Below, piece by piece: positions 1-64,000 of a DNA stretch of 64,000 nucleotides. The position numbers and the translations under genes are program-made. Numbering within the stretch: the first letter of the stretch is position 1; each line of letters begins with the position of its first letter. A model generated the notes under the pieces. It searched no databases and was not told where the DNA came from. It was given only the letters and a program-made list of their open reading frames with translations. The stretch is from Gemmatimonadota bacterium. Its GTDB lineage: Bacteria; Gemmatimonadota; Gemmatimonadetes; Palauibacterales; KS3-K002. The stretch is taken from assembly GCA_039586495.1 (NCBI GenBank), contig JBDHKG010000020.1, positions 1,181 to 65,180 on the forward strand, given 5' to 3'.

Positions 1-2197
<2,197 letters not shown>

Positions 2198-2304
2198 TGT
2201 CGCAGCAAGGCTTGCTAGATGTCGATTGCGTGAAGCCGCAGGCTACCGCCTCGCCGCGCCGCTGGCAAGCTGTAGGGGTCGAAAAGGATACTCTCGAAAG
2301 TAAG

Positions 2305-2338
2305 GCCGGGACGCGTCTGTAACGAGACGCGCCCCGGC
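2305..2338 (-). terminator. Possible intrinsic terminator for the tricorn protease gene: 14-bp stem hairpin with one mismatch.
   Basis: Inverted repeat gccgggacgcgtctg / cgagacgcgccccggc, followed on the minus strand by cttactttcg (moderately U-rich). It lies 36 nt past the tricorn stop codon. Confidence 0.4.
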
Positions 2339-2373
2339 TTGGCTGACGTCTACAAGCGGCTGTGCGCGGCCGC

Positions 2374-5300
2374 TCAGTTGCGCGGGATCCGGCTCTCGTA
2401 CGAGGGTCGCCGGCCCCTGACCGGCGGGTTCTCTTCCAGCAGCCGCATCACTTCCTGGATCGCCCGCTCGAGCTGCGGGTCGCGACCTCTGGCCAGCTCG
2501 GTGGGATCCTCGGGCACCTCGATGTCGGGGTCGACACCGTAGCCCTCCGCGAACCACACGCCGTCCGTGCTGTACATGCGGAAGGTCGGCACCGTGACGA
2601 TGCCGCCGTCGATGAGGCGCGGCACGCCGCTCATACCGATGAGGCCGCCCCAGGTGCGGCTCCCGATGAGCGGCCCGACGCCGTATTCCCTGAAGTAGTA
2701 GGGGAAGGCGTCGCCGCCCGAGCCGCTCCAGCCGTTGATCAGCATGACCTTGGGCCCGAAGTGGGAGACGGGCGGCCACTGCCAGTCAGCGCCGCTGCGC
2801 ACCGCCCAGAAGGCCAGCGGTGGCCGGTGCAGCAGCTCCACAAAGCGGTCGGGGATCTGGCCGCCGCTGTTGAAGCGCTCGTCGATGATCAGCCCGTCCT
2901 TGTGGAACTGCGCGGCGAACTGGCGGACCAGCTCGGTCTGTCCGTCGATCCCCGTGCTGCGCACGTAGATGTAGCCGACACGCCCGTCGGTCGCCTCATC
3001 CACGCGCGCCCGGTTCGCCTCGATCCAGGCCAAGTGACGAAGCCGTGTCTCGCTGGGACGAAGTCGCTCGCCGCTGTGAAGCGTCTCGACCAGCACCTTT
3101 CGCGCGCCATCCGTGCTCGGCCGGCTGTTCACGGTGAGCTCGACCGTCTCGCCCGCCATCCCTTGGAACGCGGCCCAGGGGTCCTTCGACGTATCGAGCG
3201 GCACACCGTTCACCGCCAGCACGTAGTCCCCTTCCTTCACGTCCACGCCGGGCCGCGCGAGCGGCGAGCGGACCTCGCTGTCCCACGGCGCGCCGTCGAT
3301 GATCTTCTTGATCCGGTAGGCGCCGTTCTCCAGCGACCAATCCACGCCCAAGAGACCGACACGGCGTTGCTGCGCGGATTCGGTGTCACCGCCGCCCCGA
3401 TAGGTGTGCGATGCGCTCAGCTCCGCGATCAGCTCGCCCAGCACGTAGTTGACGTCCCAGCGGGTCACGGCGTCCTCGATCAGACGGCCGTACCGCTCGC
3501 GCATGGCGTTCCAATCGACGCCGTGCATGTTGGGATCGTAGAAGAAATCCCGTTCGAGACGCCACGCGTCCGTGAACAGCTGCCGCCACTCCGCCCGCGG
3601 GTCTATCGTTGCCTCCAGCTCGCTCGTGCGCAGCCGCTTCTCCAACTTCTGGTTCGGCTTCACCTCGACGATGAACCACCCTTGGCGCGCAACCAGCATC
3701 TTCTTGCCGTCGGCGGTCACGACGAAGCTCTCTGCATCCTCCACCACCGTCTTCTCTTCACGTTCCTTCAGATCCCAGTAGACGACCGGGCTCTCGTCGT
3801 CGCCCGAGCCCGTCCTCGGCAGCCGCCGATACAGCAGCTTGCCGGAGACAGCTTGCAGCTGGCTGTAGTTGCCCGCCTCCGGCGGCAGCACGACTAGGCG
3901 CTGCTCGAAGCTCTCCAGCTCGATCCCTACCGGCTGCTCGCCCTCTTCTCTCTCCTCCTTCTCTTCCTCCTCGCCCTCTCCCTCCGCAGCTTCCTCGTCG
4001 CTGCGCGGTGCCAGCGGCGACGGCACGTCGGAGCGCAGCGAGACGGCGACGATGTTGGTGGTGTTCGGGTAGATCCACGAGTTGTCCACGTCGCTGTACG
4101 ACGGCCGGAACGTGCGGTTCGAGAGGTGATGGAGCCTGCCTTCCCGCGTATCGTAGAGGAAGATCGCGTCCTGTCGGCTCTCGAGCCCGCGCGAATAGGC
4201 CAGCCAGCGGCTGTCCGGCGACCAGCTGACCCGGAAACCGTTGAGGTCACCATGAATCATCCACATGTCCCGGTCGATCTCGGTCGTGCGCCTGCGCTCC
4301 AGGTCGTGGACGTAGATCCGCTTCGCATGGTCGACGAACGCGAGCTTCTTGCTGTCCGGCGACCAGTAGGGCCGGTAGCGGTAACCGGCGCCGAGTGACG
4401 TCGGGCGCTGTTCTGTGCCCGAGCCGTCCGCTGGCCGGATCGTCAGCTCGTACTCGCCGGAACGGTCGCTCCAGTAGGCGATGTACACCCCGTCCGGCGA
4501 CCAGGTGGGGTAGCGCTCCGCCACACCCGAGCTGGCCGTCAGGTTGCGGATCGGGCCGTGCTCCGCCGGCACCGTGAACACGTCGCCGCGTGCCTCAAAG
4601 ACTGCCCGCGCACCCGTCGGCGAGACCCAGCCGGTTGTGTCTTGCGGGGCGACGTTTTCGGTACGCGGCTTCAGCGTCGCCAGGTCCGTCACCACATCGA
4701 CCTCGACCTCGTGATATCGCTCCGTCGCCAGGTCCAGCAGGTAGAGCCGCCCGCCCGCCTCGAAGACGATCTCCGAGGGCCCGATGGCCGGGAAGTGGAT
4801 GTCGAAGTCGCCTAAGTCCGTCACCTGGCGGAAGGCCTGGGAGTCCAGGTCATAGGCCCAGATGTTGTGCCGCTGGCTGGGACCGCGGTCCGAGAGGAGG
4901 TACAGCGTGCGGCCGTGCCACATGGGGTGGGACTCGTTGGCGTCGCTGGTCGTGATGTTGCGGGAAGAGTAGTCCTCGAGGTTGAAGAGCCAGATGTCGG
5001 GCGCCATGCCACCGCGATAGCGCTTCCAGGTGCGGAAGTCGCGGCTGATCGGTATGTAAGCCAGCCACTCTCCGTCGGGCGAGATTGCGCCGAACTCGCC
5101 GTAGGGAACTGGCAGCTTCTCGGGCAGGCCGCCGTCCTTCGCGGTCCGGAAGAACTGGTTGAAGCGCTGGCGGCCGCTCTCCATGGACGACGCATACAGG
5201 ATGCTGTTGCCGTCCGGGTACCAGTCGAGCACGCGATCGTCCATCGGATGATGGGTGATCCGCACCGGCCCGCCGCCCATCGTCGGGATCGTGTAGATGT

Positions 5301-5568
5301 CGGTGTTCCCGTCGTAGTTCCCGCTGAAGGCGATGGTCGAGCCGTCCGGCGAGAACCTGGGGAACGACTCCTCGCCGCGCGGCGAGCTGAGTCGCACGGC
5401 TGTGCCCCCGGTCTTGGGGACGACCCAGATATCGCCGGCATAGACGAAGGCGATGTGCGTCTGCGAGACGTCCGGCTGCCTGAGCATCCGGGCATCCACC
5501 TGTGCCTGGAGCGTTCCCGCGGACAGTGCCAGGAACGCTAGTATCCAGAGAAACCGAGTTTGGCGCAT
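2374..5568 (-). CDS. Tricorn protease homolog: N-terminal beta-propeller/TolB-like repeats, a PDZ domain and a C-terminal S41 peptidase domain, with a signal peptide.
   Basis: 1064 aa ORF. It contains many WD/TolB-like blades, and the C-terminal segment 'GYIYVRSTGIDGQ...NGWSGSGGDAFPYYF' is S41-like. The N-terminus MRQTRFLWILAFLALSAGTLQAQ is a signal peptide. An acidic poly-E insert sits at about 3915..3990. Confidence 0.88.
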   Translation of the reverse strand: MRQTRFLWILAFLALSAGTLQAQVDARMLRQPDVSQTHIAFVYAGDIWVVPKTGGTAVRLSSPRGEESFPRFSPDGSTIAFSGNYDGNTDIYTIPTMGGGPVRITHHPMDDRVLDWYPDGNSILYASSMESGRQRFNQFFRTAKDGGLPEKLPVPYGEFGAISPDGEWLAYIPISRDFRTWKRYRGGMAPDIWLFNLEDYSSRNITTSDANESHPMWHGRTLYLLSDRGPSQRHNIWAYDLDSQAFRQVTDLGDFDIHFPAIGPSEIVFEAGGRLYLLDLATERYHEVEVDVVTDLATLKPRTENVAPQDTTGWVSPTGARAVFEARGDVFTVPAEHGPIRNLTASSGVAERYPTWSPDGVYIAYWSDRSGEYELTIRPADGSGTEQRPTSLGAGYRYRPYWSPDSKKLAFVDHAKRIYVHDLERRRTTEIDRDMWMIHGDLNGFRVSWSPDSRWLAYSRGLESRQDAIFLYDTREGRLHHLSNRTFRPSYSDVDNSWIYPNTTNIVAVSLRSDVPSPLAPRSDEEAAEGEGEEEEKEEREEGEQPVGIELESFEQRLVVLPPEAGNYSQLQAVSGKLLYRRLPRTGSGDDESPVVYWDLKEREEKTVVEDAESFVVTADGKKMLVARQGWFIVEVKPNQKLEKRLRTSELEATIDPRAEWRQLFTDAWRLERDFFYDPNMHGVDWNAMRERYGRLIEDAVTRWDVNYVLGELIAELSASHTYRGGGDTESAQQRRVGLLGVDWSLENGAYRIKKIIDGAPWDSEVRSPLARPGVDVKEGDYVLAVNGVPLDTSKDPWAAFQGMAGETVELTVNSRPSTDGARKVLVETLHSGERLRPSETRLRHLAWIEANRARVDEATDGRVGYIYVRSTGIDGQTELVRQFAAQFHKDGLIIDERFNSGGQIPDRFVELLHRPPLAFWAVRSGADWQWPPVSHFGPKVMLINGWSGSGGDAFPYYFREYGVGPLIGSRTWGGLIGMSGVPRLIDGGIVTVPTFRMYSTDGVWFAEGYGVDPDIEVPEDPTELARGRDPQLERAIQEVMRLLEENPPVRGRRPSYESRIPRN

Positions 5569-5738
5569 CTCTGACCTCGCGATTCAGGTTTGAGTTGTAT
5601 GGCTTTGAGGGCGTGTGGAACCGTAATGTCTGTCTGTTAGACGTCGCAAGGACTGAAATGGCTGCCCGCCGGGCGCGTGGCTCATTCTGCCGCCGCCGGG
5701 CCGGTCACGCCGCGCCGCAGATCCGCCTCCGCGGCGCT

Positions 5739-6668
5739 TTAACCGAATGCTGCCCAACCTGGTCCTTTGAGGACATTACGGAGAACGCGCTCCGCCTGTT
5801 TCGGGCGGCCGCTGTAAGCGTGCCAGTTGGCGATCCCGTAACCCAGCGTGGCGTTCTCGATGGGATCGCCCGACCCCGACTCCGCCAGCAGCGCATCCGG
5901 CGTTAGCTCGCCTTTGTACATGAGCAGGAGCCGATGGTAGCTCGCGTTCTCGATGATGTCCATGTCCGCATGGATGGGCTCCAGCACGGCCGCCGCCTCC
6001 GCCTCGCGCCCCAGCCGCCTCAGCGTCATGTAGAGCCAGTGCGAGGTGGCGGCCAGCATGTCCGGGTTGTTCGAGACCTTCAGGCATTCCCGGTAGGCGC
6101 GCAGCGCATTCTCCAGGTCACCGTTCAGGTAGTGGGCGAGCCCCAGGTGGTACCAGATGTTGGAGTGCAGCGAGCTGGTCGGGATGTTGCGGGCGTTGGG
6201 CAGTCCATCCGGCTCGACCTCGTCCGCTGTCCCGGCGACGAGCTGTGCCGCCCGCTCCAGGTCGGCAATTGCGTGGTCGAACTCGCGCACCGTGATGTAG
6301 CGGTGTCCGCGGTGTCGGTACATCCGGGCGTCGTCCGGGTGCTTCTCGATCCCTTCGCTGTAGATGGCGATCGCCTCCCGGTAGTCGCCCAGGTAGGCGG
6401 TGCGCCGGCCCAGCCAGATGATCGCGTCAGCAGCGCTCGGATCGCGATCGTAGTCAGCGCGGGCCTCCGCCAGCTGCGCTTCCCGCTCGGCAAGTGCATC
6501 CGGGGGCAGCTCCGGCGGGTAGAGCGTGTCACCGAAGAGCGAGATCGCCTGGGCCCCGGGCGGTAGCTCCGCCGGGCCGCCCGTGCCGGGTCGCTCGCCT
6601 GTTTCGCCGCAGCCGACGAGCAGGACCGCTGCCGAAAGAGCGGCTGAGAGAACGGACGTCGTACGCAT
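5739..6668 (-). CDS. TPR-repeat lipoprotein.
   Basis: The ORF extends to 6743, but the internal ATG at 6668 gives MRTTSVLSAALSAAVLLVGC, a lipobox signal, with an AGGTGGAGGAG SD just upstream. The body is TPR-like ('YHLGLAHYLNGDLENALRAYRECLK'). Confidence 0.6.
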   Translation of the reverse strand: MRTTSVLSAALSAAVLLVGCGETGERPGTGGPAELPPGAQAISLFGDTLYPPELPPDALAEREAQLAEARADYDRDPSAADAIIWLGRRTAYLGDYREAIAIYSEGIEKHPDDARMYRHRGHRYITVREFDHAIADLERAAQLVAGTADEVEPDGLPNARNIPTSSLHSNIWYHLGLAHYLNGDLENALRAYRECLKVSNNPDMLAATSHWLYMTLRRLGREAEAAAVLEPIHADMDIIENASYHRLLLMYKGELTPDALLAESGSGDPIENATLGYGIANWHAYSGRPKQAERVLRNVLKGPGWAAFG

Positions 6669-6845
6669 ACTCCTCCACCTCGTTGCGGATTGCGCCGTGT
6701 ATGCTAAGCGCTGCAAATCGCCGCTGCCACTGGCCGTTGCCACTCTGTTGCCTCTCTTGGCGCTGGCCCTGCGAGGTGAGGCTGCTGCGCGAACCGGAGG
6801 GTTCCCGGGTCGTTCACTCAGCTGGGATGACTCGAGCGGAGAGAC

Positions 6846-7625
6846 TCAGGCTTTGCGCTGGCGTTTGGTCCGCCGCTGCCGGATTTCGGCGTGCTGGGCT
6901 CTGATGGCCTCCATCACCTTATCCACGATCGCCTGCGCCGTCTCGCGGGTGCGCGGCTTGTCCAGGAACTCCGAGTAGTCGAGCGGTGGCCCGTATCTTA
7001 TGTAGATTCGCTTCCCGATCCGCGGGATGATTCTGCCGATCGGTAGCACCTCCCGCATCCCGTCGATCGCTACCGGTATCACGCGCGGCCGCGTCGCCAG
7101 GATCAACAGGCCCGCCCCTGGCCTCCCGTCTTCCACGTCCCCGGTGCGGCTGCGGGTCCCCTCCGGGAAGAGGATGACCGTTCCCTGAGGCAGCACCTCG
7201 ATCATCTTGTGCAGCGCGTGCAGATCGCGGCGCCCTGGCCTGACCGGGATACAACGTGAGTGGCTGGAAAACCAGGCGATCAGCCGGTTCCTGAAGAAGT
7301 TCTCGCGCGCCGCTGGATGCCAGGCTACGAGGTACGGCTTGAACCACGACTTCGGGTAGTACGCCCCGATACCGATCGGCATGCTGTCGATCATCGACTG
7401 ATGGTTGGACAAGAGAAGCGTGTTCGGCTCCTCGCCGACGTACTTGCGCCCGCGCACCGTCGTCCGGTTCAGGAGGAAGAAGAAGAACGAGGCGAACGTG
7501 ACGGTGATGTTGACAACCAGGTAGCTCGTGAGGTGCCAGATGATGTTGGACAGCCAGCCGGGGCGTCCCCGGGCCTGTGACCCGACGAACCGGATGAACC
7601 GTTTGATTCCGCTGCGTGCTCCCAT
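6846..7625 (-). CDS. plsC: 1-acyl-sn-glycerol-3-phosphate acyltransferase (PlsC family).
   Basis: Carries the HxxxxD motif 'NHQSMIDS' and the 'FPEGTRS' acyltransferase motif, plus an N-terminal TM helix. Confidence 0.85.
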   Translation of the reverse strand: MGARSGIKRFIRFVGSQARGRPGWLSNIIWHLTSYLVVNITVTFASFFFFLLNRTTVRGRKYVGEEPNTLLLSNHQSMIDSMPIGIGAYYPKSWFKPYLVAWHPAARENFFRNRLIAWFSSHSRCIPVRPGRRDLHALHKMIEVLPQGTVILFPEGTRSRTGDVEDGRPGAGLLILATRPRVIPVAIDGMREVLPIGRIIPRIGKRIYIRYGPPLDYSEFLDKPRTRETAQAIVDKVMEAIRAQHAEIRQRRTKRQRKA

Positions 7626-7773
7626 CAGCGATGCTCCGGACCTAGGCTGTGCTGCGCACCAAGCTAAGCCGCGCGTGGGCGCACCGACAAGGACATACGG
7701 AGGGCGCTATGAAAGCGCCGGCTGAGTTCGCGAAGCACCTTCCGGGAAACCAGGCTGCGGATACATTGGGCGC

Positions 7774-8742
7774 ATGATCGCCGCTCCCTCTTCCGGCGCG
7801 CGGGGCCTCGTGCCCACGGGTTTGCGGTACATGCTCGCCAGCGCCTTCTTCTTCAGCCTCATGAGCCTGCAGGTGAAGGCAGCGGGCCGCGGCCTGCCCA
7901 GCCAGGAGATCGTGCTGGCGCGCGGGCTTGTGAGCCTGGTCCTCAGCTACTGGCTGGTCCGGCGTGCGGGCGTATGGCCGTGGGGCCGGCGCCGCTGGAT
8001 CCTCATCCTCCGGGGGCTCCTTGGCTTCGCGGCCATGAGCTGTTTCTACTTCGCCCTCACCCGGCTGCCCATCGCCGAGGCGACCGTTCTGCATTTCACC
8101 AACCCGCTGTGGACGGCGCTGTTCGCCGCGCTGCTCCTCGGTGAGCGACTCACTCGCCGGGTGCTCGGTCCCATCCTGGTGAGCTTCGCCGGTGTCATAC
8201 TGATCACGCGGCCCGCTTTCCTGTTCGGGGGCGCCGCAGCGGAGATCGATCCGCTGGGCCTGGGTGTGGTGCTGCTCGGCGCCATGTTCAGCGCCGGCGC
8301 CTACGTGGCGGTGCGCGAGGCGAGCAAGACCGAGCACCCGCTCGTGATCGTCTTCTACTTCCCCATGGTAGCCGTGCCGGCGACGCTGCCGTTCGCGTCG
8401 AGCTTCGTCTGGCCGCAGGGATGGGAGTGGCTCTTGTTGCTGGGCGTTGGCGTGAGCACGCAGATCGGCCAGGTCTATCTCACGCGCGGGCTCAGCCTCG
8501 AGCCGGCGGGCCGCGCGATGACCGTCGGCTACACGCAGATCGTGTTCGTGACGCTCTGGGGCATGGTCTTCTTCGCCGAGTACCTGGACCTGTGGAGCAC
8601 CGCGGGCTCGCTCCTGGTGATCGCCGGCACCCTCGCCGTCGCCGTGATCAGCCGGGCCGCGGTGCCCGGCGCGGCGCACACGGAGCGCGTCGAGCGCCCG
8701 GAAGGGCCGCGGGAGGGTATCGCGGGCAGGGTTGCTGACTAG
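7774..8742 (+). CDS. DMT superfamily (EamA-like) transporter.
   Basis: About 10 TM helices with two EamA-like halves. An alternative start at M20 (MLASAFFF) is possible. Confidence 0.8.
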   Translation: MIAAPSSGARGLVPTGLRYMLASAFFFSLMSLQVKAAGRGLPSQEIVLARGLVSLVLSYWLVRRAGVWPWGRRRWILILRGLLGFAAMSCFYFALTRLPIAEATVLHFTNPLWTALFAALLLGERLTRRVLGPILVSFAGVILITRPAFLFGGAAAEIDPLGLGVVLLGAMFSAGAYVAVREASKTEHPLVIVFYFPMVAVPATLPFASSFVWPQGWEWLLLLGVGVSTQIGQVYLTRGLSLEPAGRAMTVGYTQIVFVTLWGMVFFAEYLDLWSTAGSLLVIAGTLAVAVISRAAVPGAAHTERVERPEGPREGIAGRVAD

Positions 8743-8832
8743 GAGATCTGTGGCACAGGGCCGGCCCTCACTGGACCGGCCCCGACCACCTATACGCTGC
8801 AGGGGCAAGCTCCGACGCAGCCCTTATGTCAG

Positions 8833-9438
8833 CTACATCCTCCTGTTAGCCAGGACATCCCAGCCGGCACTGACTGTACCCCGCGAGCGCCCTCGTGGAT
8901 CGATGTCGTTGTAGTTCCAGACGATCCTCGCAAAGCTCAGCCGCACCTCCTCCATGACCGGCCCGGACGACTCGCTGCCCGTCATGGCAGTCGTGATCAT
9001 CACATCGGTGAGCCTGACGCTGCCGATCGGTGAGGTGCTGCCGGGAGCGTAGAACACGAGCTCGGCCTCCGGATAGTGCCTGCCCTCGGCGCAGGCGACG
9101 GCGAGCAGAGGACTCGACTTGTCGATGGACTTCGTGACCGCGACATCCTGGAACTGAGCTCGGCCGGCGGTTCGCGCTCCACCGGTCGGGACAGCGCCGG
9201 CGCTACTGGCCAGGCCGTAGTTGAAGCTCAAAACCTCGATCCAGTTCTCGTGACCGGCTCGCGTCGCCCCACCCTCGATGCCTTCGATCCGCAGGAAGGC
9301 GTTGGCGGCCGCCGCGAGTGGCGCTAGCGAGTCCGTCGCAGCGCTGCCGGTTCTGTCCGCCGACACAGCCGCGGTGAGAGTCAGGGCGCCGAGAGCGAGC
9401 GCGGCCGCGAGAAGCGTCATTGGCTGTCTGCGAAACAT
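8833..9438 (-). CDS. Hcp-family (T6SS tube protein-like) protein with an N-terminal signal-peptide-like extension.
   Basis: Matches Hcp1: 'AFLRIEGIEGG..HENWIEVLSFNYG' ~ 'MFIKIGDVKGES..HAEEIDVLAWSWG', and 'FQDVAVTKSIDKSSPLLAVACAEGRHYPEAELVF' ~ 'LSFTKYIDKSTPNLMMACSSGKHYPQAKLTI'. The N-terminus is MFRRQPMTLLAAALALGALTLTAAVSA. Confidence 0.7.
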   Translation of the reverse strand: MFRRQPMTLLAAALALGALTLTAAVSADRTGSAATDSLAPLAAAANAFLRIEGIEGGATRAGHENWIEVLSFNYGLASSAGAVPTGGARTAGRAQFQDVAVTKSIDKSSPLLAVACAEGRHYPEAELVFYAPGSTSPIGSVRLTDVMITTAMTGSESSGPVMEEVRLSFARIVWNYNDIDPRGRSRGTVSAGWDVLANRRM

Positions 9439-9565
9439 ACTCCCCTCCTTGGTTATGGAGACCAGCGTTGGCTCAGATGTTGTCAGTCAACCTGAGACGA
9501 GACCGAAGATCGCAACGCCGCTGAGCTGGAGCCCCAGAGTCGCGGGCATGACTTGCGCCTGCTCG

Positions 9566-9928
9566 TCAGAGGCGATCGAGCTCTTCCACCGTGCGCTCGC
9601 TCCGCACGTTCCCGGTGTTCAAGGTGGACTGGGGCTCCAACACCAGCACGTGGACTTCTTCCGGCGCGACGGGCAGATGCTCCACGCCGTGCGGGATGAT
9701 CACGAACTCGCCTTCGTCCAGCCAGATGTCGCGATCGCGCAGCTTCATCTGAAGCCTGCCCTTGACCACGAGGAAGAGTTCGTCCTCTTCGTCGTGGTGG
9801 TGCCAGACGAACTCGCCCTGCAGCTTGACCAGCTTGACGTGGAAGTCGTTGACTTCACCGACGATCTTCGGGCTCCACAGGTCGGGGAATAGCGACAATT
9901 TCTCCGTGATGTTGACCTTCTCCACCAT
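9566..9928 (-). CDS. Cupin-domain protein.
   Basis: 120 aa with a cupin_2-like core: 'HHHDEEDELFLVVKG...IIPHGVEH'. Confidence 0.8.
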   Translation of the reverse strand: MVEKVNITEKLSLFPDLWSPKIVGEVNDFHVKLVKLQGEFVWHHHDEEDELFLVVKGRLQMKLRDRDIWLDEGEFVIIPHGVEHLPVAPEEVHVLVLEPQSTLNTGNVRSERTVEELDRL

Positions 9929-9980
9929 CGCTCACCTTCCGCTCAGGTTATTTCCGGAGGTAGACGCTTTGCTCTCTCGA

Positions 9981-10913
9981 TCACTCGGCTACGCCGGCCG
10001 ACACCGCCACGGGAAGATCCGCGCGGCTGCTCCACTCCTGGAACGAGCCATCATAAACACTCGCATTGTAGCCCAGGTAGCGCGCGGCGAGGTACGCGAC
10101 GCTCGCCGCCTGCCCGATGAAGCAGTAGCTCACCACCTGGTCGCCCGGCCCCACGCCGGCGGCAGCGAACGCCTGGCTCAAGCTTTCCCGATCCTTGAAC
10201 TTCAGCGTCGGCTCGACCAGCGAGGTAAAGGGGAGGCTCTGAGCGCCGGGGATGTGGCCCACCCGCATGTCAGGGCGGCTGCGGGCGCCGGTGTAGTACT
10301 CCGCCGGCCGCGCATCCAGGAGGATGACGCCGGGGTCCTCACGGTGTTCGATCAGCCAATCGATTGTGGTGATGACATCCGCGCGCGGCTGCGGGGTGAA
10401 GTCTCCCGCGCTGAGCGCCGGCAGCTCGATCGTCACGGGCCGCCCCTCCGCCATCCAGGCCGCCAGGTTCCCAGCCATGACGGAAGTCCGCGAGCCGAGA
10501 CCCAGGTAGTCAAGGGTCAGGAATACGCGAGCCGCGGGCGCTACCCAGTCGCCCGTGAAGTATACCACGATGCGCGATTCGTCCGAGACGCCCAGAGCCT
10601 CGAACGTCCCCTCGAGCTGGGCGACGGGCGGCAGCTCCAGCCTGAGTTCCTGTTCCGGCGGCGTGGAGATCATCCCGAGGTCGAGGTAACGTGCGTCAGG
10701 AAGATGCCCGGCTTGATATCCTTCCGGGGGCCCGACGTGGATCAGCACCAGTTCGTCGTTTCCCAGGCGCTCGGCGACCCACTCGGTCGAGACGATCGGC
10801 TCCTGCCGTGGCTCCTCACTGGGCTGCTCAGCGCGCCGGCAACCGGTCAGCGTGACAGTGCCTGCGGCCAGTAAGGTAAGGGCGAATCGAAACGTGTGGT
10901 TGCGGCTGGACAT
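9981..10913 (-). CDS. Two-domain rhodanese-like sulfurtransferase lipoprotein (thiosulfate/3-mercaptopyruvate sulfurtransferase, SseA-like).
   Basis: Tandem rhodanese domains. The second carries the active-site Cys ('VVSYCFIGQAASVAYL...VYDGSFQEWS'). The internal start at 10913 gives MSSRNHTFRFALTLLAAGTVTLTGC, a lipobox signal, with GAGGAGGAG upstream. The ORF-track start at 11126 is probably too long. Confidence 0.8.
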   Translation of the reverse strand: MSSRNHTFRFALTLLAAGTVTLTGCRRAEQPSEEPRQEPIVSTEWVAERLGNDELVLIHVGPPEGYQAGHLPDARYLDLGMISTPPEQELRLELPPVAQLEGTFEALGVSDESRIVVYFTGDWVAPAARVFLTLDYLGLGSRTSVMAGNLAAWMAEGRPVTIELPALSAGDFTPQPRADVITTIDWLIEHREDPGVILLDARPAEYYTGARSRPDMRVGHIPGAQSLPFTSLVEPTLKFKDRESLSQAFAAAGVGPGDQVVSYCFIGQAASVAYLAARYLGYNASVYDGSFQEWSSRADLPVAVSAGVAE

Positions 10914-11152
10914 GAGTCGGGCTCCTCCTCGCTGTGCTGCATCAAGGACGTGTCGACTAAGGTGTGTCGGCTGACAAGCTAGGGCACGGCGTGGACCTCT
11001 CCAAGGGGTGGCGGGCAGCGACCGGCGACCGGTCACGCTGGCCTTCGCCCGTCTGGAGTGGCGTTCGTTGCTGCCGCGCGCCGGGCACGGCATATTGCCT
11101 GGGGCATACCCCCCGATCGCCCGCACTCCTCAAGGGTCGAGTTGACGGAACC

Positions 11153-12082
11153 ATGGACGAGGGCGGTTCCAGACTGCAGCTCTTACTGGCGGAGCTCAGG
11201 CGCCGTAAGGTCTTCCGCGTCGCCGTCGTCTACGCTGCTGTCGCCTTCGTCATCTGGCAGATCGCCGAGATCGCCGTCCCCGGCCTGAACCTCCCCTCCT
11301 GGGTGCTCACCCTGGTCATCCTGCTCACCGCACTCGGCTTCCCCATCGCCGTCGGCCTCGCCTGGGCGTTCGACATCACGCCGGAGGGTGTCAAACGCAC
11401 CGAGCCGGAGGGCACGGCGGTCGAGCGGTTGGCGGTGCCGACTGTCGAAGTCGCGGCGGAGCGGAAATCGATCGTCGTGCTGCCGTTCGACAACATGAGC
11501 CCCGATCCCGCAGATGCGTACCTCAGCGACGGCCTGACCGAGGAGATCATCACCGGCCTATCCTGCTGCGGCCCGCTGCGCGTGATCTCGCGCAACTCGG
11601 CCCGGGCCCTCAAGGGCACACAGAAGGACACCCGCACCATCGCGCGGGAGCTCGATGTCCAGTACGTGCTCGAAGGCAGCGTGCGCAAAGCGAAGCGGTG
11701 GCGCAAGCCGAGGCCGTCACGCCGCACTTGCCGCAAAGCGCTGTCGGCACGATGCCGGATGAAGAGACCTGGCTCGAGACACCACCGAGCCACTATATCG
11801 AGATCCAAATCTACTACGAGATGGGCCACAGCTATGACGACGCTCTCGAGGCCCTGGTCGAGACGCTGGTTCGGACAGGAACGAGCCCGGAGTCGGCGAC
11901 GGCCTATGAACGAAGATGGCAGGGCTTGGATTGGGACGGCCTCTGGGTCTTCGATCTCTCTGCGTCGGCTTCGCTTCCCTGTCACTGGTGCCAGGCCATC
12001 GCCTATCAGCCCGTTCTTCAGGACGCTGGAAGACGACCCAGAGTACGTCGAACTCTTGCACGTGATGGGCCTGAGGCCCTGA
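11153..12082 (+). pseudogene. Degraded head copy of the receptor/TPR paralog family. The N-terminal module and the C-terminal end motif are intact; the middle is scrambled or deleted.
   Basis: Starts MDEGGSRLQLLLAELRRRKVFRVAVVYAAVAFVIWQ. The N-terminal module runs to 'LEGSVRKA' (~11690), then the frame dissolves into basic low-complexity sequence. A second frame (11698..) is more protein-like. The in-frame tail 'FFRTLEDDPEYVELLHVMGLRP' matches the family C-terminus ('SDPRYQELLRRVGL'). Confidence 0.5.
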
Positions 12083-12094
12083 CCGGATGGTGGC

Positions 12095-13834
12095 ATGTCC
12101 TCCCTCCTCGAGCGTCTGAAGGAGCGCAAGCTTTTCCAGTGGGCTCTGGCCTACCTGGCCGGTGCATGGCTCATCCTGCAGCTCGTCGAGGTGCTGGGAC
12201 AGATCTTCCAGTGGTCGCTCGCCGTCCAGCAGGGCATCACGGTTCTGCTAGCCATCGGCTTCTTCCTTGCCCTGGTCCTTGCCTGGTACCACGGCGAGAA
12301 AGGGCGTCAGCGTGCCAGCGGGGCGGAGCTTCTGATGATCGCGGCGCTGTTGGCGATCGCGGCCATCTTGCTCACCATCGTGGGGCCGAAAGAAGAAGCG
12401 GCTACGACCTCCGAACCGATGCTGGCGGTCGAGGGCGAAAAGCCGGCCGTCGCGGTCCTCCCCTTCGAGAATATCAGTCCCAATCCCGAGGACGCCTACT
12501 TCGCCGACGGGATGCACGAACAGATCACCTCGCAGCTTTCCCAGGTATCGGCGATCCGGGTGATCTCGCGGACTTCGGTGATGCAGTACCGCGAGGAGAG
12601 AAAGCCGGTTCGTGATATCGCTGCGGAGTTGGGCGTCAACTACCTGCTGGAAGGCAGCGCGCGAAAGGCCGAGGATCGGGTTCGGCTCACGGTGCAGCTC
12701 ATCGATGCTGATCGCGACGAGCACGTCTGGGCAGAGGAGTACGACCGGGACCTGACAGCCGCACACCTGTTCGAGATACAGAGTGAGGTAGCCGAAAGAG
12801 TCGCATCTGCCCTGGAGGTCGAACTCACCACAACCGAGCGCGAGCGGATCGAGCGGCACCCCACCGAGAGCCTCGCCGCCTACGACCTCTATCTGCTCGG
12901 CCGCTACTACTGGAACCAGCTGGACGCTGAGGGACTGAGGCGCGCCGTCGAGTACTTTGAAGGTGCGATAGATCTCGATTCCGATTTCGCGCTGGCGTAC
13001 ACCGGTCTCGCCGACACTTACATGATTCAAACGCAAGGCTGGGGCCTCGCGCCGAGGGATGTCTTCCCGAAGGCGCGTGAGGCGGCCACACGGGCGCTGG
13101 AACTGGATCCGACGCTGGCGGAGGCTCACGCCTCGCTCGGACACGTTCGACTCTTCTACGACTGGAATTGGGAGGGTGCTGAAGCTGCGTTTAGGCGGGC
13201 GATCGAGCTCAATCCGAACTACGCGCCGGCACCGCATTGGTTGGCGATGTGTCTCATGGCTCGGGCTCATTTTGCAGAGGCGATCCAGGCGGTCCAGCAG
13301 GCTCTCGCGCTGGATCCCCAGTCACCCTACGTCAGAATGAACGTGGGCTACATCTTTTATGTGTCTCGGCAATACGACCGGGCGCTCGCGGAATACAGCG
13401 ATGCTTTGGAGGCCCACCCGAATGCTGTGATGCGCGCTGTGCGCGGCGGGGTTTATGTGCAGCAGGGAATGTTCGACGAGGGCATCTCGGACATCGAGCT
13501 GGCCAGTGAGATGCTGGAGGGGCGCAACCTGATCCCTGCGGCCTACCTGGGCTTTGCCTACGCGCGTGCCGGTAGAAGAAACGATGCCGAGCGGGTTCTC
13601 CGTGAGCTTCAGGAAATCTCAGCCGAACGGTTCGTGAATCCCGACTACCTCGCGATCGTCCTTATCGGTCTCGGCGAGAACGACCGGGCGATCGAGTGGC
13701 TGTATCGGGCCACCGAGGCGCGGACCGACTGGCCCGTCTTCTTCCCGGTCGATCCGGTGACCGACTCGATTCGGTCAGACCCGCGATACCAAGAGCTTCT
13801 TCGCAGGGTCGGCTTGTCGGAGCTCATCGAGTGA
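12095..13834 (+). CDS. Receptor-like membrane protein, paralog 2: N-terminal conserved helix, TM segment, TolB-N-like periplasmic module and TPR repeats.
   Basis: N-terminal motif 'LKERKLFQWALAYLAGAWLILQ'. The module 'VAVLPFENISPNPEDAYFADGMHEQITSQLSQVSAIRVISRTS...LEGSARKAEDRVRLTVQLIDA' resembles a TolB N-terminal domain and is followed by multiple TPRs. Confidence 0.8.
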   Translation: MSSLLERLKERKLFQWALAYLAGAWLILQLVEVLGQIFQWSLAVQQGITVLLAIGFFLALVLAWYHGEKGRQRASGAELLMIAALLAIAAILLTIVGPKEEAATTSEPMLAVEGEKPAVAVLPFENISPNPEDAYFADGMHEQITSQLSQVSAIRVISRTSVMQYREERKPVRDIAAELGVNYLLEGSARKAEDRVRLTVQLIDADRDEHVWAEEYDRDLTAAHLFEIQSEVAERVASALEVELTTTERERIERHPTESLAAYDLYLLGRYYWNQLDAEGLRRAVEYFEGAIDLDSDFALAYTGLADTYMIQTQGWGLAPRDVFPKAREAATRALELDPTLAEAHASLGHVRLFYDWNWEGAEAAFRRAIELNPNYAPAPHWLAMCLMARAHFAEAIQAVQQALALDPQSPYVRMNVGYIFYVSRQYDRALAEYSDALEAHPNAVMRAVRGGVYVQQGMFDEGISDIELASEMLEGRNLIPAAYLGFAYARAGRRNDAERVLRELQEISAERFVNPDYLAIVLIGLGENDRAIEWLYRATEARTDWPVFFPVDPVTDSIRSDPRYQELLRRVGLSELIE

Positions 13835-13881
13835 AGGCACAGGCTCGACTGGACACGCTCATTCTTCTGGAGGGACCGCTG

Positions 13882-14406
13882 ATGAAGCGCGCACCGATCG
13901 TAGCGACCATCGCACTCCTGCTCGCTGCAACCGCCGGGCAGGCTCAGGAAGCGAAGCCGGGCCCCGAGCACGAGAAGCTCGGGTTCTGGATCGGCGAGTG
14001 GCAGATCGAGGCGGAGGCGAAACCCAACCCCCTGTTCCCCGAAGGGCCGTACTACGGCGCGATGACCGCCGAGTGGTTCGAGGGTGGGTTCCACGTTCTC
14101 GTTCGCACTGATTGGACGGGAGCTCTGGGGCCTTACGCCGAGCTCAACATCCTGGGCTACGATCCGCTCGCCGAGGAATACTTCAACTATGCCGTCGATG
14201 GTCTGGGTAGCAACATGGTGTTCACCGGTCCGGCGGAAGACAACGTCTTCACCTACCTGGCCGAGTTCGAGGCCGAGGGGACGCACGTCGCTTTCAGGTG
14301 GACGGTCACCGACGTATCGCCCGGGGTGATCACCTGGACGAGTGAGCTGTCCATCGATGGCGGCCCGTGGATCTTGGCCGGCGAGGCGAAGGCTACGCGG
14401 CAGTGA
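13882..14406 (+). CDS. Secreted hypothetical protein (DUF1579-like), inserted within the paralog array.
   Basis: The internal ATG at 13882 gives MKRAPIVATIALLLAATAGQAQE, a signal peptide, with GGAGGG 7 nt upstream. The overlapping minus-strand ORF 13645..14424 is antisense junk. Confidence 0.6.
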   Translation: MKRAPIVATIALLLAATAGQAQEAKPGPEHEKLGFWIGEWQIEAEAKPNPLFPEGPYYGAMTAEWFEGGFHVLVRTDWTGALGPYAELNILGYDPLAEEYFNYAVDGLGSNMVFTGPAEDNVFTYLAEFEAEGTHVAFRWTVTDVSPGVITWTSELSIDGGPWILAGEAKATRQ

Positions 14407-14433
14407 GGCCGGGTATCCGACCATGATGACAGC

Positions 14434-16428
14434 ATGAGCCTCCGCGTGTTCTTGTCCGAGCTCAAACGCCGCCGCGTCTACCGCGTCGCCGTCGTCTACG
14501 CTGCGGTCGCTTTCGTCATCTGGCAGGCGGCGGACTTCGCTCTGCCGGCACTGAGACTCCCGGACTGGGTCCCCACACTGGTCGTCGTTCTCACTCTCAT
14601 CGGTTTCCCCATAGCTCTTGTTCTAGCGTGGGCGTTCGATATCACGCCGGACGGTCTGAAGCGTACGGAGCGGGTGAGCCATGCCGCGGCCGCGGGAACG
14701 AGCCGCCGCGGTGCTATCGCGGTCTTCGTCGCCGGAGCGCTGCTGGCCTTCGTTGCCGCCCTTGTCCTCCTGTACCCACGGCACGGTCCGATGCTCGATC
14801 GAGAGCGGGTCGTGGTCGCCGTCTTCGAGAATCAGACCGGAGATCCGTCCCTGGACCCGGTCGGCCGAATGGCGCAGGACTGGATCACCCAGGGCATCGC
14901 CCGCACCGGCCTGGTCAAGGTTGTCCCCACGTTAGAGGCCCTGCGGTCATTCCAGTACGTGGAAGCACAGGCGGGCGCGCTGAGCGCGGCGAGGGGAATC
15001 CGATCGTTTGCTGAGGAGACTGGAGCCGCGTTCGTGGTCTGGGGCAGCTACTACCGGCAGGGAGAGATCCTGCGATTCCAGGTCCAGGTATCCGACGCGA
15101 GCGGTCGCGCCGCGAGACTTGTCGCGGCCCTCGACCCCGTCGACGGCGCGGCCGAGGACCCCGTAGGTGCCCTGGAGGTACTGCGCCAGCGTGTCATGGG
15201 TGCGTTGGCCAGCTTCTTGGATTCGCGGTTGAGCGGTTTCGGCGACGAGTTCGCATCACCGCCCACCTACGAGGCATACCTCGCGTTTGTCCGATGTGTC
15301 GAGCTGTACGTTGCGGGAGAGATAGCGGGCTCCGTCGAGCATTGCCTCAGGGCTCATGCATCGGATACGACGTACGTGCTGCCCCTACTGCACGCGGCGG
15401 TTTCCTACTCCGTCCTCGGCCGGCCTACCCAGGCGGATTCTCTCCTTCGAATCGCGGCGCGTGCCCGAGATCGGCTGTCCCGAGGCGAGCGGCTCTGGCT
15501 GGACCATTGGCGGGCCTACGTGGACGGGGATCACGGGGAGGCGCTCCGCCTGGCTCGCGAGGGTGCCGATCTCATCGGTGGGCAGGCTTGGCACTACGCC
15601 GTCGGCGACGACGCGATATACGCCAACCGGCCGCAGGCGACGCTGGAGGCCTCTGCCCGCATCGATCCTGCGCGCGGCTGGGTCAGAGGTTGGGTGTACT
15701 ACTGGGACAACCTGACCAAGGCCTACCATATGCTCGGCGACCACGAGCGCGAATTGCAGCAAGCCAGACGTGGCCGCCGGCAATACCCGGAGTCCCAGCA
15801 GGCGCTCCAGTACGAGCTGCGAGCACTGGCCGCTCTCGGGCGAGTCGATCAGGTCCGCGCACTTCTGGAGGAGAGTCGTAGGCTGCCGGGGACCCCGTAC
15901 TGGTATGTGAGGCATTCCCGCGACGCCGCGTACGAGCTGCGCGTCCACGGCCATCGAGGAGCAGCCGACGAGATCATCCAGCGTGCGCTGGACTGGCTGC
16001 GCGCCCGTCCCCCTGAGGAGACAGCGACGACGGCTCACAGGGGTCATCTCGCGTTCACCCTGTACGGCGCCGAGCGTTGGCAGGAAGCTGGGGAGGTGTT
16101 CGATTCCCTGGCGGCCGAGTTTCCCGGGGATCTGGACTATACGACGGGGTACCCGGGCGTTGTCGCAGGGCGGCTGGGCGAGCGCGAGACGGCGCTGCGC
16201 TTTGACGGCGCGCTGGCGGCGCAGGACGCGCCCTTTCTGAACGGGGCGAATACCTACTGGCGGGCCCGCATCGCGGCGGTGCTCGGAGATCGAGAGCGGG
16301 CGGTTGAGCTGCTGCGTGCCGCGTATGCCGAGGGCTATAAACACGGCATACACGTCCACCGCGACATGGACTTCGAGTCCTTGTATGACTACGCGCCGTT
16401 CCTCGACCTGCTTCGGCCGAAGGGATAG
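14434..16428 (+). CDS. Receptor-like membrane/TPR protein, paralog 3.
   Basis: MSLRVFLSELKRRRVYRVAVVYAAVAFVIWQAADFALPALRLPDWVPTLVVVLTLIGFPIALVLAWAFDITPDG, then a second TM and a long TPR-like C-terminal region. Confidence 0.8.
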   Translation: MSLRVFLSELKRRRVYRVAVVYAAVAFVIWQAADFALPALRLPDWVPTLVVVLTLIGFPIALVLAWAFDITPDGLKRTERVSHAAAAGTSRRGAIAVFVAGALLAFVAALVLLYPRHGPMLDRERVVVAVFENQTGDPSLDPVGRMAQDWITQGIARTGLVKVVPTLEALRSFQYVEAQAGALSAARGIRSFAEETGAAFVVWGSYYRQGEILRFQVQVSDASGRAARLVAALDPVDGAAEDPVGALEVLRQRVMGALASFLDSRLSGFGDEFASPPTYEAYLAFVRCVELYVAGEIAGSVEHCLRAHASDTTYVLPLLHAAVSYSVLGRPTQADSLLRIAARARDRLSRGERLWLDHWRAYVDGDHGEALRLAREGADLIGGQAWHYAVGDDAIYANRPQATLEASARIDPARGWVRGWVYYWDNLTKAYHMLGDHERELQQARRGRRQYPESQQALQYELRALAALGRVDQVRALLEESRRLPGTPYWYVRHSRDAAYELRVHGHRGAADEIIQRALDWLRARPPEETATTAHRGHLAFTLYGAERWQEAGEVFDSLAAEFPGDLDYTTGYPGVVAGRLGERETALRFDGALAAQDAPFLNGANTYWRARIAAVLGDRERAVELLRAAYAEGYKHGIHVHRDMDFESLYDYAPFLDLLRPKG

Positions 16429-16434
16429 CCGGCT

Positions 16435-18240
16435 ATGAAAGAAGAGCGTTCGAGCTTCAGTGCGCTGCTCGCCGAGCTCAGACGCCGCCGCGTCTACCGG
16501 GTCGCCGTCGTCTATGCGGTTGTCGCCTTCGTCATCTGGCAGGCGGCGGAGATCGCCTTCCCGGCTCTGAACCTGCCGCCCTGGACGCTCACCTTCGTCG
16601 TCGTTCTGACCCTCCTGGGTTTCCCCATCGCGCTCGTACTCGCCTGGGCGTTCGATATCACACCGGAAGGTGTGAAGCGCACGGCACCGGGTGCGGGAGC
16701 GGCGCCGCTTTCGACTCGACGTGGTGGAGCTATCGTGGCGGCTGCGGGTCTTGCGGTCGTGGCGCTGGTCGTCGCGGCCGGCTGGCTCCTACTGCGGGAG
16801 GAAGGCGGTGCCTCCGCCGACAGGACGATGCTGGTGGTGCTGCCGCTCGAGAATCTGGGGGCTGCGGACGACGAGTACTTCGCTGACGGTGTATCCGAGG
16901 AGATACACTCCAAGCTCAGCGCCGTCAGTGCCCTCGGAGTCATCGGGCGAACAAGTGCCCGTCAGTACAAGAACACCGACAAGACGATCTCGGAGATTGG
17001 CGACGAACTCGGCGTCGATTTTATCGTGGATGGTGCGGTCCGCCTGCAACACCAGCAGGGCAGCCGCGTGGTTCGTGTCAACACCGAGCTGATCCGGGTG
17101 TTGGATGCGAGGAGCATCTGGTCGAACACTTACGAAGCCTTGCTGGAAGACATCTTCCGGGTGCAGACCGATATCGCGCTTCACGTCGCTGAGGCGCTGG
17201 AGGTCACACTCCTCCAGCCCGAGCGCAGGTCGTTGACGGCTCGACTGACCGAGAATCTTCAAGCCTACGACTACTACCTCTTAGGTCGCCAATACCTGGC
17301 TCAGTGGGAGCTGGGAGCCATCGAGCAAGCTATCCAGTACTTCCGACGCGCCGTTGAAGCGGATTCCAGCTACGCTCGGGGCTACGCGGGCCTGGCGTAC
17401 GCCTATGCCGTTCTGGGGGGCTTTGGGGGCGTTCATCCGAACGACTCTTGGCCCTATGCGAGGGTGGCAGCAGAAAAGGCTTTGGCGCTGGACGAGGGAT
17501 TGGCGGAGGCCCACACCGCAATGGCAGTCGAGGCGATGTCGCATCGCTACGAGTGGCGGGCGGCGAGGGAAGAGTTCGAGCGAGCCCTCGAGCTCAACCC
17601 GAGTTCCGTTGACGCTCTAGTGTGGTACGCGATGCTTGAGGGCGGGATATGGGGACAGTTCGATCGTGCCATGGAGCTCTTGGTGCGTGCCGAACGATTG
17701 GACCCGCGCTCTAGGGAGGTCAGCTACAACATCGGGTGGCCGCTGCTCTGGGCTGGACGGCAGGAGGAGGCCGTGGCAGCGTTCGAGAGCCTAGTGGCGT
17801 CGGAGCCGGAGTACTACGGGGGCCACGAGGGTCTCGCCATTGCTCTGATGGCACAGGGCAGGTACGAGGAAGCGCTCGCTGCAGCACAAACCACGATGGC
17901 TGTGGGCGATCCCAACTATGATCCGGCGATCGGTCTCCTCGGGTATCTCTTCGGCCGATTGGGACGGAGAGCCGACGCCTTGAAGCAGCTCGAGCGACTC
18001 GACGAGCTCGCCGCGCGTGGGAGATACGTGTCGCCCGTGAGCAGAGCGCACGTCTACGCTGGGCTCGACGAGCCTGACGAAGCGTTCGCGTGGCTGGAGA
18101 AGGGCTACGAAGAGCGAACGCACTGGCTCATCTGGTTGGGAAGGGAGCCGTACGATTGGGAGAACCTGGCGTCCGACCGGCGCTTCCAAAATCTGGTCCG
18201 TCGCATGAACTTCCCGCGTCCGATGGCCGAAGCGAGATGA
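16435..18240 (+). CDS. Receptor-like membrane/TPR protein, paralog 4.
   Basis: ELRRRRVYRVAVVYAVVAFVIWQAAEIAFPALNLPPW..., then a TolB-N-like module ('LVVLPLENLGAADDEYFADGVSEEIHSKLSAVSALGVIGRTS') and TPRs. The start is 7 nt after the previous stop. Confidence 0.8.
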   Translation: MKEERSSFSALLAELRRRRVYRVAVVYAVVAFVIWQAAEIAFPALNLPPWTLTFVVVLTLLGFPIALVLAWAFDITPEGVKRTAPGAGAAPLSTRRGGAIVAAAGLAVVALVVAAGWLLLREEGGASADRTMLVVLPLENLGAADDEYFADGVSEEIHSKLSAVSALGVIGRTSARQYKNTDKTISEIGDELGVDFIVDGAVRLQHQQGSRVVRVNTELIRVLDARSIWSNTYEALLEDIFRVQTDIALHVAEALEVTLLQPERRSLTARLTENLQAYDYYLLGRQYLAQWELGAIEQAIQYFRRAVEADSSYARGYAGLAYAYAVLGGFGGVHPNDSWPYARVAAEKALALDEGLAEAHTAMAVEAMSHRYEWRAAREEFERALELNPSSVDALVWYAMLEGGIWGQFDRAMELLVRAERLDPRSREVSYNIGWPLLWAGRQEEAVAAFESLVASEPEYYGGHEGLAIALMAQGRYEEALAAAQTTMAVGDPNYDPAIGLLGYLFGRLGRRADALKQLERLDELAARGRYVSPVSRAHVYAGLDEPDEAFAWLEKGYEERTHWLIWLGREPYDWENLASDRRFQNLVRRMNFPRPMAEAR

Positions 18241-18247
18241 GAGAGCG

Positions 18248-19988
18248 ATGAACGATCCGCCGTCTCGTCTGAACTCCTTCCTTAGCGAACTGAAACGCCG
18301 CCGCGTCTATCGCGTCGCCGTCGTCTATGTGGTCGTGGGTCTGGGTGTCCTTGGCGCCGCCGAGGTCATCCTGGACCCGCTCGGCCTGGAAGCCCTCCGG
18401 GCCTACATCGTTATCCTCGTGCTGCTCGGCTTCCCCATCGCCCTTGTCCTCGCGTGGGCATATGAGGTGAAGCCGGAAGAGCCAAGAGAGGCCGAGCCGA
18501 TCACCACAGCGATCATCGAAACCGCAGAGACCGAGCGTAAGAAATCCATCGTTGTCCTCCCATTCGACAACCTTAGTCCCGATCCCGGGGATGCCTACTT
18601 CAGTGACGGGTTGACGGAAGAGGTCATCACCAACCTATCGCACCTCCAGTCTTTGCGTGTGATCTCGAGAAACTCGGCGATGGCGCTCAAGGGCTCCCAG
18701 AAGGACACACGGACCATTGCTGAAGAGCTCGACGTTCAATACGTCCTTGAAGGGAGCGTGCGGAAGGCAGGGGATGATCTGCGCATTACGGCTCAGCTGA
18801 TCGATGCGGGGAGTGACGAGCATCTCTGGGCAGAGAAGTACGACGGACGGCTCGAAGATGTCTTCGAGATGCAGGAGAAAGTGTCTCGTTCCATTGTTGA
18901 CGCCCTCGCGCTCAGGCTGAGTCCGGCAGAGGAGCGCAGGCTGGCTGATCGTCCGATCAAGAACCTCACCGCCTTCGAGTGTTTGTTGAGAGCGAGAGCC
19001 GACATGTGGCTTCTGAGTAGCGAAGGCCTCGACCGTGCACTCGATTGGGCCGAGCGTGGTCTCAGCATCGTGGGTGACGATGCGGAGCTACTGGCCATGA
19101 AGGGCGTCATCCTCTTCCAGTACGTCAACACCCTGGCCGCGCCTCCGGAGACCTATTCGTCGCTCATGGGGCAGGCGCAGGCATGTGCAGACCGAGCGTT
19201 ATCTCTCAACCCTGAGTCAGGGTGGGTCCAATGGGTGCAGGCCGCGATCCGCCATCAGAGCGGTGATCCGGGGGGGATGATCCGGCACATGGACAGGGCG
19301 GTTGCCCTGGAACCGAGCCATGCGGACGCACTCATGTTACTTGGGTATCAGCTTGCTGCGGTGGGTCGGCATCTCGATCACGCACACCGGTTGTTGACCC
19401 GAGCCGCTGAGTTGGATCCGCTCACGCCGATGATCCAGGGAGCCCTCGGTGCGCTCAAGATGTTCGAAGGCGAGTTCTCGGAAGCCGCGAACTGTTTCAG
19501 CGATTGGCAGCAGGCGTTGGAGAAGGGGGAAAAGTCCCTTTCGGTTCTGGGTCGCCTGGATTCATGCGGCGAGCGGAAACCTCGACGAGGCCGTCCGGCT
19601 CGTGGATCAGATGGTGAGCGATTCCCCGGACCATATCCTCACGAAGGGAATGAAGTTCCTGAGACACGCCTGGCTCGGACAGCGGGCGGCGGCCGTGGAA
19701 GCACTGACGGACGAATGGGAGAAGGCGGCCCGCTGGGATGACTTCTATCCCCTCCTCATGGCGGACGGATATGCCCTTATCGGAGAACCAGAGCTTGCCC
19801 TCCGGTGGTTGGAGTACACGATCGACTATGGGATCAGGAATCCCGCGTTCCTCGGGAAGCATGAGCCATTCCTCGAGCCCCTTCGGTCCACCCAGCGGTT
19901 TGGAGAACTGATGGAAAAGGCGACCCGGCTGTCGGAGCCCCTCCCCGTACCTGCAGAGTCAATCCAACTGATGGGCGGCGGCCGATGA
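18248..19988 (+). CDS. Receptor-like membrane/TPR protein, paralog 5. It needs a +1 frameshift near 19520..19560 to reach its conserved C-terminus.
   Basis: N-terminus SELKRRRVYRVAVVYVVVGLGVLGAA plus the TolB-N-like module. ORF 18248..19741 ends in junk ('RKPRRGRPARGSDGERF...'). Frame 0 (19449..19988) encodes a plausible C-terminus ('WIHAASGNLDEAVRLVDQMVSDSPDHIL...RWLEYTIDYGIRNPAFLGKHEPFLEPLRSTQRFGELMEKA'). A homopolymer gggggaaaag sits at 19526..19534. Confidence 0.6.
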
Positions 19989-22351
19989 ATCTGCACGTGT
20001 TCTTCTCGGAACTGAAACGCCGCCGCGTCTACCGCGTCGCGGTTGTCTACGCCGCCGTCGCCTTCGTCATCTGGCAAGCGGCCGAGATCGCCTTCCCGGC
20101 GCTCAGCGTTCCGGATTGGGCGCTCACGCTGGTCGTCGTTCTCACACTCATCGGCTTCCCCATCGCCGTCGTCCTCGCCTGGGCCTTCGAGATCACGCCC
20201 GAAGGGGTGAAGCGCACCGCGCCGGCGAGTGGCGCGCCCGCGGAGGTGGTGCGTCCGTCGATTCGGAGGTTCCGGCTCGCAGCCGCGGCAGCGGTCGTCC
20301 TGGTCGTGATCGTCGCCGCGTGGTGGGCCTGGGCGCGGCGGCCCTCGCCGGTGTCAGATCTGTCCGCCAATCGCATCGCCGTCTTTCCCTTCGCGATTCG
20401 GGGTGAGGAAGATCTTCTGTACCTGCACGAGGGCATGGTCCACCTGCTGAGCAATGCGCTGGACGGCGCCGGTGAGCTCCGCACCGTTGATCCCCACGCG
20501 CTCCTGAGCGGTCTGTCGGTGCAAGAGGGGGACGCGCCCGATCCAGAGACGGCGGGCGCCGTCGCTGCTCGCTATGGCGCGGGTCTCTATGTGTTAGGAA
20601 GCGTGGTCGGCTCGGCGGAGCGGATGGAGATGACGGCGTCGCTGTACGATGCGACCAGAGGCGACAGAACCACCGCCGAGACCGTGCCCGGGCGTGAAAT
20701 GGACATCCATGATCTTGTGGACGAGCTCGCCCGCGGCCTGGTTGCGGAGCTGGCAGGTCGGCCGGGCGACCGGCTCGTGGGTCTCGCGGCGCGTACGACC
20801 CGGTCCGTTCCCGCTCTTAAAGCCTACTTGGAGGGTCAGGTTGCTCTGGGGCACGTTGACCTGAACGGAGCGATCGAGGCGTTCCGCGGCGGTGTCGAAT
20901 TGGACAGCGGTTTCGTTCTGGCCCGTTACAAACTGGCGGTCGTGACCGCCTGGGAAGGTAGCGGTCAGCAGGGGCGCATGCTGGCCGTTCGCGCCCTGCG
21001 CGACAGCGCAATGCTTCCTCCTCGCGAGCGCCGCCTGCTTGTGGGCCTGCACGCTTTTCTGACGGGTGACATACAGACTGCGGAAGAAGCGTACGGCGCC
21101 GTCTTGGGGGAGTACCCCGATGAGGTGGAAGCCAACTACATGTTGGGAGAGACCCTCTTTCACCTGAGCCCCTATCGCGGACGCTCGATGCAACGTGCTC
21201 GAGGTCCGTTAGAGCGTGCTCTGGTTGTGAATCCCGACGATGTCATCACTCTTCATCATCTGGCGGCACTCGCCATCAAGCGAGGCGATATGGTCGCGGC
21301 CGATTCACTGGTGCGCCACGCATTGGCAGCTGAGCCGGCCCCGTGGTTCGGCACCTCTCTACATGTGATGCGGGCCCTAACGAGCGACGATCACACCTTA
21401 CGCGTCGCGGCGGAAGGCGAGCTGGTATCAGTGGAGACGCTTGGGTTGTACGGGTCTGCAATGGTGGCCACTTCAGTCTTCCATCAACCGCGCGAGGGTC
21501 GCTGGGTCGTCGAGGCGCTGACAGCGTCGCACCGGCCCAGTCAGGTCCGGGCCGCAGGCCATGCCATGCTTGCCTACCTCGATGTGGCCAATGGTCGTTG
21601 GAACCAGGCCGAGCAGGAGCTGCTTGAGGTGGATCATCTGTACCCCATCGGCCCGAGCTACCGGGCCTACCTCGTCCTGCTCCCGCTGACCCCGTACGAC
21701 CAGGCTGAGCTGGAACGACGACTCGCTGAGGTGGCGGACTGGGATGCGGCGGGTACACCGCCCAGTTCGTTCGCCCAGTTGCTGCCGCCACACGAGGTGC
21801 AGCCGGCCATCCGTGTTTATCTACTGGGGATGTTGAATGCGCGGCTCGCTCGTGACTCGGCTGCGCTTGCTCACGCTGACCGCCTGCAGCAGGTGGAGTG
21901 GACGGTCGGCGGCAATATCTCGGCGACACTGGCACCGGGGATTCGCGCAGCCCTCGCGGCCGCCCACGGTGAGGTGGAGCAGGCACTGCGATTACTGGAA
22001 GCGGCGCCGTTCGAGGGGAATTATGAAGAGCTCGTATCGTCGCCCGTGCTCGCGATGGCCGCGGAGCGCTACTTGATGGCCGAGCTGCTCGTGGCCGTAG
22101 GTCGCAGCCGCGACGCGCTCGGCTGGTTCGCGTCGCTGGGTGGCTTGCAGCCCTACGAGATTGCCTACGTCGCGCCGGCGCATCTACGTCGCGCACAGAT
22201 CCACGAGCGCCTAGGTGAGCTGCAGCAGGCCGCGGAGCACTACGCCCGCTTCATCGAGCTCTGGCGGGACTGCGACCCTGAACTGCGGGCTCTTGTCGAG
22301 GAAGCCGAGCGCCGGCTGGAGGCGCTGGCCGAGTCGCCCGCCAGCCCCTAA
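19985..22351 (+). CDS. Receptor-like membrane/TPR protein, paralog 6, with a divergent ectodomain.
   Basis: MNLHVFFSELKRRRVYRVAVVYAAVAFVIWQAAEIAFPALSVPDWALTLVVVLTLIGFPIAVVLAWAFEITPEGVKRT. The start overlaps the previous stop (ATGA). Confidence 0.8.
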   Translation: MNLHVFFSELKRRRVYRVAVVYAAVAFVIWQAAEIAFPALSVPDWALTLVVVLTLIGFPIAVVLAWAFEITPEGVKRTAPASGAPAEVVRPSIRRFRLAAAAAVVLVVIVAAWWAWARRPSPVSDLSANRIAVFPFAIRGEEDLLYLHEGMVHLLSNALDGAGELRTVDPHALLSGLSVQEGDAPDPETAGAVAARYGAGLYVLGSVVGSAERMEMTASLYDATRGDRTTAETVPGREMDIHDLVDELARGLVAELAGRPGDRLVGLAARTTRSVPALKAYLEGQVALGHVDLNGAIEAFRGGVELDSGFVLARYKLAVVTAWEGSGQQGRMLAVRALRDSAMLPPRERRLLVGLHAFLTGDIQTAEEAYGAVLGEYPDEVEANYMLGETLFHLSPYRGRSMQRARGPLERALVVNPDDVITLHHLAALAIKRGDMVAADSLVRHALAAEPAPWFGTSLHVMRALTSDDHTLRVAAEGELVSVETLGLYGSAMVATSVFHQPREGRWVVEALTASHRPSQVRAAGHAMLAYLDVANGRWNQAEQELLEVDHLYPIGPSYRAYLVLLPLTPYDQAELERRLAEVADWDAAGTPPSSFAQLLPPHEVQPAIRVYLLGMLNARLARDSAALAHADRLQQVEWTVGGNISATLAPGIRAALAAAHGEVEQALRLLEAAPFEGNYEELVSSPVLAMAAERYLMAELLVAVGRSRDALGWFASLGGLQPYEIAYVAPAHLRRAQIHERLGELQQAAEHYARFIELWRDCDPELRALVEEAERRLEALAESPASP

Positions 22352-22401
22352 TTTGGATCTTCCCAACCACAGTTCCTGATTCTCAACGCTGGAGGGACAC
22401 C

Positions 22402-25400
22402 ATGCTCCGCCGCCTGATCTCCGGGGGTGCGGCCCTGCTGCTCTCCGCTGCCCTGGCCGCGCCGCTCCACGCACAGGTCGATCCCGAGCTGCTGGCCGGC
22501 ATGCGCGCCCGCTCCATCGGGCCCGCCGGGATGAGCGGCCGGATCGGCAGCGTCGACGCAGTCGTCTCGAACCCCAACATCATCTACGTGGGCACCGCGA
22601 CCGGCGGCGTCTGGAAATCGGTGAACGGGGGCGTAAGCTTCGAACCGATCTTCGACGACCAGCCGGTCCATGCCATCGGCGCCGTCCGGGTATTCCAGGC
22701 GAGCCCGGACATCGTTTGGGTGGGTACGGGGGAGGGTAACCCGCGGAACAGTGTGTCGGGCACGGGCTACGGGGTCTTCAAGTCGATGGACGCCGGTCGC
22801 AACTGGACGCACCTGGGTCTCGAGAACACCGAGCGCGTCCACCGGATCGCGCTGCACCCGTCGAACCCTGACATCGCTTACGTCGGCGCGATGGGCTCGA
22901 TGTGGAAGCCGAACCCGGAGCGCGGTGTGTTCAAGACCGAGGACGGTGGCCGGACCTGGCAGAAGATCCTCTATGTCGATGAGAACACGGGCGTCGGCGA
23001 CATGGAGATGGATCCGACGAACCCGAACAAGCTGATCGTGGCGATGTGGGAGTACCGGCGCTGGCCGTGGTTCTTCAAGTCGGGTGGGCCCGGTTCCGGT
23101 CTCTTCCTGACGGTGGACGGCGGCCGCAACTGGACGAAGCTGACGCCGGAGGACGGGCTGCCCGAGGGGGACGTGGGTCGCATCGGTCTGGCGATCGCGC
23201 CGTCGAATCCGAACATCGTCTATGCGCTGACCGAGGCAAGCGAGAACGCGCTGTACAAGTCGGAGGACGGCGGCTACACCTGGAGGAAGATCGACTCTGA
23301 GGGCACGATCGGGAACCGTCCCTTCTACTACTTCGACCTGCGGGTCGATCCCCAGGATCCGAACCGCGTCTACAGTCTCTATTCGCGTGTGGGCTTGTCG
23401 ACGGATGGGGGCAGGAGTTTCCAGGTGCTCGTCCGCGGCGGTGTCCATTCCGACCACCACGCGATGTGGATCAACCCGAACGATCCGTCACACATCATCG
23501 ATGGTAACGATGGCGGCGTGTACATCAGCCGCGATCACGGTCAGACCTGGCGGTTCGTCACGGACCTGCCGCTGGCCCAGTACTACCACATCAACGTGGA
23601 CATGGAGACGCCGTACAACGTGCTCGGCGGCCTGCAGGACAACGGGTCGTGGCGCGGGCCCAGCAGCGTCTGGGAGGACGGCGGGATACGCAATCACCAC
23701 TGGCAGCGGGTCGGCGGCGGCGATGGGTTCGCGACGCTGGCGCTCCCCAGCGACCCGAAGGTGGGCTACTCGATGAGCCAGGGGGGCAACCTGAGGCGCT
23801 GGAACGTTTACAGCGGCGAGTTCAAGGACATCCGGCCGGCACACCCGGATGGTGTCGAGTTGCGCTTCAACTGGAACGCGGCGATCGCCGTTGATCCCTT
23901 CGACCCGAACATCGTCTATTACGGCAGCCAGTTCGTCCACAAGTCGCCCGACATGGGCGAGACGTGGGAGGTCATCAGCCCGGACCTGACGACGAATAAC
24001 CCAGAGCGGCAGAAACAGCAGGAGAGCGGTGGCCTGACCTACGACGTCACCGGCGCCGAGAACTTCACGACGATCATGACGATCGCGCCCAGCCCGGTGG
24101 CGCAGGGCGTCATTTGGGTCGGCACCGATGACGGTCGTGTGCACGTGACCCGGGACGGCGGCGCGACATGGACGAGCGTGGAGCGAAACGTGCGTGGCGT
24201 GCCCGCCAACACCTGGGTACCGCACATCGAGCCATCGAAGTTCGACGCGGCGACGGCGTATGTGGTCTTCGACAACCATCGGCGCGGCGACTTCACGCCG
24301 TACGTCTACGTGACGCGCGATTACGGCCGGCGCTGGAGCAGCCTGGTGAGCGACGACATCTGGGGCTACGCGCTGGTGGTCGAGCAGGACCCGGTGAAGG
24401 AGGACCTGCTGTTCCTGGGGACGGAGTTCGGGCTGTACTCCAGTCTCAATGGTGGCCAGAGCTGGATGAAGTGGACGCACGGGTTCCCGACGGCGTCGGC
24501 GATGGCGCTGATCGTGCACCCGCGTGAGCACGACCTGGTGATCGGCACGCACGGGCGTTCGGTGTACATCATCGACGACATCCGTCCGTTGCGGACGATC
24601 TCGGCGGAGACAATGGCGCAGCCGATTTACCTGTTCGAGATCCCGGATGCCATCCAGTACCAGGAGAATCAATCTGCGGGTGAGGGTTCTCCGGGGCACG
24701 GCGCGTTCCGTGGCGAGAACCGGCCGTACGGTGCGCTGATCACTTTCTCCCTGAACATCGAGGGCCTGCCGCGCGCCAGCGCGCAGCAGCCTCAGCCGGG
24801 AGGGTCCGGGCAAGGGGGGCCGCAAAGGTTCGGGCAAGCGCGGCGCGGGCCGCAGGTGACGGTCGAGATCAGCGACTCGGACGGCGAGCTGATCCGCACC
24901 TTGCGGGCGCCGGCGCGGCTGGGTGTGAACCGGATTGCCTGGAACCTGCGGCGCGACGAGTTCAGGCGCCCGAGGGCCGCCGAAGAGCAGGAGGAGTTCT
25001 TCCGCTTCGGGCGCGGCGGGCCGGACGTGCTGCCCGGCAGCTACGGCGTGAAGATCAAGTACGGCGACCACGAGGCAACGGGTTCGGTGAACGTGCTGGC
25101 CGACCCGCGCTACGACATCACGCTGGCAGAGCGGGAGGAGAAGCTGGCGGCCATCATGTACGCCGGTGCCCTGCAGGAGGTGGTGGCCGACGCGGTCGAG
25201 CGCATCCGGGACACGCGTAGCGAGATCGACGATGTGCTCGAGCGGCTCAGGAGAGCCGAGGAAGAGAGCGGAGACGACGAGCTGCTGCGGGCAGGACGCA
25301 GCCTCAACACGGCGCTGACAGAACTGGAAAAGGAGTTCTGGTCGCCTCCGGGCAGCAGGGGCCAGCGCACTCCCCGGACGGACAACGTGCTCCGGCTGAT

Positions 25401-25614
25401 TGAGAGGGTGTCCAGCTCGCTCGAGTCGTCCTGGGACGCGCCGACGCAGGCCCAGGAGATCAACCTGCGGCAGGCGGAGGCGATGTTACAGGACGCTCTG
25501 GACGAGTTCAACCAAGTCTTCGCCGAGGACGTGGCCGAGTTCATCGACAAGGTGGAGGCAGTGGGGATCAGCTTCGTAAAGTCTACGGAGCCGCTAGCGA
25601 TGCCGCAGCGCTAG
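22402..25614 (+). CDS. Secreted BNR/Asp-box repeat protein (sortilin/VPS10-like, GH74-like beta-propellers), copy 1.
   Basis: 1070 aa. Signal peptide MLRRLISGGAALLLSAALAAPLHAQ. Repeated S-x-D-x-G-x-(T/S)-W motifs ('SMDAGRNWT', 'TEDGGRTWQ', 'TVDGGRNWT', 'SEDGGYTWR', 'TRDGGATWT'). Confidence 0.85.
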   Translation: MLRRLISGGAALLLSAALAAPLHAQVDPELLAGMRARSIGPAGMSGRIGSVDAVVSNPNIIYVGTATGGVWKSVNGGVSFEPIFDDQPVHAIGAVRVFQASPDIVWVGTGEGNPRNSVSGTGYGVFKSMDAGRNWTHLGLENTERVHRIALHPSNPDIAYVGAMGSMWKPNPERGVFKTEDGGRTWQKILYVDENTGVGDMEMDPTNPNKLIVAMWEYRRWPWFFKSGGPGSGLFLTVDGGRNWTKLTPEDGLPEGDVGRIGLAIAPSNPNIVYALTEASENALYKSEDGGYTWRKIDSEGTIGNRPFYYFDLRVDPQDPNRVYSLYSRVGLSTDGGRSFQVLVRGGVHSDHHAMWINPNDPSHIIDGNDGGVYISRDHGQTWRFVTDLPLAQYYHINVDMETPYNVLGGLQDNGSWRGPSSVWEDGGIRNHHWQRVGGGDGFATLALPSDPKVGYSMSQGGNLRRWNVYSGEFKDIRPAHPDGVELRFNWNAAIAVDPFDPNIVYYGSQFVHKSPDMGETWEVISPDLTTNNPERQKQQESGGLTYDVTGAENFTTIMTIAPSPVAQGVIWVGTDDGRVHVTRDGGATWTSVERNVRGVPANTWVPHIEPSKFDAATAYVVFDNHRRGDFTPYVYVTRDYGRRWSSLVSDDIWGYALVVEQDPVKEDLLFLGTEFGLYSSLNGGQSWMKWTHGFPTASAMALIVHPREHDLVIGTHGRSVYIIDDIRPLRTISAETMAQPIYLFEIPDAIQYQENQSAGEGSPGHGAFRGENRPYGALITFSLNIEGLPRASAQQPQPGGSGQGGPQRFGQARRGPQVTVEISDSDGELIRTLRAPARLGVNRIAWNLRRDEFRRPRAAEEQEEFFRFGRGGPDVLPGSYGVKIKYGDHEATGSVNVLADPRYDITLAEREEKLAAIMYAGALQEVVADAVERIRDTRSEIDDVLERLRRAEEESGDDELLRAGRSLNTALTELEKEFWSPPGSRGQRTPRTDNVLRLIERVSSSLESSWDAPTQAQEINLRQAEAMLQDALDEFNQVFAEDVAEFIDKVEAVGISFVKSTEPLAMPQR

Positions 25615-25640
25615 CTACCACGATCATCCGCACGCGAGGA

Positions 25641-25676
25641 GGGCGCCGGGGTCGCCGGCGCCCTCTGTGCTTCTGG
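25641..25676 (+). terminator. Candidate intrinsic terminator after BNR copy 1.
   Basis: 9-bp perfect stem gggcgccgg/ccggcgccc with loop ggtcg, followed by tctgtgcttctgg. Confidence 0.4.
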
Positions 25677-25752
25677 CCGCCCCGGCCGCTGACCCCTAAG
25701 TTGGAACCTGCCCAACCACCGAAACCCTGATCCAAAACTCGGGAGGCTGACC

Positions 25753-28700
25753 ATGCTTCGCCGCCTGATCTCTTCAGGTGCGGCCGCTCTGCTGATCGTT
25801 GCCCTGGCCGCGCCCCTTCACGCTCAGGTCGATCCCGAGCTGCTCGCCGGTATGCAGGCCCGCTCGATTGGGCCCGCCGGCATGAGTGGCCGGATCGCCG
25901 ACGTCGAGGCGGTCGTCTCGAACCCGGACATCGTTTACGTGGGCGCTGCCACCGGCGGCGTGTGGAAGTCGCTGAACGGTGGGCTGACCTTCGAGCCGAT
26001 CTTCGACGATCAGCCGGTCCACGCGATCGGCGACATCGCGATCTTCCAGGCCAGCCCCGACATCGTCTGGGTCGGTACGGGCGAAGGGAACCCCAGGAAC
26101 AGCGTGTCGGTGGGCAACGGCGTCTACAGGTCCCTCGACGGTGGCCGCAGCTGGACCCACCTGGGGCTAGACGAAACGGAGCGCATCCACCGCATCGCGC
26201 TCCACCCGTCTAACCCGGATGTCGCCTACGTGGGGGCGATCGGTAAGGAGTGGGGTGAGAGCCCGGAGCGCGGCCTGTTCAAGACGGAGGACGGCGGCGC
26301 AACCTGGCGGAAGATCCTCTACGTCAACGAGACCACCGGCGTCGGCGACATGGAGATGGACCCGACGAACCCCAACAAGCTGATCGTCGCCATGTGGGAC
26401 TATCGCCGCTGGCCCTGGTTCTTCCGCTCCGGCGGCCCGGGCTCGGGCCTGTACCTGACGGTGGACGGCGGCCGCAACTGGAAGAAGCTGACGCCGGAGG
26501 ACGGGCTGCCCGAGGGTGACCTCGGCCGCATCGGGCTGGCGATCGCGCCGTCGAACCCGAACATCGTCTACGCGCTGATCGAGGCGAAGGAGAACGCGCT
26601 CTACAAGTCGGAGGACGGCGGTTACACCTGGAGGAGGACGGGCGCGCGAGACAACATCGGGAGCCGGCCGTTCTACTACTTCGACCTGCGAGTCGATCCT
26701 CAGGATCCCAACCGGGTCTACAGCCTCTGGTCGCTGGTCAGCGTCTCGAACGACGGCGGCGCGAGCTTCGAGCTCTTGATGACGTGGGATGCGGCGCATC
26801 CCGATCACCATGCCATGTGGATCAGTCCGAACGATCCGACGCTGATCTACGAGGGCAATGACGGCGGCGTCTATGTCAGCCGCGATCGCGGAGAGACGTG
26901 GCGCTTCGTGAGCAACCTGCCGTTCGCCCAGTTCTACCACATCAACGTAACCATGGAGACCCCCTACAACGTGCTTGGCGGTCTGCAGGACAACGGGTCC
27001 TGGCGCGGCCCGAGCGTTGTCTGGGAGAACGGCGGGATCCGCAACCATCACTGGGAGGAGGTAGGCTTCGGCGACGGATTCGCGACGCTGGCCGATCCCA
27101 GTGACCCGATGATCGGCTACGCGATGAGTCAGGAAGGCTTCCTGACGCGTTGGGACCTGCGCACCGGCGAGCGCAAGGACATCCGGCCGGCGCATCCCGA
27201 GGGGATCGAGCTGCGCTTCAACTGGAACGCGGCCATCGCCATCGACCCCTTCGAGCCCAGCACCGTCTACTACGGCAGCAACTGGAACGCGGCCATCGCC
27301 ATCGACCCCTTCGAGCCCAGCACCGTCTACTACGGCAGCCAGTTCGTGCACAAATCCACCGACCGGGGCGACACGTGGGAGATCATCAGCCCGGACCTCA
27401 CCACCAATAATCCCGAGTGGCAGAAGCAGGCGGAGAGCGGCGGCCTGACCCTGGATGTGACGGGCGCCGAGAACTTCACCACGATCATCACGATTGCACC
27501 CAGCCCGGTGGAGCAAGCTGTGATCTGGGTGGGTACGGATGACGGCCGAGTGCAGGTGACCCGCGACGGCGGCGCGACCTGGGAGAGCGTGGAGCGGAAC
27601 ATCCGTGGCGTGCCGGCGAACACGTGGGTGCCGCATATCGAGCCGTCGAAGTTCGATGCGGCGACGGCGTTCGTGGTGTTCGACAACCATCGACGTTCGG
27701 ACTGGACGCCCTATGTCTATGTGACCCACGACTACGGGCGCAGGTGGCGGAGCCTGGCGACGGATGATCTCTGGGGCTACGCGCTGGTGATCGAGCAGGA
27801 TCCGGTGAAGGCGGACCTGCTGTTCCTGGGCACGGAGTTCGGGCTGTACGTGAGCGTGGACGGCGGGAGGGAGTGGCTGAAATGGACGCATGGCGTTCCG
27901 ACCGCCTCGGCGATGGCGCTGATCGTGCACCCGCGGGAGCACGATCTGGTGATCGGGACGCACGGGCGCGCGGCGTACATCCTCGATGACATCCGGCCGT
28001 TACGGTCGCTCACGGCGGAGACACTGGCCCAGCCGATCCACCTGTTCGACATCGCCGACGCGCAGCAGTACATGGTGAAGCAGACCGGCGCCTCGCGCTT
28101 CCCCGGCCACGCTGAGTTCCGCGGCGCGAACCGGCCGTACGGGGCGCTGATCACGTACTCGCTCCACATCGAGGGGTTGCCGCACCCCGACGAGGAGGTC
28201 GAGAGGCAGCGGAAGGCGGCCCAGCGCGAGGCCGGGGCGCCCGAGGAGGAAGCCGCCGGGGAGACCGCGGCGGCCGAGCGCGAGGGCCCGCCCGACCGCG
28301 GTCCCCAGGTCACCATCGAGATCAGCGACGCCGAGGGCGAGGTGATTCGCAGCTTCAAGGGCCCGGCGAAACTGGGGGTCAACCGTGTCGCCTGGGACCT
28401 GCGCCGCGACAGCTTCAGGCGGCCGCGCGGCGACGAGGAGATGTCCTTCTTCGAGCGCGGCGGCCCGGAGGTGCTACCCGGCATCTTCGGTGTACGCATC
28501 AAGTACGGCGAGCACGAGGCGACGGGCCCGGTCACCGTGCTGCCCGATCCGCGTTACGACATCCTGGGCGCCGATCGGGAGGCGAAGTTCGCCGGGATCA
28601 TGCACGCCGGCGCGCTCCGGGAGGTGGCGGCCGAGGCGATCGACCGCATCCAGGACACCCGCGCCGACATCGATGTCGTACTCGACAAGGCCAAGCAGGG

Positions 28701-29085
28701 TGAGGAGGGCGCGGAGAAATCGGCGGCGCGCTCCGAGGAAGAAAGCGCGAACAACGAGTTGATTGAGGCGGCCCGCGAGTTGAAGAAGACGCTCAAGGGG
28801 GTGGAGGAGCGGCTCTGGGTTCCGCCCGGCACCAAAGGCATTGTCGCCGAGACCGCGGTCTACTCGCGCATCGGGTACGTCTTGCGCGCCCTGAGCTCCT
28901 CGTGGGATGCGCCGACGCCGGCGCAGCAGACCTACACGCGTCAGGCGGAGGTGCGGCTCGAAGAGGTCCTTGCCGAGTTCAACCGTGTGTTCGCCGAGGA
29001 CGTGGCCGAGTTCCGGAACAAGGTCGAGGCGGCAGGGATCGAGTTCCTCGGGCCACAGGAGCCTCTGCAGATGCCGGAGCGCTAG
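25753..29085 (+). CDS. Secreted BNR/Asp-box repeat protein, copy 2 (tandem paralog of 22402..25614).
   Basis: 1110 aa, collinear with copy 1 over most of its length. It has an extra Glu/Ala-rich insert at about 28190..28290 and a 20-aa internal duplication. Confidence 0.85.
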   Translation: MLRRLISSGAAALLIVALAAPLHAQVDPELLAGMQARSIGPAGMSGRIADVEAVVSNPDIVYVGAATGGVWKSLNGGLTFEPIFDDQPVHAIGDIAIFQASPDIVWVGTGEGNPRNSVSVGNGVYRSLDGGRSWTHLGLDETERIHRIALHPSNPDVAYVGAIGKEWGESPERGLFKTEDGGATWRKILYVNETTGVGDMEMDPTNPNKLIVAMWDYRRWPWFFRSGGPGSGLYLTVDGGRNWKKLTPEDGLPEGDLGRIGLAIAPSNPNIVYALIEAKENALYKSEDGGYTWRRTGARDNIGSRPFYYFDLRVDPQDPNRVYSLWSLVSVSNDGGASFELLMTWDAAHPDHHAMWISPNDPTLIYEGNDGGVYVSRDRGETWRFVSNLPFAQFYHINVTMETPYNVLGGLQDNGSWRGPSVVWENGGIRNHHWEEVGFGDGFATLADPSDPMIGYAMSQEGFLTRWDLRTGERKDIRPAHPEGIELRFNWNAAIAIDPFEPSTVYYGSNWNAAIAIDPFEPSTVYYGSQFVHKSTDRGDTWEIISPDLTTNNPEWQKQAESGGLTLDVTGAENFTTIITIAPSPVEQAVIWVGTDDGRVQVTRDGGATWESVERNIRGVPANTWVPHIEPSKFDAATAFVVFDNHRRSDWTPYVYVTHDYGRRWRSLATDDLWGYALVIEQDPVKADLLFLGTEFGLYVSVDGGREWLKWTHGVPTASAMALIVHPREHDLVIGTHGRAAYILDDIRPLRSLTAETLAQPIHLFDIADAQQYMVKQTGASRFPGHAEFRGANRPYGALITYSLHIEGLPHPDEEVERQRKAAQREAGAPEEEAAGETAAAEREGPPDRGPQVTIEISDAEGEVIRSFKGPAKLGVNRVAWDLRRDSFRRPRGDEEMSFFERGGPEVLPGIFGVRIKYGEHEATGPVTVLPDPRYDILGADREAKFAGIMHAGALREVAAEAIDRIQDTRADIDVVLDKAKQGEEGAEKSAARSEEESANNELIEAARELKKTLKGVEERLWVPPGTKGIVAETAVYSRIGYVLRALSSSWDAPTPAQQTYTRQAEVRLEEVLAEFNRVFAEDVAEFRNKVEAAGIEFLGPQEPLQMPER
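27219..27339 (+). repeat. Perfect 60-bp tandem duplication (2 units) inside BNR copy 2. It is in-frame and duplicates NWNAAIAIDPFEPSTVYYGS.
   Basis: Unit 27220..27279 is identical to 27280..27339. Copy 1 has this motif once (FNWNAAIAVDPFDPNIVYYGSQFVHKS). Confidence 0.9.
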
Positions 29086-29121
29086 CTGCAGGCCTGAATC
29101 AGACTGGTACTTAGCCAACGA

Positions 29122-29161
29122 GCGAAGGGCGCCGCAGCGACGACGCCCTTCGCTTTGTCTT
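29122..29161 (+). terminator. Intrinsic terminator after BNR copy 2.
   Basis: 10-bp stem gcgaagggcg/cgcccttcgc with a 12-nt loop, followed by tttgtctt. Confidence 0.5.
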
Positions 29162-29201
29162 GGCTGGCATTCTGGGGATTGTTGGCTGGCTCCGCCCTTT
29201 G

Positions 29202-29705
29202 TCAGAGGCCCGGCCCGACGTTGAACAACACGCCGAGGCTCAGCACGAACTGTTCGCCGCCGTCCAACTCGAACCGCAGCTCGCCGAACGGGGTGACCGG
29301 GCCCGCGTTGTACTTGATGCCACCCAGCAGGTTGATGCCAACTTCAGTGTCAGACGCGTCCACGCCTTCAATGTCGACTGACGCGTGCGCGATGTTGATC
29401 CCGGTACCCGCGTAGGGCGTGAGCATCGGGACCTGCACCGGAATCCGGTAGACGATGTTCGCGTTCAGCTCCCAGTAGGTAACGTCGGCACCTCCCACCC
29501 CTTCGTCGGGGAAGAAGTAGTCGAACGTGCCGATGACCTCGAGCGGGACCTGCTCGAACGGTAGCCCGAGTACGACGCGGCCGCCGATACCGAAGTCGGC
29601 ATCGTCGCCCCAACTCAGCTGGCCGCCCAGGTCCACCTGGGCATAGGCCGCGCTCGGGACGGCGACGAGGGCCGCGAGACAGACGGCGACTAGCAGCCTT
29701 CTCAT
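29202..29705 (-). CDS. Outer-membrane beta-barrel protein (OmpW/OmpA-barrel-like).
   Basis: Internal start at 29705 gives MRRLLVAVCLAALVAVPSAAYAQ, with AGGAGG upstream. The sequence has alternating hydrophobic beta-strand patterns and ends '...VLFNVGPGL', an aromatic/hydrophobic C-terminus. Confidence 0.65.
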   Translation of the reverse strand: MRRLLVAVCLAALVAVPSAAYAQVDLGGQLSWGDDADFGIGGRVVLGLPFEQVPLEVIGTFDYFFPDEGVGGADVTYWELNANIVYRIPVQVPMLTPYAGTGINIAHASVDIEGVDASDTEVGINLLGGIKYNAGPVTPFGELRFELDGGEQFVLSLGVLFNVGPGL

Positions 29706-29995
29706 GGAAGCCTCCTGCGTTGAGGTGCGCTGGCTGCTCACCACGCAACCCGTCGCTCAGGTGAGTGGTGTGCGACGCCACGTTGCTAGCTGGTAACGGC
29801 TGTGGCAGGGGGTAGGGCAGACGCAGTGCGGACTGGCAGCAAGATGGCGGGTTGTGTGGCCACCCGTCAAGCGTGGCAGGGCGAGGAGGTGGGGGGCGGG
29901 TCTTGACGGGCGGCGGTGGAGCGGATATAGTTGGTACTGACAACTAGATGTGGACAACCAGCCCTGCCAGGAATCGCATCTTGAAGACGACCCGC

Positions 29996-30104
29996 GGTAT
30001 CATGTGGCTATCATGTGCTATCAGGTTGCTATCACGGTCCAGCGAACAGTCGTCACCTGCTATCACGCAACCGATCACGTGGGGATCAGGTAGCGATCAT
30101 CTAC
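29996..30104 (+). promoter_or_regulatory. Array of eight helically phased 'G(C/G)(T/G)ATCA(T/C/G)G' boxes upstream of arsM.
   Basis: ATCA cores sit at 29999, 30010, 30020, 30031, 30062, 30074, 30085 and 30096. Spacings are 11, 10, 11, 31, 12, 11 and 11 bp. The array ends 13 nt before the arsM ATG. Confidence 0.4.
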
Positions 30105-30116
30105 TGAGAGGAAGAC

Positions 30117-30971
30117 ATGAGCGAAAGCGATGAGATCCGTGAGGCGGTCCGCCGGCGCTATGCTGCCGCGGCGCGCCGAGCGCTGGAGGTCAAGCCGGCG
30201 AGCTGTTGTCCACCGAGTTGCTGTGGTGCGGAAGCTGGGGATACGACAGCTGACTCCGGGAGCGCGGAAAAAGGTGTGATCTCACGCGAACTCTACGCTG
30301 TCGGTGAAACGTCGCAGCTTCCGGAGGCCGCGGTGCTCGCCTCGCTCGGTTGCGGCAACCCCGCGGCCTTAGCGGAGCTGAGACCGGGCGAGGTCGTGCT
30401 CGACCTCGGTTCGGGCGGTGGCATCGATGTACTGCTTTCGGCGCGCCGCGTAGGGCCCACGGGCGTGGCGTACGGCGTGGACATGACCGACGAGATGCTG
30501 GACCTGGCGCGCCGTAACCAGAGGGAGGCCGGGGTCAGCAACGCCGAGTTCCTCAGAGGTACGATCGAGGATGTTCCGCTCCCTGACGAGAGCGTCGACG
30601 TGGTCATCTCCAACTGCGTGATCAACCTGTCCACGGACAAGGATCGAGTGCTACGGGAGGCGTTTCGGGTCCTGCGAGCTGGCGGCCGGTTTGCCGTTTC
30701 CGATGTGGTGTTTCAGGGGCGGATACCGGAGGAGATCCGCCGGAGCATCGAGGCCTGGAGCGGCTGCCTGGCCGGTGCGCTGCACGAGGACGAGTACCGG
30801 GCCAAGCTGGCCGCGACAGGATTCACTGACATCGAGGTGGAGATCACTCGCAGCTTCGAAGGTCAGGATTTGGAGGAGCTCGCCCGCGAGTTTGGCGTGA
30901 AAGTCGAAGAGAGCTGGCTGGCGGAAGGGCGTTTCTGCTCCGCCTTCATCCGGGCACGGCGTCCAAGCTGA
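30117..30971 (+). CDS. arsM: Arsenite S-adenosylmethionine methyltransferase (ArsM).
   Basis: Conserved Cys pairs ('SCCPPSCCG'), a SAM-binding motif 'VLDLGSGGGID' and a C-terminal Cys ('SGCLAG'). Confidence 0.85.
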   Translation: MSESDEIREAVRRRYAAAARRALEVKPASCCPPSCCGAEAGDTTADSGSAEKGVISRELYAVGETSQLPEAAVLASLGCGNPAALAELRPGEVVLDLGSGGGIDVLLSARRVGPTGVAYGVDMTDEMLDLARRNQREAGVSNAEFLRGTIEDVPLPDESVDVVISNCVINLSTDKDRVLREAFRVLRAGGRFAVSDVVFQGRIPEEIRRSIEAWSGCLAGALHEDEYRAKLAATGFTDIEVEITRSFEGQDLEELAREFGVKVEESWLAEGRFCSAFIRARRPS

Positions 30972-31076
30972 AGTGCGCCGGCGCGCCTTCGTCGTTGCGG
31001 ACGCAAAGGGCAGGCAGTAATCTGCTCGCGCCTGTGTAGCCGAATCTGCTGACATCGGCCTGTCGTAGGTTAGGGC

Positions 31077-33182
31077 ATGAGAGCACCGTCTGGAGTCCGC
31101 GTTCTGACGCTTGGCGCGCACCTGTTTGCGGCGCTTGTAGGGTTGCCCTTTGTCGCCGCGGAGGCCTCAGCGCAGGCACCTCAGGACACGGTCGCGCCTG
31201 ACACGGTCTTCCTCGTCGAGGAGATCACGGTCCGGATCGCCCGGCCTGTCGCCACGGCAGGTGGCGCCAGCGCGCTCACCGCCGCACTGGACTCGTTGAG
31301 GGTGAGGGCGTCGCCGACGCTGGAGGAGGTGCTGCGGCAGGTACCGCTTATCCAGATCCGCGAGAACTCGCGGGGCGAGGCACAGCCGCAGCTGCGGGGC
31401 ATGGAGTCGCGAAATGTGGCGGTGTTGGTGGACGACGTGCCGCTCACGCTGGGCTGGGACAACCGCACTGACCTATCGGTCATCCCGCTGACGGCGGCCC
31501 GTGAACTGACATTGGTGCGAGGCCTCTCCTCGGTGCTCCACGGGCCGAACGCGCTGGGCGGTGTGGTTATCGTCGCTCTGGGAGATGGATCTTCTATCCC
31601 GCGTGATCTCCCGCCGCTGCGACTCTCGGCGGGCGTGGATCACCTGGGTGGCAGCGCCCTGGCCTTGGGGCTGGCGACCGTGTTCCGCGGCGATGCCGGT
31701 GATCTGCTGCTGCGGGCCGGGGGCGGCTACCGAAAACGTTCGGCGACGCCGCTGCCGTCAGGTTCGGATGAGGATCAGCGTGATCTCTTCGAACGCTTCG
31801 AGCAGGTGCCGCCGTCGGACGTCGACGATGAGCGCCTGAACAGCGACTTCGAGCAAGCCAACGGCTACGTCATAGCGCGCTATCAGGACGAAGACGGTCC
31901 TTGGGCGTCGCTCTCCTCCTTCGGTTTCGTGGCGGAGCGAGGTGTGCCGCCGGAACTGCATATCCGGGGACCGCGTCTGTGGCGCTACCCGAGGACGGCG
32001 CGCTGGGTGGCAGCTCTGTCCGCTGGCACCGGCTGGTCGGGTACACCGCTGGGCGAGGGTGATCTGGAGGCGAGCCTGGGGCTCGACTTCGGCGAGACGG
32101 AGATTGACGAGTATTGGACTCCGGCCTACGACTCCATCTCCTCCGGCGAGTCGGGGGACGACCGGACGCTATCGCTCCGGTTGTTGGGCGACCATACGCT
32201 GGGCCCGGGGATCCTGCGCGGCGCCCTCACACTTGTGGAGACGCGCCATGTGGAGGTCATCGACGACGGTGATCCCCGCTCGTACAAGCAGCGTCTCTGG
32301 AGCCTGGGACTCGAGGTTGAGCAGCCGTTCAGCGGGGGCGGACGGGCGTCGCCGCGGGCCAGGGTGAGCGTGGGCGTGAGCGTGGACGGGTCCGACACAC
32401 CGGAGGTGCCGGCGGACATCACACCCCGTGATCGCATCTGGGACTGGGGCGCCCGGGCCGGCGGGACGGTGGCACTGGGGGCGGGAAACGTGTTGCTCAA
32501 CGCCGGGGTGAGTCGCCGCGTTCGCTTCCCAGCGCTGCGGGAGCTCTACTCGGGTGCCCTTGGCAAGTTCGAGCCCAATCACGACCTCGGTCCGGAGGTT
32601 CTCGCCGTTGCGGAGCTGGGCGTCACGGCCCAGGTTGGCAAGCTGGAGGCGCAAGCTGTCGCGTTCCACCAGCGGCTCACCGACGCGATCGTCCGGGTCA
32701 GCATCGGTGACGGCAGGCTGCAACGGCAGAACCGTGACAAGATCCTCAGCACGGGGCTCGAGCTGTTGGCAAGCCACGCGTGGCGTGGGCTGGCACTGGC
32801 CGCGGACTTGACGCTCAAGGACGTCAGCCTGGAGGATCCGACGGTTCCGCAAGAGCAAGAGGAGCCCGAGTATCAGCCGTGGATCGCGGGCAGCCTCGCG
32901 TTGGCTACGCCGCTAGCCTTCGGCGTCTGGGCAAGCGGCCGCGTGCGGCACGTGGGCCGTCGCTACTGCGTGCACCCGGACCAAGAGGAGCAGGAGCGAG
33001 TGGGCGCCGACAGCTGGTTGGATCTCGAGGTCGGCCGTGGCTTCAATCTGCGTGGCGCCTATCCCGGCCGGCGCCTGGAGCTTACCTTCAGCGCGGACAA
33101 CGTGACGGACACGGCAGCCTACGATCAGTGCGGGCTGCCGCAACCGGGCCGGCTGCTACGCTTGCAGGTGCGTATTTTCTAG
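31077..33182 (+). CDS. TonB-dependent outer-membrane receptor.
   Basis: Signal peptide, a plug domain ('NVAVLVDDVPLTLGWDNRTDLSVIPL', 'LTLVRGLSSVLHGPNALGGVVIV'), a long barrel and a C-terminal '...LQVRIF' with terminal Phe. Confidence 0.85.
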   Translation: MRAPSGVRVLTLGAHLFAALVGLPFVAAEASAQAPQDTVAPDTVFLVEEITVRIARPVATAGGASALTAALDSLRVRASPTLEEVLRQVPLIQIRENSRGEAQPQLRGMESRNVAVLVDDVPLTLGWDNRTDLSVIPLTAARELTLVRGLSSVLHGPNALGGVVIVALGDGSSIPRDLPPLRLSAGVDHLGGSALALGLATVFRGDAGDLLLRAGGGYRKRSATPLPSGSDEDQRDLFERFEQVPPSDVDDERLNSDFEQANGYVIARYQDEDGPWASLSSFGFVAERGVPPELHIRGPRLWRYPRTARWVAALSAGTGWSGTPLGEGDLEASLGLDFGETEIDEYWTPAYDSISSGESGDDRTLSLRLLGDHTLGPGILRGALTLVETRHVEVIDDGDPRSYKQRLWSLGLEVEQPFSGGGRASPRARVSVGVSVDGSDTPEVPADITPRDRIWDWGARAGGTVALGAGNVLLNAGVSRRVRFPALRELYSGALGKFEPNHDLGPEVLAVAELGVTAQVGKLEAQAVAFHQRLTDAIVRVSIGDGRLQRQNRDKILSTGLELLASHAWRGLALAADLTLKDVSLEDPTVPQEQEEPEYQPWIAGSLALATPLAFGVWASGRVRHVGRRYCVHPDQEEQERVGADSWLDLEVGRGFNLRGAYPGRRLELTFSADNVTDTAAYDQCGLPQPGRLLRLQVRIF

Positions 33183-33206
33183 AAGGAACCGGAAGAGGCG
33201 CCGATC

Positions 33207-33617
33207 GTGAGTACGCAGCGGCAGAAGACCCTCCCATTCATCGTCGTGCTTGTGGCGATCGCTGTCCTGGCGCTCGGTATCGTTCTGCCTACAAGCGGTG
33301 CGCTGGAGCCGATGGAGGGGTTCGTACGCCGCTGGTTCTTCGCGGTCTTCTGCACGCTCTATGCGCTGGCCCAGGCGCGGGTCTATCGGATGCGCCGACG
33401 TCAGCAAGCGCGTGTGGCGAGCGACATGCCCGTCTTTTCGTTCGGCTTCTTCACCCTGCTCTGGTTCGTACTCGCCGTCGCCGCGGTCATCTACGGGATA
33501 GTCGGCCCTGGAGGGCGGTGGGAGACCGCCGCCTGGGTGACGGTCGGGCTCGTCGTCTCCATCCAGCTTGTCATCCTGGGCAGGCTGCAGCGCCGGACCG
33601 AGACCGAGCGAGGCTAG
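33207..33617 (+). CDS. Small integral membrane protein (hypothetical).
   Basis: GTG start. Four predicted TM helices. No recognisable family. Confidence 0.45.
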   Translation: MSTQRQKTLPFIVVLVAIAVLALGIVLPTSGALEPMEGFVRRWFFAVFCTLYALAQARVYRMRRRQQARVASDMPVFSFGFFTLLWFVLAVAAVIYGIVGPGGRWETAAWVTVGLVVSIQLVILGRLQRRTETERG

Positions 33618-33771
33618 AGGCCGGCCCTCTCTGCCGTTATCGCTGTGGCCCTGCCGTCCCCTCGAGGTTGTCCCCACATTCGGTGCCTCACATCTTGCGG
33701 ACTGTTGGCCGGTGGCCTGTGACGTGGAGTGAACGGCTCAGGACATGTAACAGACGAGCGGGAGGTGCACT

Positions 33772-34623
33772 ATGCGATGCTCAAGCCGATTTGCGCTCAC
33801 CTGCCTGGCGGGCCTGGCTGTCTGGATCGGCTGTCAGCCGGCGCAGCGTGAACCCGGCGATACGCTTGCGGCTCTCTTCTCGGGTGAGGAAGCTGAGTGG
33901 ATCGACATGAGCTACGCGTATGATGAGAGCACGATCTTCTGGCCGACGGCCCAGTCCTTCGAGCTGGAAGTCGTCTCGGCGGGCGTGACCGAGCGCGGCT
34001 ACTTCTACGCGTCCAACAACTTCTGCATGGCCGAGCACGGCGGCACGCACTTCGACGCGCCGATCCACTTCGCCGAAGGCGGGCAGACGGCGGAGCAGGT
34101 TCCGATCGAGCGGCTGATCGGCCCGGCGGTGGTGATCGATGTGAGCGCGGCGGCCGAGGCCGATCCTGACTATCAGATCGGCGTGAGCGACTTCGAGGCC
34201 TGGGAGGCGGAGCACGGGCGCATCCCTGAGGGCGCGATCGTGCTGCTGAACACCGGCTGGGGTGAGCGCTGGCCGGATCGTGGCCGCGTTCTCGGGACCA
34301 CGCTCACCGGTCCAGAGGCGGTCCCGGAGCTGCACTTCCCGGGCCTGCACCCGGACGCCGCCCGCTGGCTGGTGGAGAACCGGCAGATCGACGCGATCGG
34401 GCTCGACACGCCGAGCATCGACTACGGTCAGTCGACGCTGTTCGAGACCCATCGGGTCCTCTACGCCGCCAGCCTCCCGGCGCTGGAAAACGTAGCGCTG
34501 CTGGACAGGCTGCCGGCGACTGGCGCCTACGTGATCGCGTTGCCGATGAAGATCCGGCGCGGCAGCGGCGGCCCGACCCGCCTCGTGGGTGTGATTCCAC
34601 GTGCGGCGAGTGCAGGGGGTTGA
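33772..34623 (+). CDS. Cyclase-family protein (kynurenine formamidase-like, PF04199), lipoprotein.
   Basis: Signal with lipobox (LAVWIGC). Metal-binding motifs 'EHGGTHFDAPIHF' and 'IDAIGLDTPSIDYG'. Confidence 0.8.
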   Translation: MRCSSRFALTCLAGLAVWIGCQPAQREPGDTLAALFSGEEAEWIDMSYAYDESTIFWPTAQSFELEVVSAGVTERGYFYASNNFCMAEHGGTHFDAPIHFAEGGQTAEQVPIERLIGPAVVIDVSAAAEADPDYQIGVSDFEAWEAEHGRIPEGAIVLLNTGWGERWPDRGRVLGTTLTGPEAVPELHFPGLHPDAARWLVENRQIDAIGLDTPSIDYGQSTLFETHRVLYAASLPALENVALLDRLPATGAYVIALPMKIRRGSGGPTRLVGVIPRAASAGG

Positions 34624-34651
34624 GCGCGTAGGTGCGCGGTAGCCAACGCGT

Positions 34652-34679
34652 AAACAGAAAGGGCCGGCCGCGCCGGCCC
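34652..34679 (-). terminator. Bidirectional intrinsic terminator between convergent genes. It is a better fit for the minus-strand blaR-like gene.
   Basis: Perfect 8-bp stem gggccggc/gccggccc with loop cgc. On the minus strand it is followed by tttctgttta. Confidence 0.5.
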
Positions 34680-34723
34680 CTGTTGCACAGCCACTGACTC
34701 GAGTCGGGGATCACCGCCGCTTG

Positions 34724-36016
34724 CTAAGACTTGGGCTTAACGGCGAAGGTGATCGGGATCGCCATCCAGACCGGCACGACTTCCTCACGGTTACGGGCGG
34801 GTATGAACTCCCACTCGCGGGCCACCACCAGCCCCGCCGCGTCCAGCGCCTCGTTCCCAGAGCTCTCCTTCAGTTTCACGTTGGCGACGTTGCCGTCGCT
34901 ATCGATGAAAACCCAGACGACCATGGTGCCGCCGATGCCGGCACCTTTGAGGTCCTCCGGGTAGTGCCGCTCGACTGCGCGCTTCGCCTCCTCGAGGTCC
35001 TTGAACTCAGGCCTTGCCGTGTACGGCGTGAACACCGGCTCGGCGCCGATCTCTTGGGCAACGCTCTCCGCCGGCGGCAGGTCAACACCGCTCTCCGTCG
35101 ACTCCTGCGGCGCGCGCAGCTGACAGGCCGCGGCGAGCAGCGTGCCCGCAATCAGGGATGCGGCTATCGCACTCTCGACGCGCCGATGTGGTCTCCTGGC
35201 AGTCATGTTCCGAACTCTCCTTTCCAGAAACGTCTTGTGCTCCGCAAACGCCGTCGGAAGCGTCGCGAGCCCCGAGCCGTGGCGGGCTACCTCTAGCAGG
35301 AGCGTGCCATACAGCTGCGGCTGCGCACCCTTGAGCAGCACCCGCCCGTCACAGTCCAACTCCACCGCCAGACGCAGGCGGCGAAACTGCCACCACAGCG
35401 GAAGGTTCCACGGCATGAGGACAAGCGCCGCCAACGCGAAGCCGAGTAAACGATGATCTCCTGCGCGCACGTGCTCCTCCTCGTGCGTCAGCACTAATCG
35501 CCTAAGTCCCTCCTCCAGCTCCAGTGCCCAGCGGGGGATCACGATCCGGCCGCGGACTAGCCCCAGTACCGCCGGACCCAGCTGTCGTGAGATGAAGACC
35601 GTGCTGCCCGCGAGCACCTCCGCGGACCAGTCTCGGCTCTCGCTCCGGAGGCACCTGTAGGAGCGGAGGTAGAAGAGCAGCAAGGTGAGGGAGGCGAGCA
35701 GCCAGAGGGCAATGAGCACAGAGTCGATCTGCGCCAACAGCGGCCGCGTGGTCGGCCCCGCGCTCAAAGGCCCAGCAGCGACGGTAAGACCTTCCACGGC
35801 CGCCTGGAGCGCGGGTGGCAGCGACTCTCGCGAGAACCTTTGCCACCCAGGGAGGACATACGTGGAGAGGGGCAGGGCAAGAGACCCGATCATAGCGCCC
35901 AGCCAGACCCAGCGGACGGGCCGGCCGTAGAGGCGAAACGCGTGCTCAAACGCCAGGGCCGCACCCGCGAGCAGGAGGCCGACGACAAGGCAGTAAGCGA
36001 TCCAGGCCGCGATCAT
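34724..36016 (-). CDS. BlaR1-like M56 metallopeptidase signal transducer with a C-terminal TonB-C domain.
   Basis: HExxH site 'LTHEEEHVRAGDH' within an M56 TM region. The C-terminus 'GTMVVWVFIDSDGNVANVKLKESSGNEALDAAGLVVAREWEFIPARNREEVVPVWMAIPITF' is TonB C-terminal-like. It overlaps the upstream blaI by 4 nt. Confidence 0.8.
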   Translation of the reverse strand: MIAAWIAYCLVVGLLLAGAALAFEHAFRLYGRPVRWVWLGAMIGSLALPLSTYVLPGWQRFSRESLPPALQAAVEGLTVAAGPLSAGPTTRPLLAQIDSVLIALWLLASLTLLLFYLRSYRCLRSESRDWSAEVLAGSTVFISRQLGPAVLGLVRGRIVIPRWALELEEGLRRLVLTHEEEHVRAGDHRLLGFALAALVLMPWNLPLWWQFRRLRLAVELDCDGRVLLKGAQPQLYGTLLLEVARHGSGLATLPTAFAEHKTFLERRVRNMTARRPHRRVESAIAASLIAGTLLAAACQLRAPQESTESGVDLPPAESVAQEIGAEPVFTPYTARPEFKDLEEAKRAVERHYPEDLKGAGIGGTMVVWVFIDSDGNVANVKLKESSGNEALDAAGLVVAREWEFIPARNREEVVPVWMAIPITFAVKPKS

Positions 36017-36390
36017 GCTTCGCCCTCCTCTCCCAGCCGCTGGTTCAGAAGCTCACGCAGGCGGCGCAGTTCCGCCTCCGAGATGGCTTCTTCGGCGACG
36101 AGCTGGGTCAGTAACGCCTCCGGCGACCCGCTGAAGATCTTGCTGACCACGTGCCGCAGAGCGGTGGCGCGGGCCTCGTCACGGCCCACCAGCGGGAAGT
36201 AGCGGTGAGCGCGACCCTCTGGCTCGCGGCGCACGTGGCCCTTGGCCTCGAGGGTGCGCAGGATGGTGAGGACCGTGGTGTAAGCCAGGTCCGGCTCAAG
36301 GCGTTCCTGCACCTGCCGCACCGTGGCCGAGCCCAGGCCCCAGAGCACGGCCATAATGTCGAGCTCGCGATCGGTGAACGAGACGGACAT
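36013..36390 (-). CDS. BlaI/MecI/CopY-family transcriptional repressor.
   Basis: 125 aa. 'LDIMAVLWGLGSATVRQVQERL...YTTVLTILRTLEAKGHVRRE...RYFPLV' is a penicillinase-repressor wHTH. Confidence 0.85.
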   Translation of the reverse strand: MSVSFTDRELDIMAVLWGLGSATVRQVQERLEPDLAYTTVLTILRTLEAKGHVRREPEGRAHRYFPLVGRDEARATALRHVVSKIFSGSPEALLTQLVAEEAISEAELRRLRELLNQRLGEEGEA

Positions 36391-36409
36391 GTTGCCCCCC
36401 TGGCTATTT

Positions 36410-36471
36410 ACTATGCTTATAGTAGATGATAGGGCAGGGGGGCCGCTTTGTCAACTATTCATGTAGTAGAT
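36410..36471 (-). promoter_or_regulatory. blaI promoter (TTGACA-17-TATCAT on the minus strand) overlapped by two 18-bp operator-like boxes.
   Basis: Minus-strand -35 is TTGACA (plus coordinates 36449..36454). The 17-nt spacer precedes the -10 TATCAT (36426..36431). Box 1 ACTATGCTTATAGTAGAT (36410..36427) overlaps the -10. Box 2 ACTATTCATGTAGTAGAT (36454..36471) overlaps the -35. Fourteen of 18 positions are identical between the boxes, and each has dyad character (ACTAT..TAGTA). The region is flanked by CCCCCCTG...CAGGGGGG. Confidence 0.55.
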
Positions 36472-36491
36472 AAACAGGGCCGGGACACGCC

Positions 36492-37736
36492 CTACTCGTA
36501 GCGCAGCGCCTCCACCGGATCGACCTTCGCCGCCCGGCGCGCCGGTAGGATGCCGGCGGCTAGGCCGATCGCGATGAGCACACCGGCGCAGACGAGGGCG
36601 ATGGGCAGGGAGAGCTTGGGGTTGGCGATGTAGACCATGGCGCCGTCGTCGGCGGGCAGGCTGTCCACCCCGAGGATCACAGCGATCGAGAAGACGAGCC
36701 CGATGGTGCCGCCGATCAGCGTGAGCGCTACCGACTCGAAGATGAACTGGCCCATGATGTGGCGCCTGCGCGCGCCGATCGACCGCTTGATGCCGATCTC
36801 CTTCGTCCGCTCCTTCACGACCACGTACATGATGTTGGCGACGCCGACGCCGGCGACCAGCAGCGTGAACAGGCCCACCAGGCCGAGGAAGATCTCGATC
36901 CCATAGCCGATGGCGTTCACCTCTTTCTGGTCCTCGATGAAGTCCCACATGGGGAGGGCGCGCTCGTCTTCCGGGTCGAACTTGTACTTGGCCCCCAGCA
37001 CCCGGAACAGCTCCCCTCTAACGGACTCGGCGCGCATAACGTCCCGCGGCCTGAGCAGCAGGTGGCTCACGTAGCGCTGGCCGTAGATGTTCCTGAAGGT
37101 TGAGGCGGGGATGATCGCCCGGTCGGCGTCGGGCCCATTGTTCATGCTGTCCTGGAACTTCTTCTGCATGACGCCGATGACCGTGAACGGCAGGCCGTCC
37201 AACCTCACGGTCCTGCCCACGGGGTCTTCCTCACCGAACAGCTCCTCGGCGATCTCGTTGCCCAGGAACAGAACGCGCCGTCGCTCGTCCAGGTCGCGCT
37301 GGTTGATGAAGCGGCTGCCTGCGCGCGGGAACATCCGCCGCATCTCCTCGAAGGCGGGGTGGACGCCCTCCATGAAAGTAGTCGTTTTGTTGTCGCCAGC
37401 CTCCAGGGTGGTGCCCCAGCGGCCGTAAGAAGGGCTGACGAGGTCGATCTCGGGGATGGCGCGGCTGATGAGATCGAGGTCGTCTTCGATCAAGCGGACC
37501 TGGCGGCCCTTCGGCAGGCCCTCGTAGGGCATGCTGGTCACGCCGCCGTAGACCATGAAGATGCGCTCGCCCGCGTTGACTAGACCGCGGAGGATGGCGA
37601 GGCGGAGACCTTCGCCGAAGCCGAGGAGCAGGACGACCGCGATCGTGCCCCAGGTGATCGCGAACATGGTGAGCAAGACGCGGGTCTTCTGCGCCTTCAG
37701 GTCACCGATGAACTCGCCGAGTAGTATTCTCCACAT
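36492..37736 (-). CDS. ABC-transporter permease, FtsX/MacB-like, permease-only with no ATPase domain.
   Basis: 414 aa. N-terminal TM, a large periplasmic domain and three C-terminal TMs ('GVANIMYVVVKERTKEIGIKRSIGARRRHIMGQFIFES'). Confidence 0.85.
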   Translation of the reverse strand: MWRILLGEFIGDLKAQKTRVLLTMFAITWGTIAVVLLLGFGEGLRLAILRGLVNAGERIFMVYGGVTSMPYEGLPKGRQVRLIEDDLDLISRAIPEIDLVSPSYGRWGTTLEAGDNKTTTFMEGVHPAFEEMRRMFPRAGSRFINQRDLDERRRVLFLGNEIAEELFGEEDPVGRTVRLDGLPFTVIGVMQKKFQDSMNNGPDADRAIIPASTFRNIYGQRYVSHLLLRPRDVMRAESVRGELFRVLGAKYKFDPEDERALPMWDFIEDQKEVNAIGYGIEIFLGLVGLFTLLVAGVGVANIMYVVVKERTKEIGIKRSIGARRRHIMGQFIFESVALTLIGGTIGLVFSIAVILGVDSLPADDGAMVYIANPKLSLPIALVCAGVLIAIGLAAGILPARRAAKVDPVEALRYE

Positions 37737-37739
37737 GGC

Positions 37740-38972
37740 TCAGTACCGCAGGCACTCCACGGGGTCCAGGTTCGCCGCCTTGCGGGCGGGGAAGTATCCG
37801 GCGAGAAGCGCGACCCCGGTCAGCAGGACGATCGTGACGGTCGCGACGACCGGCGAGAGCGTGGGCCGACCGACGAACTCCTGCATCGGCAGGTTGGCTC
37901 CGAGTCTGATGATCGCCAGGGAGATGACGAAGCCGAGGGCGGCGCCGCTGCCGACGACGACGAAGGCTTGGCCGAGGAACTGGAGCAGGATGTCGCGCTT
38001 GCGGGCGCCGACGGAGCGTCGGATGCCGATCTCACGGGTGCGTTCCTTGACGACGATGTACATGATGTTGGCCACGCCGATACCGCCGACGGTCAGCGTG
38101 AAGGCGCCGACGATCCCGAGAAAGATGTTCATGCCGAGGAAGATGGCGTTGGCCATCTGATCGTATTCATGGGTGTCCCACTCCATCAGGGCATCGTCGT
38201 CGCTCGGGTCGTAGCGGTACTTGCGGCCCAGCACCTCGTTGATGCGCCGCTCCACGCCCCGGGTCACCTCGGGGGTGCTGGTGCGGTAGACGATGTTGGC
38301 CAGGTAGCGCTGGCCGAAGATCGCCCTGTGCGTGCTTGCCGGGATGAAGACGCGGTCGCGGTCGCGCGAGTTGTAGGAGGAATTCTGCTGCTTCTCCTTG
38401 AGCACGCCGATGACGGTGAACGGCACGTCGCCGACGAACACCTGCTTACCGACCGGGTTCTCGTCCTCGAATAGGAGATTGGTCAGCTCGTTGCCTAGGA
38501 AGGCCACGCGGCGCCGCTCGTCCATGTCCGCCTGGTTGATGAAGCGGCCGCCCCAGTCGGGGATCACGTTGCGCATGTCGCCGAAGACCGGGTAGACGCC
38601 GGTCACGTTGGGCCGCGCGCTGTTCCGCCCGCGCCGCACCGCAACGCCCCAGCGGCTGTATTCCGGGCTGATCTGGAGGATGTCGGGGATCTCGCGCTGC
38701 AGCAGACGGACATCCTCCTCTTGCAGCCGGATGAAGCGCCCTTCCGGGAAGCCCTCGTAGGTCTTGGTCGTTCGGTTGCCGAAGACGATGACGATCCGCT
38801 CGCCGATACCGTGCATCCGCTTGCGGGTCTGCCTCTCCAGACCGACGCCGAAGGCCAGCAGCACGACCACGGCGACGGTGCCCCAGGTGATCCCCATGAT
38901 GGTGAGCACCGTGCGCAGCCGCTGCGTGCGGATGTCGTTGAAGAAGTCCGTGAAGCTGCCGAAGATCCGCAT
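37740..38972 (-). CDS. ABC-transporter permease, FtsX/MacB-like, permease-only, paralog of 36492..37736.
   Basis: 410 aa with the same architecture ('GVANIMYIVVKERTREIGIRRSVGARKRDILLQFLGQA'). Confidence 0.85.
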   Translation of the reverse strand: MRIFGSFTDFFNDIRTQRLRTVLTIMGITWGTVAVVVLLAFGVGLERQTRKRMHGIGERIVIVFGNRTTKTYEGFPEGRFIRLQEEDVRLLQREIPDILQISPEYSRWGVAVRRGRNSARPNVTGVYPVFGDMRNVIPDWGGRFINQADMDERRRVAFLGNELTNLLFEDENPVGKQVFVGDVPFTVIGVLKEKQQNSSYNSRDRDRVFIPASTHRAIFGQRYLANIVYRTSTPEVTRGVERRINEVLGRKYRYDPSDDDALMEWDTHEYDQMANAIFLGMNIFLGIVGAFTLTVGGIGVANIMYIVVKERTREIGIRRSVGARKRDILLQFLGQAFVVVGSGAALGFVISLAIIRLGANLPMQEFVGRPTLSPVVATVTIVLLTGVALLAGYFPARKAANLDPVECLRY

Positions 38973-38980
38973 GGCTTGGC

Positions 38981-40072
38981 CTACTCGATCTCGCGCGGCG
39001 GCGGCTCGACCACCTTCTCGCCCTCTTCCAGGCCGGAGATGACCTCGACGTTGATGGCATCGCTGAGCCCGGTCTCGATGACACGCTCCTCCTGGGTCCC
39101 GTCATCCAGCAGCACGGTCACGCGGGCAGTGTCACTTGAGATTCTGATGAGCCGTTCTGGGATCATCAGGGCATCGTCGCGCCGGTCGATGATGACGTCG
39201 GCCTGGGCTGAGTAGCCTGCCCGCAGGACCACGTCGTCCGTGGGATCGAGGGTGATCTCGACGGGGAAAACCGTGGCGTTGTCCTGGGTTCGTGCCTTGA
39301 GCGAGATCTTGTAGAGCGTGCCGGTCACGCTGGCGTTCGGTAGCGCGCCGATCTTGATCTCTACCGGCATCCCCTCACGCAGGCGTCCCACATCGATCTC
39401 GTCCACGCTGCCGCGGAAGATCAGCGAGCTCATCTCCGCCATCGTGATGAGCACTGTCCCCTCCTGGTACGGGTTGAGCGGCACGACCGGGTCTCCGATC
39501 TCGACGTTCTTCTCCAGGATGAATCCGTCGATGGGCGACTTGATGATGGCGTCGATGTTCTGGTCGGCCATGCGGACACGGCCTTCCTCGAGCAGTGCCA
39601 GCCGTTCCTCCGCCAGCTTCAAGTTGAGTTCCGCTTCGTCGTAGGCGCGCTCCGCGGTCTCGTACTGGTCCTGAGAGATGAGGCCCTGGTCCATCAGGCT
39701 GCGCTGGCGAGCCAGCTCGCGGCGCTGGTTCTCGAGCTCGAGTTGGCGCAGCTCGAGCTGGCGCCGCGTCTCCACCAGTTCGAGAGGCGTCGGCGTCGGC
39801 TTGATCTCCAGCAGCGGGGCGCCGGCCCGGACGAACTCGCCGACTTCGGCGAACTCCTGGCTCACCACGCCGGAGATCTTCGACTTGACGCTGATCTCCA
39901 CCTCGGGCTCGATCTGGCCGACGGCGAGCGCCTTGTCGACGATCTCGCCGCGCTCGACCTCGACGGTCCTGACATCGTTGCCGTTCGAGCCGCCGTTGCG
40001 GACGGCGGCGACCGCTCCAACGCCGACCACGGCGGCGGCGACGCCGAGGACGACCTTAGTCCGTCGCTTCAT
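38981..40072 (-). CDS. Periplasmic adaptor / membrane-fusion protein (HlyD/MacA family).
   Basis: N-terminal TM, a coiled-coil region ('LELRQLELENQRRELARQRSLMDQGLISQDQYETAERAYDEAELNLKLAEERLALLEE'), and beta-barrel/lipoyl segments. Confidence 0.85.
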   Translation of the reverse strand: MKRRTKVVLGVAAAVVGVGAVAAVRNGGSNGNDVRTVEVERGEIVDKALAVGQIEPEVEISVKSKISGVVSQEFAEVGEFVRAGAPLLEIKPTPTPLELVETRRQLELRQLELENQRRELARQRSLMDQGLISQDQYETAERAYDEAELNLKLAEERLALLEEGRVRMADQNIDAIIKSPIDGFILEKNVEIGDPVVPLNPYQEGTVLITMAEMSSLIFRGSVDEIDVGRLREGMPVEIKIGALPNASVTGTLYKISLKARTQDNATVFPVEITLDPTDDVVLRAGYSAQADVIIDRRDDALMIPERLIRISSDTARVTVLLDDGTQEERVIETGLSDAINVEVISGLEEGEKVVEPPPREIE

Positions 40073-40270
40073 CCTGACTGCTCCGTAGAGAAAAGCTGGT
40101 GTGTCTGCTGTCTGTGGGATTCAGGCCAGAACGCGGCTGCCTGTCCCACCTGCCCGGCCCCTTCCCGGGCCCTCCAACCCTTCGGGGCGCGAGAATGGGG
40201 CCTTACATGCGACACTACGGAGGTGGGCCGGCGGGAGGTTTCAGCCTGGCCGCCGGCCGCCGGGACCCGC

Positions 40271-42352
40271 CTACTCGAAGACCTGGCGGGATTCCAGGTG
40301 CGCCTCGATCTCCTCACGGGTCCGCCAGACCGGGCGCAGCTCCTTGCGGGCCACGAGCTCGAGCTGGTCCATGAGGTGCGGCGAGCTGGGCTGGCTGGCG
40401 TTGCCGTAGCCGAGCACCGCCATGGCCTTCACGGGGTCGGAGAACTCGATGGCCGCGACGTAGCTGTCGCCGCCGAAGGCCTGGAAGTGCGCGTCCTCGG
40501 TGGGTTGATACCAGGCGGCTCGGAAGATGCCCAGGTTGTCCCGGCCGCCGTTCCCCGGGAGGTCCAGCCCGCCTCCGCGCAGCCGGTGCACGTCACCATA
40601 AGGCACGTCGAGGGCGCCGTAGGCGGAATCGACTCGCACCGCGGCGGCCTCCAGGGCTGCTGCTGCGGCGGCGGGGTCCGCCAGACCGTCGGGCGTTTCG
40701 AGGGGAGACTCGGGGCTCCAGGCCACCGCGAAGGCTCTGGCGCCGAAGCGGCCCATCAGCCCCTCCAGGAAAGCGATGAAGAGGACGGCGCCGCGACTCT
40801 CCGCGTCGGTCTTCCGGTCCCACCTCTCCAGCACGTCAGCGGCTTGGCGGGCGAGCGCGCCGCCGTGCTCCCGTGTGGCCGCGATCACGTCATCCAGGAT
40901 ACGGTCGGCCAACTCCACACGCGTGGAGTGCTTGTAGGCGACCAGCTCGTCGAACGTGATGGATTCGTCTTCCGACAGCATCCGCGCTGAGCGCTGCGCG
41001 CGGAAGTGCATGAAGCGGGGCGCCATGTAGTCGGGGTAGTCTTCGGGATCGAGCGCGCGGGGGAATGTGGTCGTCCAGGGCGGGTCGTTGGCGTTCTGGA
41101 GCCAGCCGCTCTCCGGGTCGAGCACGCGGGGCAAGTCCTCGTAAGGGTGCGTCTCCGTCCAAAGGGTCGCCGATGTATCACCGGGCGCAACCAACCTCCA
41201 GTCCCATGGCCCGGCCGGCCTCACCGGCGTCAAGCCGCCGAAGAGGTGCATGATGTGGCCGTCGCGGTCGGCGTACATCACGGTGAACATGGCGAGCTGC
41301 ATGCGCTTGAGCGCCGCCTCGAACTCGCCCAGGTTCGCGGCTTGGGCCATCTCCCACCACTGCTCCAACAACCCAGGACGATCGAGGCCCACCATGCGAA
41401 GGGCCAGCGCGGAACCACCGTTCTCGAAGACCACCGGGCCGTGGACGGAACGTTTGACCTGGAGAGGCTCCTCACGGAGCACGCTGTCCGGCCCCTTGAC
41501 CCGCAGGGTGTACTCTTCGGTCTCGAAAGGCTGCACGCCGCCGTCCCAACCGTAGCCGTCCTCCGTGAGGGTGAGCTCATAGAGGTCAGCGCCGTCGAAG
41601 GTGTTGACGGTATGGGTCCAGCCGAGATAGTCGTTGAAGGCGATGGCGAGCGTGGGAATCCCCACCAGGGTCGTGCCGTAGACGTCGATACCCGGGCCGA
41701 CGAGCTGAGCCTCGTAGAACAGAAACAGGTCAGACCAGGGCAGGTGTGGGTTCGCCAGCAGCATGGCGTTGCCGCTGGCCGAGCGGGAGCGTGCAATGGC
41801 CCAGGCGTTGGAGCCGGCGGCCTGCCATGCTCGCGCGATGTGGGCGACCGCGTCCTGGCTGAAGACGAAGGTGAAGAGAACTGCGCGCTGGAAGTGGGCC
41901 AGCACGTCGGTGGCATCCACCGGCAGGACGACCTCGACTTCGTCGTTGATCTCGTCGCTGTGCTCGGCGGCGTACGCGTTGAAGCCTTCCGCGAAGGCAT
42001 CGAGGTTCCGGCGGAATGCGGGTTTCTGGGCCTCGTACCAGCTTCGGGCACGCTCGGGCAGGCCCACGGTGACGAGCCAGCGATCCGAGCCCAGGTAGTC
42101 CTCGCCCCAGTACTCCGCGGCCCGGGCGCGGGCCTGTCCGTACAGCCTGAGGATGAGATCGCCGTGGCTCTGCGCCTGGGCCCAGCCGAAGCCGTAGAAC
42201 AGCTCCTCCTGGCTCCTCCCATAGATGTGCGGGACGCCCCAGGTGTCCCAGAGGATCTCCGTACGCTCCGGCCCGGAGGGCCGGCAGGCGCCCGCCACTA
42301 GAGCGGCAGCAGTCAGTGCTACGGCAAGAGAGCGCCGATTTCTCGAGATCAT
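40271..42352 (-). CDS. Penicillin acylase / Ntn-hydrolase family (penicillin amidase or AHL acylase-like), lipoprotein.
   Basis: The internal start at 42352 gives MISRNRRSLAVALTAAALVAGAC, with GGGAGG upstream. The beta-subunit N-terminal nucleophile context is 'GSNAWAIA'. Confidence 0.85.
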   Translation of the reverse strand: MISRNRRSLAVALTAAALVAGACRPSGPERTEILWDTWGVPHIYGRSQEELFYGFGWAQAQSHGDLILRLYGQARARAAEYWGEDYLGSDRWLVTVGLPERARSWYEAQKPAFRRNLDAFAEGFNAYAAEHSDEINDEVEVVLPVDATDVLAHFQRAVLFTFVFSQDAVAHIARAWQAAGSNAWAIARSRSASGNAMLLANPHLPWSDLFLFYEAQLVGPGIDVYGTTLVGIPTLAIAFNDYLGWTHTVNTFDGADLYELTLTEDGYGWDGGVQPFETEEYTLRVKGPDSVLREEPLQVKRSVHGPVVFENGGSALALRMVGLDRPGLLEQWWEMAQAANLGEFEAALKRMQLAMFTVMYADRDGHIMHLFGGLTPVRPAGPWDWRLVAPGDTSATLWTETHPYEDLPRVLDPESGWLQNANDPPWTTTFPRALDPEDYPDYMAPRFMHFRAQRSARMLSEDESITFDELVAYKHSTRVELADRILDDVIAATREHGGALARQAADVLERWDRKTDAESRGAVLFIAFLEGLMGRFGARAFAVAWSPESPLETPDGLADPAAAAAALEAAAVRVDSAYGALDVPYGDVHRLRGGGLDLPGNGGRDNLGIFRAAWYQPTEDAHFQAFGGDSYVAAIEFSDPVKAMAVLGYGNASQPSSPHLMDQLELVARKELRPVWRTREEIEAHLESRQVFE

Positions 42353-42368
42353 GTTCGCCTCCCGGCGT

Positions 42369-43160
42369 TCAGAGGAGCCCGCGGACATAGCCGCCGTCGA
42401 TCTGGACCGTCGCGCCCGTGATGTAGGCGGCCCGCTCCGAGGCGAGAAAGGCCACCAGGTCGCCGAGCTCCTTGGGGTCGCCCATGCGCCCGGCGGGGAT
42501 GGCGGTCACCAGCTGGGCCGTGATGTCCGTGACGCTCTTTCGCGACTCGGCGGCCCGCTGTTCCAGAAGTTCCGTCACCCGATCGGTCGCCATATAGCCT
42601 GGACAGACCACGTTCACCGTGATCCCCTCCGCGGCGAATTCCTCAGCGATCGTCTTGGCGTAGCCGACGACGCCGGGCCGGGCCGTGTTGGAGAGGATCA
42701 AGCCGGGGATCGGCGACTTCACCGAGACCGAAGTGAGGCAGATGATGCGGCCCCAACGATTCTTGCGCATGTGCGAGATCGCTGCCTGGGCGAGGCGGAT
42801 GGTGCTCAGCAGGTTCAGCTCCAGCGCTTCGGCCCAGGCCTCGGGCGGCGTGTTGATGCTGGTCGTGGCCGGCGGCCCGCCCGCGTTGCAGACCAGGATG
42901 TCGAGCCGCCCGAACTGCTTGATCGTCGCCTCGACGAAGTCACGCGGTCCGTCTTCGGTGGCGAGGTCGGTGGGGTGGGCGAAGATCTCCTGGCCGGAGG
43001 CGCGATGTAGGGCCACACCGGCGTGCTCGAGCCGCTCCTCGTCGCGGGCGCAGATCGCGACACGGGCGCCTTCCCGAGCCAAAGCCCAGGCGATAGCCTT
43101 ACCGAGCCCGCTGCTCGCGCCGCCGACCGCTGCGACTCTTCCCTCGAGTCCCAAGTCCAT
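42369..43160 (-). CDS. SDR-family oxidoreductase.
   Basis: Internal start at 43160 (MDLGLEGRVAAVGGASSGLGKAIA) carries the Rossmann TGxxxGxG-like motif, and an 'NAG' motif is present. The ORF-track start at 43232 looks too long. Confidence 0.8.
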   Translation of the reverse strand: MDLGLEGRVAAVGGASSGLGKAIAWALAREGARVAICARDEERLEHAGVALHRASGQEIFAHPTDLATEDGPRDFVEATIKQFGRLDILVCNAGGPPATTSINTPPEAWAEALELNLLSTIRLAQAAISHMRKNRWGRIICLTSVSVKSPIPGLILSNTARPGVVGYAKTIAEEFAAEGITVNVVCPGYMATDRVTELLEQRAAESRKSVTDITAQLVTAIPAGRMGDPKELGDLVAFLASERAAYITGATVQIDGGYVRGLL

Positions 43161-43397
43161 GACGCTGCTCCATGCTTGTTGCTTCTGTGTAGGGCTAGCT
43201 GCCGAACCTAAGGGAGCCACCGCGCCGCGCAAGCCAGACGTACGCGCCGGGTGGGGGCCGGTGGCGCTCCATTGACAGTCGTCCAGCGCGACCTGAGTCT
43301 ATCTCGGGATCCGGGGCGGCGCTGCGGAGCGCTGCGCGGGCCGAGCCACGTGAAAGCCTCAACGATTCGCCTCTTCAATCGTGACGGAGGTCAGCCG

Positions 43398-44920
43398 ATG
43401 AAGCTCGCCGACGGGCTGTTCGCATTGGGCGCTGTGCTGGGCACCGCGCTGTTTCTGGCGTACTACGACGCCGCCTTCCCGGCCGCGGCCATCGATCTCC
43501 AGATGTCGCGTGGCGAGATCCGGCACCGGGCCGATGACTACGTGCGCGAGCTGGGGATTGACCCCGATACCTTCGAGTCGGCTCTCACCTTCGAGGCCGA
43601 CGGTGGGGCCGCGGTGTTCCTCCAGCGCGTGCTGGGGCTGAGGGAGACCAGCCGTTTCGCCCGTGAGGAGCTTGCCCTCTGGAACTGGCGTGCCCGCTGG
43701 TTCCGCTCCGGCGAGATCGAGGAGTTGATCCTGCGGCTGACTCCGGATGGCCGGCCACTCCGCTTCCTGTACAAAATTCCCGAGGCCGCGGCGGGTGACT
43801 CGATCAGCCAGGATTCGGCGCTGGCCATCGCGGGTTCGTTCGTGACGGACGAGCTGGGCATCGACCTGACCGAGTGGCGGCTGGAGGACCAGTCCAGCGA
43901 GGCGCGCGAGAACCGGCTCGATCACTCGTTCACCTGGGAGCTGGTCGGCTCGGAGATCGAGTGGCGGCCTGACGACCCGGAGGCGGGCACGGCGAGCCGG
44001 CGCCTCTCGGTGGAGGTCTTCGGATCGGACGTCGGTTACTTCAGTCAGTTCCTGAAGGTGCCGGAGAAGTTCGAGCGCGAGCAGGTGAAAGAGACCTCGG
44101 GCGGCATGTTGCTGACGCTCGTGAGTTTCGCGCTGATGGCCGCTCTGGTGATCGCGGCACTGGTGGTGGCGATCGTTCGCTACAAGCAGGAGCAGATCCG
44201 CTGGCGTCCGGGCCTGGTGCTGGGGGGCGTCGTGGGCGCTGCCATCCTGATCAGCGGCCTGCTCAGCTACCCGCTGCTCAAGTCCGCGTACCGCACGGAG
44301 TGGCCGTTCAACACTTACATCCTCGCGGCGTTGATCGCAGGGCTCATCGGTGCTGCTCTGTACGGCCTGGCCGTTTGGGTCAGCGCGGCGGCCGGGGAAT
44401 CGCTCTCGCTCGAGAGTTTTCCGGACGCGCTGAAGGCGTTGAGGGACTGGGTGGCGCGCCGCTGGTTCACGCGGGCCGCGGCTGTGGAGACGATTCGCGG
44501 CTACGCGGTCGGCCTCGCCTTCCTCGGTTATGTCACCGCGTTCTATCTCGTCGGCAGGCGCTATCTCGGAGTCTGGCTGCCGGCCGAGAGCCCGCACTCA
44601 CGTTCCTGGCGCTCCTCATCCCGGCGGTCGTCTGGGCGCTGGGCCACTCGGGCTACGCCGTCTACCCCGTGTACGTACGCGGTATCGAGCTGACGATCGC
44701 CGGCGTGGTCTTCGGCTGGGTCTTCATCCGCTACGGCCTGGTCGCGATGCTCGTCGCCCACTACGCGATCGACGCGATACTGCTGGCCATGCCGCTGCTG
44801 CGGGCCTCGGGCGGATCGTACCTGGGCTACGGGGTGGCCGCGCTGGTGTGCGCGGCGCTGCCGCTGGCCGTGCCGCTGGTGGTGGTCTTGCGTCGAGCGG
44901 AGCGACCGCCTGCGACCTAG
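43398..44920 (+). CDS. CPBP-family (CAAX-protease/Abi-like) intramembrane metalloprotease with a large N-terminal domain. The frame is broken near 44580..44600.
   Basis: Start MKLADGLFALGAVLG with GGAGG 7 nt upstream. The frame-0 ORF decays after 'YLVGRRYLGVWLPAE'. Frame 2 continues with 'LTFLALLIPAVVWALGHSGYAVYPVYVRGIELTIAGVVFGWVFIRYGLVAMLVAHYAIDAILL', a CPBP core. Confidence 0.55.
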
Positions 44921-44977
44921 AGGTCGCGGGTTCTGTGATAGAAGGGCCGCTGAGCTGAAGAGAGTTGGCTGGCTGCC

Positions 44978-45355
44978 CTAAACTCCGGCGCAGCGCGTGA
45001 ACAAGGGTGAGCTGTGGTCACGAGTCTGTAGCAGATCGTGCAGCATCTCGTGCTTGACCCCGCCCTCGAACAGCAAATAGCCGGAATCCACGTAGATGGT
45101 ATGCGGTGGCCACCAGGCCCCCACGTGCTCGGTTCCTGCCTCCCTGTTGATCAGACGATCGGCTTCGTACCAGCTCACCCGCTCGAACGCTGCACGGACG
45201 TCAGCGCAGGCTTCTACCTCGGCCCACCAGGAGCGATAGATGCCAGGAGGATCGAGCGGGCGGGGGTTGACGGGCTCGAACGCTACTTCGGAGCAAGAGC
45301 CGAGGAGCACCGGCAGAAGGCAAAGCGGTCCTAACAGCTGCCTGGGGGAGGGCAT
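44978..45355 (-). CDS. Small lipoprotein (hypothetical).
   Basis: Internal ATG at 45355 gives MPSPRQLLGPLCLLPVLLGSC, a lipobox signal. The longer ORF (GTG at 45604) has an implausible Pro-rich N-terminus. Confidence 0.4.
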   Translation of the reverse strand: MPSPRQLLGPLCLLPVLLGSCSEVAFEPVNPRPLDPPGIYRSWWAEVEACADVRAAFERVSWYEADRLINREAGTEHVGAWWPPHTIYVDSGYLLFEGGVKHEMLHDLLQTRDHSSPLFTRCAGV

Positions 45356-45591
45356 AACTGCATCCAGCCAGGGTGATTCTGTCACACTGCGCGGCCTAGG
45401 CTGCGCTAGGAACAAGTTAAGTGTGGCGTCAGTGCGTGCCAAGCCTGACGGCGGCGCGTACTGGGGTGCGGCGGATTGGTCGAAGGAGCTCTTTCCGTCA
45501 CGACCCGTGGGGTCGCTGTGGACACGACCGCTCGGTGGTGCGGCGCGCGGGGGTGGCGGGTGAGGGGTAACTCCGTCCCATCTTGTAGAGG

Positions 45592-45978
45592 ATGGAAGCT
45601 CCACGCGTGCTCATAGTCTCGCCGGACCAGTGGCCCCGGGCGCTGCTGCGGGCGGAGCTGCTGGAGGCCGGATACGATGCGATCGGGGCGCGCACGCTGT
45701 CCGCGTCGCTACGCTACCCCGCCACGCAGCCGGGCCGAGGGCCCGTGAGACTGATTATCGTGGATCAGTGTGTCGTGGAGCGTGAGGCGTCGGAGGTTCG
45801 TGCGCGGCTCGCAGCGAAGCACACCGGGAGTCGGTGGTTTCTTCTTGCACACTCGAGCGGTGTGCTTCCGGCGGGAGACTGGTATGCTGTGCTGCGGCGG
45901 CCGCTGAGCATCGGCCAGGTCGTGGAAGCCGTTAAGCGCGTTCTCCCGATCCCCTACGGTTCCAGCGAATCGGATTGA
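45592..45978 (+). CDS. Possible atypical or pseudo receiver (CheY-like) domain protein.
   Basis: Beta-alpha pattern 'RVLIVSPDQ...', 'VRLIIVDQC', '...FLLAHSSG'. The acidic pocket is incomplete (SPD instead of DD; no conserved Lys). Confidence 0.35.
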   Translation: MEAPRVLIVSPDQWPRALLRAELLEAGYDAIGARTLSASLRYPATQPGRGPVRLIIVDQCVVEREASEVRARLAAKHTGSRWFLLAHSSGVLPAGDWYAVLRRPLSIGQVVEAVKRVLPIPYGSSESD

Positions 45979-47525
45979 GCCGGCGCCGCCCTCGTATCCA
46001 GCGCCTCGGTCGCGGCTGGGGCGTCGGATGTCACCTCAGGGACCTCGCACTCCTGGTTCGCCAAGTAGTCGTACGCTTCCGTCACAGTCTCCCACGCTCT
46101 TGCCCGACCATAGTTCCAGGTTCGCCAAGAGGTCCCTGCCGGCGGCGCCCAACGTTTCAGGATCCGAGCGGCGACCATACAGCGATCGTGGGGGCTCAAT
46201 CCGGGAAGCGCCGACACTACAATCGGGACGGCGTCGGCGCTCAGCGACGTGGCGTACAGCGCGTCGAACTCCTGACCCGTCAGCGCTCGATCGGTGTTCG
46301 TCTTCGCGATCAGTGCGTCCGGGTTCATGATGTTGAGCATCCCAATCAAACAGAATCCCGCGAGCGTGGCACCGGTCACGAAGGGCTGTCTCCAGCCACG
46401 GAGGACGGTGATCGCGAACCAGATCAACACGACGCCGAGCCAGGTCATGAAAGCAGTCGTGTAGAGGCGAAGCTCGGTGAGCCCGTACGCGCCTACGTAC
46501 AGCTGCATGCGCGTTACGGCGGACGTCATGATGACGAAGAGCAGCAGGAGCTGTAGCGCCGCCAGGATTCGAAAGGCGCGCAGGCTCCGGCGATCGGCCT
46601 TCGCCAGCACCCAATCCGCCACGAGCAGCAACGGCAACACGAGCGCGGCGACGGCCACGAGCTCGAAGAACCCGCGGCGCGCGTACTCGGCGTACGTGAG
46701 ACCGACCGTCTGCTCGACCAGCGAAGCGTCACCGAACAGATAGCGGATCTGCACCACCACGAAGACGAGGAAGAGAAAATCGATCAGAGCCAAAGGCACC
46801 GCGATCTCGACGATACCGAGGCCGGGTCGCTCCGGCGCTGCGGCCTCCGTGAAACCGGGCTTGCTGAACCTGAGGATCAGCAGCAGGAAGCCGCACACGG
46901 TCCAGGCGAAGAAGGCTATGAGTGCCGCGTGCGATAGAAGGTTGGCGAGGTCGATGTTCAGGGCGCGCGTCACCAACTGATCGAACACGGCATCGGCTGC
47001 CATCAACAGGCCGCCGAACACGAAGAGCAGCGGAAAAGCGATGAGCAGACCGAGAGCGGCGGAGCGGGCGTGCCGCCAACGCGTGCGGCTCGCCGAACTG
47101 GTCCACGTGATGTCGCTGCGCGCCAACGCCGCGGCACCTACCGCTGCCGCGGTGCCGGAGTTCAGGAGTCCGCGTACGTAGTCCAAGAACCCCCAGCTGC
47201 TAACGGACGTGCCCTCGAGACTGCGGCTCCAGATTGAGATCGCCAGCATCATCGCGAAGGCATCGAAAAACTTCACGGCAGGAGAATCGCGCCAGGCGAA
47301 GCCCGCTGAGAAGATGAGCGCCAGGAATGCGGGCCAGAGCATACCCGGGTTCCATTCGATGCGGTGGCGTGTCGAAAGGATCAGCACGCACACCAACACC
47401 GCCGCCGTCCATACCGGCACGTTGATTCCCCAGGGCAACCCCCGGAGCAGCGCATCGCCCAACACGCCGAGCAGGATCCCGGCGGCCGCTACCTGGAGTG
47501 CGAGCTTAGACTTCGTATCCATCAT
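45954..47525 (-). CDS. Polytopic integral membrane protein (hypothetical; DUF4153/DUF4173-like).
   Basis: 523 aa with at least 12 predicted TM helices. No catalytic motifs recognised. Confidence 0.55.
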   Translation of the reverse strand: MMDTKSKLALQVAAAGILLGVLGDALLRGLPWGINVPVWTAAVLVCVLILSTRHRIEWNPGMLWPAFLALIFSAGFAWRDSPAVKFFDAFAMMLAISIWSRSLEGTSVSSWGFLDYVRGLLNSGTAAAVGAAALARSDITWTSSASRTRWRHARSAALGLLIAFPLLFVFGGLLMAADAVFDQLVTRALNIDLANLLSHAALIAFFAWTVCGFLLLILRFSKPGFTEAAAPERPGLGIVEIAVPLALIDFLFLVFVVVQIRYLFGDASLVEQTVGLTYAEYARRGFFELVAVAALVLPLLLVADWVLAKADRRSLRAFRILAALQLLLLFVIMTSAVTRMQLYVGAYGLTELRLYTTAFMTWLGVVLIWFAITVLRGWRQPFVTGATLAGFCLIGMLNIMNPDALIAKTNTDRALTGQEFDALYATSLSADAVPIVVSALPGLSPHDRCMVAARILKRWAPPAGTSWRTWNYGRARAWETVTEAYDYLANQECEVPEVTSDAPAATEALDTRAAPAQSDSLEP

Positions 47526-47534
47526 TCGCTTCCT

Positions 47535-47903
47535 CTATTCACCGCGCATCACGCGGATGAGATCCTCCATGTCATCCAGATAGCACTCGAGGGCTCGGCG
47601 GCCCGTCTCGGTCAGTCGGTACTCCGTCTTGGGCACCCTTCCTTCGAACGACTTCGTGCAGGCGACGTAACCCGCCTCCTCGAGTTTCCGTGCGTGCACG
47701 CTGAGGTTGCCGTCCGTGATTTCGAGGAGACCTTTCAGATCGCTGAAGGTCAGCGACTCGTTCACGGCGAGTGCGCTCATGATGCCGAGTCGGACCCGCT
47801 GATGGATGAGGCGATCGAGCTCCGGCGTGGCGCTGCTTGAGGCTCGCCCGGGCGGACGACCCGCTGGACTTCCCACGTCTGACGAACCCCGTCGCCTGTT
47901 CAT
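47535..47903 (-). CDS. Winged-helix (HTH_34-type) transcriptional regulator.
   Basis: 'LDRLIHQRVRLGIMSALAVNESLTFSDLKGLLEITDGNLSVHARKLEEAGYVACTKSFEGRVPKTEYRLTETGRRALECYL'. The start is uncertain: the ORF extends to 47975 and would then overlap the upstream gene. Candidate starts are M25 (47903) and M16 (47930). Confidence 0.65.
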   Translation of the reverse strand: MNRRRGSSDVGSPAGRPPGRASSSATPELDRLIHQRVRLGIMSALAVNESLTFSDLKGLLEITDGNLSVHARKLEEAGYVACTKSFEGRVPKTEYRLTETGRRALECYLDDMEDLIRVMRGE

Positions 47904-47919
47904 CGTCGAGGAGCCGCCG

Positions 47920-48531
47920 CTAGCCACCATACCTGCGGGCGATGATGGCGCCGAAGACGACATTGATCCCGCCAAAACCAGCCGCCATGAACGCGTTGCC
48001 CCATGCCGCTGGGGCGAGAAAAGCCCCGAGGCCCACCAGCATGAAGCAGACCCCCATGATCGGGACGGCTCTCACGGAGAACGCGCCGCCCGTCGTGACG
48101 CCCGTGCCATATAACAACAGCCAGGTGCCCGGCATGGCGTCGAAGAGGCGCGCCGAATAGAGGACCGCCGTGAGCACAGCGCCAGCGACCAGGGGAGGGC
48201 AGAGGCCGAAGACGAAGCGTGCGCCGGCGCCGCGCAGCAGCGGCGCCTTGACGGCTCTGGCTTTGAGAGCCATTGCGACGGCCCCGATGGCGATCGCCAG
48301 GGCAGCCTCGGCGAGCCAGGTGAGGAGCCAGGCGCTGGGGGTCATCTGGCGCGCGGCCAGTGCGGCGGCGGCGAACGCGGTCAGGCCGATGGCCAGGGTG
48401 CCCCACCCGGGGACGGCGGTGAAGGAGCTGGCGCGCGCCATGGTGTCGCGAATGAAGCGGAGGTCATCGAGGGCGCGGGACCGGGTGGGGGAGTGGCCGT
48501 TGCACTGGGGTTGAGAGCGTTCGTTGTTCAT
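47920..48531 (-). CDS. Integral membrane protein (hypothetical), probable partner of the wHTH regulator.
   Basis: 203 aa with five or six TM helices. No recognisable motifs. Confidence 0.5.
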
Positions 48532-48597
48532 GAGGGCTCAAAATAGGGGGTGGGGTTGGTGTTGTCAAGTACTTTGCATTGTAAAGGAGATAGGGGG

Positions 48598-48626
48598 TTG
48601 CGCACTCACGGTCTTCGGTTTATATT
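48598..48626 (+). promoter_or_regulatory. Candidate sigma70-type promoter (TTGCGC-17-TATATT) upstream of dnaE2.
   Basis: -35 TTGCGC at 48598..48603, a 17-nt spacer, then -10 TATATT at 48621..48626, in an AT-richer island. A palindrome AAGTACTT (48567..48574) and the CTTT-N7-AAAG dyad lie just upstream. Confidence 0.35.
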
Positions 48627-48638
48627 CGGTATCCCAGG

Positions 48639-48713
48639 GCGGAGGGGTGACCCACTCCCCCTACCTGCGAAGTGCCCCTCCGCTCTGGACCCACCTTGCG
48701 GTGGGCTTTTTTG
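48639..48713 (+). terminator. Leader or small-RNA-like structure: a 9-bp hairpin plus a canonical intrinsic terminator 39 nt upstream of the dnaE2 ATG.
   Basis: Hairpin 1 is gcggagggg (48639..48647) paired with cccctccgc (48675..48683). The terminator has stem cccacc (48690..48695), loop ttgc and stem ggtggg (48700..48705), then cttttttg (48706..48713). Confidence 0.55.
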
Positions 48714-48751
48714 TCGCCAGGGCTTACGGGCTTTATTCGGGACACTGGTTT

Positions 48752-51700
48752 ATGCCCTCATACGCCGAGCTCCACTGTCACTCCGCCTTCTCCCTCCTCG
48801 ACGGCGCCTCCACGCCGGAAGTCCTGGTTCGACGGGCGGTGGAGCTCGGCATCCGCGCCCTGGCGCTCACCGACCACGACGACCTGGGCGGCGCGGTGCG
48901 CTTCAGCCGGGCGGCCCGGGAGGCGGGATTGGAGGCGATCGTGGGGGCTGAGCTCACGATCGTGCCGCCGGAGGACGCTGCCGGTCCTCCCAACCATCTC
49001 ACGCTGCTGGCGCGGACCGCCGAGGGCTACGCGAACCTCTCGGAGCTGGTGACGCGGGGACGGTCGGGCACGGCGGGAACCCTCGCTTCATGTCGCGCGA
49101 CACGGGTTGGGATGTGTGACGGGCCACCGCGCTCCAAATGTCCGCTCGCGGCTCCCGCCGTGCCCTCCCTGTCGCGGAAAGGAGCCCGCCCCGAATCAAC
49201 TTCGAGAGTCCCCATCACGAACAGCTGGGCGCCGGACAGGGGGCGCCCACGGGTGACCTGGGAGGACCTGGCGGAGCTGGGATCCGGGCTCTTCGCCCTC
49301 ACGGGCTGTCCGCAAGGCGAGCTGGCCCGGCGGGTGCGGGCGGGCGATGGGAAGGGGACGCGGGAGCTGCTCGATTTCCTGCGGAGCGCCTTCCACGGCT
49401 ACTTGGCCGTGGAAGTCTGGGATCATGCGTTGCCGGAGGAACGGGCGCTGGCGGATCGCTTGCTGGAGCTGGCGGACCGCCAGGGGCTGCCGGCGGTGGC
49501 GACCAACGATGTGCACTATGCGCTGCCGTCGGGCCGAATCGTCCACGATCTGCTCACCTGCCTGCGCCATCAGGTGACGCTGGATGAGGCGGGCAGGCGG
49601 CTGCGCCCCAACGGCGAGTGGCATCTGAAGCCGTCCTCGGTGGTGTGGCGGCGCTGGCGCCAGCGGCCCGACGTGGTGGAGAACACCCACGGCGTCGCCG
49701 CCGAGTGTTCTTTCCGCTTGGCGGACCTCTCGCCGGCGATGCCGGGGTTCCAGGTGCCGCCCGGCGTGACGACGCAGGAGTATCTGGAGCGGTTGGTCTG
49801 GCGGGGTGCGCTGGAGCGCTACGGTGGGGCAGGGCAGGTGCGGAACGGCGATCCGATCTGCATTTCCGCTCCTGTGGAGGAGGGAGGAGTCGGGGAGATC
49901 GTCTCGCTCCACCGCTCGCAGCCTCCTGCGCCGCCCCCGGATCTCCAGCGCGGCCGCACGGTTGAGCGCGAGCCGCCGACCACCCCACCGGCCCTTGCAA
50001 AGGAAGTACTGCGGCCTGGCCGAGGCACGTCCAGGCACTTGAGCGAGGCGGGTCAAATCTGGAACAGTGACTCGAGTGGCGTGGTCGTTCCGACTAGGGA
50101 TGGGGCGCCGGATGGGTCGTCGAGCGTAACTCGCGAGCGGTGGAGCGAGATGATCCCACCGGCGCCCCGTCTAAACGGCGGCTCGGGTCTCAGGCAGCGA
50201 GTGCGTCGCCAGATCCGCCACGAACTCGAGGTGATCAAGCGCTTGGACCTGGCCGGGTACTTCCTCACCGTCTGGGACATCGTCCGCTTCGCCCGGCGCC
50301 AAGGGATCCTGTTGCAGGGACGCGGCTCGGCCGCCAACTCCTGCGTCTGCTACTGCCTGGGGATCACGGCGGTGGATCCCATCAAGTTCGAGCTGTTGTT
50401 CGAGCGCTTCCTCTCGGAGGAGCGGGGCGGCGCGCCCGACATCGATCTCGACATCGAGCACGAGCAGCGCGAGGAGGTGCTCCAGTACGTCTACCGCAAG
50501 TACGGCCGCGAGCGGGCGGCGATGGTCTGCGAGACGATCACCTATCGCGGCCGCTCCGCGGTGCGCGATGCCGCCCGCGTGCTCGGCTTTTCCACCGATG
50601 TGGCCGATCGACTGGCGGCGGAAGTGGAGCGCTGCGAAGCGGTAGAGGCGGCCGATGTGCTGGAGAACGGCGGACTGGCCGCCTGCGGGCTCGATCCGCG
50701 GGACCGTCGTGTCGCGGCGCTGGTCCACGTGGTGCGCGGGCTCGACCAACTACCGCGTCACCGCTCCATCCATGTAGGCGGCTTCGTCCTCACCGCGAGC
50801 CCACTCTCCCTGGTCGTCCCCATCGAGCCGGCGGCGATGCCGGAGCGCACCGTCATCCAGTGGGACAAGGACGACCTCGACTTCGTGGGCCTCATCAAGA
50901 TCGATCTGTTGGGCCTGGGGATGCTTACCTGCCTGGCGAAGGCGATCCGCTACATCCGCGAGACGCGCGGTGTGGCCATCGACCTGGCCCAGCTGCCGGC
51001 GGGCGACCCCGAGGTCTACCGGATGATCCAGCAGGCGGACACGGTAGGCGTCTTCCAGATCGAGAGCCGGGCGCAGATGAACTCGCTGCCGCGCTTGAAA
51101 CCCGGGGATTTCTACGATCTGGTCGTCCAGGTGGCGCTCATCCGGCCGGGCCCCATCCAGGGCGAGATGGTGCACCCCTATGTGCGGCGGCGGCGCGGCG
51201 AGGAGCCGGTGACGTATCTGCATCCGGATCTTGAGCCGATCCTCAAGCGGACGCTGGGCGTGCCGCTCTTCCAGGAGCAGGGGATGAAGGTCGCGGTGGC
51301 GATGGCGAACTTCACGCCGGGCCAGGCGGACGCATTGCGCCGGGCGATGGGGTTCAAGCGCTCGAGGGAGGCGATGGCGCTGATCGAGCCGGCGCTACGG
51401 GCGGGGATGACGGCGCGCGGGATCACCACAGACGTGCAGGATCAGATCGTCAAGCAGCTCACCGCCTTCGCCAACTACGGTTTTCCGGAGAGCCATGCGG
51501 CGTCATTCGCGCTCCTGGTCTACGCCTCGGCGTATCTCAAGCGCTACTACGCGCCCGAGTTCTACTGCGCGCTGCTCAACGCGCAACCGATGGGGTTCTA
51601 CGCGCCGGGGACGCTCGTTCATGATGCACGTCGCCACGGGGTCGAGATGCGGCCCGTCGATCTCGCGTACTCGAGCTGGGACTGCACGCTCGAACCCGGC

Positions 51701-52699
51701 ATCGAGGAAGACGGGGTGCGGCAGGGTCGTCTCGCTTCATGTCGCGCGGCACCGTGCCGATGTCGAAGGACCGGCGGGGGCGCTCCAAATGTCCGCTCAA
51801 CGACACCTGCCGCACCCCTGGACTCCGGGGACACGGCAGGAGATCCTCGAGCGGCCTTGTCACCACGAAAGGGAGGGCACGGCACCGACCCACGAGCGGA
51901 CATTTGGAGCGCCCCGGCCCGTCTCGTACACGTGCCCGAGTCGCGCGACATGAAGCGAGGGGTCGGTGCCGTGCCCGACCGGCCGGCTCTGCGGATCGGA
52001 CTGCGCTATGTGCGCGGGCTGGGCTCGAAGGCGGAGGAGAAGCTCAAGGCGGCATGGGAGGCCGGGGGACGTTTCCGGTCGGTGGAGGATGTGGTGCGGC
52101 GGTCGGGCCTCGGCCTCCCCTCCCTCAAGACGCTGGCGGAGGCCGGCGCCTTCCGGACGCTCTGGGGGCCGGGCCGGCGCTCCGCCCTCTGGGAGATGCT
52201 GGCGAAGCTCGCCCAGCGGCCACTGGCGCCGGTGGATTCGGCGCCTCATCCGTACCCGCACCCGAAACTGAAGGAGATGACCCGGGTCGAGTTCATCGCC
52301 GCCGATTACCTGACCACCGGACTCTGCACCCACGGGCATCCCATGGAGCACCTGCGGGCAACACTGCGCGCTCACGGTGTGGTCTCGGCCGAGGAGCTCA
52401 AGCGGGTCCGCAGCGGTCAGCGAGTGAAGGTGGCTGGCGTGGTGATCTGCCGGCAGCGGCCGGGCACCGCCAAAGGCGTGTGCTTCATCACTCTGGAGGA
52501 TGAGACCGGGTTCTCCAACTTCGTGGTCTACGCCGACCTGTTTCAGCGCTACCGCCGCACCATCGTCCGCTCACCGGTGCTCTTGATCGAGGGGATCGCC
52601 CAGCACGAGCAGGACGTGATCAACGTGCAGGCACGGCGGATCACCGCGATCGAGCCGACCGCGGGCGCCGACGTCATCGAGAGCCACGACTTTCACTGA
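48752..52699 (+). CDS. dnaE2: Error-prone DNA polymerase III alpha-subunit homolog (DnaE2/ImuC type), lengthened by three in-frame palindromic-element insertions.
   Basis: Starts MPSYAELHCHSAFSLLDGAS, the PHP domain. The polymerase core includes 'GFVLTASPL...IDLLGLGMLT...GVFQIESRAQM', and the OB-fold tail is 'VKVAGVVICRQRPGTAKGVCFITLEDETG'. The ORF-track start at 48524 is probably too long. Confidence 0.85.
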   Translation: MPSYAELHCHSAFSLLDGASTPEVLVRRAVELGIRALALTDHDDLGGAVRFSRAAREAGLEAIVGAELTIVPPEDAAGPPNHLTLLARTAEGYANLSELVTRGRSGTAGTLASCRATRVGMCDGPPRSKCPLAAPAVPSLSRKGARPESTSRVPITNSWAPDRGRPRVTWEDLAELGSGLFALTGCPQGELARRVRAGDGKGTRELLDFLRSAFHGYLAVEVWDHALPEERALADRLLELADRQGLPAVATNDVHYALPSGRIVHDLLTCLRHQVTLDEAGRRLRPNGEWHLKPSSVVWRRWRQRPDVVENTHGVAAECSFRLADLSPAMPGFQVPPGVTTQEYLERLVWRGALERYGGAGQVRNGDPICISAPVEEGGVGEIVSLHRSQPPAPPPDLQRGRTVEREPPTTPPALAKEVLRPGRGTSRHLSEAGQIWNSDSSGVVVPTRDGAPDGSSSVTRERWSEMIPPAPRLNGGSGLRQRVRRQIRHELEVIKRLDLAGYFLTVWDIVRFARRQGILLQGRGSAANSCVCYCLGITAVDPIKFELLFERFLSEERGGAPDIDLDIEHEQREEVLQYVYRKYGRERAAMVCETITYRGRSAVRDAARVLGFSTDVADRLAAEVERCEAVEAADVLENGGLAACGLDPRDRRVAALVHVVRGLDQLPRHRSIHVGGFVLTASPLSLVVPIEPAAMPERTVIQWDKDDLDFVGLIKIDLLGLGMLTCLAKAIRYIRETRGVAIDLAQLPAGDPEVYRMIQQADTVGVFQIESRAQMNSLPRLKPGDFYDLVVQVALIRPGPIQGEMVHPYVRRRRGEEPVTYLHPDLEPILKRTLGVPLFQEQGMKVAVAMANFTPGQADALRRAMGFKRSREAMALIEPALRAGMTARGITTDVQDQIVKQLTAFANYGFPESHAASFALLVYASAYLKRYYAPEFYCALLNAQPMGFYAPGTLVHDARRHGVEMRPVDLAYSSWDCTLEPGIEEDGVRQGRLASCRAAPCRCRRTGGGAPNVRSTTPAAPLDSGDTAGDPRAALSPRKGGHGTDPRADIWSAPARLVHVPESRDMKRGVGAVPDRPALRIGLRYVRGLGSKAEEKLKAAWEAGGRFRSVEDVVRRSGLGLPSLKTLAEAGAFRTLWGPGRRSALWEMLAKLAQRPLAPVDSAPHPYPHPKLKEMTRVEFIAADYLTTGLCTHGHPMEHLRATLRAHGVVSAEELKRVRSGQRVKVAGVVICRQRPGTAKGVCFITLEDETGFSNFVVYADLFQRYRRTIVRSPVLLIEGIAQHEQDVINVQARRITAIEPTAGADVIESHDFH
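49082..49180 (-). repeat. Truncated copy of palindromic MITE-like element family 1, inverted relative to the 51731 copy, inside dnaE2 and in-frame.
   Basis: The 18-bp terminus ctcgcttcatgtcgcgcg (49082..49099) is identical to 51731..51748. The inner box gcgctccaaatgtccgctc (49129..49147) is identical to the inner repeat of the full copy. ccgtgccctccc (49158..49169) is the reverse complement of gggagggcacgg in the full copy. The second half is missing. Confidence 0.7.
49897..50153 (+). mobile_element. Palindromic MITE-like element family 2 (~257 bp) inside dnaE2, in-frame.
   Basis: The terminal inverted repeats atcgtctcgctccaccgctcgc (49897..49918) and gcgagcggtggagcgagatgat (50132..50153) match at 21 of 22 positions. 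The element encodes a low-complexity ~90-aa Pro/Gly/Ser-rich insert ('...SLHRSQPPAPPPDLQRGRTVEREPPTTPPALAKE...') absent from typical DnaE2. Confidence 0.6.
51731..51959 (+). mobile_element. Full-length palindromic MITE-like element family 1 (229 bp, nested inverted repeats) inside dnaE2, in-frame.
   Basis: The outer TIRs are ctcgcttcatgtcgcgcg (51731..51748) and cgcgcgacatgaagcgag (51942..51959), an 18/18 match. The inner inverted repeats are ggggcgctccaaatgtccgctc (51778..51799) and gagcggacatttggagcgcccc (51894..51915), a 22/22 match. The central part has a further cctgccg...cggcagg dyad. The element encodes '...LASCRAAPCRCRRTGGGAPNVRSTTPAAPLDSGDTAGDPRAALSPRKGGHGTDPRADIWSAPARLVHVPESRDMKRG...' between the conserved DnaE2 segments 'SSWDCTLEPG' and 'PALRIGLRYVRGLG'. 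Confidence 0.75.
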
Positions 52700-52882
52700 C
52701 GCGAGCCTCTAGTGATTCGCTTTTGAGGACGACAGGAGCTGTGCTCTGCCTCCAAACGGTCAAAGGCTAACGGGGCTCTCAAGAGGTTGGCAGCGAAAGC
52801 CATCGCGAAGCATATTGTAGGGTCAACGCGGTTTAAATCCAACTGATTCTTCCATTCGAGTCGTTCGAGCCCACGTGCCGCT

Positions 52883-53437
52883 ATGACCAATGGCCTGACC
52901 AAAACTGCCTTGTTGGGGTCCCTGCTCGGCATCATTGGCGTACCGGGCACCGCTCTCGGTACGCAGCTCCCGGGCGGCGCGGATTCCGTCAAGGTTCGGG
53001 CGCTGGCGACGCCCGCCAACCCTCAAGCGGGGGATCAGGTGTCCGTTGCGGTCGCCCTGGAGCACGCCGCGGGGTTCCATTCCTGGCCGCATGAACCGGT
53101 CGTTCCGCCGGAGCTCCGGGGGGTGATGCCCATCGCCACGACGATCGAGGTGTTGTCGCTCCCGGAAGGGGCCGTCGTCGAGGAGATCCAGTGGCCAGCG
53201 CCCGTCCCGGTGATCGTGCGCTACACCCGGGGACCGGTGCTTCTGCTCGCCTATACTGACACGGCCGTCGCGCAGCTGCGCCTCAGGCTGGAGTCGGACC
53301 AGCCAGCCGAGGGAACGAGCGTCGCGCTCAGAGTGCGCTATCAGGCCTGCGACGAACGGGTATGCTATCCACCGAAGACGGTGGGCCTTGTAGTGCCTCT
53401 GTGGCACGGCCCGGCCCGCGACGATAGCCGGAGCTAA
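52883..53437 (+). CDS. Periplasmic DsbD N-terminal (alpha) domain-like protein, standalone.
   Basis: Signal peptide. The C-terminal motif 'YQACDERVCYPPKT' matches the DsbD-alpha active-site pattern (QGCADAGFCYPP). Confidence 0.65.
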   Translation: MTNGLTKTALLGSLLGIIGVPGTALGTQLPGGADSVKVRALATPANPQAGDQVSVAVALEHAAGFHSWPHEPVVPPELRGVMPIATTIEVLSLPEGAVVEEIQWPAPVPVIVRYTRGPVLLLAYTDTAVAQLRLRLESDQPAEGTSVALRVRYQACDERVCYPPKTVGLVVPLWHGPARDDSRS

Positions 53438-53658
53438 CCGGCGGCCAGGGCCGGCGACGCGCCCACCGAGGTCGACGAGGCGGCGTATTCAGCTGGCGAT
53501 GGAGTGCGGGCCGCGAGCCCACGTCCAGCCAAGAGCAGAAGCGCTAGAAGGGCGAGAAACGGTGAGCGGACAGCGCTGTGGGCTCGGGCCGTGTTGAGGG
53601 CCGGTCGCGCAGGCCGGCCCTCAAAGGTGAAGATGGATGCGGGTCGTTCTAGCCGAGC

Positions 53659-54279
53659 TTAGCAGGGCCCGTCGGTACCCGTCCCCGCGCCGTCGATCAT
53701 GCACCAGACCGCGTTGTTCTGGGCGGTGGTCCCGAAGGGCACGTCGAACTCACCGTCGTCCACGGTGATAGTGTCCGACCCGGCCCCACCTTGGTCGAGC
53801 GCGTTGAACTGGAAGCTGCCGCGCAGCCGACCTGCGCCGACCTCCGCGATCGTGACGCTGCCCGACACGATCTCGAAGTAGTAGTCGTAGTCGGTGAAGT
53901 CGTCGGTGCTCACCCCGAAGAAGATCCTGCCGTGGCAGTCCGCATTCGGCTCGCAAGGTGTGAATTCCCCGGTCTGCAGTGAGGCGAGCTGAAGGACGAA
54001 CAGGTCGCCACGCGGGTCCTCGGTCGTGCGGAAGCTGGCGATGACCACACCGTCCAGGGAATCGGGCTCCGCCATGATCGCCCAGCTACCGAATTCCGGC
54101 CGGCCAGCGGTATCGACGGCCGGCGTGCCGGTGGCCTCATAGGAGCCGGAGGTGACGCCGCTGAAGCTGAAGTTCAGGTCGCTCGGTGTCTCGATTCCGG
54201 TGGAGTCCTCATCACACGCGACGAGCAACGCCGCGAGGGCGAAGAGCCCGACGACCGCGAGAGAAGATAGTGCCTTCAT
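53659..54279 (-). CDS. Lipoprotein (hypothetical).
   Basis: MKALSSLAVVGLFALAALLVAC lipobox. Beta-rich, with conserved Cys pairs. Confidence 0.5.
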   Translation of the reverse strand: MKALSSLAVVGLFALAALLVACDEDSTGIETPSDLNFSFSGVTSGSYEATGTPAVDTAGRPEFGSWAIMAEPDSLDGVVIASFRTTEDPRGDLFVLQLASLQTGEFTPCEPNADCHGRIFFGVSTDDFTDYDYYFEIVSGSVTIAEVGAGRLRGSFQFNALDQGGAGSDTITVDDGEFDVPFGTTAQNNAVWCMIDGAGTGTDGPC

Positions 54280-54563
54280 GAGTCATCCTCCCATATGGTG
54301 GGTGACGTGTCGTGAGGAGGGCGGCTTGCTTGTGCGACTTGAGGGGCAAGAGGTGTGCCCGGACGAGACCGGGAACGCCAGCGAGCTAAGTCGATTCGCG
54401 GCAACGAATTCCAGCCGGGGACGGACCGGAGGCGGCTCGCCCGGGATTCAGCTTCCTGACGGTCTCAGTCAGGAGTCTGAAGTCGGACCCGGGAGCGAGG
54501 GCAGGAGCGAGCTGCCAGGTGGCCACTGTCGCGCCGCGAGGCTTCCGTGCATCTTGGAGCCTG

Positions 54564-55007
54564 ATGAGAGCTCGAACGCTGGCGCTTGCCTGCGCCTTGG
54601 TGCTGCTGCTCACGGGGTGCGAAGATGAGGAGGCCAGCGGCATTGTCGTCGGGCCGCTGGCCGGGCCGCGCGTCGCCGAGTCGGTCCTCGCGCTCGCCGT
54701 GGTCGACGGGGTACCGGTAGGGATCACGACCATCTTCGAGCAGGGCGAGGTCGTGAACCTGTGGGTCCACTGGGAGGCACTTCAACCGCCTCACGTGGCG
54801 GAGGCGGTCTGGTTCGACGCGTTCGCTGACGACGTGGATGCGACGACACTGGAGATCAGGGGCCGCGCAGCAGAGCAGGTTACGGTCTTCAGCCTCCAGC
54901 TCACCAGCTTTTCGCAGACGGGCCGCTGGGGTGTCGAGCTTTACCTGGACGGGGAGTTCCAGCGGAGCCACGCGTTCCACGTAGTGGAGGTTGTGCCCGG
55001 CGAGTAG
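54564..55007 (+). CDS. Lipoprotein (hypothetical).
   Basis: Internal ATG at 54564 gives MRARTLALACALVLLLTGC, a lipobox. The ORF-track start is a GTG at 54519. Confidence 0.45.
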   Translation: MRARTLALACALVLLLTGCEDEEASGIVVGPLAGPRVAESVLALAVVDGVPVGITTIFEQGEVVNLWVHWEALQPPHVAEAVWFDAFADDVDATTLEIRGRAAEQVTVFSLQLTSFSQTGRWGVELYLDGEFQRSHAFHVVEVVPGE

Positions 55008-55201
55008 CTGAGGTATGAGCTGGGCGGAGTGGCGTGAAACTTCCTGGGTGCCGCGATGTGGGCGGCGCCCGCTTCCTTAGGGCCCGGCAAAGTCATAACT
55101 TGTGGGCTTTCGTGTGGCACGGCCCAATGGTGCTCAGGCTCGCAGCGTTCGAGACCTGAGGCTGTCATCGCGCACATCCAGACTCAAACTTCGGACGGCT
55201 G

Positions 55202-56464
55202 ATGGGTATCCGAGAGCGCTACGCGCGTGAAGCGTTGATCTTCCTGCTTTGGTGCATCGCGCCATCCGTGGGATACGCCCAGGCCCAGGAAGGTACGTGT
55301 GTGAGCTGTCATTCCGGGCTGAGCGGTAACCTGGCCGAGCCTGTAGAGGAGTATGCGGCAAGCGTGCACGCAGCCAGGGGCTTCGGGTGCGTCTCTTGCC
55401 ACGGCGGCGACGCTCAGGAATTCAGTATGGCGGCGATGGACCCGAGCAGGGGGTATGTCGGCGTCCCGGAGCGCCAGCAGATTCCGACCCTGTGTGGCCG
55501 CTGCCACTCCGACGCGCAGTTCATGAGGCAGTACAATCCAGCGCTGCGTGTGGACCAGGTGGCCGAATACCTCACTTCGGTGCACGGCCAGCAGTTGATG
55601 CGGTCGAATGATGAGAGGGTCGCGACCTGCGTGAGCTGTCACCCTGCGCACGCGATCAAGCCGCCCTCGGACCCGACCTCCAGCGTCAACACGCTGAACG
55701 TGGCTCAGCTGTGCGGATCGTGCCACAGCGACCCGGACTACATGCAGCCGTACATGATCCCGACGGACCAGGAAGAGAGGTATCGGCAGAGCATCCACTG
55801 GCAGATGCTTTCTGTGGAGGGCGATCTCTCGGCGCCGACCTGCAATGACTGTCACGGCAACCACGGCGCGGCCCCGCCCGGGATCTCCTGGGTAGGTAAC
55901 GTCTGCGGTCAATGCCACACGGTGATGTCGGGTCTGTTCCAGGAGAGCCAGCACGCGCGTGTGCTCGCGATGCTGGGCTCTCCAGGCTGCGCCACCTGCC
56001 ACAGGAACCACGACATCCACGAGGCCGGGGACGAGTTGCTCGGTCTAGGGGAAGGTGCTGCCTGCGGGATGTGCCACGCGGAAGTGGATGCGGGCGGCGC
56101 CGTCGCGTCCGAGATGCGAAGCCTGATCGATTCGCTGCACAGGGAATTCGCGAAGGCCGACTCGGTTCTCGCGCGGGCCGAGCACGCGGGGATGGAGGTC
56201 AGCGAGGCTCAATTCGATCTTAACGCTGCCACGACCGCCTTGATCAGCGCGAGGGCGGCGGTGCACGGGTTCTCTGTTGACGCGGTGCGGCAAGAGGTCG
56301 CGGCCGGACTGGAGGTGACATCGCGGGCCTACGAGCGTGGCCAGAAGGCACTCGCCGATCTCCAATTCCGGCGCGTGGGTCTGGCGGTCTCGGTAACTAT
56401 CATTCTGCTGCTGATCGTCGGGCTCGTGCTCAAGATTCGACAGATCGAGCGAAAGACAGCGTAG
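55202..56464 (+). CDS. Nonaheme c-type cytochrome with a C-terminal membrane anchor; first gene of the bc-type complex operon.
   Basis: Nine CxxCH motifs (CVSCH, CVSCH, CGRCH, CVSCH, CGSCH, CNDCH, CGQCH, CATCH, CGMCH). C-terminal TM helix 'VGLAVSVTIILLLIVGLVL'. Confidence 0.85.
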   Translation: MGIRERYAREALIFLLWCIAPSVGYAQAQEGTCVSCHSGLSGNLAEPVEEYAASVHAARGFGCVSCHGGDAQEFSMAAMDPSRGYVGVPERQQIPTLCGRCHSDAQFMRQYNPALRVDQVAEYLTSVHGQQLMRSNDERVATCVSCHPAHAIKPPSDPTSSVNTLNVAQLCGSCHSDPDYMQPYMIPTDQEERYRQSIHWQMLSVEGDLSAPTCNDCHGNHGAAPPGISWVGNVCGQCHTVMSGLFQESQHARVLAMLGSPGCATCHRNHDIHEAGDELLGLGEGAACGMCHAEVDAGGAVASEMRSLIDSLHREFAKADSVLARAEHAGMEVSEAQFDLNAATTALISARAAVHGFSVDAVRQEVAAGLEVTSRAYERGQKALADLQFRRVGLAVSVTIILLLIVGLVLKIRQIERKTA

Positions 56465-56502
56465 CTGGTTTGGTGCGGGGCCAGCTTCCAGGGAGGAACG
56501 CG

Positions 56503-56958
56503 ATGGCTGAAAAGGTGGGAGCTGCCGGCCAGAGCCGGCGAGGCTTCGTCAACTGGATTCTAGGTACGGGCGTGGGAGGACTGCTGCTCGCCGTCCTCTA
56601 TCCGCTCAGCCGTTACCTGATTCCACCGGAGGTGGAGGAATCGACGGCCGGGACGGTCACGCTCGCGATCAAGCCGGAGGAGATTGCCGCGAACACCGGT
56701 CACATCTTCAAGTTCGGAAGCCAACCGGGGATTCTGATCCGGACACCGTCAGGTGAGCTGCGCGCGTTCTCGGCGACGTGCACACACCTGGCCTGCATCG
56801 TCCAGTACCGGAGTGATCTCGGGCGCATCTGGTGCGCCTGCCATAACGGACATTTCGACCTCAGCGGCCGGAACATCGAGGGGCCACCCCCGCGGCCGCT
56901 TGAGAGCTTTGCGGTGAACGTACGTGGGGAGCAGATCGTGGTGAGCAGGGACGTCTGA
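56503..56958 (+). CDS. Rieske [2Fe-2S] subunit of the cytochrome bc-type complex, with a Tat signal.
   Basis: Twin-arginine '[11 protein letters not shown]'. Box I 'CTHLAC' and box II 'CACH' are present. GGGAGG lies 6 nt upstream of the ATG at 56503. Confidence 0.85.
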
Positions 56959-56960
56959 CG

Positions 56961-58058
56961 ATGGGAACCCTCAAGCAGAAGTTCAGCGGTCTCTGGGGCT
57001 GGCTCGACGAGCGATTGGGGCTCGCCGATGTCGAGACGCTCGCCAAGAAAAAGGAGGTGCCGATCCACCGGCACACGGTCTGGTACTACCTGGGCGGGAT
57101 GACGCTCTTCCTCTTCCTGATACAGGTCGCCACTGGGATCTTGCTTCTCTTCTACTATCGCCCGAGCGCCGAGCACGCTTACGAGTCGGTGCAGTTCCTG
57201 ATGGCGGAGGTCGAGTTCGGTTGGCTGGTTCGCTCGATTCATTCGTGGGCGGCTAATCTGATGATCTTCACGGCCTTCCTGCACCTTTTCAGCGTCCTGC
57301 TCCTGAAAGCGTACCGCAGGCCCCGCGAGGTCACCTGGCTGTCTGGCGTGCTCTTGCTGGGGCTTGCCATGGGCTTCGGCTTCACCGGGTACCTGCTGCC
57401 CTGGAACGAGCTGGCGTACTTCGCGACGAGGGTCGGCACCCAGATCGTCGACGCGGTTCCGCTTGTCGGCCGGTTCGCCGGCCGAGTGCTCCGCGGCGGC
57501 GACGATGTCACGGGCGCGACCCTCACGCGCTTCTACGCCATCCACGTGGCTGTCCTGCCAATGGTGACGACTTTCCTGCTGGTCCTGCATCTGTTCATGG
57601 TCCAGAAACACGGGATGAGCGTGCCTCCGGATATGGAGCGCCAGGGCGGTGCGAAGGGCGCCATGCCGTTCTTCCCCCACTTCCTGCTCCGCGATCTGGT
57701 GGGCTGGCTTTCGGCGCTGGCGATCCTCGCTGCGCTAGCCGCCTATTTCCCGGCGGAGCTCGGCGAGAAGGCGGACCCCTTCGCGTCCGCGCCGGCAGGC
57801 ATCAAGCCGGAGTGGTACTTCATGTTCATGTTCCAGACGCTGAAGTACCTGCCGGCTCATATCCTCTGGATGGAGGGGGAGGCTGTCGGCATTGTCGCTT
57901 TCATGCTGGCCGGTCTGCTGCTGCTCATCATCCCCTTCCTGGACCGTCGCTCGGCGCGTGGCGAGCCGAGCCGGCTGTTCACGTGGATCGGCATCGTAAT
58001 TATCGTCTACATCATCATCCTGACCTATCTCGGCTACACGGCGAATCCTGCGGCCTAG
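56961..58058 (+). CDS. Cytochrome b subunit (fused b6 and subunit-IV type).
   Basis: Heme-ligating His in helices B and D ('[19 protein letters not shown]', '[23 protein letters not shown]'), a PEWY-region analog, and 8 TM helices. Confidence 0.88.
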
Positions 58059-58126
58059 CAGCGGTGAGGACTCGAAGCCGCCGGCCCGCTTGTCTGCTGT
58101 TGTACCAGGCAGCGCGACAGGGTCGG

Positions 58127-60112
58127 CTATCCCCCGCTCAGCGCAGGGATCTCGTGGCAGAGGACACAGTCCGCCGGAGCGTTGTGCTCGACCTTGTCGA
58201 CGTGACACACGGTACAGACCTGCCGGCTCCACTCAGTGATGTTGGCGACGCGCTCTCCGTGGCAGGGGGCGCAGCCACTGTGTGCGGCAGGCGGATGGAT
58301 CTGCATGACTCCGCCGCGGTGGCATGATAGGCAGGAGTTGTCTGGCTGGTGATGGCGATCGTGGCAACTCTCACAGCGTACGCCGCTGGCGCTCATCGCG
58401 GGCGCCTCATGGCACTGCGAGCAGCCCAAGCCCGCCTCGAGGTGCGTCTGGTGTGGGAAATCGCCGGTCTCGGTCGCCATCGCTGTCTGAGGGGCGCCGC
58501 CCGGGCCCGCGTGACACGCGGCACAGTTGAGCGGGTCGATCACGCGATGATGGCAGTTGTCGCAGCTTGATCTTCCGCGCAGGGTGATCCCGCCGTGCTC
58601 TTCCAAAGGCGTGTGGCACTCGGAACAGCCCAGTGCGGCTCGCTGAACGTGGGGGCCGTGGCTGAACGCTTGGCCCGCAAAGGCGCCCTCTTGCCCACCG
58701 ATACCGAGGTGGCACTGCAGGCAGGTGTTCTCGGCTAGCGCTGGCCCGAGGTCTAGGTCAGGGACGGAGTAGGTCAGTCGGCCGACCTCGACGGCCTGCC
58801 TGGCGAGTCCAAGGGAGGCGCGCAGCAGGTCGTCGGCGTAGCCGATGTTGTGGGCGCCCTTCCCGCGTTCCACGAGACCCACGTTCTCCTCGGCGAGCCT
58901 GAGAAGGCTATCGGCTCTGGCCCGGGTGCGCAGCGGCGCGCTGCCCAGTGTCTGCCGGGCCGCCCTGATGACGGAAGCGACCTCGCTCCGGCGTCGCTCG
59001 ATCTCCCTTTGCCAGTTGGGGAGAATGTTCGCGTAGCGGATGCCGTGGCAGGACATGCAGGTCGCTTCGCCAGCGCGCCGGACCTCCTCGTGGCCGGGAA
59101 CCTCCGCTGGCAGGCCGTGGCAGCTCTGGCAGAGCACGCGGGCCAGATACATGGAGCTGGGCCTGTTATCGGTGCCGTGCCCGCCCATGCCCGCATACAT
59201 GAGCCTCTGCTCGTTGTGGGCGCGCTGATGGCATGCCTGACAGTCGAGCTCGAACGTGGCGGCGAGGGACAGCACCCGATGCTGCATGGGCGTGTGGCAC
59301 TGCGTGCACTCGACCTTGTTCTCGGAGATGTGGAGTCGGTGAACGAGCGTGGTGTTCTCGAACTGACCCAGCCGTTCGGGCTCGTTATGGCAAATGAAGC
59401 AGCGATCCCGGTCCGCGGCACCCGAGCCGCTGATCACGTTCTCGTGGCACCCGGTACAGGAGATGAGGTTCCTCACGTACTCTCGGTGGTCGACCACGAA
59501 GCCTGCGGGCGAGGTGAAGCGTGGCGGTGAGGCGTGGCAGCCGGTGCAACCCGCGATGGGTTGACCCGCGGGCCGATCCTTGAAGTGACACAGGTAGCAG
59601 GTCTCTGCCGTGACCGTCACATGGGCGCCCTGCACGATCTGGGAGTGGCAGCTCGTGCAGCGCAGATTCTTGCCGCGCCGGAGCTCGCCCAGGTGGTGGG
59701 TGTGATCGAAGCGGACGCCCTCAAAATTCACCTCCCCTTCAAGCGCCCGCTCCGAGTGACAACCCGAGCGCAGACAGGCTGCATCCTCGATCTCCGCCCA
59801 CGGTCTGATCCCGTAGGTGCCGGTGATGTACTTGACGACCTGGTTGGCTGCCTGGAGCTTCCCCATCGCCTCCGCCCTGATCCCGGGCGCGTAGTGACAG
59901 TCGATGCATTTCACGCTGTTGTGAGACGAGCTTGCCCAGGAATCGTAATAGGGCCGCATGATGTGGCAGTTGGTGCAGAAGCTGGGCTGACCGCTGTACT
60001 CGATGAACCCTACTGTCCCGATCGCAGCCAGTATCACCAGCAGGATGCCCACCTGGATGGCGATCTTCAGAGGGTCGGAAAAGCGGTCCAGAAAACCCAT
60101 GAGAGGCGCCAT
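58127..60112 (-). CDS. Large multiheme c-type cytochrome (~21 CxxCH plus one CX4CH) with a NapC/NirT-like N-terminal TM anchor; last gene of the minus-strand bc-type operon.
   Basis: 661 aa. N-terminal TM 'IAIQVGILLVILAAIGTVGF' then 'CTNCH...CIDCH'. CxxCH motifs recur throughout, and 'CLRSGCH' is a CX4CH variant. Confidence 0.85.
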   Translation of the reverse strand: MAPLMGFLDRFSDPLKIAIQVGILLVILAAIGTVGFIEYSGQPSFCTNCHIMRPYYDSWASSSHNSVKCIDCHYAPGIRAEAMGKLQAANQVVKYITGTYGIRPWAEIEDAACLRSGCHSERALEGEVNFEGVRFDHTHHLGELRRGKNLRCTSCHSQIVQGAHVTVTAETCYLCHFKDRPAGQPIAGCTGCHASPPRFTSPAGFVVDHREYVRNLISCTGCHENVISGSGAADRDRCFICHNEPERLGQFENTTLVHRLHISENKVECTQCHTPMQHRVLSLAATFELDCQACHQRAHNEQRLMYAGMGGHGTDNRPSSMYLARVLCQSCHGLPAEVPGHEEVRRAGEATCMSCHGIRYANILPNWQREIERRRSEVASVIRAARQTLGSAPLRTRARADSLLRLAEENVGLVERGKGAHNIGYADDLLRASLGLARQAVEVGRLTYSVPDLDLGPALAENTCLQCHLGIGGQEGAFAGQAFSHGPHVQRAALGCSECHTPLEEHGGITLRGRSSCDNCHHRVIDPLNCAACHAGPGGAPQTAMATETGDFPHQTHLEAGLGCSQCHEAPAMSASGVRCESCHDRHHQPDNSCLSCHRGGVMQIHPPAAHSGCAPCHGERVANITEWSRQVCTVCHVDKVEHNAPADCVLCHEIPALSGG

Positions 60113-60118
60113 CCTCTG

Positions 60119-61381
60119 TCAGCTTTCTCCTTTCAACAGTACCCGCAGTTTGAACCAGGAGAGGATGATGGCGGAAAGCGCCAGGAACCAGATGAGAATG
60201 AGGATAAGCCTGTGTTCCCAGCGCTGCTCGGCGCTCACCTCCGCGGCTGCCCGCACATCCCGCGAGATCGAGGCCACCTGCCGACTCAGATCCTCGAGCG
60301 TTTCGAGTCCTAGGCTGTGTTGAGTCTGAGCCATCTGCATGTACGAGGTCAGCGCACTCTGGTAGCGAAACTCTACGTCCGAGACCTGCTGGCCGGCACG
60401 GGTGAGTTCTAGGATCGCCTCTTCGGCACTTCGCAGATCCTCGCTGGCACGTGTCACCTGTTCTTGGATCTCTACCCCGGCAAGAGCGGCGGGTTCTTCG
60501 GTGTCGTGGCAGTTCAGGCAGGTGGCCGCGACCCTTTCAGGATGCACTCGTTCGGTGCCGTGGTTGGAGTGGCAGGCGGTGCAGCCGGGCAGGACCCCGG
60601 CGCGGGCCGCGGCACCATGCGGTCCCGCGTCGAACGCGCGGCGAACCAGGACGTGGCATTGACCGCACACGTTCCCGATTTGGCTGACTGCCGGTGGTAG
60701 CGCCGCATGGGAACCGTGGCAGCCTACGCAGGTCGGTGCCGCGAAATTCTCTTTCTCGTAGAGCGCTACACCGTGGGTGCTTGCCCGGTGCGTCGTGACC
60801 TGGTCCGTGGTCAGGCCATACTTCGCCATCAACGCCGCCTGCTCGTGGCAGCGTGCGCAGGTGGCTGCGATGTTGGTGGGGTAGACGTTGCTGCGTGCGT
60901 CGTTGGGCGGCAGGATCATGTGCGCGTCGTGGCAGTCGGTGCAGGTAGGCGCATCGAAGTCCCGTTGCTCCAGCAATAGCCTGCCGTGCCGACTGGTGCG
61001 GTACTCGGCGAGCTGGCCCGCCGGCAAGCCGTACTGGCGCATCCGATCGGGGTCGGAGTGGCACGACGCGCACAGCTGCACCGTACGAATCTTGTCGGGC
61101 GACCCGATGTAGTTTGCGCCGGTGTGGGCGGTGGCGCGCTCGAACGCCCTCGGGTCCCCACCGTGGCAGTCGTGACAGCGGATGCCACGCTCGGAGTGCG
61201 CGCCGAGCAGGAACGCTCTCCGCTTGTCGGTGTGGCAGACAACACAGCTGTACTCAGGGTCGATGTCGAATTCGCGCTGCTGAGAAGGCACCGGCGAAGC
61301 CGTCGCTGTCTCAGCGTCGACGGACGCCGCCGCCAGAGCCAGCAGGGTGCTGGAAGTCAGTATCCACGGGCCCGCTCTCAC
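60119..61381 (-). CDS. Nonaheme c-type cytochrome, paralog of 55202..56464, with a C-terminal TM anchor.
   Basis: Nine CxxCH motifs. Segments collinear with the plus-strand paralog include 'CASCHSDPDRMRQYGL' ~ 'CGRCHSDAQFMRQYNP' and 'IGNVCGQCH' ~ 'VGNVCGQCH'. Confidence 0.85.
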   Translation of the reverse strand: MRAGPWILTSSTLLALAAASVDAETATASPVPSQQREFDIDPEYSCVVCHTDKRRAFLLGAHSERGIRCHDCHGGDPRAFERATAHTGANYIGSPDKIRTVQLCASCHSDPDRMRQYGLPAGQLAEYRTSRHGRLLLEQRDFDAPTCTDCHDAHMILPPNDARSNVYPTNIAATCARCHEQAALMAKYGLTTDQVTTHRASTHGVALYEKENFAAPTCVGCHGSHAALPPAVSQIGNVCGQCHVLVRRAFDAGPHGAAARAGVLPGCTACHSNHGTERVHPERVAATCLNCHDTEEPAALAGVEIQEQVTRASEDLRSAEEAILELTRAGQQVSDVEFRYQSALTSYMQMAQTQHSLGLETLEDLSRQVASISRDVRAAAEVSAEQRWEHRLILILIWFLALSAIILSWFKLRVLLKGES

Positions 61382-62640
61382 TGCTGGTCCTCCCTGTCGC
61401 CAGGGTTCTGGGAGCGTGAGTCACGCTCCGGTGTCTCTGCTTCGAGTTCTCGCGGAACGAACCGCTCGACCACGCCTTCAGATCGTAGGTGCGTGCCGGG
61501 CGGCAGCGACTCGAGCTGACGACCGGCCACCCAAGCGACGAGGAAGCCGGCGAAGAACACCAACCCGAGCGCCAGCGCGAGGGGCCTCTTACGCAGCCGC
61601 CGCTCAGGTCGGCGATCGAACAGGGGAAGCAACGCCAGGCTGATCCCCAACAATGTGAAGAGCGAGAAGCCCCACACACCGAGGTAGCGTATCAGAGCCA
61701 ACGCGACGTCCACGACGATCCATGAGGAAACGAGTTCCTCCGGGAGCTGGAACGGGTCGGCGGGGTCCCCCACCGCTCGCGGGTAGAGGGCTGCCAGGCT
61801 GAACGTTACGGCCAGGACCAGGATCCCGACGATGAACGAGCGCAAGAGATGATTCGGGAAAAACCGCGTCCCTTCGCCGGCGCTCGCTGTCGCTTCGGGA
61901 GGCGGGGCGATCCCGTGCCTTCGCACCAAATTGAAGTGGAACAGGAGCAGCGCGAAGGCTACCCAGGGAAGCAGGATCACGTGGAGGGCGAAGAAGCGGC
62001 TTAGGGTCGCGCCCGACACGATCACGTCGCCCTGCAGAACCGAAGCTGCGAGACTGAGCAGCGGCGCGCGCGACATGGTGCCCAGCACCTCCGTGACCGT
62101 CCAGTAAGCCCACTGATCCCAGGCCAGCAAGTAGCCGGTGGTACCGAAAGCCAGTACAACCAGCAGCAGGAGCACGCCTACCACCCAGTTCGTCTCGCGC
62201 GGCGGCTTGTAGGTCGCGTGAAAGAAGACGCGGGCCATATGGGCCAGTATCGCGAGCACGATGAGGTTTGCCGACCAGACGTGGAGGTTGCGGACCAGCC
62301 AGCCCATCGGAACCTCGGTAACGATGTACTGGATACTCGGGTAGGCTTCTTGCACCGAAGGCCGGTAGTAGAAGGACAGCAGCACACCGGTAACCACCAG
62401 GACGATGAAAAGCAGGTACGTGATGCCGCCGAGCGCATGGCGCCAGCCGACGTGACCCGCTAAGCGGTAGCCGAGCGCTTTGCGCAGTGCCTGATCGATT
62501 GGCAGGCTTCGGTCGATGCGGCCGTACAGCAGCCCCAGGAACCGCGCTACCCCGAGCAGCCCGGGATCGGTACTGGCCTTGAGGTCGGCCCAGAACTGGG
62601 CCAACCATCTGGCTCTTGGCTTCCGTTCTGAATCGTTCAC
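61378..62640 (-). CDS. Cytochrome b subunit, paralog of 56961..58058.
   Basis: '...SIQYIVTEVPMGWLVRNLHVWSANLIVLAILAHMARVFF...' is collinear with the plus-strand cytochrome b. 4-nt overlaps with both neighbouring genes. Confidence 0.85.
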   Translation of the reverse strand: MNDSERKPRARWLAQFWADLKASTDPGLLGVARFLGLLYGRIDRSLPIDQALRKALGYRLAGHVGWRHALGGITYLLFIVLVVTGVLLSFYYRPSVQEAYPSIQYIVTEVPMGWLVRNLHVWSANLIVLAILAHMARVFFHATYKPPRETNWVVGVLLLLVVLAFGTTGYLLAWDQWAYWTVTEVLGTMSRAPLLSLAASVLQGDVIVSGATLSRFFALHVILLPWVAFALLLFHFNLVRRHGIAPPPEATASAGEGTRFFPNHLLRSFIVGILVLAVTFSLAALYPRAVGDPADPFQLPEELVSSWIVVDVALALIRYLGVWGFSLFTLLGISLALLPLFDRRPERRLRKRPLALALGLVFFAGFLVAWVAGRQLESLPPGTHLRSEGVVERFVPRELEAETPERDSRSQNPGDREDQQ

Positions 62641-63098
62641 CTTTCTCCTTCCGAAACGTAGACGACACCGTCCCTGACAGACACGGAGTAGCGTCGAAGC
62701 GCCTGCATGGACAGGCCTGCAACTACATCTCCTCGCAGGTCATAGACCGTGTACCGGCACGGCGAATAGACTCGCGAGGACTCGGGGTCCCAGCGCAGGA
62801 TGCAGCCGTCGAACGGCGAGACCCCCTGCAGCGCGAAGTAGCGGAGAGAATCGGGCCGGATGACAAGAATGGTCTTCTCACCCCAGTTCCGCACCCGGCT
62901 GGACCCGACAGGGAAATCGGCCTCCCGGGCCACGCGAATCACCGGCTGAAGCTCAGGGATCTCGAGATGCTCGGAGGGGGCGACATAGAACGTGGTCGCT
63001 ATCGCCAGCAGCACGATCATCACGAGGATGACGCCGCCCAGGAGAAGTTCGGTGAAGCCGAATCGCGAAGTCCTCAGCTGTTTCTCCATTGCTTGCAT
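62637..63098 (-). CDS. Rieske-fold paralog lacking all four Fe-S ligands (pseudo-Rieske) but keeping the disulfide Cys pair. It has a degenerate Tat motif.
   Basis: Aligns with 56503..56958: 'SRFGFTELLLG' ~ '[11 protein letters not shown]' (RR to RF). Box I 'CTHLAC' becomes 'SPFDGC' and box II 'CACH' becomes 'SPCR'. Confidence 0.55.
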   Translation of the reverse strand: MQAMEKQLRTSRFGFTELLLGGVILVMIVLLAIATTFYVAPSEHLEIPELQPVIRVAREADFPVGSSRVRNWGEKTILVIRPDSLRYFALQGVSPFDGCILRWDPESSRVYSPCRYTVYDLRGDVVAGLSMQALRRYSVSVRDGVVYVSEGER

Positions 63099-63263
63099 AC
63101 GGTTGACGCGAAGCCGCGCAAACGGGTTCTCCGCAGGATCACCCGCAGCATCGGGAAGCGAGCTGAAACTACCACGCTTCCCCGAAATTGCGCCACCGGT
63201 TGAGGCGGCAAGCCGGTGAGCGTCAAGTCGCTTATCGTTCTGCCGACTTGCCCGGAGTCAGAC

Positions 63264-64000
63264 TTCCAGCCCGAGCCGCGTTTTCATCTGCTCAACCAGC
63301 CATTCCGCCTCAGATTTGTCTCGTATCGAGCTTCCCGCGTGCAGCCGCACCCCGTCGCGACGCACGAGCCGGATGTCATAGTACACCGTGTTGCCGGAGT
63401 GCATCCCGATCTTCAGCACGATGTCTTCGATGTCGTGAACTGGGATCTTGCGGGTGGGACCGAGGCCCAGGAGCCCACGGCAGATCTCGATGCCCCCCGA
63501 CGTGAGGGTGACGCGGGTGGTGCCGAGCCAGACTCTGATCAGCGCGTAGGCTAGCAGCAGGTCGAACGCGCCGAAGACGACAGGGAAGACGATCGGCGCG
63601 CCGAGTCGCGGGAGCGCGCGCGGGCGCGAAGAAGATCTCGGTGCGCCGCAGGCCGGAGGTGACGTAGATGCGGGAGTCGGGTGGTTGACGGTATTCGGCA
63701 GTGTATTCGGCTAGCGGCTCTTCCTCCTCGGGCGGCAAGGGGATCTCACTTGCCGGCGTCCGGAACACCGGGACCTCGAAGCCCGCGTGGTAGTCGACGC
63801 CCGGCACGGAGGCGCGAGCCTCGAGGCGCCAGAGGATCTCGCTACTGGGGTCACTCGCGTCGGTTTCCCTCGCGTTGAGGGGCAGCCGGAACGAGACGGG
63901 GATCGCTGTCGCGGTTCGCCCGACGTGCCCCGTCTCGGTGACCTGGCGTTCCTCCTGCCAGAGAATTCGCTCTCTCGTCGAGCTCTCCCCGCCGGAGCGG
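63264..64000 (-). CDS. Hypothetical membrane-anchored protein, partial: the N-terminus is beyond the window end. A frameshift is possible near 63600.
   Basis: The minus-strand frame from the window end reads '...ILWRLEARASVPGVDYHAGFEVPVFRTPASEIPLPPEEEEPLAEYTAEYRQPPDSRIYVTSGLRRTEIFFAPARA'. A +1 frame continues with 'LPRLGAPIVFPVVFGAFDLLLAYALIRVWLG...HDIEDIVLKIGMHSGNTVYYDIRLVRRDGVRLHAGSSIRDKSEAEWLVEQMKTRLGLEV*', ending near 63264. The switch sits at a cgcgcccgcgcgcgctccc run. Confidence 0.3.

What the first reader, a model, noticed from the sequence alone, without database searches (positions are those of the whole stretch)
48560..48751. Promoter, hairpin and intrinsic terminator package immediately upstream of dnaE2 (attenuator or small RNA?)
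A good sigma70-like promoter (TTGCGC-17-TATATT) is followed by a 9-bp perfect hairpin (gcggagggg...cccctccgc) and then a canonical terminator (cccacc-ttgc-ggtggg plus cttttttg) that ends 39 nt before the dnaE2 ATG.

If transcription starts here it would mostly stop before dnaE2. That implies read-through control (attenuation or a riboregulator) or an independent ~80-nt sRNA. dnaE2 is normally in a LexA-controlled imuA-imuB-dnaE2 cassette, but here it stands alone, divergent from a wHTH regulator and membrane-protein pair. Palindromes AAGTACTT and CTTT-N7-AAAG just upstream could be an operator.
Basis: partly seen in the sequence, partly recalled or inferred. Interest (0 to 1): 0.6.

Follow-up and report, generated by a model that had tools for sequence, protein, structure and literature searches.

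The report
Conserved terminated leader RNA before dnaE2

Summary
Window 48598-48751 holds a promoter (TTGCGC-17-TATATT), a 16-bp hairpin with a 23-nt C-rich loop (48634-48688), an intrinsic terminator (48690-48712), and then dnaE2 39 nt later.

The same package lies directly upstream of dnaE2 in 17 other distinct Gemmatimonadota sequences. It stays there when the upstream neighbour differs. A metagenome pattern scan and a covariance model found it nowhere else. Rfam has no match.

Box 1 overlaps the -10; box 2 lies before the ATG. The same repeat precedes imuA in four Gemmatimonadota imuA-imuB-dnaE2 cassettes. So this lone dnaE2 probably keeps the cassette's SOS-type control. LexA binding is inferred, not tested.

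All 18 leaders fold alike. None has an alternative antiterminator fold or a leader peptide, and none has a sigma70-like promoter between terminator and start codon.

Best reading (~0.5): damage-controlled P1 makes a terminated ~80-nt RNA, and dnaE2 is expressed by read-through. Main rival (~0.3): an independent SOS small RNA plus a separate dnaE2 promoter.

This is a new RNA family of a known kind, of moderate interest.

The parts
48598..48603 (+). -35 element of promoter P1 (TTGCGC)
   Evidence: TTGC is invariant, and the 17-nt spacing to TATATT is kept in all 18 leaders. It matches the consensus in only 3 of 6 positions, so the scan does not call it.
48614..48630 (+). Box 1: direct repeat TTCGGT-TTATA-TTCGGT, the putative SOS-type operator. 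It encloses the -10 hexamer TATATT (48621-48626).
   Evidence: This is the only exact match in the 64-kb window. Among the first 80 loci it matches only upstream of dnaE2, in L001, L007 and L065. The relaxed form also occurs upstream of imuA in L010, L104, L107 and L108. The spacer is always TATATT in the RNA-bearing clade.
48633..48712 (+). Predicted ~80-nt leader / small RNA. The transcription start is inferred at about 48631-48634, and the 3' end lies in the T run.
   Evidence: Covariance model R1 scores 79-113 bits in 18 sequences, and nothing comparable is found elsewhere in about 0.9 Mb. Rfam has no family for it. The start and end are inferred, not measured.
48634..48688 (+). Hairpin P1. 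The 16-bp stem pairs 48634-48649 with 48673-48688. The 23-nt C-rich loop (48650-48672) has the core ACCCACUCC.
   Evidence: Fold. 95% of cells are paired across 18 sequences. Compensatory changes occur at three pairs, including A.U to C.G in L110. G.U/G.C alternation occurs only in the sense of the + strand. The 5' strand CCC(A)GGGCGGAGG and the loop core CCCACT are invariant.
48690..48712 (+). Intrinsic terminator: CCCACC-UUGC-GGUGGG followed by C and then U6.
   Evidence: Called by the scan. It is present in all 18. The stem is rebuilt differently in some (GCUCCC/GGGAGC in L085, an 8-bp stem in L099) and loops vary.
48711..48718 (+). Conserved block TTGTCGCC, overlapping the end of the T run. 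Function unknown.
   Evidence: TTTTTGTCG is invariant in all 18. As a -35 it would sit only 15 nt from the A/T-rich spacer of box 2, and no -10 with A2/T6 follows it.
48725..48741 (+). Box 2: TACGGG-CTTTA-TTCGGG, a second, weaker copy of the operator, 10 nt before the ATG.
   Evidence: Found by the relaxed box scan in the window and all nine RNA-clade loci then held, and seen in the leaders fetched afterwards. It is conserved in 17 of 18 leaders and degenerate in L110. It resembles the imuA box TTCGGGTTTTATTCGGT.
48752..52699 (+). dnaE2 (error-prone DNA polymerase, 1315 aa). No Shine-Dalgarno sequence precedes it.
   Evidence: NCBIfam NF004225 at 1253 bits, plus Pfam PHP, DNA_pol3_alpha and finger domains. 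The upstream 20 nt have no GGAG/GAGG and are not conserved.
48540..48586 (-). Not part of the dnaE2 package: promoter of the divergent operon (TTGACA 48568-48563, TATTTT 48545-48540, ATG 8 nt later) and the palindromes AAGTACTT / CTTT-N7-AAAG (48567-48586).
   Evidence: Promoter scan, 10 of 12 matches. The block co-occurs with the 203-aa/wHTH/DUF4153 operon and is absent where the neighbour differs.

Best explanation
**Model.** The region is a damage-regulon-controlled promoter followed by a constitutively terminated leader, with these steps:
- A repressor binds the direct repeat TTCGG-N6-TTCGG. It is most likely the SOS repressor LexA, because the same repeat guards imuA-imuB-dnaE2 cassettes elsewhere in the phylum.
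- Box 1 encloses the -10 hexamer of P1, so binding shuts the promoter.
- When the repressor is lost, RNA polymerase starts at about 48631-48634.
- It transcribes a very stable 5'-terminal hairpin with a conserved C-rich loop, then reaches a canonical intrinsic terminator.
- Most transcripts end there as an ~80-nt RNA.
- A minority read through into dnaE2, which has no recognisable promoter or Shine-Dalgarno sequence of its own.
- Box 2, just before the ATG, gives the repressor a second site on the read-through path.

**Net effect.** The mutagenic polymerase is made only when the regulon is induced, and then only at a low, terminator-capped level. The abundant short RNA may additionally act in trans through its anti-Shine-Dalgarno-like loop.

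**Shown:**
- the anatomy;
- conservation, strand and structure of the RNA;
- exclusive linkage to dnaE2;
- sharing of the box with imuA cassettes;
- absence of an alternative fold.

**Inferred:**
- promoter use;
- termination efficiency and read-through;
- identity of the repressor;
- any trans function.
For: 1. **Conservation and linkage.**
- All nine close DnaE2 relatives examined with upstream DNA, and the more distant L110, carry the package.
- All 15 hits of a context-free metagenome pattern scan lie directly upstream of dnaE2.
- The package stays with dnaE2 when the upstream gene is an SDR (L087) or UPF0182 (L088).
- CM R1 finds one copy per locus at 79-113 bits and nothing else.

2. **RNA on the + strand.**
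- 95% of cells are paired.
- Three pairs carry compensatory changes.
- G.U to G.C changes would be A-C mismatches on the other strand.
- The terminator stem is rebuilt in L085 and L099.

3. **Operator.** T[TA]CGG-N6-TTCGG occurs 25 times in 817 kb. 24 of these are upstream of dnaE2 or imuA. It is perfect upstream of imuA in L010, L104, L107 and L108. The cassette is a core SOS operon (PMC4951493).

4. **No separate dnaE2 promoter.** No hexamer with A2/T6 lies between terminator and start in any of the 18. Nothing is called there in the window or in L110. L110 has lost box 2 but keeps P1, the hairpin and the terminator.

5. **Constitutive terminator.** In all 18, the terminator's 5' half is unpaired when the RNA is truncated before the 3' half. 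No leader ORF is conserved.

6. **A terminator-less variant exists.** L098 is a natural variant with a 27-nt deletion of the hairpin's 3' strand and the terminator stem, so P1 is fused to dnaE2.
Against: - No transcript data exist. The start site, the 3' end and the read-through fraction are all unmeasured.
- The -35 of P1 is weak by consensus (3 of 6).
- Box 2 and the invariant TTGTCGCC are conserved in 17 of 18 leaders. That would be natural if they were a separate, non-canonical dnaE2 promoter-operator.
- Nucleotide-level invariance of the loop and of the 5' strand exceeds what a simple terminator brake needs. It points to a specific partner, RNA or protein, that this model does not name.
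- LexA binding is untested. No lexA or recA promoter from this phylum could be examined.
- Covariation is modest because the sequences are close relatives.
Confidence: 0.5

Rival explanations
1. There are two separate transcription units. The first is an independent ~80-nt trans-acting small RNA gene: P1, box 1, hairpin, terminator. Immediately downstream, dnaE2 has its own weak or non-canonical promoter with box 2 as its operator. Both are induced together. The sRNA acts through its C-rich, anti-Shine-Dalgarno-like loop on other mRNAs.
For: - The architecture is typical of a base-pairing sRNA: its own promoter, a 5' hairpin, a conserved single-stranded loop core ACCCACUCC, and a terminator with a U tail.
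- Box 2 and TTGTCGCC are conserved in 17 of 18 leaders.
- In relatives without the RNA, the box sits at or right next to the gene's promoter. In L007 the box abuts the ATG.
- Leaderless or short-leader starts seem to be used here. The divergent gene's ATG lies 8 nt after its -10.
Against: - No hexamer with the key -10 positions (A2, T6) exists between terminator and ATG in any of the 18 sequences.
- TTGTCG would be only 15 nt from the A/T-rich spacer.
- L110 has lost box 2 yet keeps the rest.
- The box 2 to ATG distance varies from 7 to 12 nt, which does not fit a strict leaderless start.
- The RNA is never found away from dnaE2.
- No convincing target was found in the window, although that scan has little power.
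Confidence: 0.3
2. The leader is a conditional, factor-dependent attenuator. A protein or a trans RNA recognises the invariant loop or stem of the hairpin and changes how often the adjacent terminator works. One possibility is pairing of loop CCCAC/CUCCC with the terminator's 3' half. Under this model dnaE2 needs both promoter induction and a second signal.
For: - The loop core and the 5' strand are invariant at nucleotide level, beyond what structure needs.
- The hairpin is only 1-3 nt from the terminator.
- The terminator's 3' half can pair with the loop in every sequence. This is GGUGGG in most sequences, and GGGAG in L085 and GGGGG in L001, where the stem changed. This is read from the sequences.
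Against: - No RNA-intrinsic alternative fold exists. The hairpin is about -30 kcal/mol, and the terminator's 5' half is free in all 18 truncated folds.
- The loop is so C-rich that complementarity to any G-rich terminator arm is expected by chance.
- There is no Rfam match, no ligand-pocket-like architecture and no candidate factor.
Confidence: 0.13
3. The inverted repeat works only at the DNA level, as a protein-binding palindrome or cruciform. Alternatively, the package is an unused relic with no RNA function.
For: - The stem arms are nearly invariant in sequence, as protein-binding half-sites would be.
- The minus strand folds at least as stably in silico.
Against: - G.U pairs alternate with G.C in the + sense at four stem positions. 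On the minus strand, or as a DNA palindrome, these would be mismatches.
- Compensatory changes keep pairing intact.
- The T run, the promoter and dnaE2 are all co-oriented.
- The terminator stem is rebuilt with a different sequence.
- Conservation at or above synonymous sites argues against a relic.
Confidence: 0.05

Closest known systems
Intrinsic-terminator 5' leaders that release short RNAs by premature termination (attenuators; riboswitch-derived sRNAs such as Listeria SreA/SreB, cited from my own knowledge)
   Same: The order is the same: promoter, structured leader, Rho-independent terminator, then the regulated gene on the same strand. The short terminated product can act as an sRNA.
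   Different: There is no alternative antiterminator fold, no leader peptide and no ligand-type architecture. There is no Rfam match. Termination looks constitutive unless a trans factor intervenes.
LexA/SOS-controlled small RNAs (DinR of Klebsiella, PMC10907235; the IstR-2/tisAB locus of E. coli, PMC2577331)
   Same: A small RNA is placed under the DNA-damage regulon, next to an SOS gene.
   Different: From my own knowledge, not re-read here: DinR is processed from the dinI 3' UTR, and IstR is an antitoxin RNA. Here the RNA is the 5' leader of a translesion polymerase gene. There is no sequence similarity, and SOS control here is inferred.
Direct-repeat LexA box of Alphaproteobacteria, GTTC-N7-GTTC (PMC4951493, PMC8565304)
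   Same: It is a direct, not inverted, repeat with an 11-bp period. It shares the TTC core and sits in the promoters of the imuA-imuB-dnaE2 mutagenesis genes.
   Different: The half-site here is T(T/A)CGG rather than GTTC. The phylum is different. LexA binding, and presence at the lexA and recA promoters, have not been tested.
Split imuA-imuB / dnaE2 mutagenesis cassette under LexA (PMC3919608, PMC4951493)
   Same: dnaE2 is separated from imuA-imuB yet carries the same operator as intact cassettes of the phylum.
   Different: I know of no described cassette with a conserved hairpin plus terminator between operator and dnaE2. None was found in the paper library.
C-rich-loop sRNAs that pair with Shine-Dalgarno regions (RsaE/RoxS type, cited from my own knowledge)
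   Same: An exposed, conserved C-rich loop (CUCCCCC; CCUCCUU in L085 and L095) is complementary to GGAGG-type ribosome-binding sites.
   Different: There is no homology. Targets are unknown, and the trans function is untested.

Membership tests
Rho-independent (intrinsic) terminator | GC-rich stem, short loop, and a U run immediately 3' of the stem on the transcribed strand | tested here: met
   6-bp stem with 5 G-C pairs, a 4-nt loop, then C plus T6. Kept in all 18 relatives with compensatory rebuilding.
Rho-independent (intrinsic) terminator | Transcripts actually end in the U run | not testable with these tools
   Needs term-seq, 3'-RACE or in vitro transcription.
Sigma70-type promoter (P1) | -35 and -10 hexamers close to consensus, 16-18 nt apart, with A2 and T6 in the -10 | tested here: inconclusive
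   TATATT matches 5 of 6 with A2/T6, and the spacer is 17 nt. But TTGCGC matches only 3 of 6, so the scan does not call it. TTGC, the spacing and TATATT are invariant in 18 sequences.
SOS (LexA) operator | The same motif occurs in the promoters of several core SOS operons of the clade (imuA-imuB-dnaE2, lexA, recA) | tested here: inconclusive
   Met for dnaE2 (18 leaders plus L007 and L065) and for imuA (L010, L104, L107, L108). lexA and recA promoters of the phylum could not be obtained. tblastn found lexA only in loci from other phyla.
SOS (LexA) operator | Matches a described LexA-binding motif | tested here: not met
   T(T/A)CGG-N6-TTCGG is none of the motifs quoted in the passages retrieved from PMC8565304 and PMC4951493. 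The nearest in form is GTTC-N7-GTTC.
SOS (LexA) operator | Specific binding by the organism's LexA, and de-repression on DNA damage | not testable with these tools
   Needs EMSA or footprinting, and expression data.
Riboswitch or other curated cis-regulatory RNA (Rfam) | Match to a curated covariance model | tested here: not met
   No hit at gathering thresholds in the whole window. At E up to 10, only chance-level miRNA, RNAI and EBER hits appear.
Riboswitch / classical attenuator | Mutually exclusive terminator and antiterminator folds | tested here: not met
   In all 18 leaders the terminator's 5' half is unpaired in the fold truncated before the 3' half. The only other structure is the about -30 kcal/mol hairpin.
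Leader-peptide (trp-type) attenuator | A conserved short ORF in the leader whose translation controls the fold | tested here: not met
   There is no ATG in the leader. GTG/TTG positions are not conserved. Leader RNA segments are 92-95 nt long, and these differences are not multiples of 3.
Trans-acting base-pairing sRNA | Own promoter, terminator with U tail, and a conserved accessible seed | tested here: met
   The loop core ACCCACUCC is invariant and unpaired.
Trans-acting base-pairing sRNA | Identified target mRNAs with conserved complementarity, or chaperone binding | tested here: inconclusive
   A duplex scan of 40 translation-initiation regions in the window gave nothing specific. The whole genomes were not available.

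The most novel reading that the evidence does not exclude
Two undescribed things may sit here together.

1. A new SOS/LexA operator type for the phylum Gemmatimonadota: the direct repeat T(T/A)CGG-N6-TTCGG with an 11-bp period.
2. A dedicated RNA checkpoint on the mutagenic polymerase. This would be either a damage-induced small RNA whose anti-Shine-Dalgarno-like loop regulates other mRNAs, or a factor-gated terminator that makes dnaE2 expression depend on a second signal besides repressor loss.
Probability: 0.3. Interest if true: 0.7.

Novelty: new member of a known kind. Interest (0 to 1): 0.55.

Why it matters
DnaE2 drives damage-induced mutagenesis and so contributes to adaptive and drug-resistance mutations. 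Its known control is transcriptional, by LexA.

A conserved terminator and structured RNA between operator and gene would be an extra post-initiation layer limiting a mutator enzyme. It gives a concrete, testable RNA of 18 sequences with a covariance model.

The shared direct repeat upstream of dnaE2 and imuA also provides the first candidate SOS operator for Gemmatimonadota. No LexA motif for this phylum turned up in the literature searched. With it, the phylum's damage regulon could be reconstructed by genome scanning.

Tried and rejected
- **Rfam.** Gathering thresholds on the whole window, and permissive thresholds on 48450-48850: nothing meaningful. No tRNA or tmRNA.
- **Repeat family or mobile element.** Rejected. 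The stem sequence is not repeated in the window. CM R1 finds no other copy in the window or in more than 100 loci.
- **Terminator of a neighbouring gene.** Rejected. The upstream gene is divergent. On the minus strand the hairpin is not followed by a U run.
- **N-terminal extension of DnaE2.** The frame is open back to 48524 and an in-frame GTG lies at 48647. Rejected because the GTG is not conserved, the leaders differ by indels that are not multiples of 3, and MPSYAELHCHS is the conserved N-terminus.
Rejected, see above.
- **Separate sigma70 promoter P2 between terminator and ATG.** Not found.
- **Antiterminator fold or leader peptide.** Not found.
- **Homology of the hairpin's 5' strand to the imuA 5' UTR.** L104 has TTCGGTATCCAGTGGGAGGGGATCGGTG. 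The resemblance is seen in only one of four cassettes, so I treat it as a hint at most.
- **Target search for the loop within the window.** Uninformative.
- **Literature searches** for a Gemmatimonadota LexA motif, a dnaE2 leader RNA or sRNA: nothing found.

Full report
**1. What is in the sequence**

The 220-nt gap between a divergent 203-aa ORF (47920-48531, minus strand) and dnaE2 (ATG at 48752) holds, on the + strand:
- TTGCGC at 48598-48603, a 17-nt spacer, and TATATT at 48621-48626.
- A hairpin whose 16-bp stem pairs 48634-48649 with 48673-48688 around a 23-nt C-rich loop.
- One unpaired base, then CCCACC-TTGC-GGTGGG (48690-48705), a C, and T6 (48707-48712).
- 39 nt further on, the ATG.

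The 88-nt stretch 48628-48715 folds at -43.4 kcal/mol (z = -3.2). dnaE2 is confirmed by NCBIfam (error-prone polymerase, 1253 bits) and Pfam. The neighbours are a membrane-like 203-aa protein, an HTH_34 winged-helix regulator and a DUF4153 protein.

- The hairpin is longer than stated.
- The -35 is weak by consensus (3 of 6), so the consensus scan does not call this promoter.

**2. It is conserved and tied to dnaE2**

The window comes from a Gemmatimonadota lineage; all close DnaE2 relatives are from that phylum.
- I fetched the DNA around nine close relatives (73-90% identical) and one more distant relative (P0014, 67%). Every one has the same package directly upstream of dnaE2.
- I ran a context-free scan of the metagenome collection for the 5' stem plus loop core, CCAGGGCGGAGGG-N3-7-CCCACTCC. 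It gave 15 hits. All lie directly upstream of a dnaE2 start of the form M-x-x-Y-A/V/S-E-L-H-C-H-S.
- That makes 18 distinct leader sequences in all.
- The package stays with dnaE2 when the upstream gene is an SDR (L087) or UPF0182 (L088).
- A covariance model built from the alignment scores the 18 at 79-113 bits. The only intermediate hit is the L098 deletion variant (39 bits). It finds nothing convincing elsewhere in the window or in about 0.9 Mb of other loci.
- For the 12 leaders measured, identity to the window is 75-92%. That is equal to or above third-codon-position identity (64-92%) in the most conserved 66 codons of dnaE2.
- More distant Gemmatimonadota dnaE2 loci (L007, L008, L010, L017, L065) lack the RNA.

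**3. It is an RNA structure on the + strand**

Across the 18 sequences, 95% of cells are paired in the two helices, against 42-60% when partners are slid.
- Three pairs carry changes on both sides: A.U to C.G in the lower stem of L110; A.U, G.C and C.G at the top of the stem; A.U to C.G in the terminator.
- Four stem positions alternate between G.U and G.C. On the opposite strand these would be A-C mismatches.
- The terminator stem is rebuilt as GCUCCC/GGGAGC in L085 and extended to 8 bp in L099. Its loops vary.
- Covariation is modest because the sequences are close. The evidence is conservation plus thermodynamics plus a few compensatory events.
- The 5' strand CCC(A)GGGCGGAGG and the loop core ACCCACUCC are invariant at nucleotide level. 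That is more than structure alone requires.

**4.

The -10 hexamer sits inside a direct repeat, TTCGGT-TTATA-TTCGGT (48614-48630; box 1).
- It is the only exact match in the window.
- Among the first 80 loci it occurs only upstream of dnaE2 in Gemmatimonadota: L001, L007 and L065.
- A relaxed form, T[TA]CGG-N6-TTCGG, occurs 25 times in 817 kb. Of these, 24 are upstream of dnaE2 or imuA.
- Each RNA-bearing locus then in hand has a second copy, TACGG-N6-TTCGG (box 2, window 48725-41), 7-12 nt before the start codon. The later-fetched leaders show it too, except L110.
- In L010 the box lies about 20 nt upstream of a RecA-like ImuA gene, followed by ImuB and dnaE2.
- Three more cassettes, fetched through ImuA homologues (L104, L107, L108), all have a perfect TTCGGGTTTT[GC]TTCGGT. 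In each it sits between a TTGCC-17-TATCAT-type promoter and imuA.

The imuA-imuB-dnaE2 cassette belongs to the minimal SOS core regulated by LexA across phyla. A direct-repeat LexA box with the same 11-bp period, GTTC-N7-GTTC, is known in Alphaproteobacteria (PMC4951493, PMC8565304). I therefore infer that the box is the phylum's SOS operator. This remains an inference:
- No lexA or recA promoter of the phylum could be examined.
- The motif is none of the LexA motifs quoted in the passages I retrieved.

- It abuts the -35 of that operon's minus-strand promoter: TTGACA-17-TATTTT, 10 of 12 matches, with the ATG 8 nt after the -10.
- It is present only when that operon is the neighbour (L001, L081-L086, L095, L110).
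- It is absent from L087, L088, L089, L091, L092 and L099.
- In L081 an insertion of about 250 nt separates it from the dnaE2 package.

**5. How it most likely works**

All 18 leaders fold into the same two hairpins, at -37 to -48 kcal/mol.
- When each RNA is truncated just before the terminator's 3' half, the 5' half is unpaired in every case. So there is no built-in antiterminator.
- There is no ATG in the leader and no conserved start codon. The leader RNA segments are 92-95 nt long, which excludes a leader peptide.
- Rfam has nothing.
- Riboswitch-type and trp-type attenuation are therefore not supported. The terminator should act constitutively unless a trans factor intervenes.

Between the terminator and the start codon, no hexamer has the key -10 positions A2 and T6 in any of the 18 sequences.
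- The promoters I can recognise in this phylum all have them: TATATT, TATCAT, TATTAT and TATTTT.
- The invariant TTGTCG would be only 15 nt from the A/T-rich spacer of box 2.
- L110 has lost box 2 yet keeps P1, box 1, the hairpin and the terminator.
- dnaE2 has no Shine-Dalgarno sequence, although about half of the window's genes do.
- A natural variant, L098, has a 27-nt deletion that removes the hairpin's 3' strand and the terminator stem and joins P1 to dnaE2.

From this I favour, at about 0.5, a single promoter P1 under the box repressor. Most transcripts stop as an ~80-nt RNA with a protective 5'-terminal hairpin. A fraction reads through to give dnaE2 mRNA, and box 2 acts as a second repressor site on that path.

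Two rivals remain:
- The main rival (about 0.3) is an independent SOS small RNA plus a non-canonical dnaE2 promoter at box 2. It is favoured by the conservation of box 2 and TTGTCGCC and by the sRNA-like build.
- A factor-gated terminator (about 0.13) would explain the invariant loop. The loop can pair with the terminator's 3' half in every sequence. But the loop is so C-rich that this is expected by chance.

A purely DNA-level role or an unused relic is unlikely (about 0.05), because of the G.U pattern, the compensatory changes and the conservation.

**6. Comparison with known systems, and novelty**

By mechanism this is a terminated 5' leader, an sRNA, or both. That is a known kind. As a family it is new:
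- There is no Rfam match.
- The searched literature holds no report of a leader RNA or terminator between an SOS operator and dnaE2.

The direct-repeat box is a candidate new SOS operator for a phylum in which the literature I searched describes none. It resembles the alphaproteobacterial motif in form only.

I rate the finding as a new member of a known kind, of moderate interest (0.55). Interest would be higher if the RNA proves to be a second checkpoint on mutagenesis, or if the box proves to be a LexA site.

**7. Limits**
- Everything about transcription, termination, read-through, repressor identity and trans function is inferred from sequence.
- The relatives are close, so covariation statistics are weak.
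I could not examine lexA or recA promoters or whole genomes of the clade.

Noticed in passing
window 48752-52699 (about residues 104-165, 360-465 and 990-1065 of DnaE2): This DnaE2 is 1315 aa, about 250 aa longer than usual. Three low-complexity R/P/S/G-rich insertions are absent or much shorter in P0027 (1068 aa). Their length varies even among close relatives (1150-1322 aa). They show no intein-like features on inspection. Their significance is unknown.
   Followed up: partly
L098 313-378 (metagenome contig Ga0111181_1101): A natural variant of the leader has a 27-nt deletion. It removes the hairpin's 3' strand and the terminator stem but keeps P1, box 1, the T run and box 2. In effect it is a terminator-less fusion of P1 to dnaE2. 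Its closest intact relatives are L082 and L103. It could be a real allele or an assembly artefact.
   Followed up: partly
window 48532-48586 and 45954-48531 (minus strand): The divergent operon (203-aa membrane-like protein, HTH_34 winged-helix regulator, DUF4153 protein) has a strong promoter, TTGACA-17-TATTTT. The ATG lies only 8 nt after the -10, so the mRNA is probably leaderless. A conserved palindrome, AAGTACTTTGCA..TAAAG, sits just upstream of the -35 and is likely the regulator's own operator. The operon and this block are syntenic with dnaE2 in most but not all relatives.
   Followed up: partly
L104 3930-4000, L107 3930-4000, L108 150-216, L010 760-840: In intact Gemmatimonadota imuA-imuB-dnaE2 cassettes, the TTCGGGTTTTnTTCGGT box lies downstream of a TTGCC-17-TATCAT/TATTAT promoter, at about +1 to +20. 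It is followed by a GGAGG-type ribosome-binding site. In L104 the sequence after the box (ATCCAGTGGGAGGGG) resembles the 5' strand of the window's hairpin.
   Followed up: partly
L081 2480-2860: In the closest relative (DnaE2 90% identical), the intergenic region is 520 nt instead of 220 nt. An extra block of about 250 nt lies between the divergent-operon block and P1. It contains a hairpin plus T run (GGGAGGAGGTCC...GGACCTCCTCTTTTG).
   Followed up: no
window 12095-22351 and 2374-5568, 22402-29085: Four neighbouring genes (12095, 14434, 16435, 19985) begin with nearly the same N-terminal motif (..ELKRRRVYRVAVVYAAVAFVIW). Two tandem ~1070-1110-aa genes (22402, 25753) share an almost identical signal-peptide start. 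A third, ~1064-aa gene (2374-5568, minus strand) has an N-terminus of similar character. These look like local paralogue families. They were not annotated.
   Followed up: no
window 48524-48751: The dnaE2 reading frame stays open 228 nt upstream of the true ATG, right through the leader RNA, and an in-frame GTG lies at 48647. Automatic gene callers could therefore annotate a false N-terminal extension that hides the leader.
   Followed up: yes

What the first reader, a model, noticed from the sequence alone, without database searches (positions are those of the whole stretch)
49082..49180. Truncated, inverted second copy of the same element family about 2.6 kb upstream in dnaE2, also in-frame
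The 18-bp terminus and the 19-bp inner box are identical to those of the 51731 element but in the opposite orientation, and the second half is missing.

The copy adds about 50 residues ('SGTAGTLASCRATRVGMCDGPPRSKCPLAAPAVPSLSRKG...') between the PHP-domain segments 'LSELVTRGR' and 'RPRVTWEDLAELG'. Two independent insertions of one repeat family into one gene, both keeping the frame, suggest either selection to maintain the frame or a hotspot.
Basis: seen in the sequence. Interest (0 to 1): 0.7.

Follow-up and report, generated by a model that had tools for sequence, protein, structure and literature searches.

The report
Hairpin repeat family lodged in dnaE2
The flagged stretch is a complete copy, not a broken one, of a roughly 115-base hairpin repeat that is scattered between genes in one group of Gemmatimonadota bacteria and, within genes, was found only in frame in the error-prone DNA polymerase gene dnaE2.

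Summary
The repeated words are real and not chance. The 18-mer and the 19-mer each occur three times in 64 kb, all inside dnaE2 (48752-52699).

The basic unit is a stem-loop of about 115 nt. It has an outer stem that varies in sequence but stays complementary, then Box1 (CTCGCTYCATGTCGCGCG), a variable inner hairpin, Box2 (GCGCTCCAAATGTCCGCTC), and the other stem arm.

Window 49060-49183 is a full unit (113 bits, all 127 model positions). The "51731 element" is two independent units lying tail-to-tail.

A pattern scan found the family on about 105 Gemmatimonadota contigs. There, 113 near-full units lie between genes in either orientation and none lies inside a gene. Twelve further loci are dnaE2, which carries 2-5 units per gene, always in frame, at three linker sites.

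The dnaE2 core is under purifying selection (dN/dS about 0.14). The inserts are near neutral (0.6-0.9).

Stem mismatches are A·C far more often than G·T (68 against 12). This suggests that one specific strand folds as a single strand.

No transposase was found and there is no Rfam match. REP-type repeats inside DnaE2 and other repair genes were described in 2013, so this is a new variant of a known phenomenon.

The parts
49060..49183 (+). Unit A: a complete monomer of the repeat family. This is the flagged feature.
   Evidence: Model R1 gives 113.2 bits, E=5e-24, over model positions 1-127 of 127. nhmmer matches 49062-49180.
49066..49081 (+). Unit A, 5' arm of the outer stem (GGGCACGGCGGGAACC).
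   Evidence: Pairs with 49150-49165 at 15 of 16 positions (sequence; fold). P0003 and P0004 retain this arm after losing the rest of the unit.
49082..49099 (+). Unit A, Box1 (CTCGCTTCATGTCGCGCG).
   Evidence: The box is invariant or nearly invariant across 117 units.
49100..49128 (+). Unit A, variable inner hairpin.
   Evidence: Variable columns in alignment A3.
49129..49147 (+). Unit A, Box2 (GCGCTCCAAATGTCCGCTC).
49150..49165 (+). Unit A, 3' arm of the outer stem (GGCTCCCGCCGTGCCC).
   Evidence: Complementary to 49066-49081.
49166..49177 (+). Unit A, tail (TCCCTGTCGCGG). It contains the right-hand CGCGG motif.
   Evidence: The tail consensus GCCCTCCCTnnCGCGG is seen in alignment A3. CGCGG is enriched on both flanks of units.
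49051..49057 (+). Left-flank GACGCGG, part of the native LVTR codons. It is a possible insertion target and forms a direct repeat with GTCGCGG at 49171-49177.
   Evidence: Sequence. Flank statistics. The target role is an inference.
49083..49178 (+). The 96-nt segment that is absent from the close orthologues P0003 and P0004 (an in-frame deletion).
   Evidence: DNA alignment of five dnaE2 genes.
49881..50156 (+). Insert C: a 276-nt gain specific to this window, made of a degenerate inverted pair of related units.
   Evidence: Absent from L095, P0002, P0003 and P0004. Inverted arms lie at 49886-49919 and 50133-50166 (repeat I7). R1 gives weak hits at 49880-49953(+) (E=0.45) and 50085-50173(-) (E=0.014).
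51708..51835 (+). Unit B-left: a complete unit with stem arms at 51713-51730 and 51800-51818.
   Evidence: R1 gives 91.1 bits over positions 1-127 of 127. Fold z-score is -3.6.
51857..51982 (-). Unit B-right: a complete unit on the minus strand with stem arms at 51960-51976 and 51875-51891.
   Evidence: R1 gives 119.7 bits. Fold z-score is -4.3. In L095 the core is inverted between the same stem arms.
48752..52699 (+). dnaE2 (error-prone Pol III alpha). It is 1315 aa here, against about 1040-1060 aa in orthologues without inserts.
   Evidence: Pfam domains PHP, DNA_pol3_alpha, finger, HHH_6 and OB. Homologues are named error-prone DNA polymerase. Core dN/dS is 0.13-0.15.

Best explanation
Window 49060-49183 is one complete copy of a Gemmatimonadota-specific family of non-autonomous, hairpin-forming dispersed repeats. 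The family resembles REP, REPIN and RPE elements.

**Unit anatomy.** Each unit is about 105-125 nt. It has an outer stem of 16-20 bp whose sequence differs between sub-lineages but stays complementary. The stem encloses two conserved unpaired boxes. These boxes are imperfect direct repeats of each other (CGCTYC-ATGTCSGC) and flank a variable inner hairpin.

**What is shown.**
- The whole hairpin, stem included, is what gets copied.
- Copies normally sit between genes in either orientation.
- Inside genes they were found only in dnaE2, at three linker or loop sites: within the PHP domain, between PHP and palm, and between fingers and HhH.
- At those sites the units form clusters that turn over by nested insertion, deletion, core inversion and arm swapping.
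- dnaE2 is a working gene, so only stop-free changes in multiples of three survive. The inserts are translated as near-neutral extra loops.

**What is inferred.**
- The element is probably handled as a folded single strand of DNA, specifically the strand complementary to Box1>Box2. An unidentified enzyme acting in trans would read the two boxes displayed in the internal loop.
- Insertion seems to favour CGCGG-type sites and existing copies. That would explain why anciently colonised sites in dnaE2 keep being re-used.
- In-frame constraint may also slow the loss of copies there.
For: **Family and structure**
About 105 are Gemmatimonadota MAG contigs, with many per MAG.
- In an alignment of 117 units the boxes are conserved and the stems vary.
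- With my structure, 82.9% of stem cells are paired, against 44-59% when the 3' partner is slid. There are 349 cells with changes on both sides, against 56-179 in the slid controls, and 0 of 500 shuffles reach the observed value.

**Completeness of unit A.** The model matches all 127 positions at 113 bits.

**Amplification.** In one MAG, 30 units give 46 pairs that are at least 90% identical, at different loci with unrelated flanks.

**Genomic context**
- At non-dnaE2 loci, 113 near-full units include none inside a gene. In tandem-gene contexts 29 share the genes' orientation and 22 oppose it.
- Twelve loci are dnaE2. All 29 units found inside an ORF are in dnaE2, split 16 to 16 by orientation.
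- In this window only dnaE2 carries units.

**Turnover in dnaE2**
- Five orthologues differ by a 96-nt deletion, a 276-nt gain, a nested unit and a core inversion. All gene lengths are multiples of 3.
- More distant orthologues carry different sub-families, in different frames and orientations, at the same three sites.

**Selection**
- dN/dS is 0.13-0.15 for the core and 0.57-0.89 for the units.
- Stems are as intact inside dnaE2 as between genes.

**Single-strand inference**
- A·C/C·A stem mismatches number 68 against 12 G·T/T·G, and they are spread over many stem positions.
- There is no orientation bias relative to transcription.

**Flanks.** CGCGG lies within 16 nt on the left in 45% of units (controls 4-6%) and within 12 nt on the right in 51% (controls 4-8%).

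**Precedent.** Intragenic REPs concentrated in DnaE2 and other repair genes were reported in PMC3733652.
Against: - No transposase was found near the units, so mobility in trans is inferred, not shown.
- No clean empty-versus-filled pair was found to define the element ends or a target duplication. The P0003/P0004 state is a deletion.
- The enrichment in dnaE2 is inflated by shared ancestry. The 12 dnaE2 loci are orthologues, so a few ancient insertions plus local turnover could give the same counts.
- Gene calls at the loci came from my own GC3-based ORF rule, not from a gene finder.
- Tolerance alone does not explain why other genes with long linkers carry no units.
- The A·C over G·T asymmetry could in principle reflect RNA folding of the complementary strand rather than ssDNA.
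Confidence: 0.72

Rival explanations
1. One reading: a roughly 229-bp transposable element with 18-bp terminal inverted repeats at 51731-51959, and a truncated, inverted half-copy at 49082-49180.
For: The 18-mer occurs in inverted orientation at both ends of 51731-51959. As single-stranded DNA the whole 51700-51990 region folds as one long hairpin (z = -6.0). One sub-family (T3) is a genuine MITE with terminal inverted repeats flanked by CTAG.
Against: Each half of the 51731 element is a self-contained hairpin with its own, different outer stem that extends outside the 18-mers. Most genomic copies are single units with no inverted partner. The flagged copy matches the full-length model. Conservation stops at the hairpin foot, and sub-families T1 and T2 have no conserved terminal repeats.
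Confidence: 0.05
2. The units are cis-acting regulatory structures, in RNA or DNA, that the host keeps in dnaE2. They would hold down or time the expression of a mutagenic polymerase, for example as ribosome or RNA polymerase roadblocks, RNase targets, or binding sites for a protein that recognises the two boxes.
For: The hairpins are very stable (-59 to -75 kcal/mol). Stems inside dnaE2 are as intact as those between genes. Units recur at the same three sites in diverged orthologues. The boxes are conserved. The 2013 authors also doubted that insertions in repair genes are fortuitous.
Against: Units sit in dnaE2 in both orientations equally, 16 to 16. Their number, type and position differ even between orthologues with 90-95% identical protein, and some are being deleted. 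Orthologues without inserts exist (P0019, P0036, P0045). Intergenic copies show no orientation or position rule relative to genes. Nothing links the boxes to a known operator.
Confidence: 0.12
3. The inserts are kept for what they encode: extra peptide loops that change DnaE2 activity or its partners, as has been proposed for RPE-decorated Rickettsia proteins.
For: The inserts are always in frame and free of stop codons. They fall at domain boundaries where a new loop could contact partners.
Against: The same DNA unit is read in different frames and on both strands in different orthologues. This gives unrelated peptides: LASCRA, SRFMSR, SLHVA and SRDMKR. dN/dS of the units is 0.57-0.89 against 0.13-0.15 for the core. 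Five of the six frames through the boxes are open in any case, as read from the box sequences.
Confidence: 0.04
4. The dnaE2 association is only a historical accident. One or a few ancient insertions happened in a tolerant, dispensable gene and are now inherited by all descendants, with no targeting.
For: All dnaE2 loci are orthologues, so the counts are not independent. "Empty" sites still carry remnants of older units. That is consistent with slower loss under in-frame constraint.
Against: Different sub-families, orientations and frames occupy the same sites in different lineages. A 276-nt gain is specific to this window's lineage. A type-2 unit is nested in L095. The same gene is hit by unrelated REP families in other phyla (PMC3733652).
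Confidence: 0.25

Closest known systems
Intragenic REPs in replication and repair genes, DnaE2 included (Di Nocera, De Gregorio and Rocco 2013, BMC Genomics 14:522; PMC3733652)
   Same: Palindromic repeats that are otherwise intergenic are found in frame inside DnaE2. In many species a DNA-repair gene is the only coding sequence that carries them. Single units, dimers and groups all occur. The inserts lie in likely linkers.
   Different: Those REPs are 20-40 bp stem-loops tagged by GTAG or CGTC. The present unit is about 115 nt, has no conserved tag, and keeps its unpaired boxes constant while the stem varies. The phylum (Gemmatimonadota) is not mentioned in that paper (0 occurrences).
Rickettsia palindromic elements (RPE; Ogata et al. 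2000, as summarised in PMC10969869)
   Same: Palindromic repeats of about 100-150 bp are inserted in frame into protein-coding genes that stay functional, adding extra surface peptide.
   Different: RPEs hit many unrelated genes (44 insertions in R. conorii) and each family encodes a conserved peptide. Here only dnaE2 is hit, and units are read in several frames on both strands.
REPIN / RAYT systems (Bertels and Rainey 2011; PMC3116915)
   Same: Non-autonomous hairpin-forming repeats are mostly intergenic. They form within-genome populations of near-identical copies, occur as inverted pairs and clusters, and are presumably moved in trans as single-stranded hairpins.
   Different: In REPINs the conserved parts are the paired REP arms and the spacer varies. 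Here the arms vary and the unpaired boxes are conserved. No RAYT was found near the units.
IS200/IS605-type ends and their miniature derivatives (my own knowledge of the family)
   Same: Both show strand-specific folded structure, no conserved terminal inverted repeats, and a short conserved motif abutting both ends (CGCGG). The wobble asymmetry points to one active strand.
   Different: No Y1 transposase gene was detected. The hairpin is one large structure spanning the whole element rather than two small subterminal hairpins. Cleavage sites are unknown.
Classical bacterial MITEs with terminal inverted repeats (review PMC10969869)
   Same: They share small size, dispersal and a lack of coding capacity. 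Sub-family T3 has conserved terminal repeats flanked by CTAG.
   Different: The sub-families present in this window (T1, T2) have no conserved terminal repeats and no evident variable target duplication.

Membership tests
Intragenic REP-type repeats in DNA repair genes (phenomenon described in PMC3733652) | A dispersed palindromic repeat family that is otherwise intergenic. | tested here: met
   At non-dnaE2 loci, 113 near-full units are all outside genes.
Intragenic REP-type repeats in DNA repair genes (phenomenon described in PMC3733652) | In-frame copies inside DnaE2 or other repair genes, often the only coding sequence tagged. | tested here: met
   All 29 in-ORF units are in dnaE2. The ORFs are intact in 13 genes.
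GTAG- or CGTC-tagged REP superfamilies | A short (20-40 bp) stem-loop with a conserved GTAG or CGTC tetranucleotide at one end. | tested here: not met
   The unit is 105-125 nt. The positions next to the stem vary (GTGG, GAGG, GCGG, GTAG, GACG) and there is no invariant tag.
REPIN / RAYT | Two conserved REP sequences in inverted orientation around a variable spacer. | tested here: not met
   The conservation pattern is the reverse: arms vary and covary, while the internal boxes are invariant.
REPIN / RAYT | A single-copy RAYT (Y1 transposase) gene flanked by the repeats. | tested here: inconclusive
   None was seen among recurrent ORF families near the units. tblastn over about 0.8 Mb also found none, but the query sequences were recalled from memory. 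Whole genomes were not searched.
Rickettsia palindromic elements | In-frame insertion into many unrelated genes. | tested here: not met
   Only dnaE2 is hit.
Rickettsia palindromic elements | Each family encodes a conserved peptide in one frame. | tested here: not met
   Units are read in several frames and both orientations. dN/dS of the units is 0.57-0.89.
MITE with terminal inverted repeats | Conserved terminal inverted repeats recognised by a DDE transposase, plus a target-site duplication. | tested here: not met
   For T1 and T2 units conservation ends at the hairpin foot and the arms differ between copies. Only sub-family T3 has such repeats, with CTAG flanks.
Any Rfam RNA family | A match to a curated covariance model. 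| tested here: not met
   No gathering-level hit in the window. No relevant hit up to E=10 across 48900-52200. Twenty further loci gave only a tRNA.
IS200/IS605-like single-strand elements | Strand-specific folded DNA ends. | tested here: inconclusive
   A·C mismatches number 68 against 12 G·T, which fits one active strand. RNA folding of that strand is not excluded.
IS200/IS605-like single-strand elements | Insertion next to a fixed short target, without duplication. | tested here: inconclusive
   CGCGG is enriched on both flanks, but no empty site was available.
IS200/IS605-like single-strand elements | A cognate HUH (Y1) transposase. | tested here: inconclusive
   Not found at the loci held. 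Genomes were not searched.
DnaE2 (error-prone Pol III alpha) as the host gene | The domain set PHP, Pol3 alpha, fingers, HhH and OB, with closest homologues named error-prone polymerase. | tested here: met

The most novel reading that the evidence does not exclude
The units could be a previously undescribed class of single-strand-structured mobile element. Its recognition determinants would be two unpaired direct-repeat boxes displayed in a hairpin of free sequence. It would have a mechanistic tie to the error-prone polymerase gene: either dnaE2 DNA is a preferred substrate when it becomes single-stranded or transcribed under SOS conditions, or decorating DnaE2 alters mutagenesis or repair in a way that favours the element. 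This would give a concrete, testable system for the open question raised in 2013: why palindromic repeats, in several phyla, enter almost only replication and repair genes.
Probability: 0.12. Interest if true: 0.85.

Novelty: new variant of a known kind. Interest (0 to 1): 0.55.

Why it matters
In-frame palindromic repeats in genes are known from Rickettsia. A bias of intragenic REPs towards DNA repair genes, DnaE2 included, was noted in 2013 and never explained.

This window adds an independent case in another phylum, with a structurally different repeat. The case is unusually clean:
- There were 0 of 113 units inside other genes, against 2-5 units in every dnaE2 sampled.
- The three insertion sites are re-used across lineages.
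- Turnover is visible between orthologues with 90-95% identical protein.
- Stem mismatches show a strand asymmetry.

If the dnaE2 preference is mechanistic, it links a selfish hairpin element to the cell's mutagenic polymerase.

In practical terms, these inserts inflate DnaE2 length by up to about 270 residues. They can mislead annotation, domain calling and phylogenies. The family also breaks MAG assemblies, since many units sit at contig ends.

Tried and rejected
- **Rfam.** Searches at the gathering threshold, at E up to 10 over the dnaE2 region and over 20 other loci found nothing that overlaps a unit.
- **Viral contigs.** The pattern gave 0 hits, so there is no sign of phage carriage.
- **Associated transposase.** I clustered 713 ORFs from the loci and scanned representatives of the recurrent families against Pfam. 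They were BTAD-TPR, symporter-glucoamylase, peptidases, BNR/sortilin, UvrA and others, with no transposase.
- **First coding-context test.** It required coding signal within 300 nt on both sides and was too strict. I replaced it.
- **RNAalifold on the raw MAFFT alignment.** It recovered only part of the stem, so I derived the stem columns by dynamic programming before counting pairs.
- **Structure prediction of the N-terminal fragment.** I prepared an alignment but dropped the idea. MAFFT stretched insert C over downstream conserved columns, which would have misled the model. The alignment to the solved Taq Pol III alpha structure already places the inserts between aligned blocks.
- **Target-derived stems.** I considered that the variable stem arises by inverted duplication of the flank at insertion. 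I rejected this because the arms share a family consensus (GGTCGGGC...GCCCTCCC) and near-identical stems recur at unrelated loci.
- **Other readings.** A CRISPR-like arrangement, integron attC sites, ribozymes and intrinsic terminators were considered and set aside on sequence grounds. Rfam, which holds models of ribozyme families, also gave no hit.
- **Nearby mutasome genes.** imuA and imuB are not adjacent to dnaE2 here.
Full report
**1. The observation**

CTCGCTTCATGTCGCGCG occurs at 49082(+), 51731(+) and 51942(-). GCGCTCCAAATGTCCGCTC occurs at 49129(+), 51780(+) and 51894(-). Even with three mismatches allowed there are no other matches in the 64 kb. The chance expectations are 0.31 and 0.02 matches.

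The region lies in one long ORF whose real start is at 48752 (MPSYAELHCHS...). Pfam finds PHP, DNA_pol3_alpha, fingers, HHH_6 and OB domains. The nearest homologues are Gemmatimonadota proteins named error-prone DNA polymerase. The gene is therefore dnaE2, and the organism is a member of the Gemmatimonadota.

The protein is 1315 aa, against about 1040-1060 aa for the shortest orthologues. An alignment to the solved Thermus aquaticus Pol III alpha breaks at three places: query residues 104-164, 359-456 and 979-1080. These are the three inserts.

**2. The anatomy is different from what was proposed**

About 105 are contigs of Gemmatimonadota MAGs, often many per MAG. The rest are chance hits in other phyla that lack the remainder of Box1.

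Aligning 117 copies shows that the repeat is a self-contained stem-loop of about 105-125 nt, with these parts in order:
- a 5' arm of 16-20 nt;
- Box1, CTCGCTYCATGTCGCGCG;
- a variable hairpin of 29-35 nt;
- Box2, GCGCTCCAAAT(GTCC/TACG/TGCG)GCTC;
- a 3' arm complementary to the 5' arm;
- in the commonest sub-family, a tail GCCCTCCCTnnCGCGG.

The boxes are conserved and the arms are not, yet the arms stay complementary. With the stem columns I derived, 82.9% of cells are paired, against 44-59% when the 3' partner is slid by 1-3 columns. There are 349 cells with a change on both sides, against 56-179 in the slid controls. None of 500 shuffles reaches the observed values. Box1 and Box2 are imperfect direct repeats of each other.

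A covariance model built from this alignment (R1) was run over the whole window with filters off. It finds three strong full-length matches and nothing else of note in the other 60 kb:
- 51857-51982(-), 119.7 bits;
- 49060-49183(+), 113.2 bits;
- 51708-51835(+), 91.1 bits.

So the flagged stretch is a complete monomer. The "51731 element" is two independent units lying tail-to-tail, each with its own stem (GGGGTGCGGCAGGGTCGT and GGGCACGGCACCGACCC).

Two weak matches, 49880-49953(+) and 50085-50173(-), are the arms of a third insert, C (49881-50156). It is a degenerate inverted pair of related units.

**3. Where the family lives**

An nhmmer profile of the unit finds 183 matches in the loci plus the window, 150 of them near full length.

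I called genes with a GC3-based ORF rule of my own. By that rule, none of the 113 near-full units at non-dnaE2 loci lies inside a gene. They sit in tandem (51), convergent (14) and divergent (10) intergenic regions. In the tandem regions 29 share the orientation of the flanking genes and 22 oppose it. The median distance is 65 nt from the upstream stop and 140 nt to the next start.

tblastn with the window's DnaE2 shows that 12 of the pattern-derived loci are dnaE2. These genes carry 2-5 units each, and all 29 units found inside a coding ORF are in dnaE2. Inside dnaE2 the two orientations are equally common, 16 to 16.

For two complete chromosomes, bin113 and bin118, the only pattern hits returned were in dnaE2. 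A third, bin1194, gave five loci, one of them dnaE2.

**4. dnaE2 is alive and the inserts ride along**

I compared this window with four orthologues whose proteins are 89-94% identical over the aligned parts. The core of the gene has dN/dS of 0.13-0.15. The aligned unit segments have 0.57-0.89.

All five genes have lengths divisible by three. At DNA level the comparisons show the following:
- **Site 1.** P0003 and P0004 lack exactly 96 nt (window 49083-49178) but keep the 5' stem arm. They show an in-frame deletion of an older unit, not an empty site.
- **Site 2.** Insert C (276 nt) is present only in this window's lineage.
- **Site 3.**
  - The window, P0002 and P0003 have B-left plus B-right.
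  - L095 has B-left with an internal deletion, a nested unit of another sub-family, and B-right with its core inverted between unchanged arms.
  - P0004 has only the nested-type unit.
  - In P0002 and P0003 one arm of B-right has been swapped for that of another lineage.

More distant orthologues carry other sub-families at the same three sites, read in different frames. The peptide signatures include LASCRA, SRFMSR, SLHVA and SRDMKR for Box1, and APNVRS, RSKCPL, RSKLRS and RADIWSA for Box2. Some orthologues have no inserts at all.

Five of the six reading frames through the boxes are open, as read from the box sequences. Being free of stop codons is therefore cheap, and the frame is kept by selection on the gene. 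Stems of units in dnaE2 are as intact as those between genes (median 16 against 16.5 pairs, p=0.18).

**5. How the element probably works**

*Shown.* The whole hairpin is the unit of amplification. In one MAG, 30 units give 46 pairs that are at least 90% identical, at different loci with unrelated flanks. Units are often nested. A complete unit sits inside an outer one that stops after ...CATGTCGCG and resumes at TGTCCGCTCG.

CGCGG lies next to both ends far more often than in control windows: 45% against 4-6% on the left and 51% against 4-8% on the right. At unit A the left copy of this motif is the native LVTR codon string GACGCGG, and the right copy is GTCGCGG in the tail.

Within stems, A·C/C·A mismatches (68) greatly outnumber G·T/T·G (12), and they are spread over many stem positions. 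On the complementary strand these mismatches are wobble pairs. It is therefore the complement of the Box1>Box2 strand whose folded form has been preserved.

*Inferred.* There is no orientation bias relative to transcription, either between genes or within dnaE2. The folded form is therefore more likely single-stranded DNA than mRNA. It would be handled in trans by an enzyme that reads the two boxes in the internal loop, in the manner of REP/RAYT or IS200/IS605 systems.

No such enzyme was found near the units. Nothing matches Rfam, and there were no viral hits.

One sub-family (T3) is different. It is a classical MITE with terminal inverted repeats (CTAGTGTTCGGCCACAGTG...) that carries one unit inside it.

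**6. Why dnaE2?**

The data exclude chance. They argue against a role for the encoded peptide and against a strand-specific mRNA structure.

Two explanations remain that are not mutually exclusive:
- Ancient colonisation of three tolerant linkers was followed by self-targeted re-insertion and recombination, and loss was slowed because only in-frame deletions are allowed.
- There is a real mechanistic or selective link to this gene.

The counts are inflated by shared ancestry, because the dnaE2 loci are orthologues. Even so, lineage-specific gains and the variety of sub-families at the same sites show repeated events.

[quoted passage not shown] In many species such repair genes are the only coding sequences that carry REPs (PMC3733652).

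**7. Comparison and novelty**

The closest known phenomena are those intragenic REPs, the Rickettsia palindromic elements (in frame, but in many genes and with conserved peptides; PMC10969869), and REPINs (PMC3116915).

The present family fails the defining tests of each:
- it has no GTAG or CGTC tag;
- its conservation pattern is the reverse of a REPIN;
- it is confined to one gene;
- the sub-families seen in this window have no terminal repeats.

It is not in Rfam, and a full-text search found no description of such repeats in Gemmatimonadota.

I rate it a new variant of a known kind. As a single copy the flagged feature is ordinary. The family and its exclusive residence in dnaE2 are of moderate interest.

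Noticed in passing
window 49881-50156: A third in-frame insert in dnaE2 (276 nt, 92 codons) with 34-nt inverted arms at 49886-49919 and 50133-50166. It is absent from the four closest orthologues, so it is a recent gain. The family model hits its arms only weakly, which suggests a degenerate or sister family.
   Followed up: partly
L015 about 1648-1837; also L026, L037, L051, L056, L070, L097, L104, L107, L110: A sub-family (T3) in which one hairpin unit sits inside a roughly 195-bp MITE. The MITE has conserved terminal inverted repeats (CTAGTGTTCGGCCACAGTG...CACTGTGGCCGAACACTAG), and the flanks diverge right after CTAG. This suggests capture of the unit by a DDE-type MITE, or origin of the unit from one.
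   Followed up: partly
L006, L021, L024, L063, L069, L099, L111 (MAG M8-62_Bin_385): Composite "unit within unit" elements have themselves amplified. The outer unit is cut after ...CATGTCGCG and resumes at TGTCCGCTCG. A shared 3' extension (GGTAGGAGGAGCCCGCCCTCAC...CCTCCGAGAC) also resembles window 49178-49215.
   Followed up: partly
L002 7125-7231 and L073 4920-5030: In two genomes a unit lies about 20-25 nt past the end of the uvrA ORF. uvrA is another repair gene that REPs enter in other phyla, but here the unit is outside the ORF.
   Followed up: partly
window 27219-27338: A perfect 60-nt tandem duplication (two 100% identical adjacent copies) lies inside one of two paralogous genes about 3.4 kb apart (22375-25616 and 25726-29087, 74-83% identical). 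The genes carry Asp-box-like repeats (...SxDGGxTW).
   Followed up: no
window 11168-20229: Four to five paralogous genes share a conserved 5' segment of about 245 nt (repeat families D1, D8, D9, D11). A BTAD-TPR gene family was also the commonest neighbour of units at other loci (19 ORFs in 16 loci). I did not check whether the window's paralogues belong to it.
   Followed up: no
window 45954-48531 and 52823-54279: dnaE2 is not next to imuA or imuB here. Its neighbours are a DUF4153 protein (minus strand), an ORF with no Pfam match, and a DsbD_N-domain protein. P0002 and P0003 share the DsbD_N neighbour.
   Followed up: partly
proteins P0015, P0018, P0014, P0021 (alignment A2): Some orthologues carry extra inserts at further positions: before the PHP site, after GLDRAD, and before PKLKEM. 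dnaE2 therefore has more than three permissive sites in this clade.
   Followed up: no

What the first reader, a model, noticed from the sequence alone, without database searches (positions are those of the whole stretch)
49897..50153. A third, different palindromic element (~257 bp) is in-frame in dnaE2
Inverted repeats atcgtctcgctccaccgctcgc and gcgagcggtggagcgagatgat (21/22) bracket a segment encoding a Pro/Ser/Gly-rich ~90-aa stretch. This stretch sits where DnaE2 proteins normally run directly from the '...ERYG' region to 'ELEVI'.

Together the three inserts lengthen DnaE2 by about 250 aa. The terminus of this family (tctcgct..cgctcgc) loosely resembles that of family 1 (ctcgcttc..cgcgcg), so the two may be related.
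Basis: partly seen in the sequence, partly recalled or inferred. Interest (0 to 1): 0.65.

Follow-up and report, generated by a model that had tools for sequence, protein, structure and literature searches.

The report
Hairpin repeat inserted in-frame in DnaE2
A 276-base palindromic repeat sits in-frame in a floppy surface loop of the error-prone DNA polymerase gene of a Gemmatimonadota bacterium; it is one member of an undescribed hairpin-repeat family that, in this clade, piles up in that one gene.

Summary
Arms 49898-49919 and 50133-50154 match 21/22. They extend to 34 nt at 85% and share a perfect 18-nt core.

The host ORF is DnaE2/ImuC of a Gemmatimonadota bacterium. The closest ortholog (94% aa identity, dS 0.10) lacks exactly 276 nt (92 codons) here, and so do three other close relatives. 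The segment is therefore lineage-specific, not a conserved linker.

It is stop-free and Pro/Ser/Gly-rich, with lower GC3 than the rest of the gene. AlphaFold predicts it as disordered between two confident helices at the PHP-palm junction.

It is not really a different family. Its arms are "C-type" variants of the same roughly 100-nt hairpin unit that forms the other two inserts. Intermediate core sequences exist. The right end (50099-50171) is a complete unit with an internal deletion.

Homologous units lie in intergenic DNA of other Gemmatimonadota MAGs. In seven dnaE2 loci, units occur only inside dnaE2, at three indel-rich loops.

Several things remain unproven. No other copy of the full element was found, no target-site duplication and no transposase. 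The polarity (insertion versus loss in relatives) is unresolved.

Best reading: an RPE/REP-like non-autonomous repeat, tolerated as a translated loop.

The parts
48752..52699 (+). dnaE2/imuC coding sequence, 1315 aa from ATG 48752. The mechanical ORF from TTG 48524 is over-extended.
   Evidence: Pfam finds PHP, DNA_pol3_alpha, finger, HHH_6 and OB domains. Homologs are named error-prone DNA polymerase and all start at M-x-SYAELHCHS. dN/dS is 0.18-0.29 against close orthologs.
49880..50155 (+). Extra segment relative to the closest ortholog: 276 nt = 92 codons, DnaE2 residues 377-468. Junctions are ambiguous by a few bases.
   Evidence: In blastn against L001 the left flank ends at 49880 and the right flank resumes at 50160, with 3 nt between them in L001. 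The segment is also absent in L002, L134 and L135. pLDDT is below 50 across residues 360-477. GC3 is 0.75 against 0.854 for the rest of the gene.
49886..49919 (+). Left arm of the inverted repeat. It contains the C-type core TCTCGCTCCACCGCTCGC at 49902-49919.
   Evidence: The nhmmer unit profile hits 49888-49922 (E = 0.016).
50133..50166 (-). Right arm of the inverted repeat. It contains the C-type core at 50133-50150 on the minus strand.
50099..50171 (-). Complete hairpin unit. The stem arms are 50099-50121 and 50149-50171. The C core is fused directly to the 'D' motif CGAGCGTAACTC (50121-50132). This is a C-type unit that has lost the roughly 40-nt central part between the direct repeats CCGCTCGCG.
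   Evidence: Inverted repeat I3/I8. Alignment with units of L043, L047, L050 and L053. nhmmer hit 50161-50107, E = 5.5e-4. Duplex of its own arms -21.4 kcal/mol, rank 1.
49894..49946 (+). Degenerate left unit: a short stem GGAGATCG (49894-49901) / CGGATCTCC (49938-49946) enclosing the C core. It has no B/D motif.
   Evidence: Read from the sequence; fold.
49947..50098 (+). Central segment with no detectable homolog.
   Evidence: blastn and tblastx against the window and all loci found nothing beyond chance. Its similarity to the centre of the L132 element is not significant, with 102 of 1000 shuffles as good.
49066..49165 (+). Insert 1: a single A/B-type hairpin unit of the same family (site 1).
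   Evidence: It is part of a 96-nt in-frame indel against L134/L135.
51713..51976 (+). Insert 3: two A/B-type units head to head, 51713-51818 (+) and 51875-51976 (-), at site 3.

Best explanation
The segment is a composite of two facing copies of a roughly 70-110-nt hairpin repeat unit. The unit family appears specific to Gemmatimonadota.

Each unit has a GC-rich closing stem whose sequence differs from copy to copy. Inside the stem are two conserved, non-complementary core motifs: TCGCTYCA...CGCG on the 5' side and ...(A/G)TTACGCTC or AAATGTCCGCTC on the 3' side.

The copy in this window carries the 'C-type' core. The same core is found in intergenic units of other Gemmatimonadota genomes. 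The C-type sequence therefore came from another copy of the family, by transposition or by recombination/gene conversion. It landed at a loop of dnaE2 that already held remnants of earlier units.

The result is 276 nt long, a multiple of three, and has no stop codon in the host frame. It is therefore read through and translated as a 92-aa disordered, Pro/Ser/Gly-rich loop at the PHP-palm junction, where the DnaE fold tolerates extra residues. The polymerase stays under purifying selection.

Shown: the inverted repeat, the presence/absence difference among close relatives, homology to a dispersed unit family, the in-frame open state, the predicted disorder, and purifying selection on the gene.

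Inferred: mobility, the donor, the enzyme responsible, the direction of the event, and translation of the insert. The most likely consequence for the cell is near-neutral. A secondary effect on the mRNA, which carries a very stable hairpin, is possible but untested.
For: - The inverted repeat is far beyond chance.
- The closest ortholog L001 (94% aa identity, dS 0.096) lacks exactly 276 nt. L002, L134 and L135 also lack it.
- The 18-19-nt C core plus the D motif recur in about 100-nt intergenic hairpins of other Gemmatimonadota MAGs: L043, L047, L050 and L053, with metagenome duplicates L113, L122 and L126. Two copies lie on different contigs of one MAG.
- The unit alignment shows that C-type and A/B-type units are homologous. 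Intermediate cores exist.
- Both arms of the window element are identical to the C core of those other Gemmatimonadota MAGs. The units at the same site in L130 and L132 are A-type. Point mutation in place cannot explain this, so a C-type donor is needed.
- Stems are unit-specific. A unit's own arms pair at -21.6 kcal/mol against -11.6 kcal/mol for cross pairs, and 11 of 17 units rank first with their own partner.
- The nhmmer unit profile finds units only in Gemmatimonadota loci within 1.0 Mb of fetched DNA.
- Only 2 of 6 frames of the element are open, and a random sequence of this composition is open in a given frame 14% of the time. All indels seen at the three sites are multiples of 3: 96, 189 and 276 nt. 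This fits selection filtering for ORF-preserving events.
- GC3 of the three inserts is 0.65-0.75 against 0.854 for the gene.
- AlphaFold gives pLDDT below 50 and no secondary structure for residues 360-477, between confident helices 341-357 and 482-497.
- The site corresponds to an unaligned stretch (residues 324-354) of Taq Pol III alpha.
- dN/dS is 0.12-0.29.
- Precedent: in-frame Rickettsia palindromic elements (PMC10969869) and REPs inside ORFs encoding 43-82 aa (PMC3733652).
- Uncharacterised 90- and 150-bp repeats are abundant in some Gemmatimonadota genomes (PMC11237797).
Against: - No second copy of the whole 276-nt element, or of its central 150 nt, was found in 185,579 representative genomes, JGI metagenomes, IMG/VR, plasmids or the protein collections. 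The source genome itself is apparently not in those collections, so copy number there is unknown.
- No target-site duplication is visible. The 'empty' alleles differ from each other, so none is a clean pre-insertion site.
- No transposase, RAYT or integrase was found among the 40 candidate window ORFs scanned, which lie up to position 60112.
- In the window and six related dnaE2 loci, units are found only inside dnaE2 and not in the flanking DNA fetched (60 kb in the window, about 80 kb in the related loci). This is unusual for a freely transposing element.
- Units with homologous outer arms occupy the same position in L130 and L132. Loss in the close relatives, rather than gain here, therefore cannot be excluded.
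- The unit-coded peptide of insert 3 has no match in 1.84 billion representative proteins. This is not a widespread protein-coding palindrome like the RPEs.
Confidence: 0.55

Rival explanations
1. Reversed polarity. A palindromic element was already at this loop in the ancestor of the clade. The window kept it, while the close relatives lost it by separate in-frame deletions. The two arms are kept alike, and C-type, by gene conversion or template switching with other copies.
For: - L130 and L132, which are more distant relatives, carry units at the same position. Their outer arms are homologous to those of the window: GAGGAGGG.GGAG.CGGGG..TCGTCTCGCTCCA on the left and TGGAGCGAGA.GA.CCCACC.GCG.CCC on the right.
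- The four 'empty' alleles fall into three mutually different sequence states (L134 and L135 are identical here). They look like different footprints.
- At site 1 the 'empty' alleles L134/L135 keep the element-type 5' arm CGGTCGGGCACGGCGG. They are therefore deletion derivatives.
- L134/L135 at site 2 keep a TCCCTTCGTG remnant.
Against: - It needs at least two or three independent deletions within dS of about 0.1-0.3, against one gain.
- The A-type to C-type change still needs an outside C-type donor.
- The centre of the window element is not significantly similar to the centre of the L132 element.
Confidence: 0.25
2. Local origin without a mobile element. Replication template switching or fold-back synthesis at a pre-existing hairpin duplicated a unit in inverted orientation and added filler DNA.
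For: - The inner stem arms are inverted copies of sequence retained in 'empty' alleles. In L130 against L131, GCGCCACCTCC inside the extra DNA complements the flanking GGAGGTGGCGC. In the window, 50099-50117 complements the flank CCCACCGGCGCCCCGTC, which is partly present in L001.
- The central 150 nt has no homolog.
Against: - The cores are 18/18 identical to cores in other Gemmatimonadota MAGs, while the units at the same site in relatives are A-type. A purely local duplication would have copied an A-type core.
- No source for the filler was found in the window.
Confidence: 0.08
3. A functional feature kept by selection, either a cis-acting RNA or DNA hairpin that controls dnaE2 expression or a useful protein linker, rather than a tolerated passenger.
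For: - The hairpin is very stable, -162 kcal/mol with z = -4.5.
- Units are concentrated in dnaE2 in seven loci.
- Core motifs are conserved across genera.
Against: - It is absent from the closest orthologs, whose gene is equally constrained.
- There is no Rfam family.
- The content of the loops differs in almost every genome.
- GC3 is low and the peptide is predicted disordered.
Confidence: 0.08
4. An intein, an intron, or an assembly artefact.
For: DnaE genes are classic intein hosts. Palindromes can be created by assembly errors.
Against: - Pfam finds no Hint/intein or any other domain in the insert.
- At 92 aa it is too short and of low complexity, and it lacks splice-junction residues.
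- There is no intron family in Rfam.
- Related units occur in many independent assemblies, always preserving the frame.
Confidence: 0.02

Closest known systems
Rickettsia palindromic elements (RPEs; Ogata et al. 2000, 2002, as summarised in PMC10969869)
   Same: They are short palindromic repeats found in-frame inside protein-coding genes. They are read through as extra peptide at positions compatible with the fold. No transposase is encoded.
   Different: There is no sequence relationship. RPEs sit in many unrelated genes and encode a conserved peptide. Here the units cluster in one gene, are used in all frames and orientations, and the peptide has no match elsewhere. The host is a GC-rich, free-living phylum.
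REP / BIME / REPIN elements mobilised by RAYT tyrosine transposases (PMC3733652)
   Same: They are hairpin units with copy-to-copy stem variation. They often occur as head-to-head dimers that form longer hairpins, tend to cluster, and are occasionally found inside ORFs. They produce no target-site duplication.
   Different: REPs are 20-40 nt with a GTAG or CGTC tag and are mostly extragenic. The units here are 70-110 nt with two conserved internal motifs. CGTC precedes the left core (GATCGTCTCGC) but not the right one (GATCATCTCGC). No RAYT was seen in the scanned window ORFs.
Bacterial MITEs (Correia, ERIC, Nezha and others; PMC10969869)
   Same: The size is 50-500 bp, there are terminal inverted repeats, they are non-coding, and they occasionally give in-frame fusions.
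   Different: No target-site duplication and no matching IS element was found. Repetition of the whole element is not shown.
Uncharacterised 90- and 150-bp repeats of Gemmatirosa kalamazoonesis and Gemmatimonadaceae bacterium 138 (PMC11237797)
   Same: Same phylum, a similar unit length, and high density in some genomes.
   Different: They are described only by length and number, and no sequences were available to compare. Identity with this family was not tested.
PARCELs (palindromic amphipathic repeat coding elements; PMC2996958)
   Same: They are palindromic repeats that lie within coding sequence and are translated.
   Different: They encode amphipathic helices in surface proteins of Mollicutes. 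There is no resemblance in sequence, host gene or predicted structure.

Membership tests
MITE | Terminal inverted repeats | tested here: met
   34-nt arms at 85% complementarity with an 18-nt perfect core.
MITE | Target-site duplication flanking the element | tested here: not met
   The junctions against L001 and L002 show no direct repeat. The empty alleles are themselves rearranged, so the test is weak.
MITE | Many dispersed copies of the whole element in one genome | not testable with these tools
   The source genome is not in the collections. Only the terminal unit has relatives, all in other genomes. The central segment has none.
MITE | A parent IS element or transposase with the same termini | tested here: not met
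   No transposase domain was found in the 40 candidate window ORFs scanned (up to position 60112; the dnaE2 ORF itself was scanned; four more candidates at 60119-63807 were not scanned). The rest of the genome is unknown.
REP / REPIN (RAYT-associated) | A 20-40-nt imperfect palindrome with a GTAG or CGTC tag | tested here: not met
   Units are 67-110 nt. CGTC adjoins only some cores.
REP / REPIN (RAYT-associated) | Head-to-head dimers that form a longer hairpin | tested here: met
   Two facing C-type cores at site 2 and two facing A/B units at site 3.
REP / REPIN (RAYT-associated) | A cognate RAYT (Y1 transposase) gene in the genome | not testable with these tools
   None was found in the scanned window ORFs. 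The whole genome is unavailable.
Rickettsia palindromic elements | Sequence membership in an RPE family | tested here: not met
   Homologs of the unit were found only in Gemmatimonadota loci. There is no Rfam match.
Rickettsia palindromic elements | In-frame and stop-free inside a conserved protein, at a structurally permissive site | tested here: met
   92 codons with no stop. A disordered loop between confident helices. Translation itself was not tested.
Intein | Hint domain and splice-junction residues | tested here: not met
   Pfam finds nothing in the insert.
Known structured RNA (Rfam), including group I/II introns | A match to a covariance model | tested here: not met
   No relevant match at E <= 1 in the gene or in the intergenic units.
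DnaE2 / ImuC (host gene) | PHP, Pol III alpha, finger, HhH and OB domains, with orthology to error-prone polymerases | tested here: met

The most novel reading that the evidence does not exclude
The hairpin units are not ordinary transposons. They enter by a fold-back or template-switch process that copies 10-20 nt of the adjoining DNA in inverted orientation, which would explain why every unit has its own perfectly matched stem. They also home to earlier units. As a result they accumulate specifically in three loops of the gene for the error-prone polymerase, where they keep generating in-frame length variation, and perhaps mRNA structure, in the mutasome's catalytic subunit.
Probability: 0.08. 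Interest if true: 0.8.

Novelty: new variant of a known kind. Interest (0 to 1): 0.55.

Why it matters
In-frame palindromic repeats are best known from Rickettsia. Finding a comparable phenomenon in GC-rich, free-living Gemmatimonadota would extend it to a new phylum.

The unit architecture is also different: two conserved core motifs inside copy-specific stems. And the units are strikingly concentrated in three loops of one gene, the SOS mutagenesis polymerase.

The many natural alleles differ by clean in-frame indels of 96, 189 and 276 nt. They offer a ready-made series for three questions:
- how such repeats enter and leave genes;
- how much loop insertion a C-family polymerase tolerates;
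- whether stable hairpins inside a coding region affect expression.

There is also a practical point for annotation. DnaE2 lengths in this clade (about 1120-1320 aa) reflect repeat content, not new domains.

Tried and rejected
- Exact 18-mer scan of 185,579 genomes. It gave 90 loci, almost all single chance hits in unrelated phyla. None carried two facing cores.
- 22-mer across the C/D junction in JGI metagenomes: no hit. The 19-mer core found only duplicates of two known units plus chance hits.
- IMG/VR scans for both cores: no hits.
- Plasmid blastn with the element, insert 3 and an intergenic unit: no match.
- Six-frame peptide of the element against 5.8 billion proteins: nothing at E <= 10.
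- Peptide of insert 3 against 1.84 billion representative proteins: nothing at E <= 0.001.
- Rfam on the gene and on the intergenic units: only chance miRNA-like hits.
- RNAalifold on the MAFFT unit alignment did not recover the closing stem, because the arms are out of register. I replaced it with an own-arm versus cross-arm duplex test.
- An apparent collinear similarity between the centres of the window and L132 elements did not survive a shuffle test. I therefore do not claim vertical descent of the centre.
- I first read the L130/L131 and site-1 comparisons as 'insertion with inverted duplication of the flank'. The retained 5' arms carry element-type sequence (CGGTCGGGCRCGRC), so deletion derivatives explain at least site 1. 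The idea is kept only as the low-probability novel case.
- Intein, intron, conserved linker and pseudogene readings were tested and rejected.
Full report
**1. The observation**

The region 49700-50400 was read directly. The repeat finder reports arms 49886-49919 and 50133-50166, 34 nt at 85% complementarity and 213 nt apart.

The perfect 18-nt core TCTCGCTCCACCGCTCGC occurs nowhere else in the window. At up to 3 mismatches there are 3 hits against 0.36 expected.

Only four inverted repeats of at least 20 nt within 600 nt exist in the 64 kb, and three of them are in this gene. The 293-nt stretch folds at -161.9 kcal/mol as RNA (z = -4.5) and at z = -3.5 as DNA.

**2. The host gene**

The ORF 48524-52699 has a likely true start at ATG 48752, giving 1315 aa. 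It carries PHP, Pol III alpha, finger, HhH and OB domains. Its best homologs are error-prone DNA polymerases of Gemmatimonadota MAGs, at up to 94% identity.

dN/dS against close orthologs is 0.18-0.29, and dS to the closest is 0.096. The gene is therefore functional. The 40 candidate window ORFs scanned, up to position 60112, encode ordinary chromosomal genes and no transposase.

**3. Presence and absence**

In the protein alignment the segment is absent from P0001, P0002, P0003 and P0004.

At the DNA level the P0001 locus (L001) aligns up to window position 49880 and again from 50160, with 3 nt in between. The window therefore has 276 extra bases, or 92 codons. L002, L134 and L135 also lack the segment, and the residual sequence takes three different forms across the four empty alleles.

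Distant DnaE2 proteins run directly from ERYG to the R..QIRHEL helix. The whole stretch 'GAGQVRNGDPI...NGGSGL' of this clade is thus already an older addition. No direct repeat flanks the segment.

**4. What the segment is made of**

A scan of 185,579 genomes with the 18-mer gave mostly chance hits. Four Gemmatimonadota loci (L043, L047, L050, L053) share much more than the seed. They share an intergenic hairpin of about 100 nt with this layout:
- a GC-rich 5' stem;
- the C core;
- a roughly 40-nt variable hairpin;
- the motif GAGTTACGCTCG;
- a 3' stem.

The window's right end, 50099-50171, is the same unit with core and GAGTTACGCTCG fused. That is the product expected of a deletion between the direct repeats CCGCTCGCG. 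The left end has the core and a short stem only.

The other two inserts of the gene (49066-49165 and 51713-51976) are made of units with the same plan. Their motifs are A (CTCGCTTCATGTCGCGCG) and B (GCGCTCCAAATGTCCGCTC).

Three results tie the types together:
- A MAFFT alignment of 18 units shows invariant columns across both types.
- Intermediate cores exist in L130 and L131.
- L053 has an A core next to a C unit.

So 'family 3' is a variant of 'family 1'.

The closing stems differ between units but match their own partner. A unit's own arms pair at -21.6 kcal/mol against -11.6 kcal/mol for cross pairs, and 11 of 17 units rank first. Rfam has no such family.

**5. Distribution**

An nhmmer profile of the unit finds five hits in the window, all inside dnaE2. 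In six further dnaE2 loci it finds hits inside the gene only, and none in the flanking DNA fetched (about 80 kb). In 1.0 Mb of fetched loci from many phyla, only Gemmatimonadota loci hold units.

Relatives carry units at the same three loops, in different orientations and frames. This explains peptide motifs such as SRSMSR, SLHVA, GAPNVRS, ERTFGAP, SRDMKRG and ARHEARG.

L130 differs from L131 by a clean 189-nt indel at the same loop. L134 and L135 differ from the window by 96 nt at site 1. All indels are multiples of three.

The central part of the window element has no homolog. The peptide searches were empty.

**6. Consequences for the protein**

The 92-aa peptide is 36% Pro+Ser+Gly.

AlphaFold, run on 800 residues with 46 aligned sequences, gives pLDDT below 50 and no secondary structure for residues 108-161 and 360-477. 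The flanking helices 341-357 and 482-497 are confident.

Against solved structures, the site falls in the unaligned stretch 324-354 of Taq Pol III alpha, at the start of the palm. Pfam finds no domain and no intein in the insert.

GC3 is 0.75 in the insert and 0.65-0.69 in the other two inserts, against 0.854 in the rest of the gene. This is as expected for DNA that did not evolve as coding sequence.

Only 2 of the element's 6 frames are open. A random sequence of the same composition is open in a given frame 14% of the time.

**7. Interpretation**

The best reading is an RPE/REP-like non-autonomous hairpin repeat that arrived from another copy of the family and is tolerated as a translated, disordered loop.

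The strongest argument for an outside donor is this. Both arms carry the exact C core seen in other Gemmatimonadota MAGs, while the units at the same site in L130 and L132 are A-type.

What stays open:
- The direction of the event. Units with homologous outer arms at the same site in L130 and L132, and clear deletion derivatives at site 1, keep 'loss in the relatives' alive.
- The enzyme responsible.
- The copy number in the source genome.
- The reason for the concentration in dnaE2. Preferential insertion into, or recombination with, earlier units would explain the layering at three 'landing pads'. This is inference.

**8. Literature**

- In-frame RPEs are reviewed in PMC10969869.
- REPs inside ORFs, and the GTAG and CGTC superfamilies, are described in PMC3733652. 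That paper does not mention Gemmatimonadota.
- PMC11237797 reports abundant, uncharacterised 90- and 150-bp repeats in some Gemmatimonadota genomes.
- A search for DnaE2/ImuC insertions found nothing comparable.

**9. Verdict**

It is part of a previously undescribed Gemmatimonadota hairpin-repeat family rather than a separate third family. It resembles known in-frame palindromic repeats in effect. It differs from them in unit architecture and in its gene-specific clustering.

Noticed in passing
window 49066-49165 and 51713-51976; L001, L002, L130-L135: All units of this repeat family in the window and in six related loci lie inside dnaE2, at three loops. None is in the flanking DNA fetched (60 kb in the window, about 80 kb in the related loci). 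Relatives carry different numbers, orientations and frames of units, so DnaE2 length ranges from about 1120 to 1320 aa.
   Followed up: partly
L130 11054-11150 versus L131; window 50099-50171 versus L001: The inner stem arm of a unit is an inverted copy of sequence that is retained in the allele lacking the unit. In L130, for example, GCGCCACCTCC complements the flanking GGAGGTGGCGC. This could mean inverted duplication of the flank at entry, or deletions that leave one arm behind.
   Followed up: partly
window 47920-48531 (-), 47535-47975 (-), 45954-47525 (-): A 203-aa ORF with no Pfam match is transcribed divergently from dnaE2. It is followed by an HTH_34/ArsR-type regulator and a DUF4153 protein. 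The trio is syntenic upstream of dnaE2 in all related loci that include upstream sequence (L001, L002, L130, L132, L133) except L131. No imuA or imuB is adjacent to dnaE2.
   Followed up: no
window 48524-48751: The mechanical ORF starts at TTG 48524, 76 codons upstream of the conserved start MPSYAELHCHS at ATG 48752. GC content drops to 0.57-0.62 there, so it is probably the promoter and leader region.
   Followed up: no
window 11168-22351: Five tandem paralogous genes share a conserved N-terminal segment (repeat families D1, D8, D9). Four of them (starting at 14434, 16435, 18248 and 19985) have TPR repeats downstream; the TPR ORF at 12095-13834 lies downstream of the first repeat copy (11168-11412).
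   Followed up: no
window 22402-29085: Two adjacent paralogs of about 1070-1110 aa with Sortilin/Vps10 and BNR repeats are about 80% identical at the DNA level. The second contains a perfect 60-nt tandem duplication at 27219-27338.
   Followed up: no
L131 12608-12646 (dnaE2 site 3): A lone core TCTCGCTCCACGTCGCGCG, exactly intermediate between the A and C motifs, sits in an otherwise short loop. It is probably the remnant of a deleted unit.
   Followed up: partly
L047 5276-5411: An AT-rich, nearly perfect palindrome of about 130 nt lies in intergenic DNA of a Gemmatimonadota MAG. It was picked up as spurious miRNA-precursor matches on both strands and is unrelated to the unit family.
   Followed up: no
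L043 1-58 and 103-200: In this MAG the C-type unit lies about 45 nt downstream of a tRNA gene.
   Followed up: no
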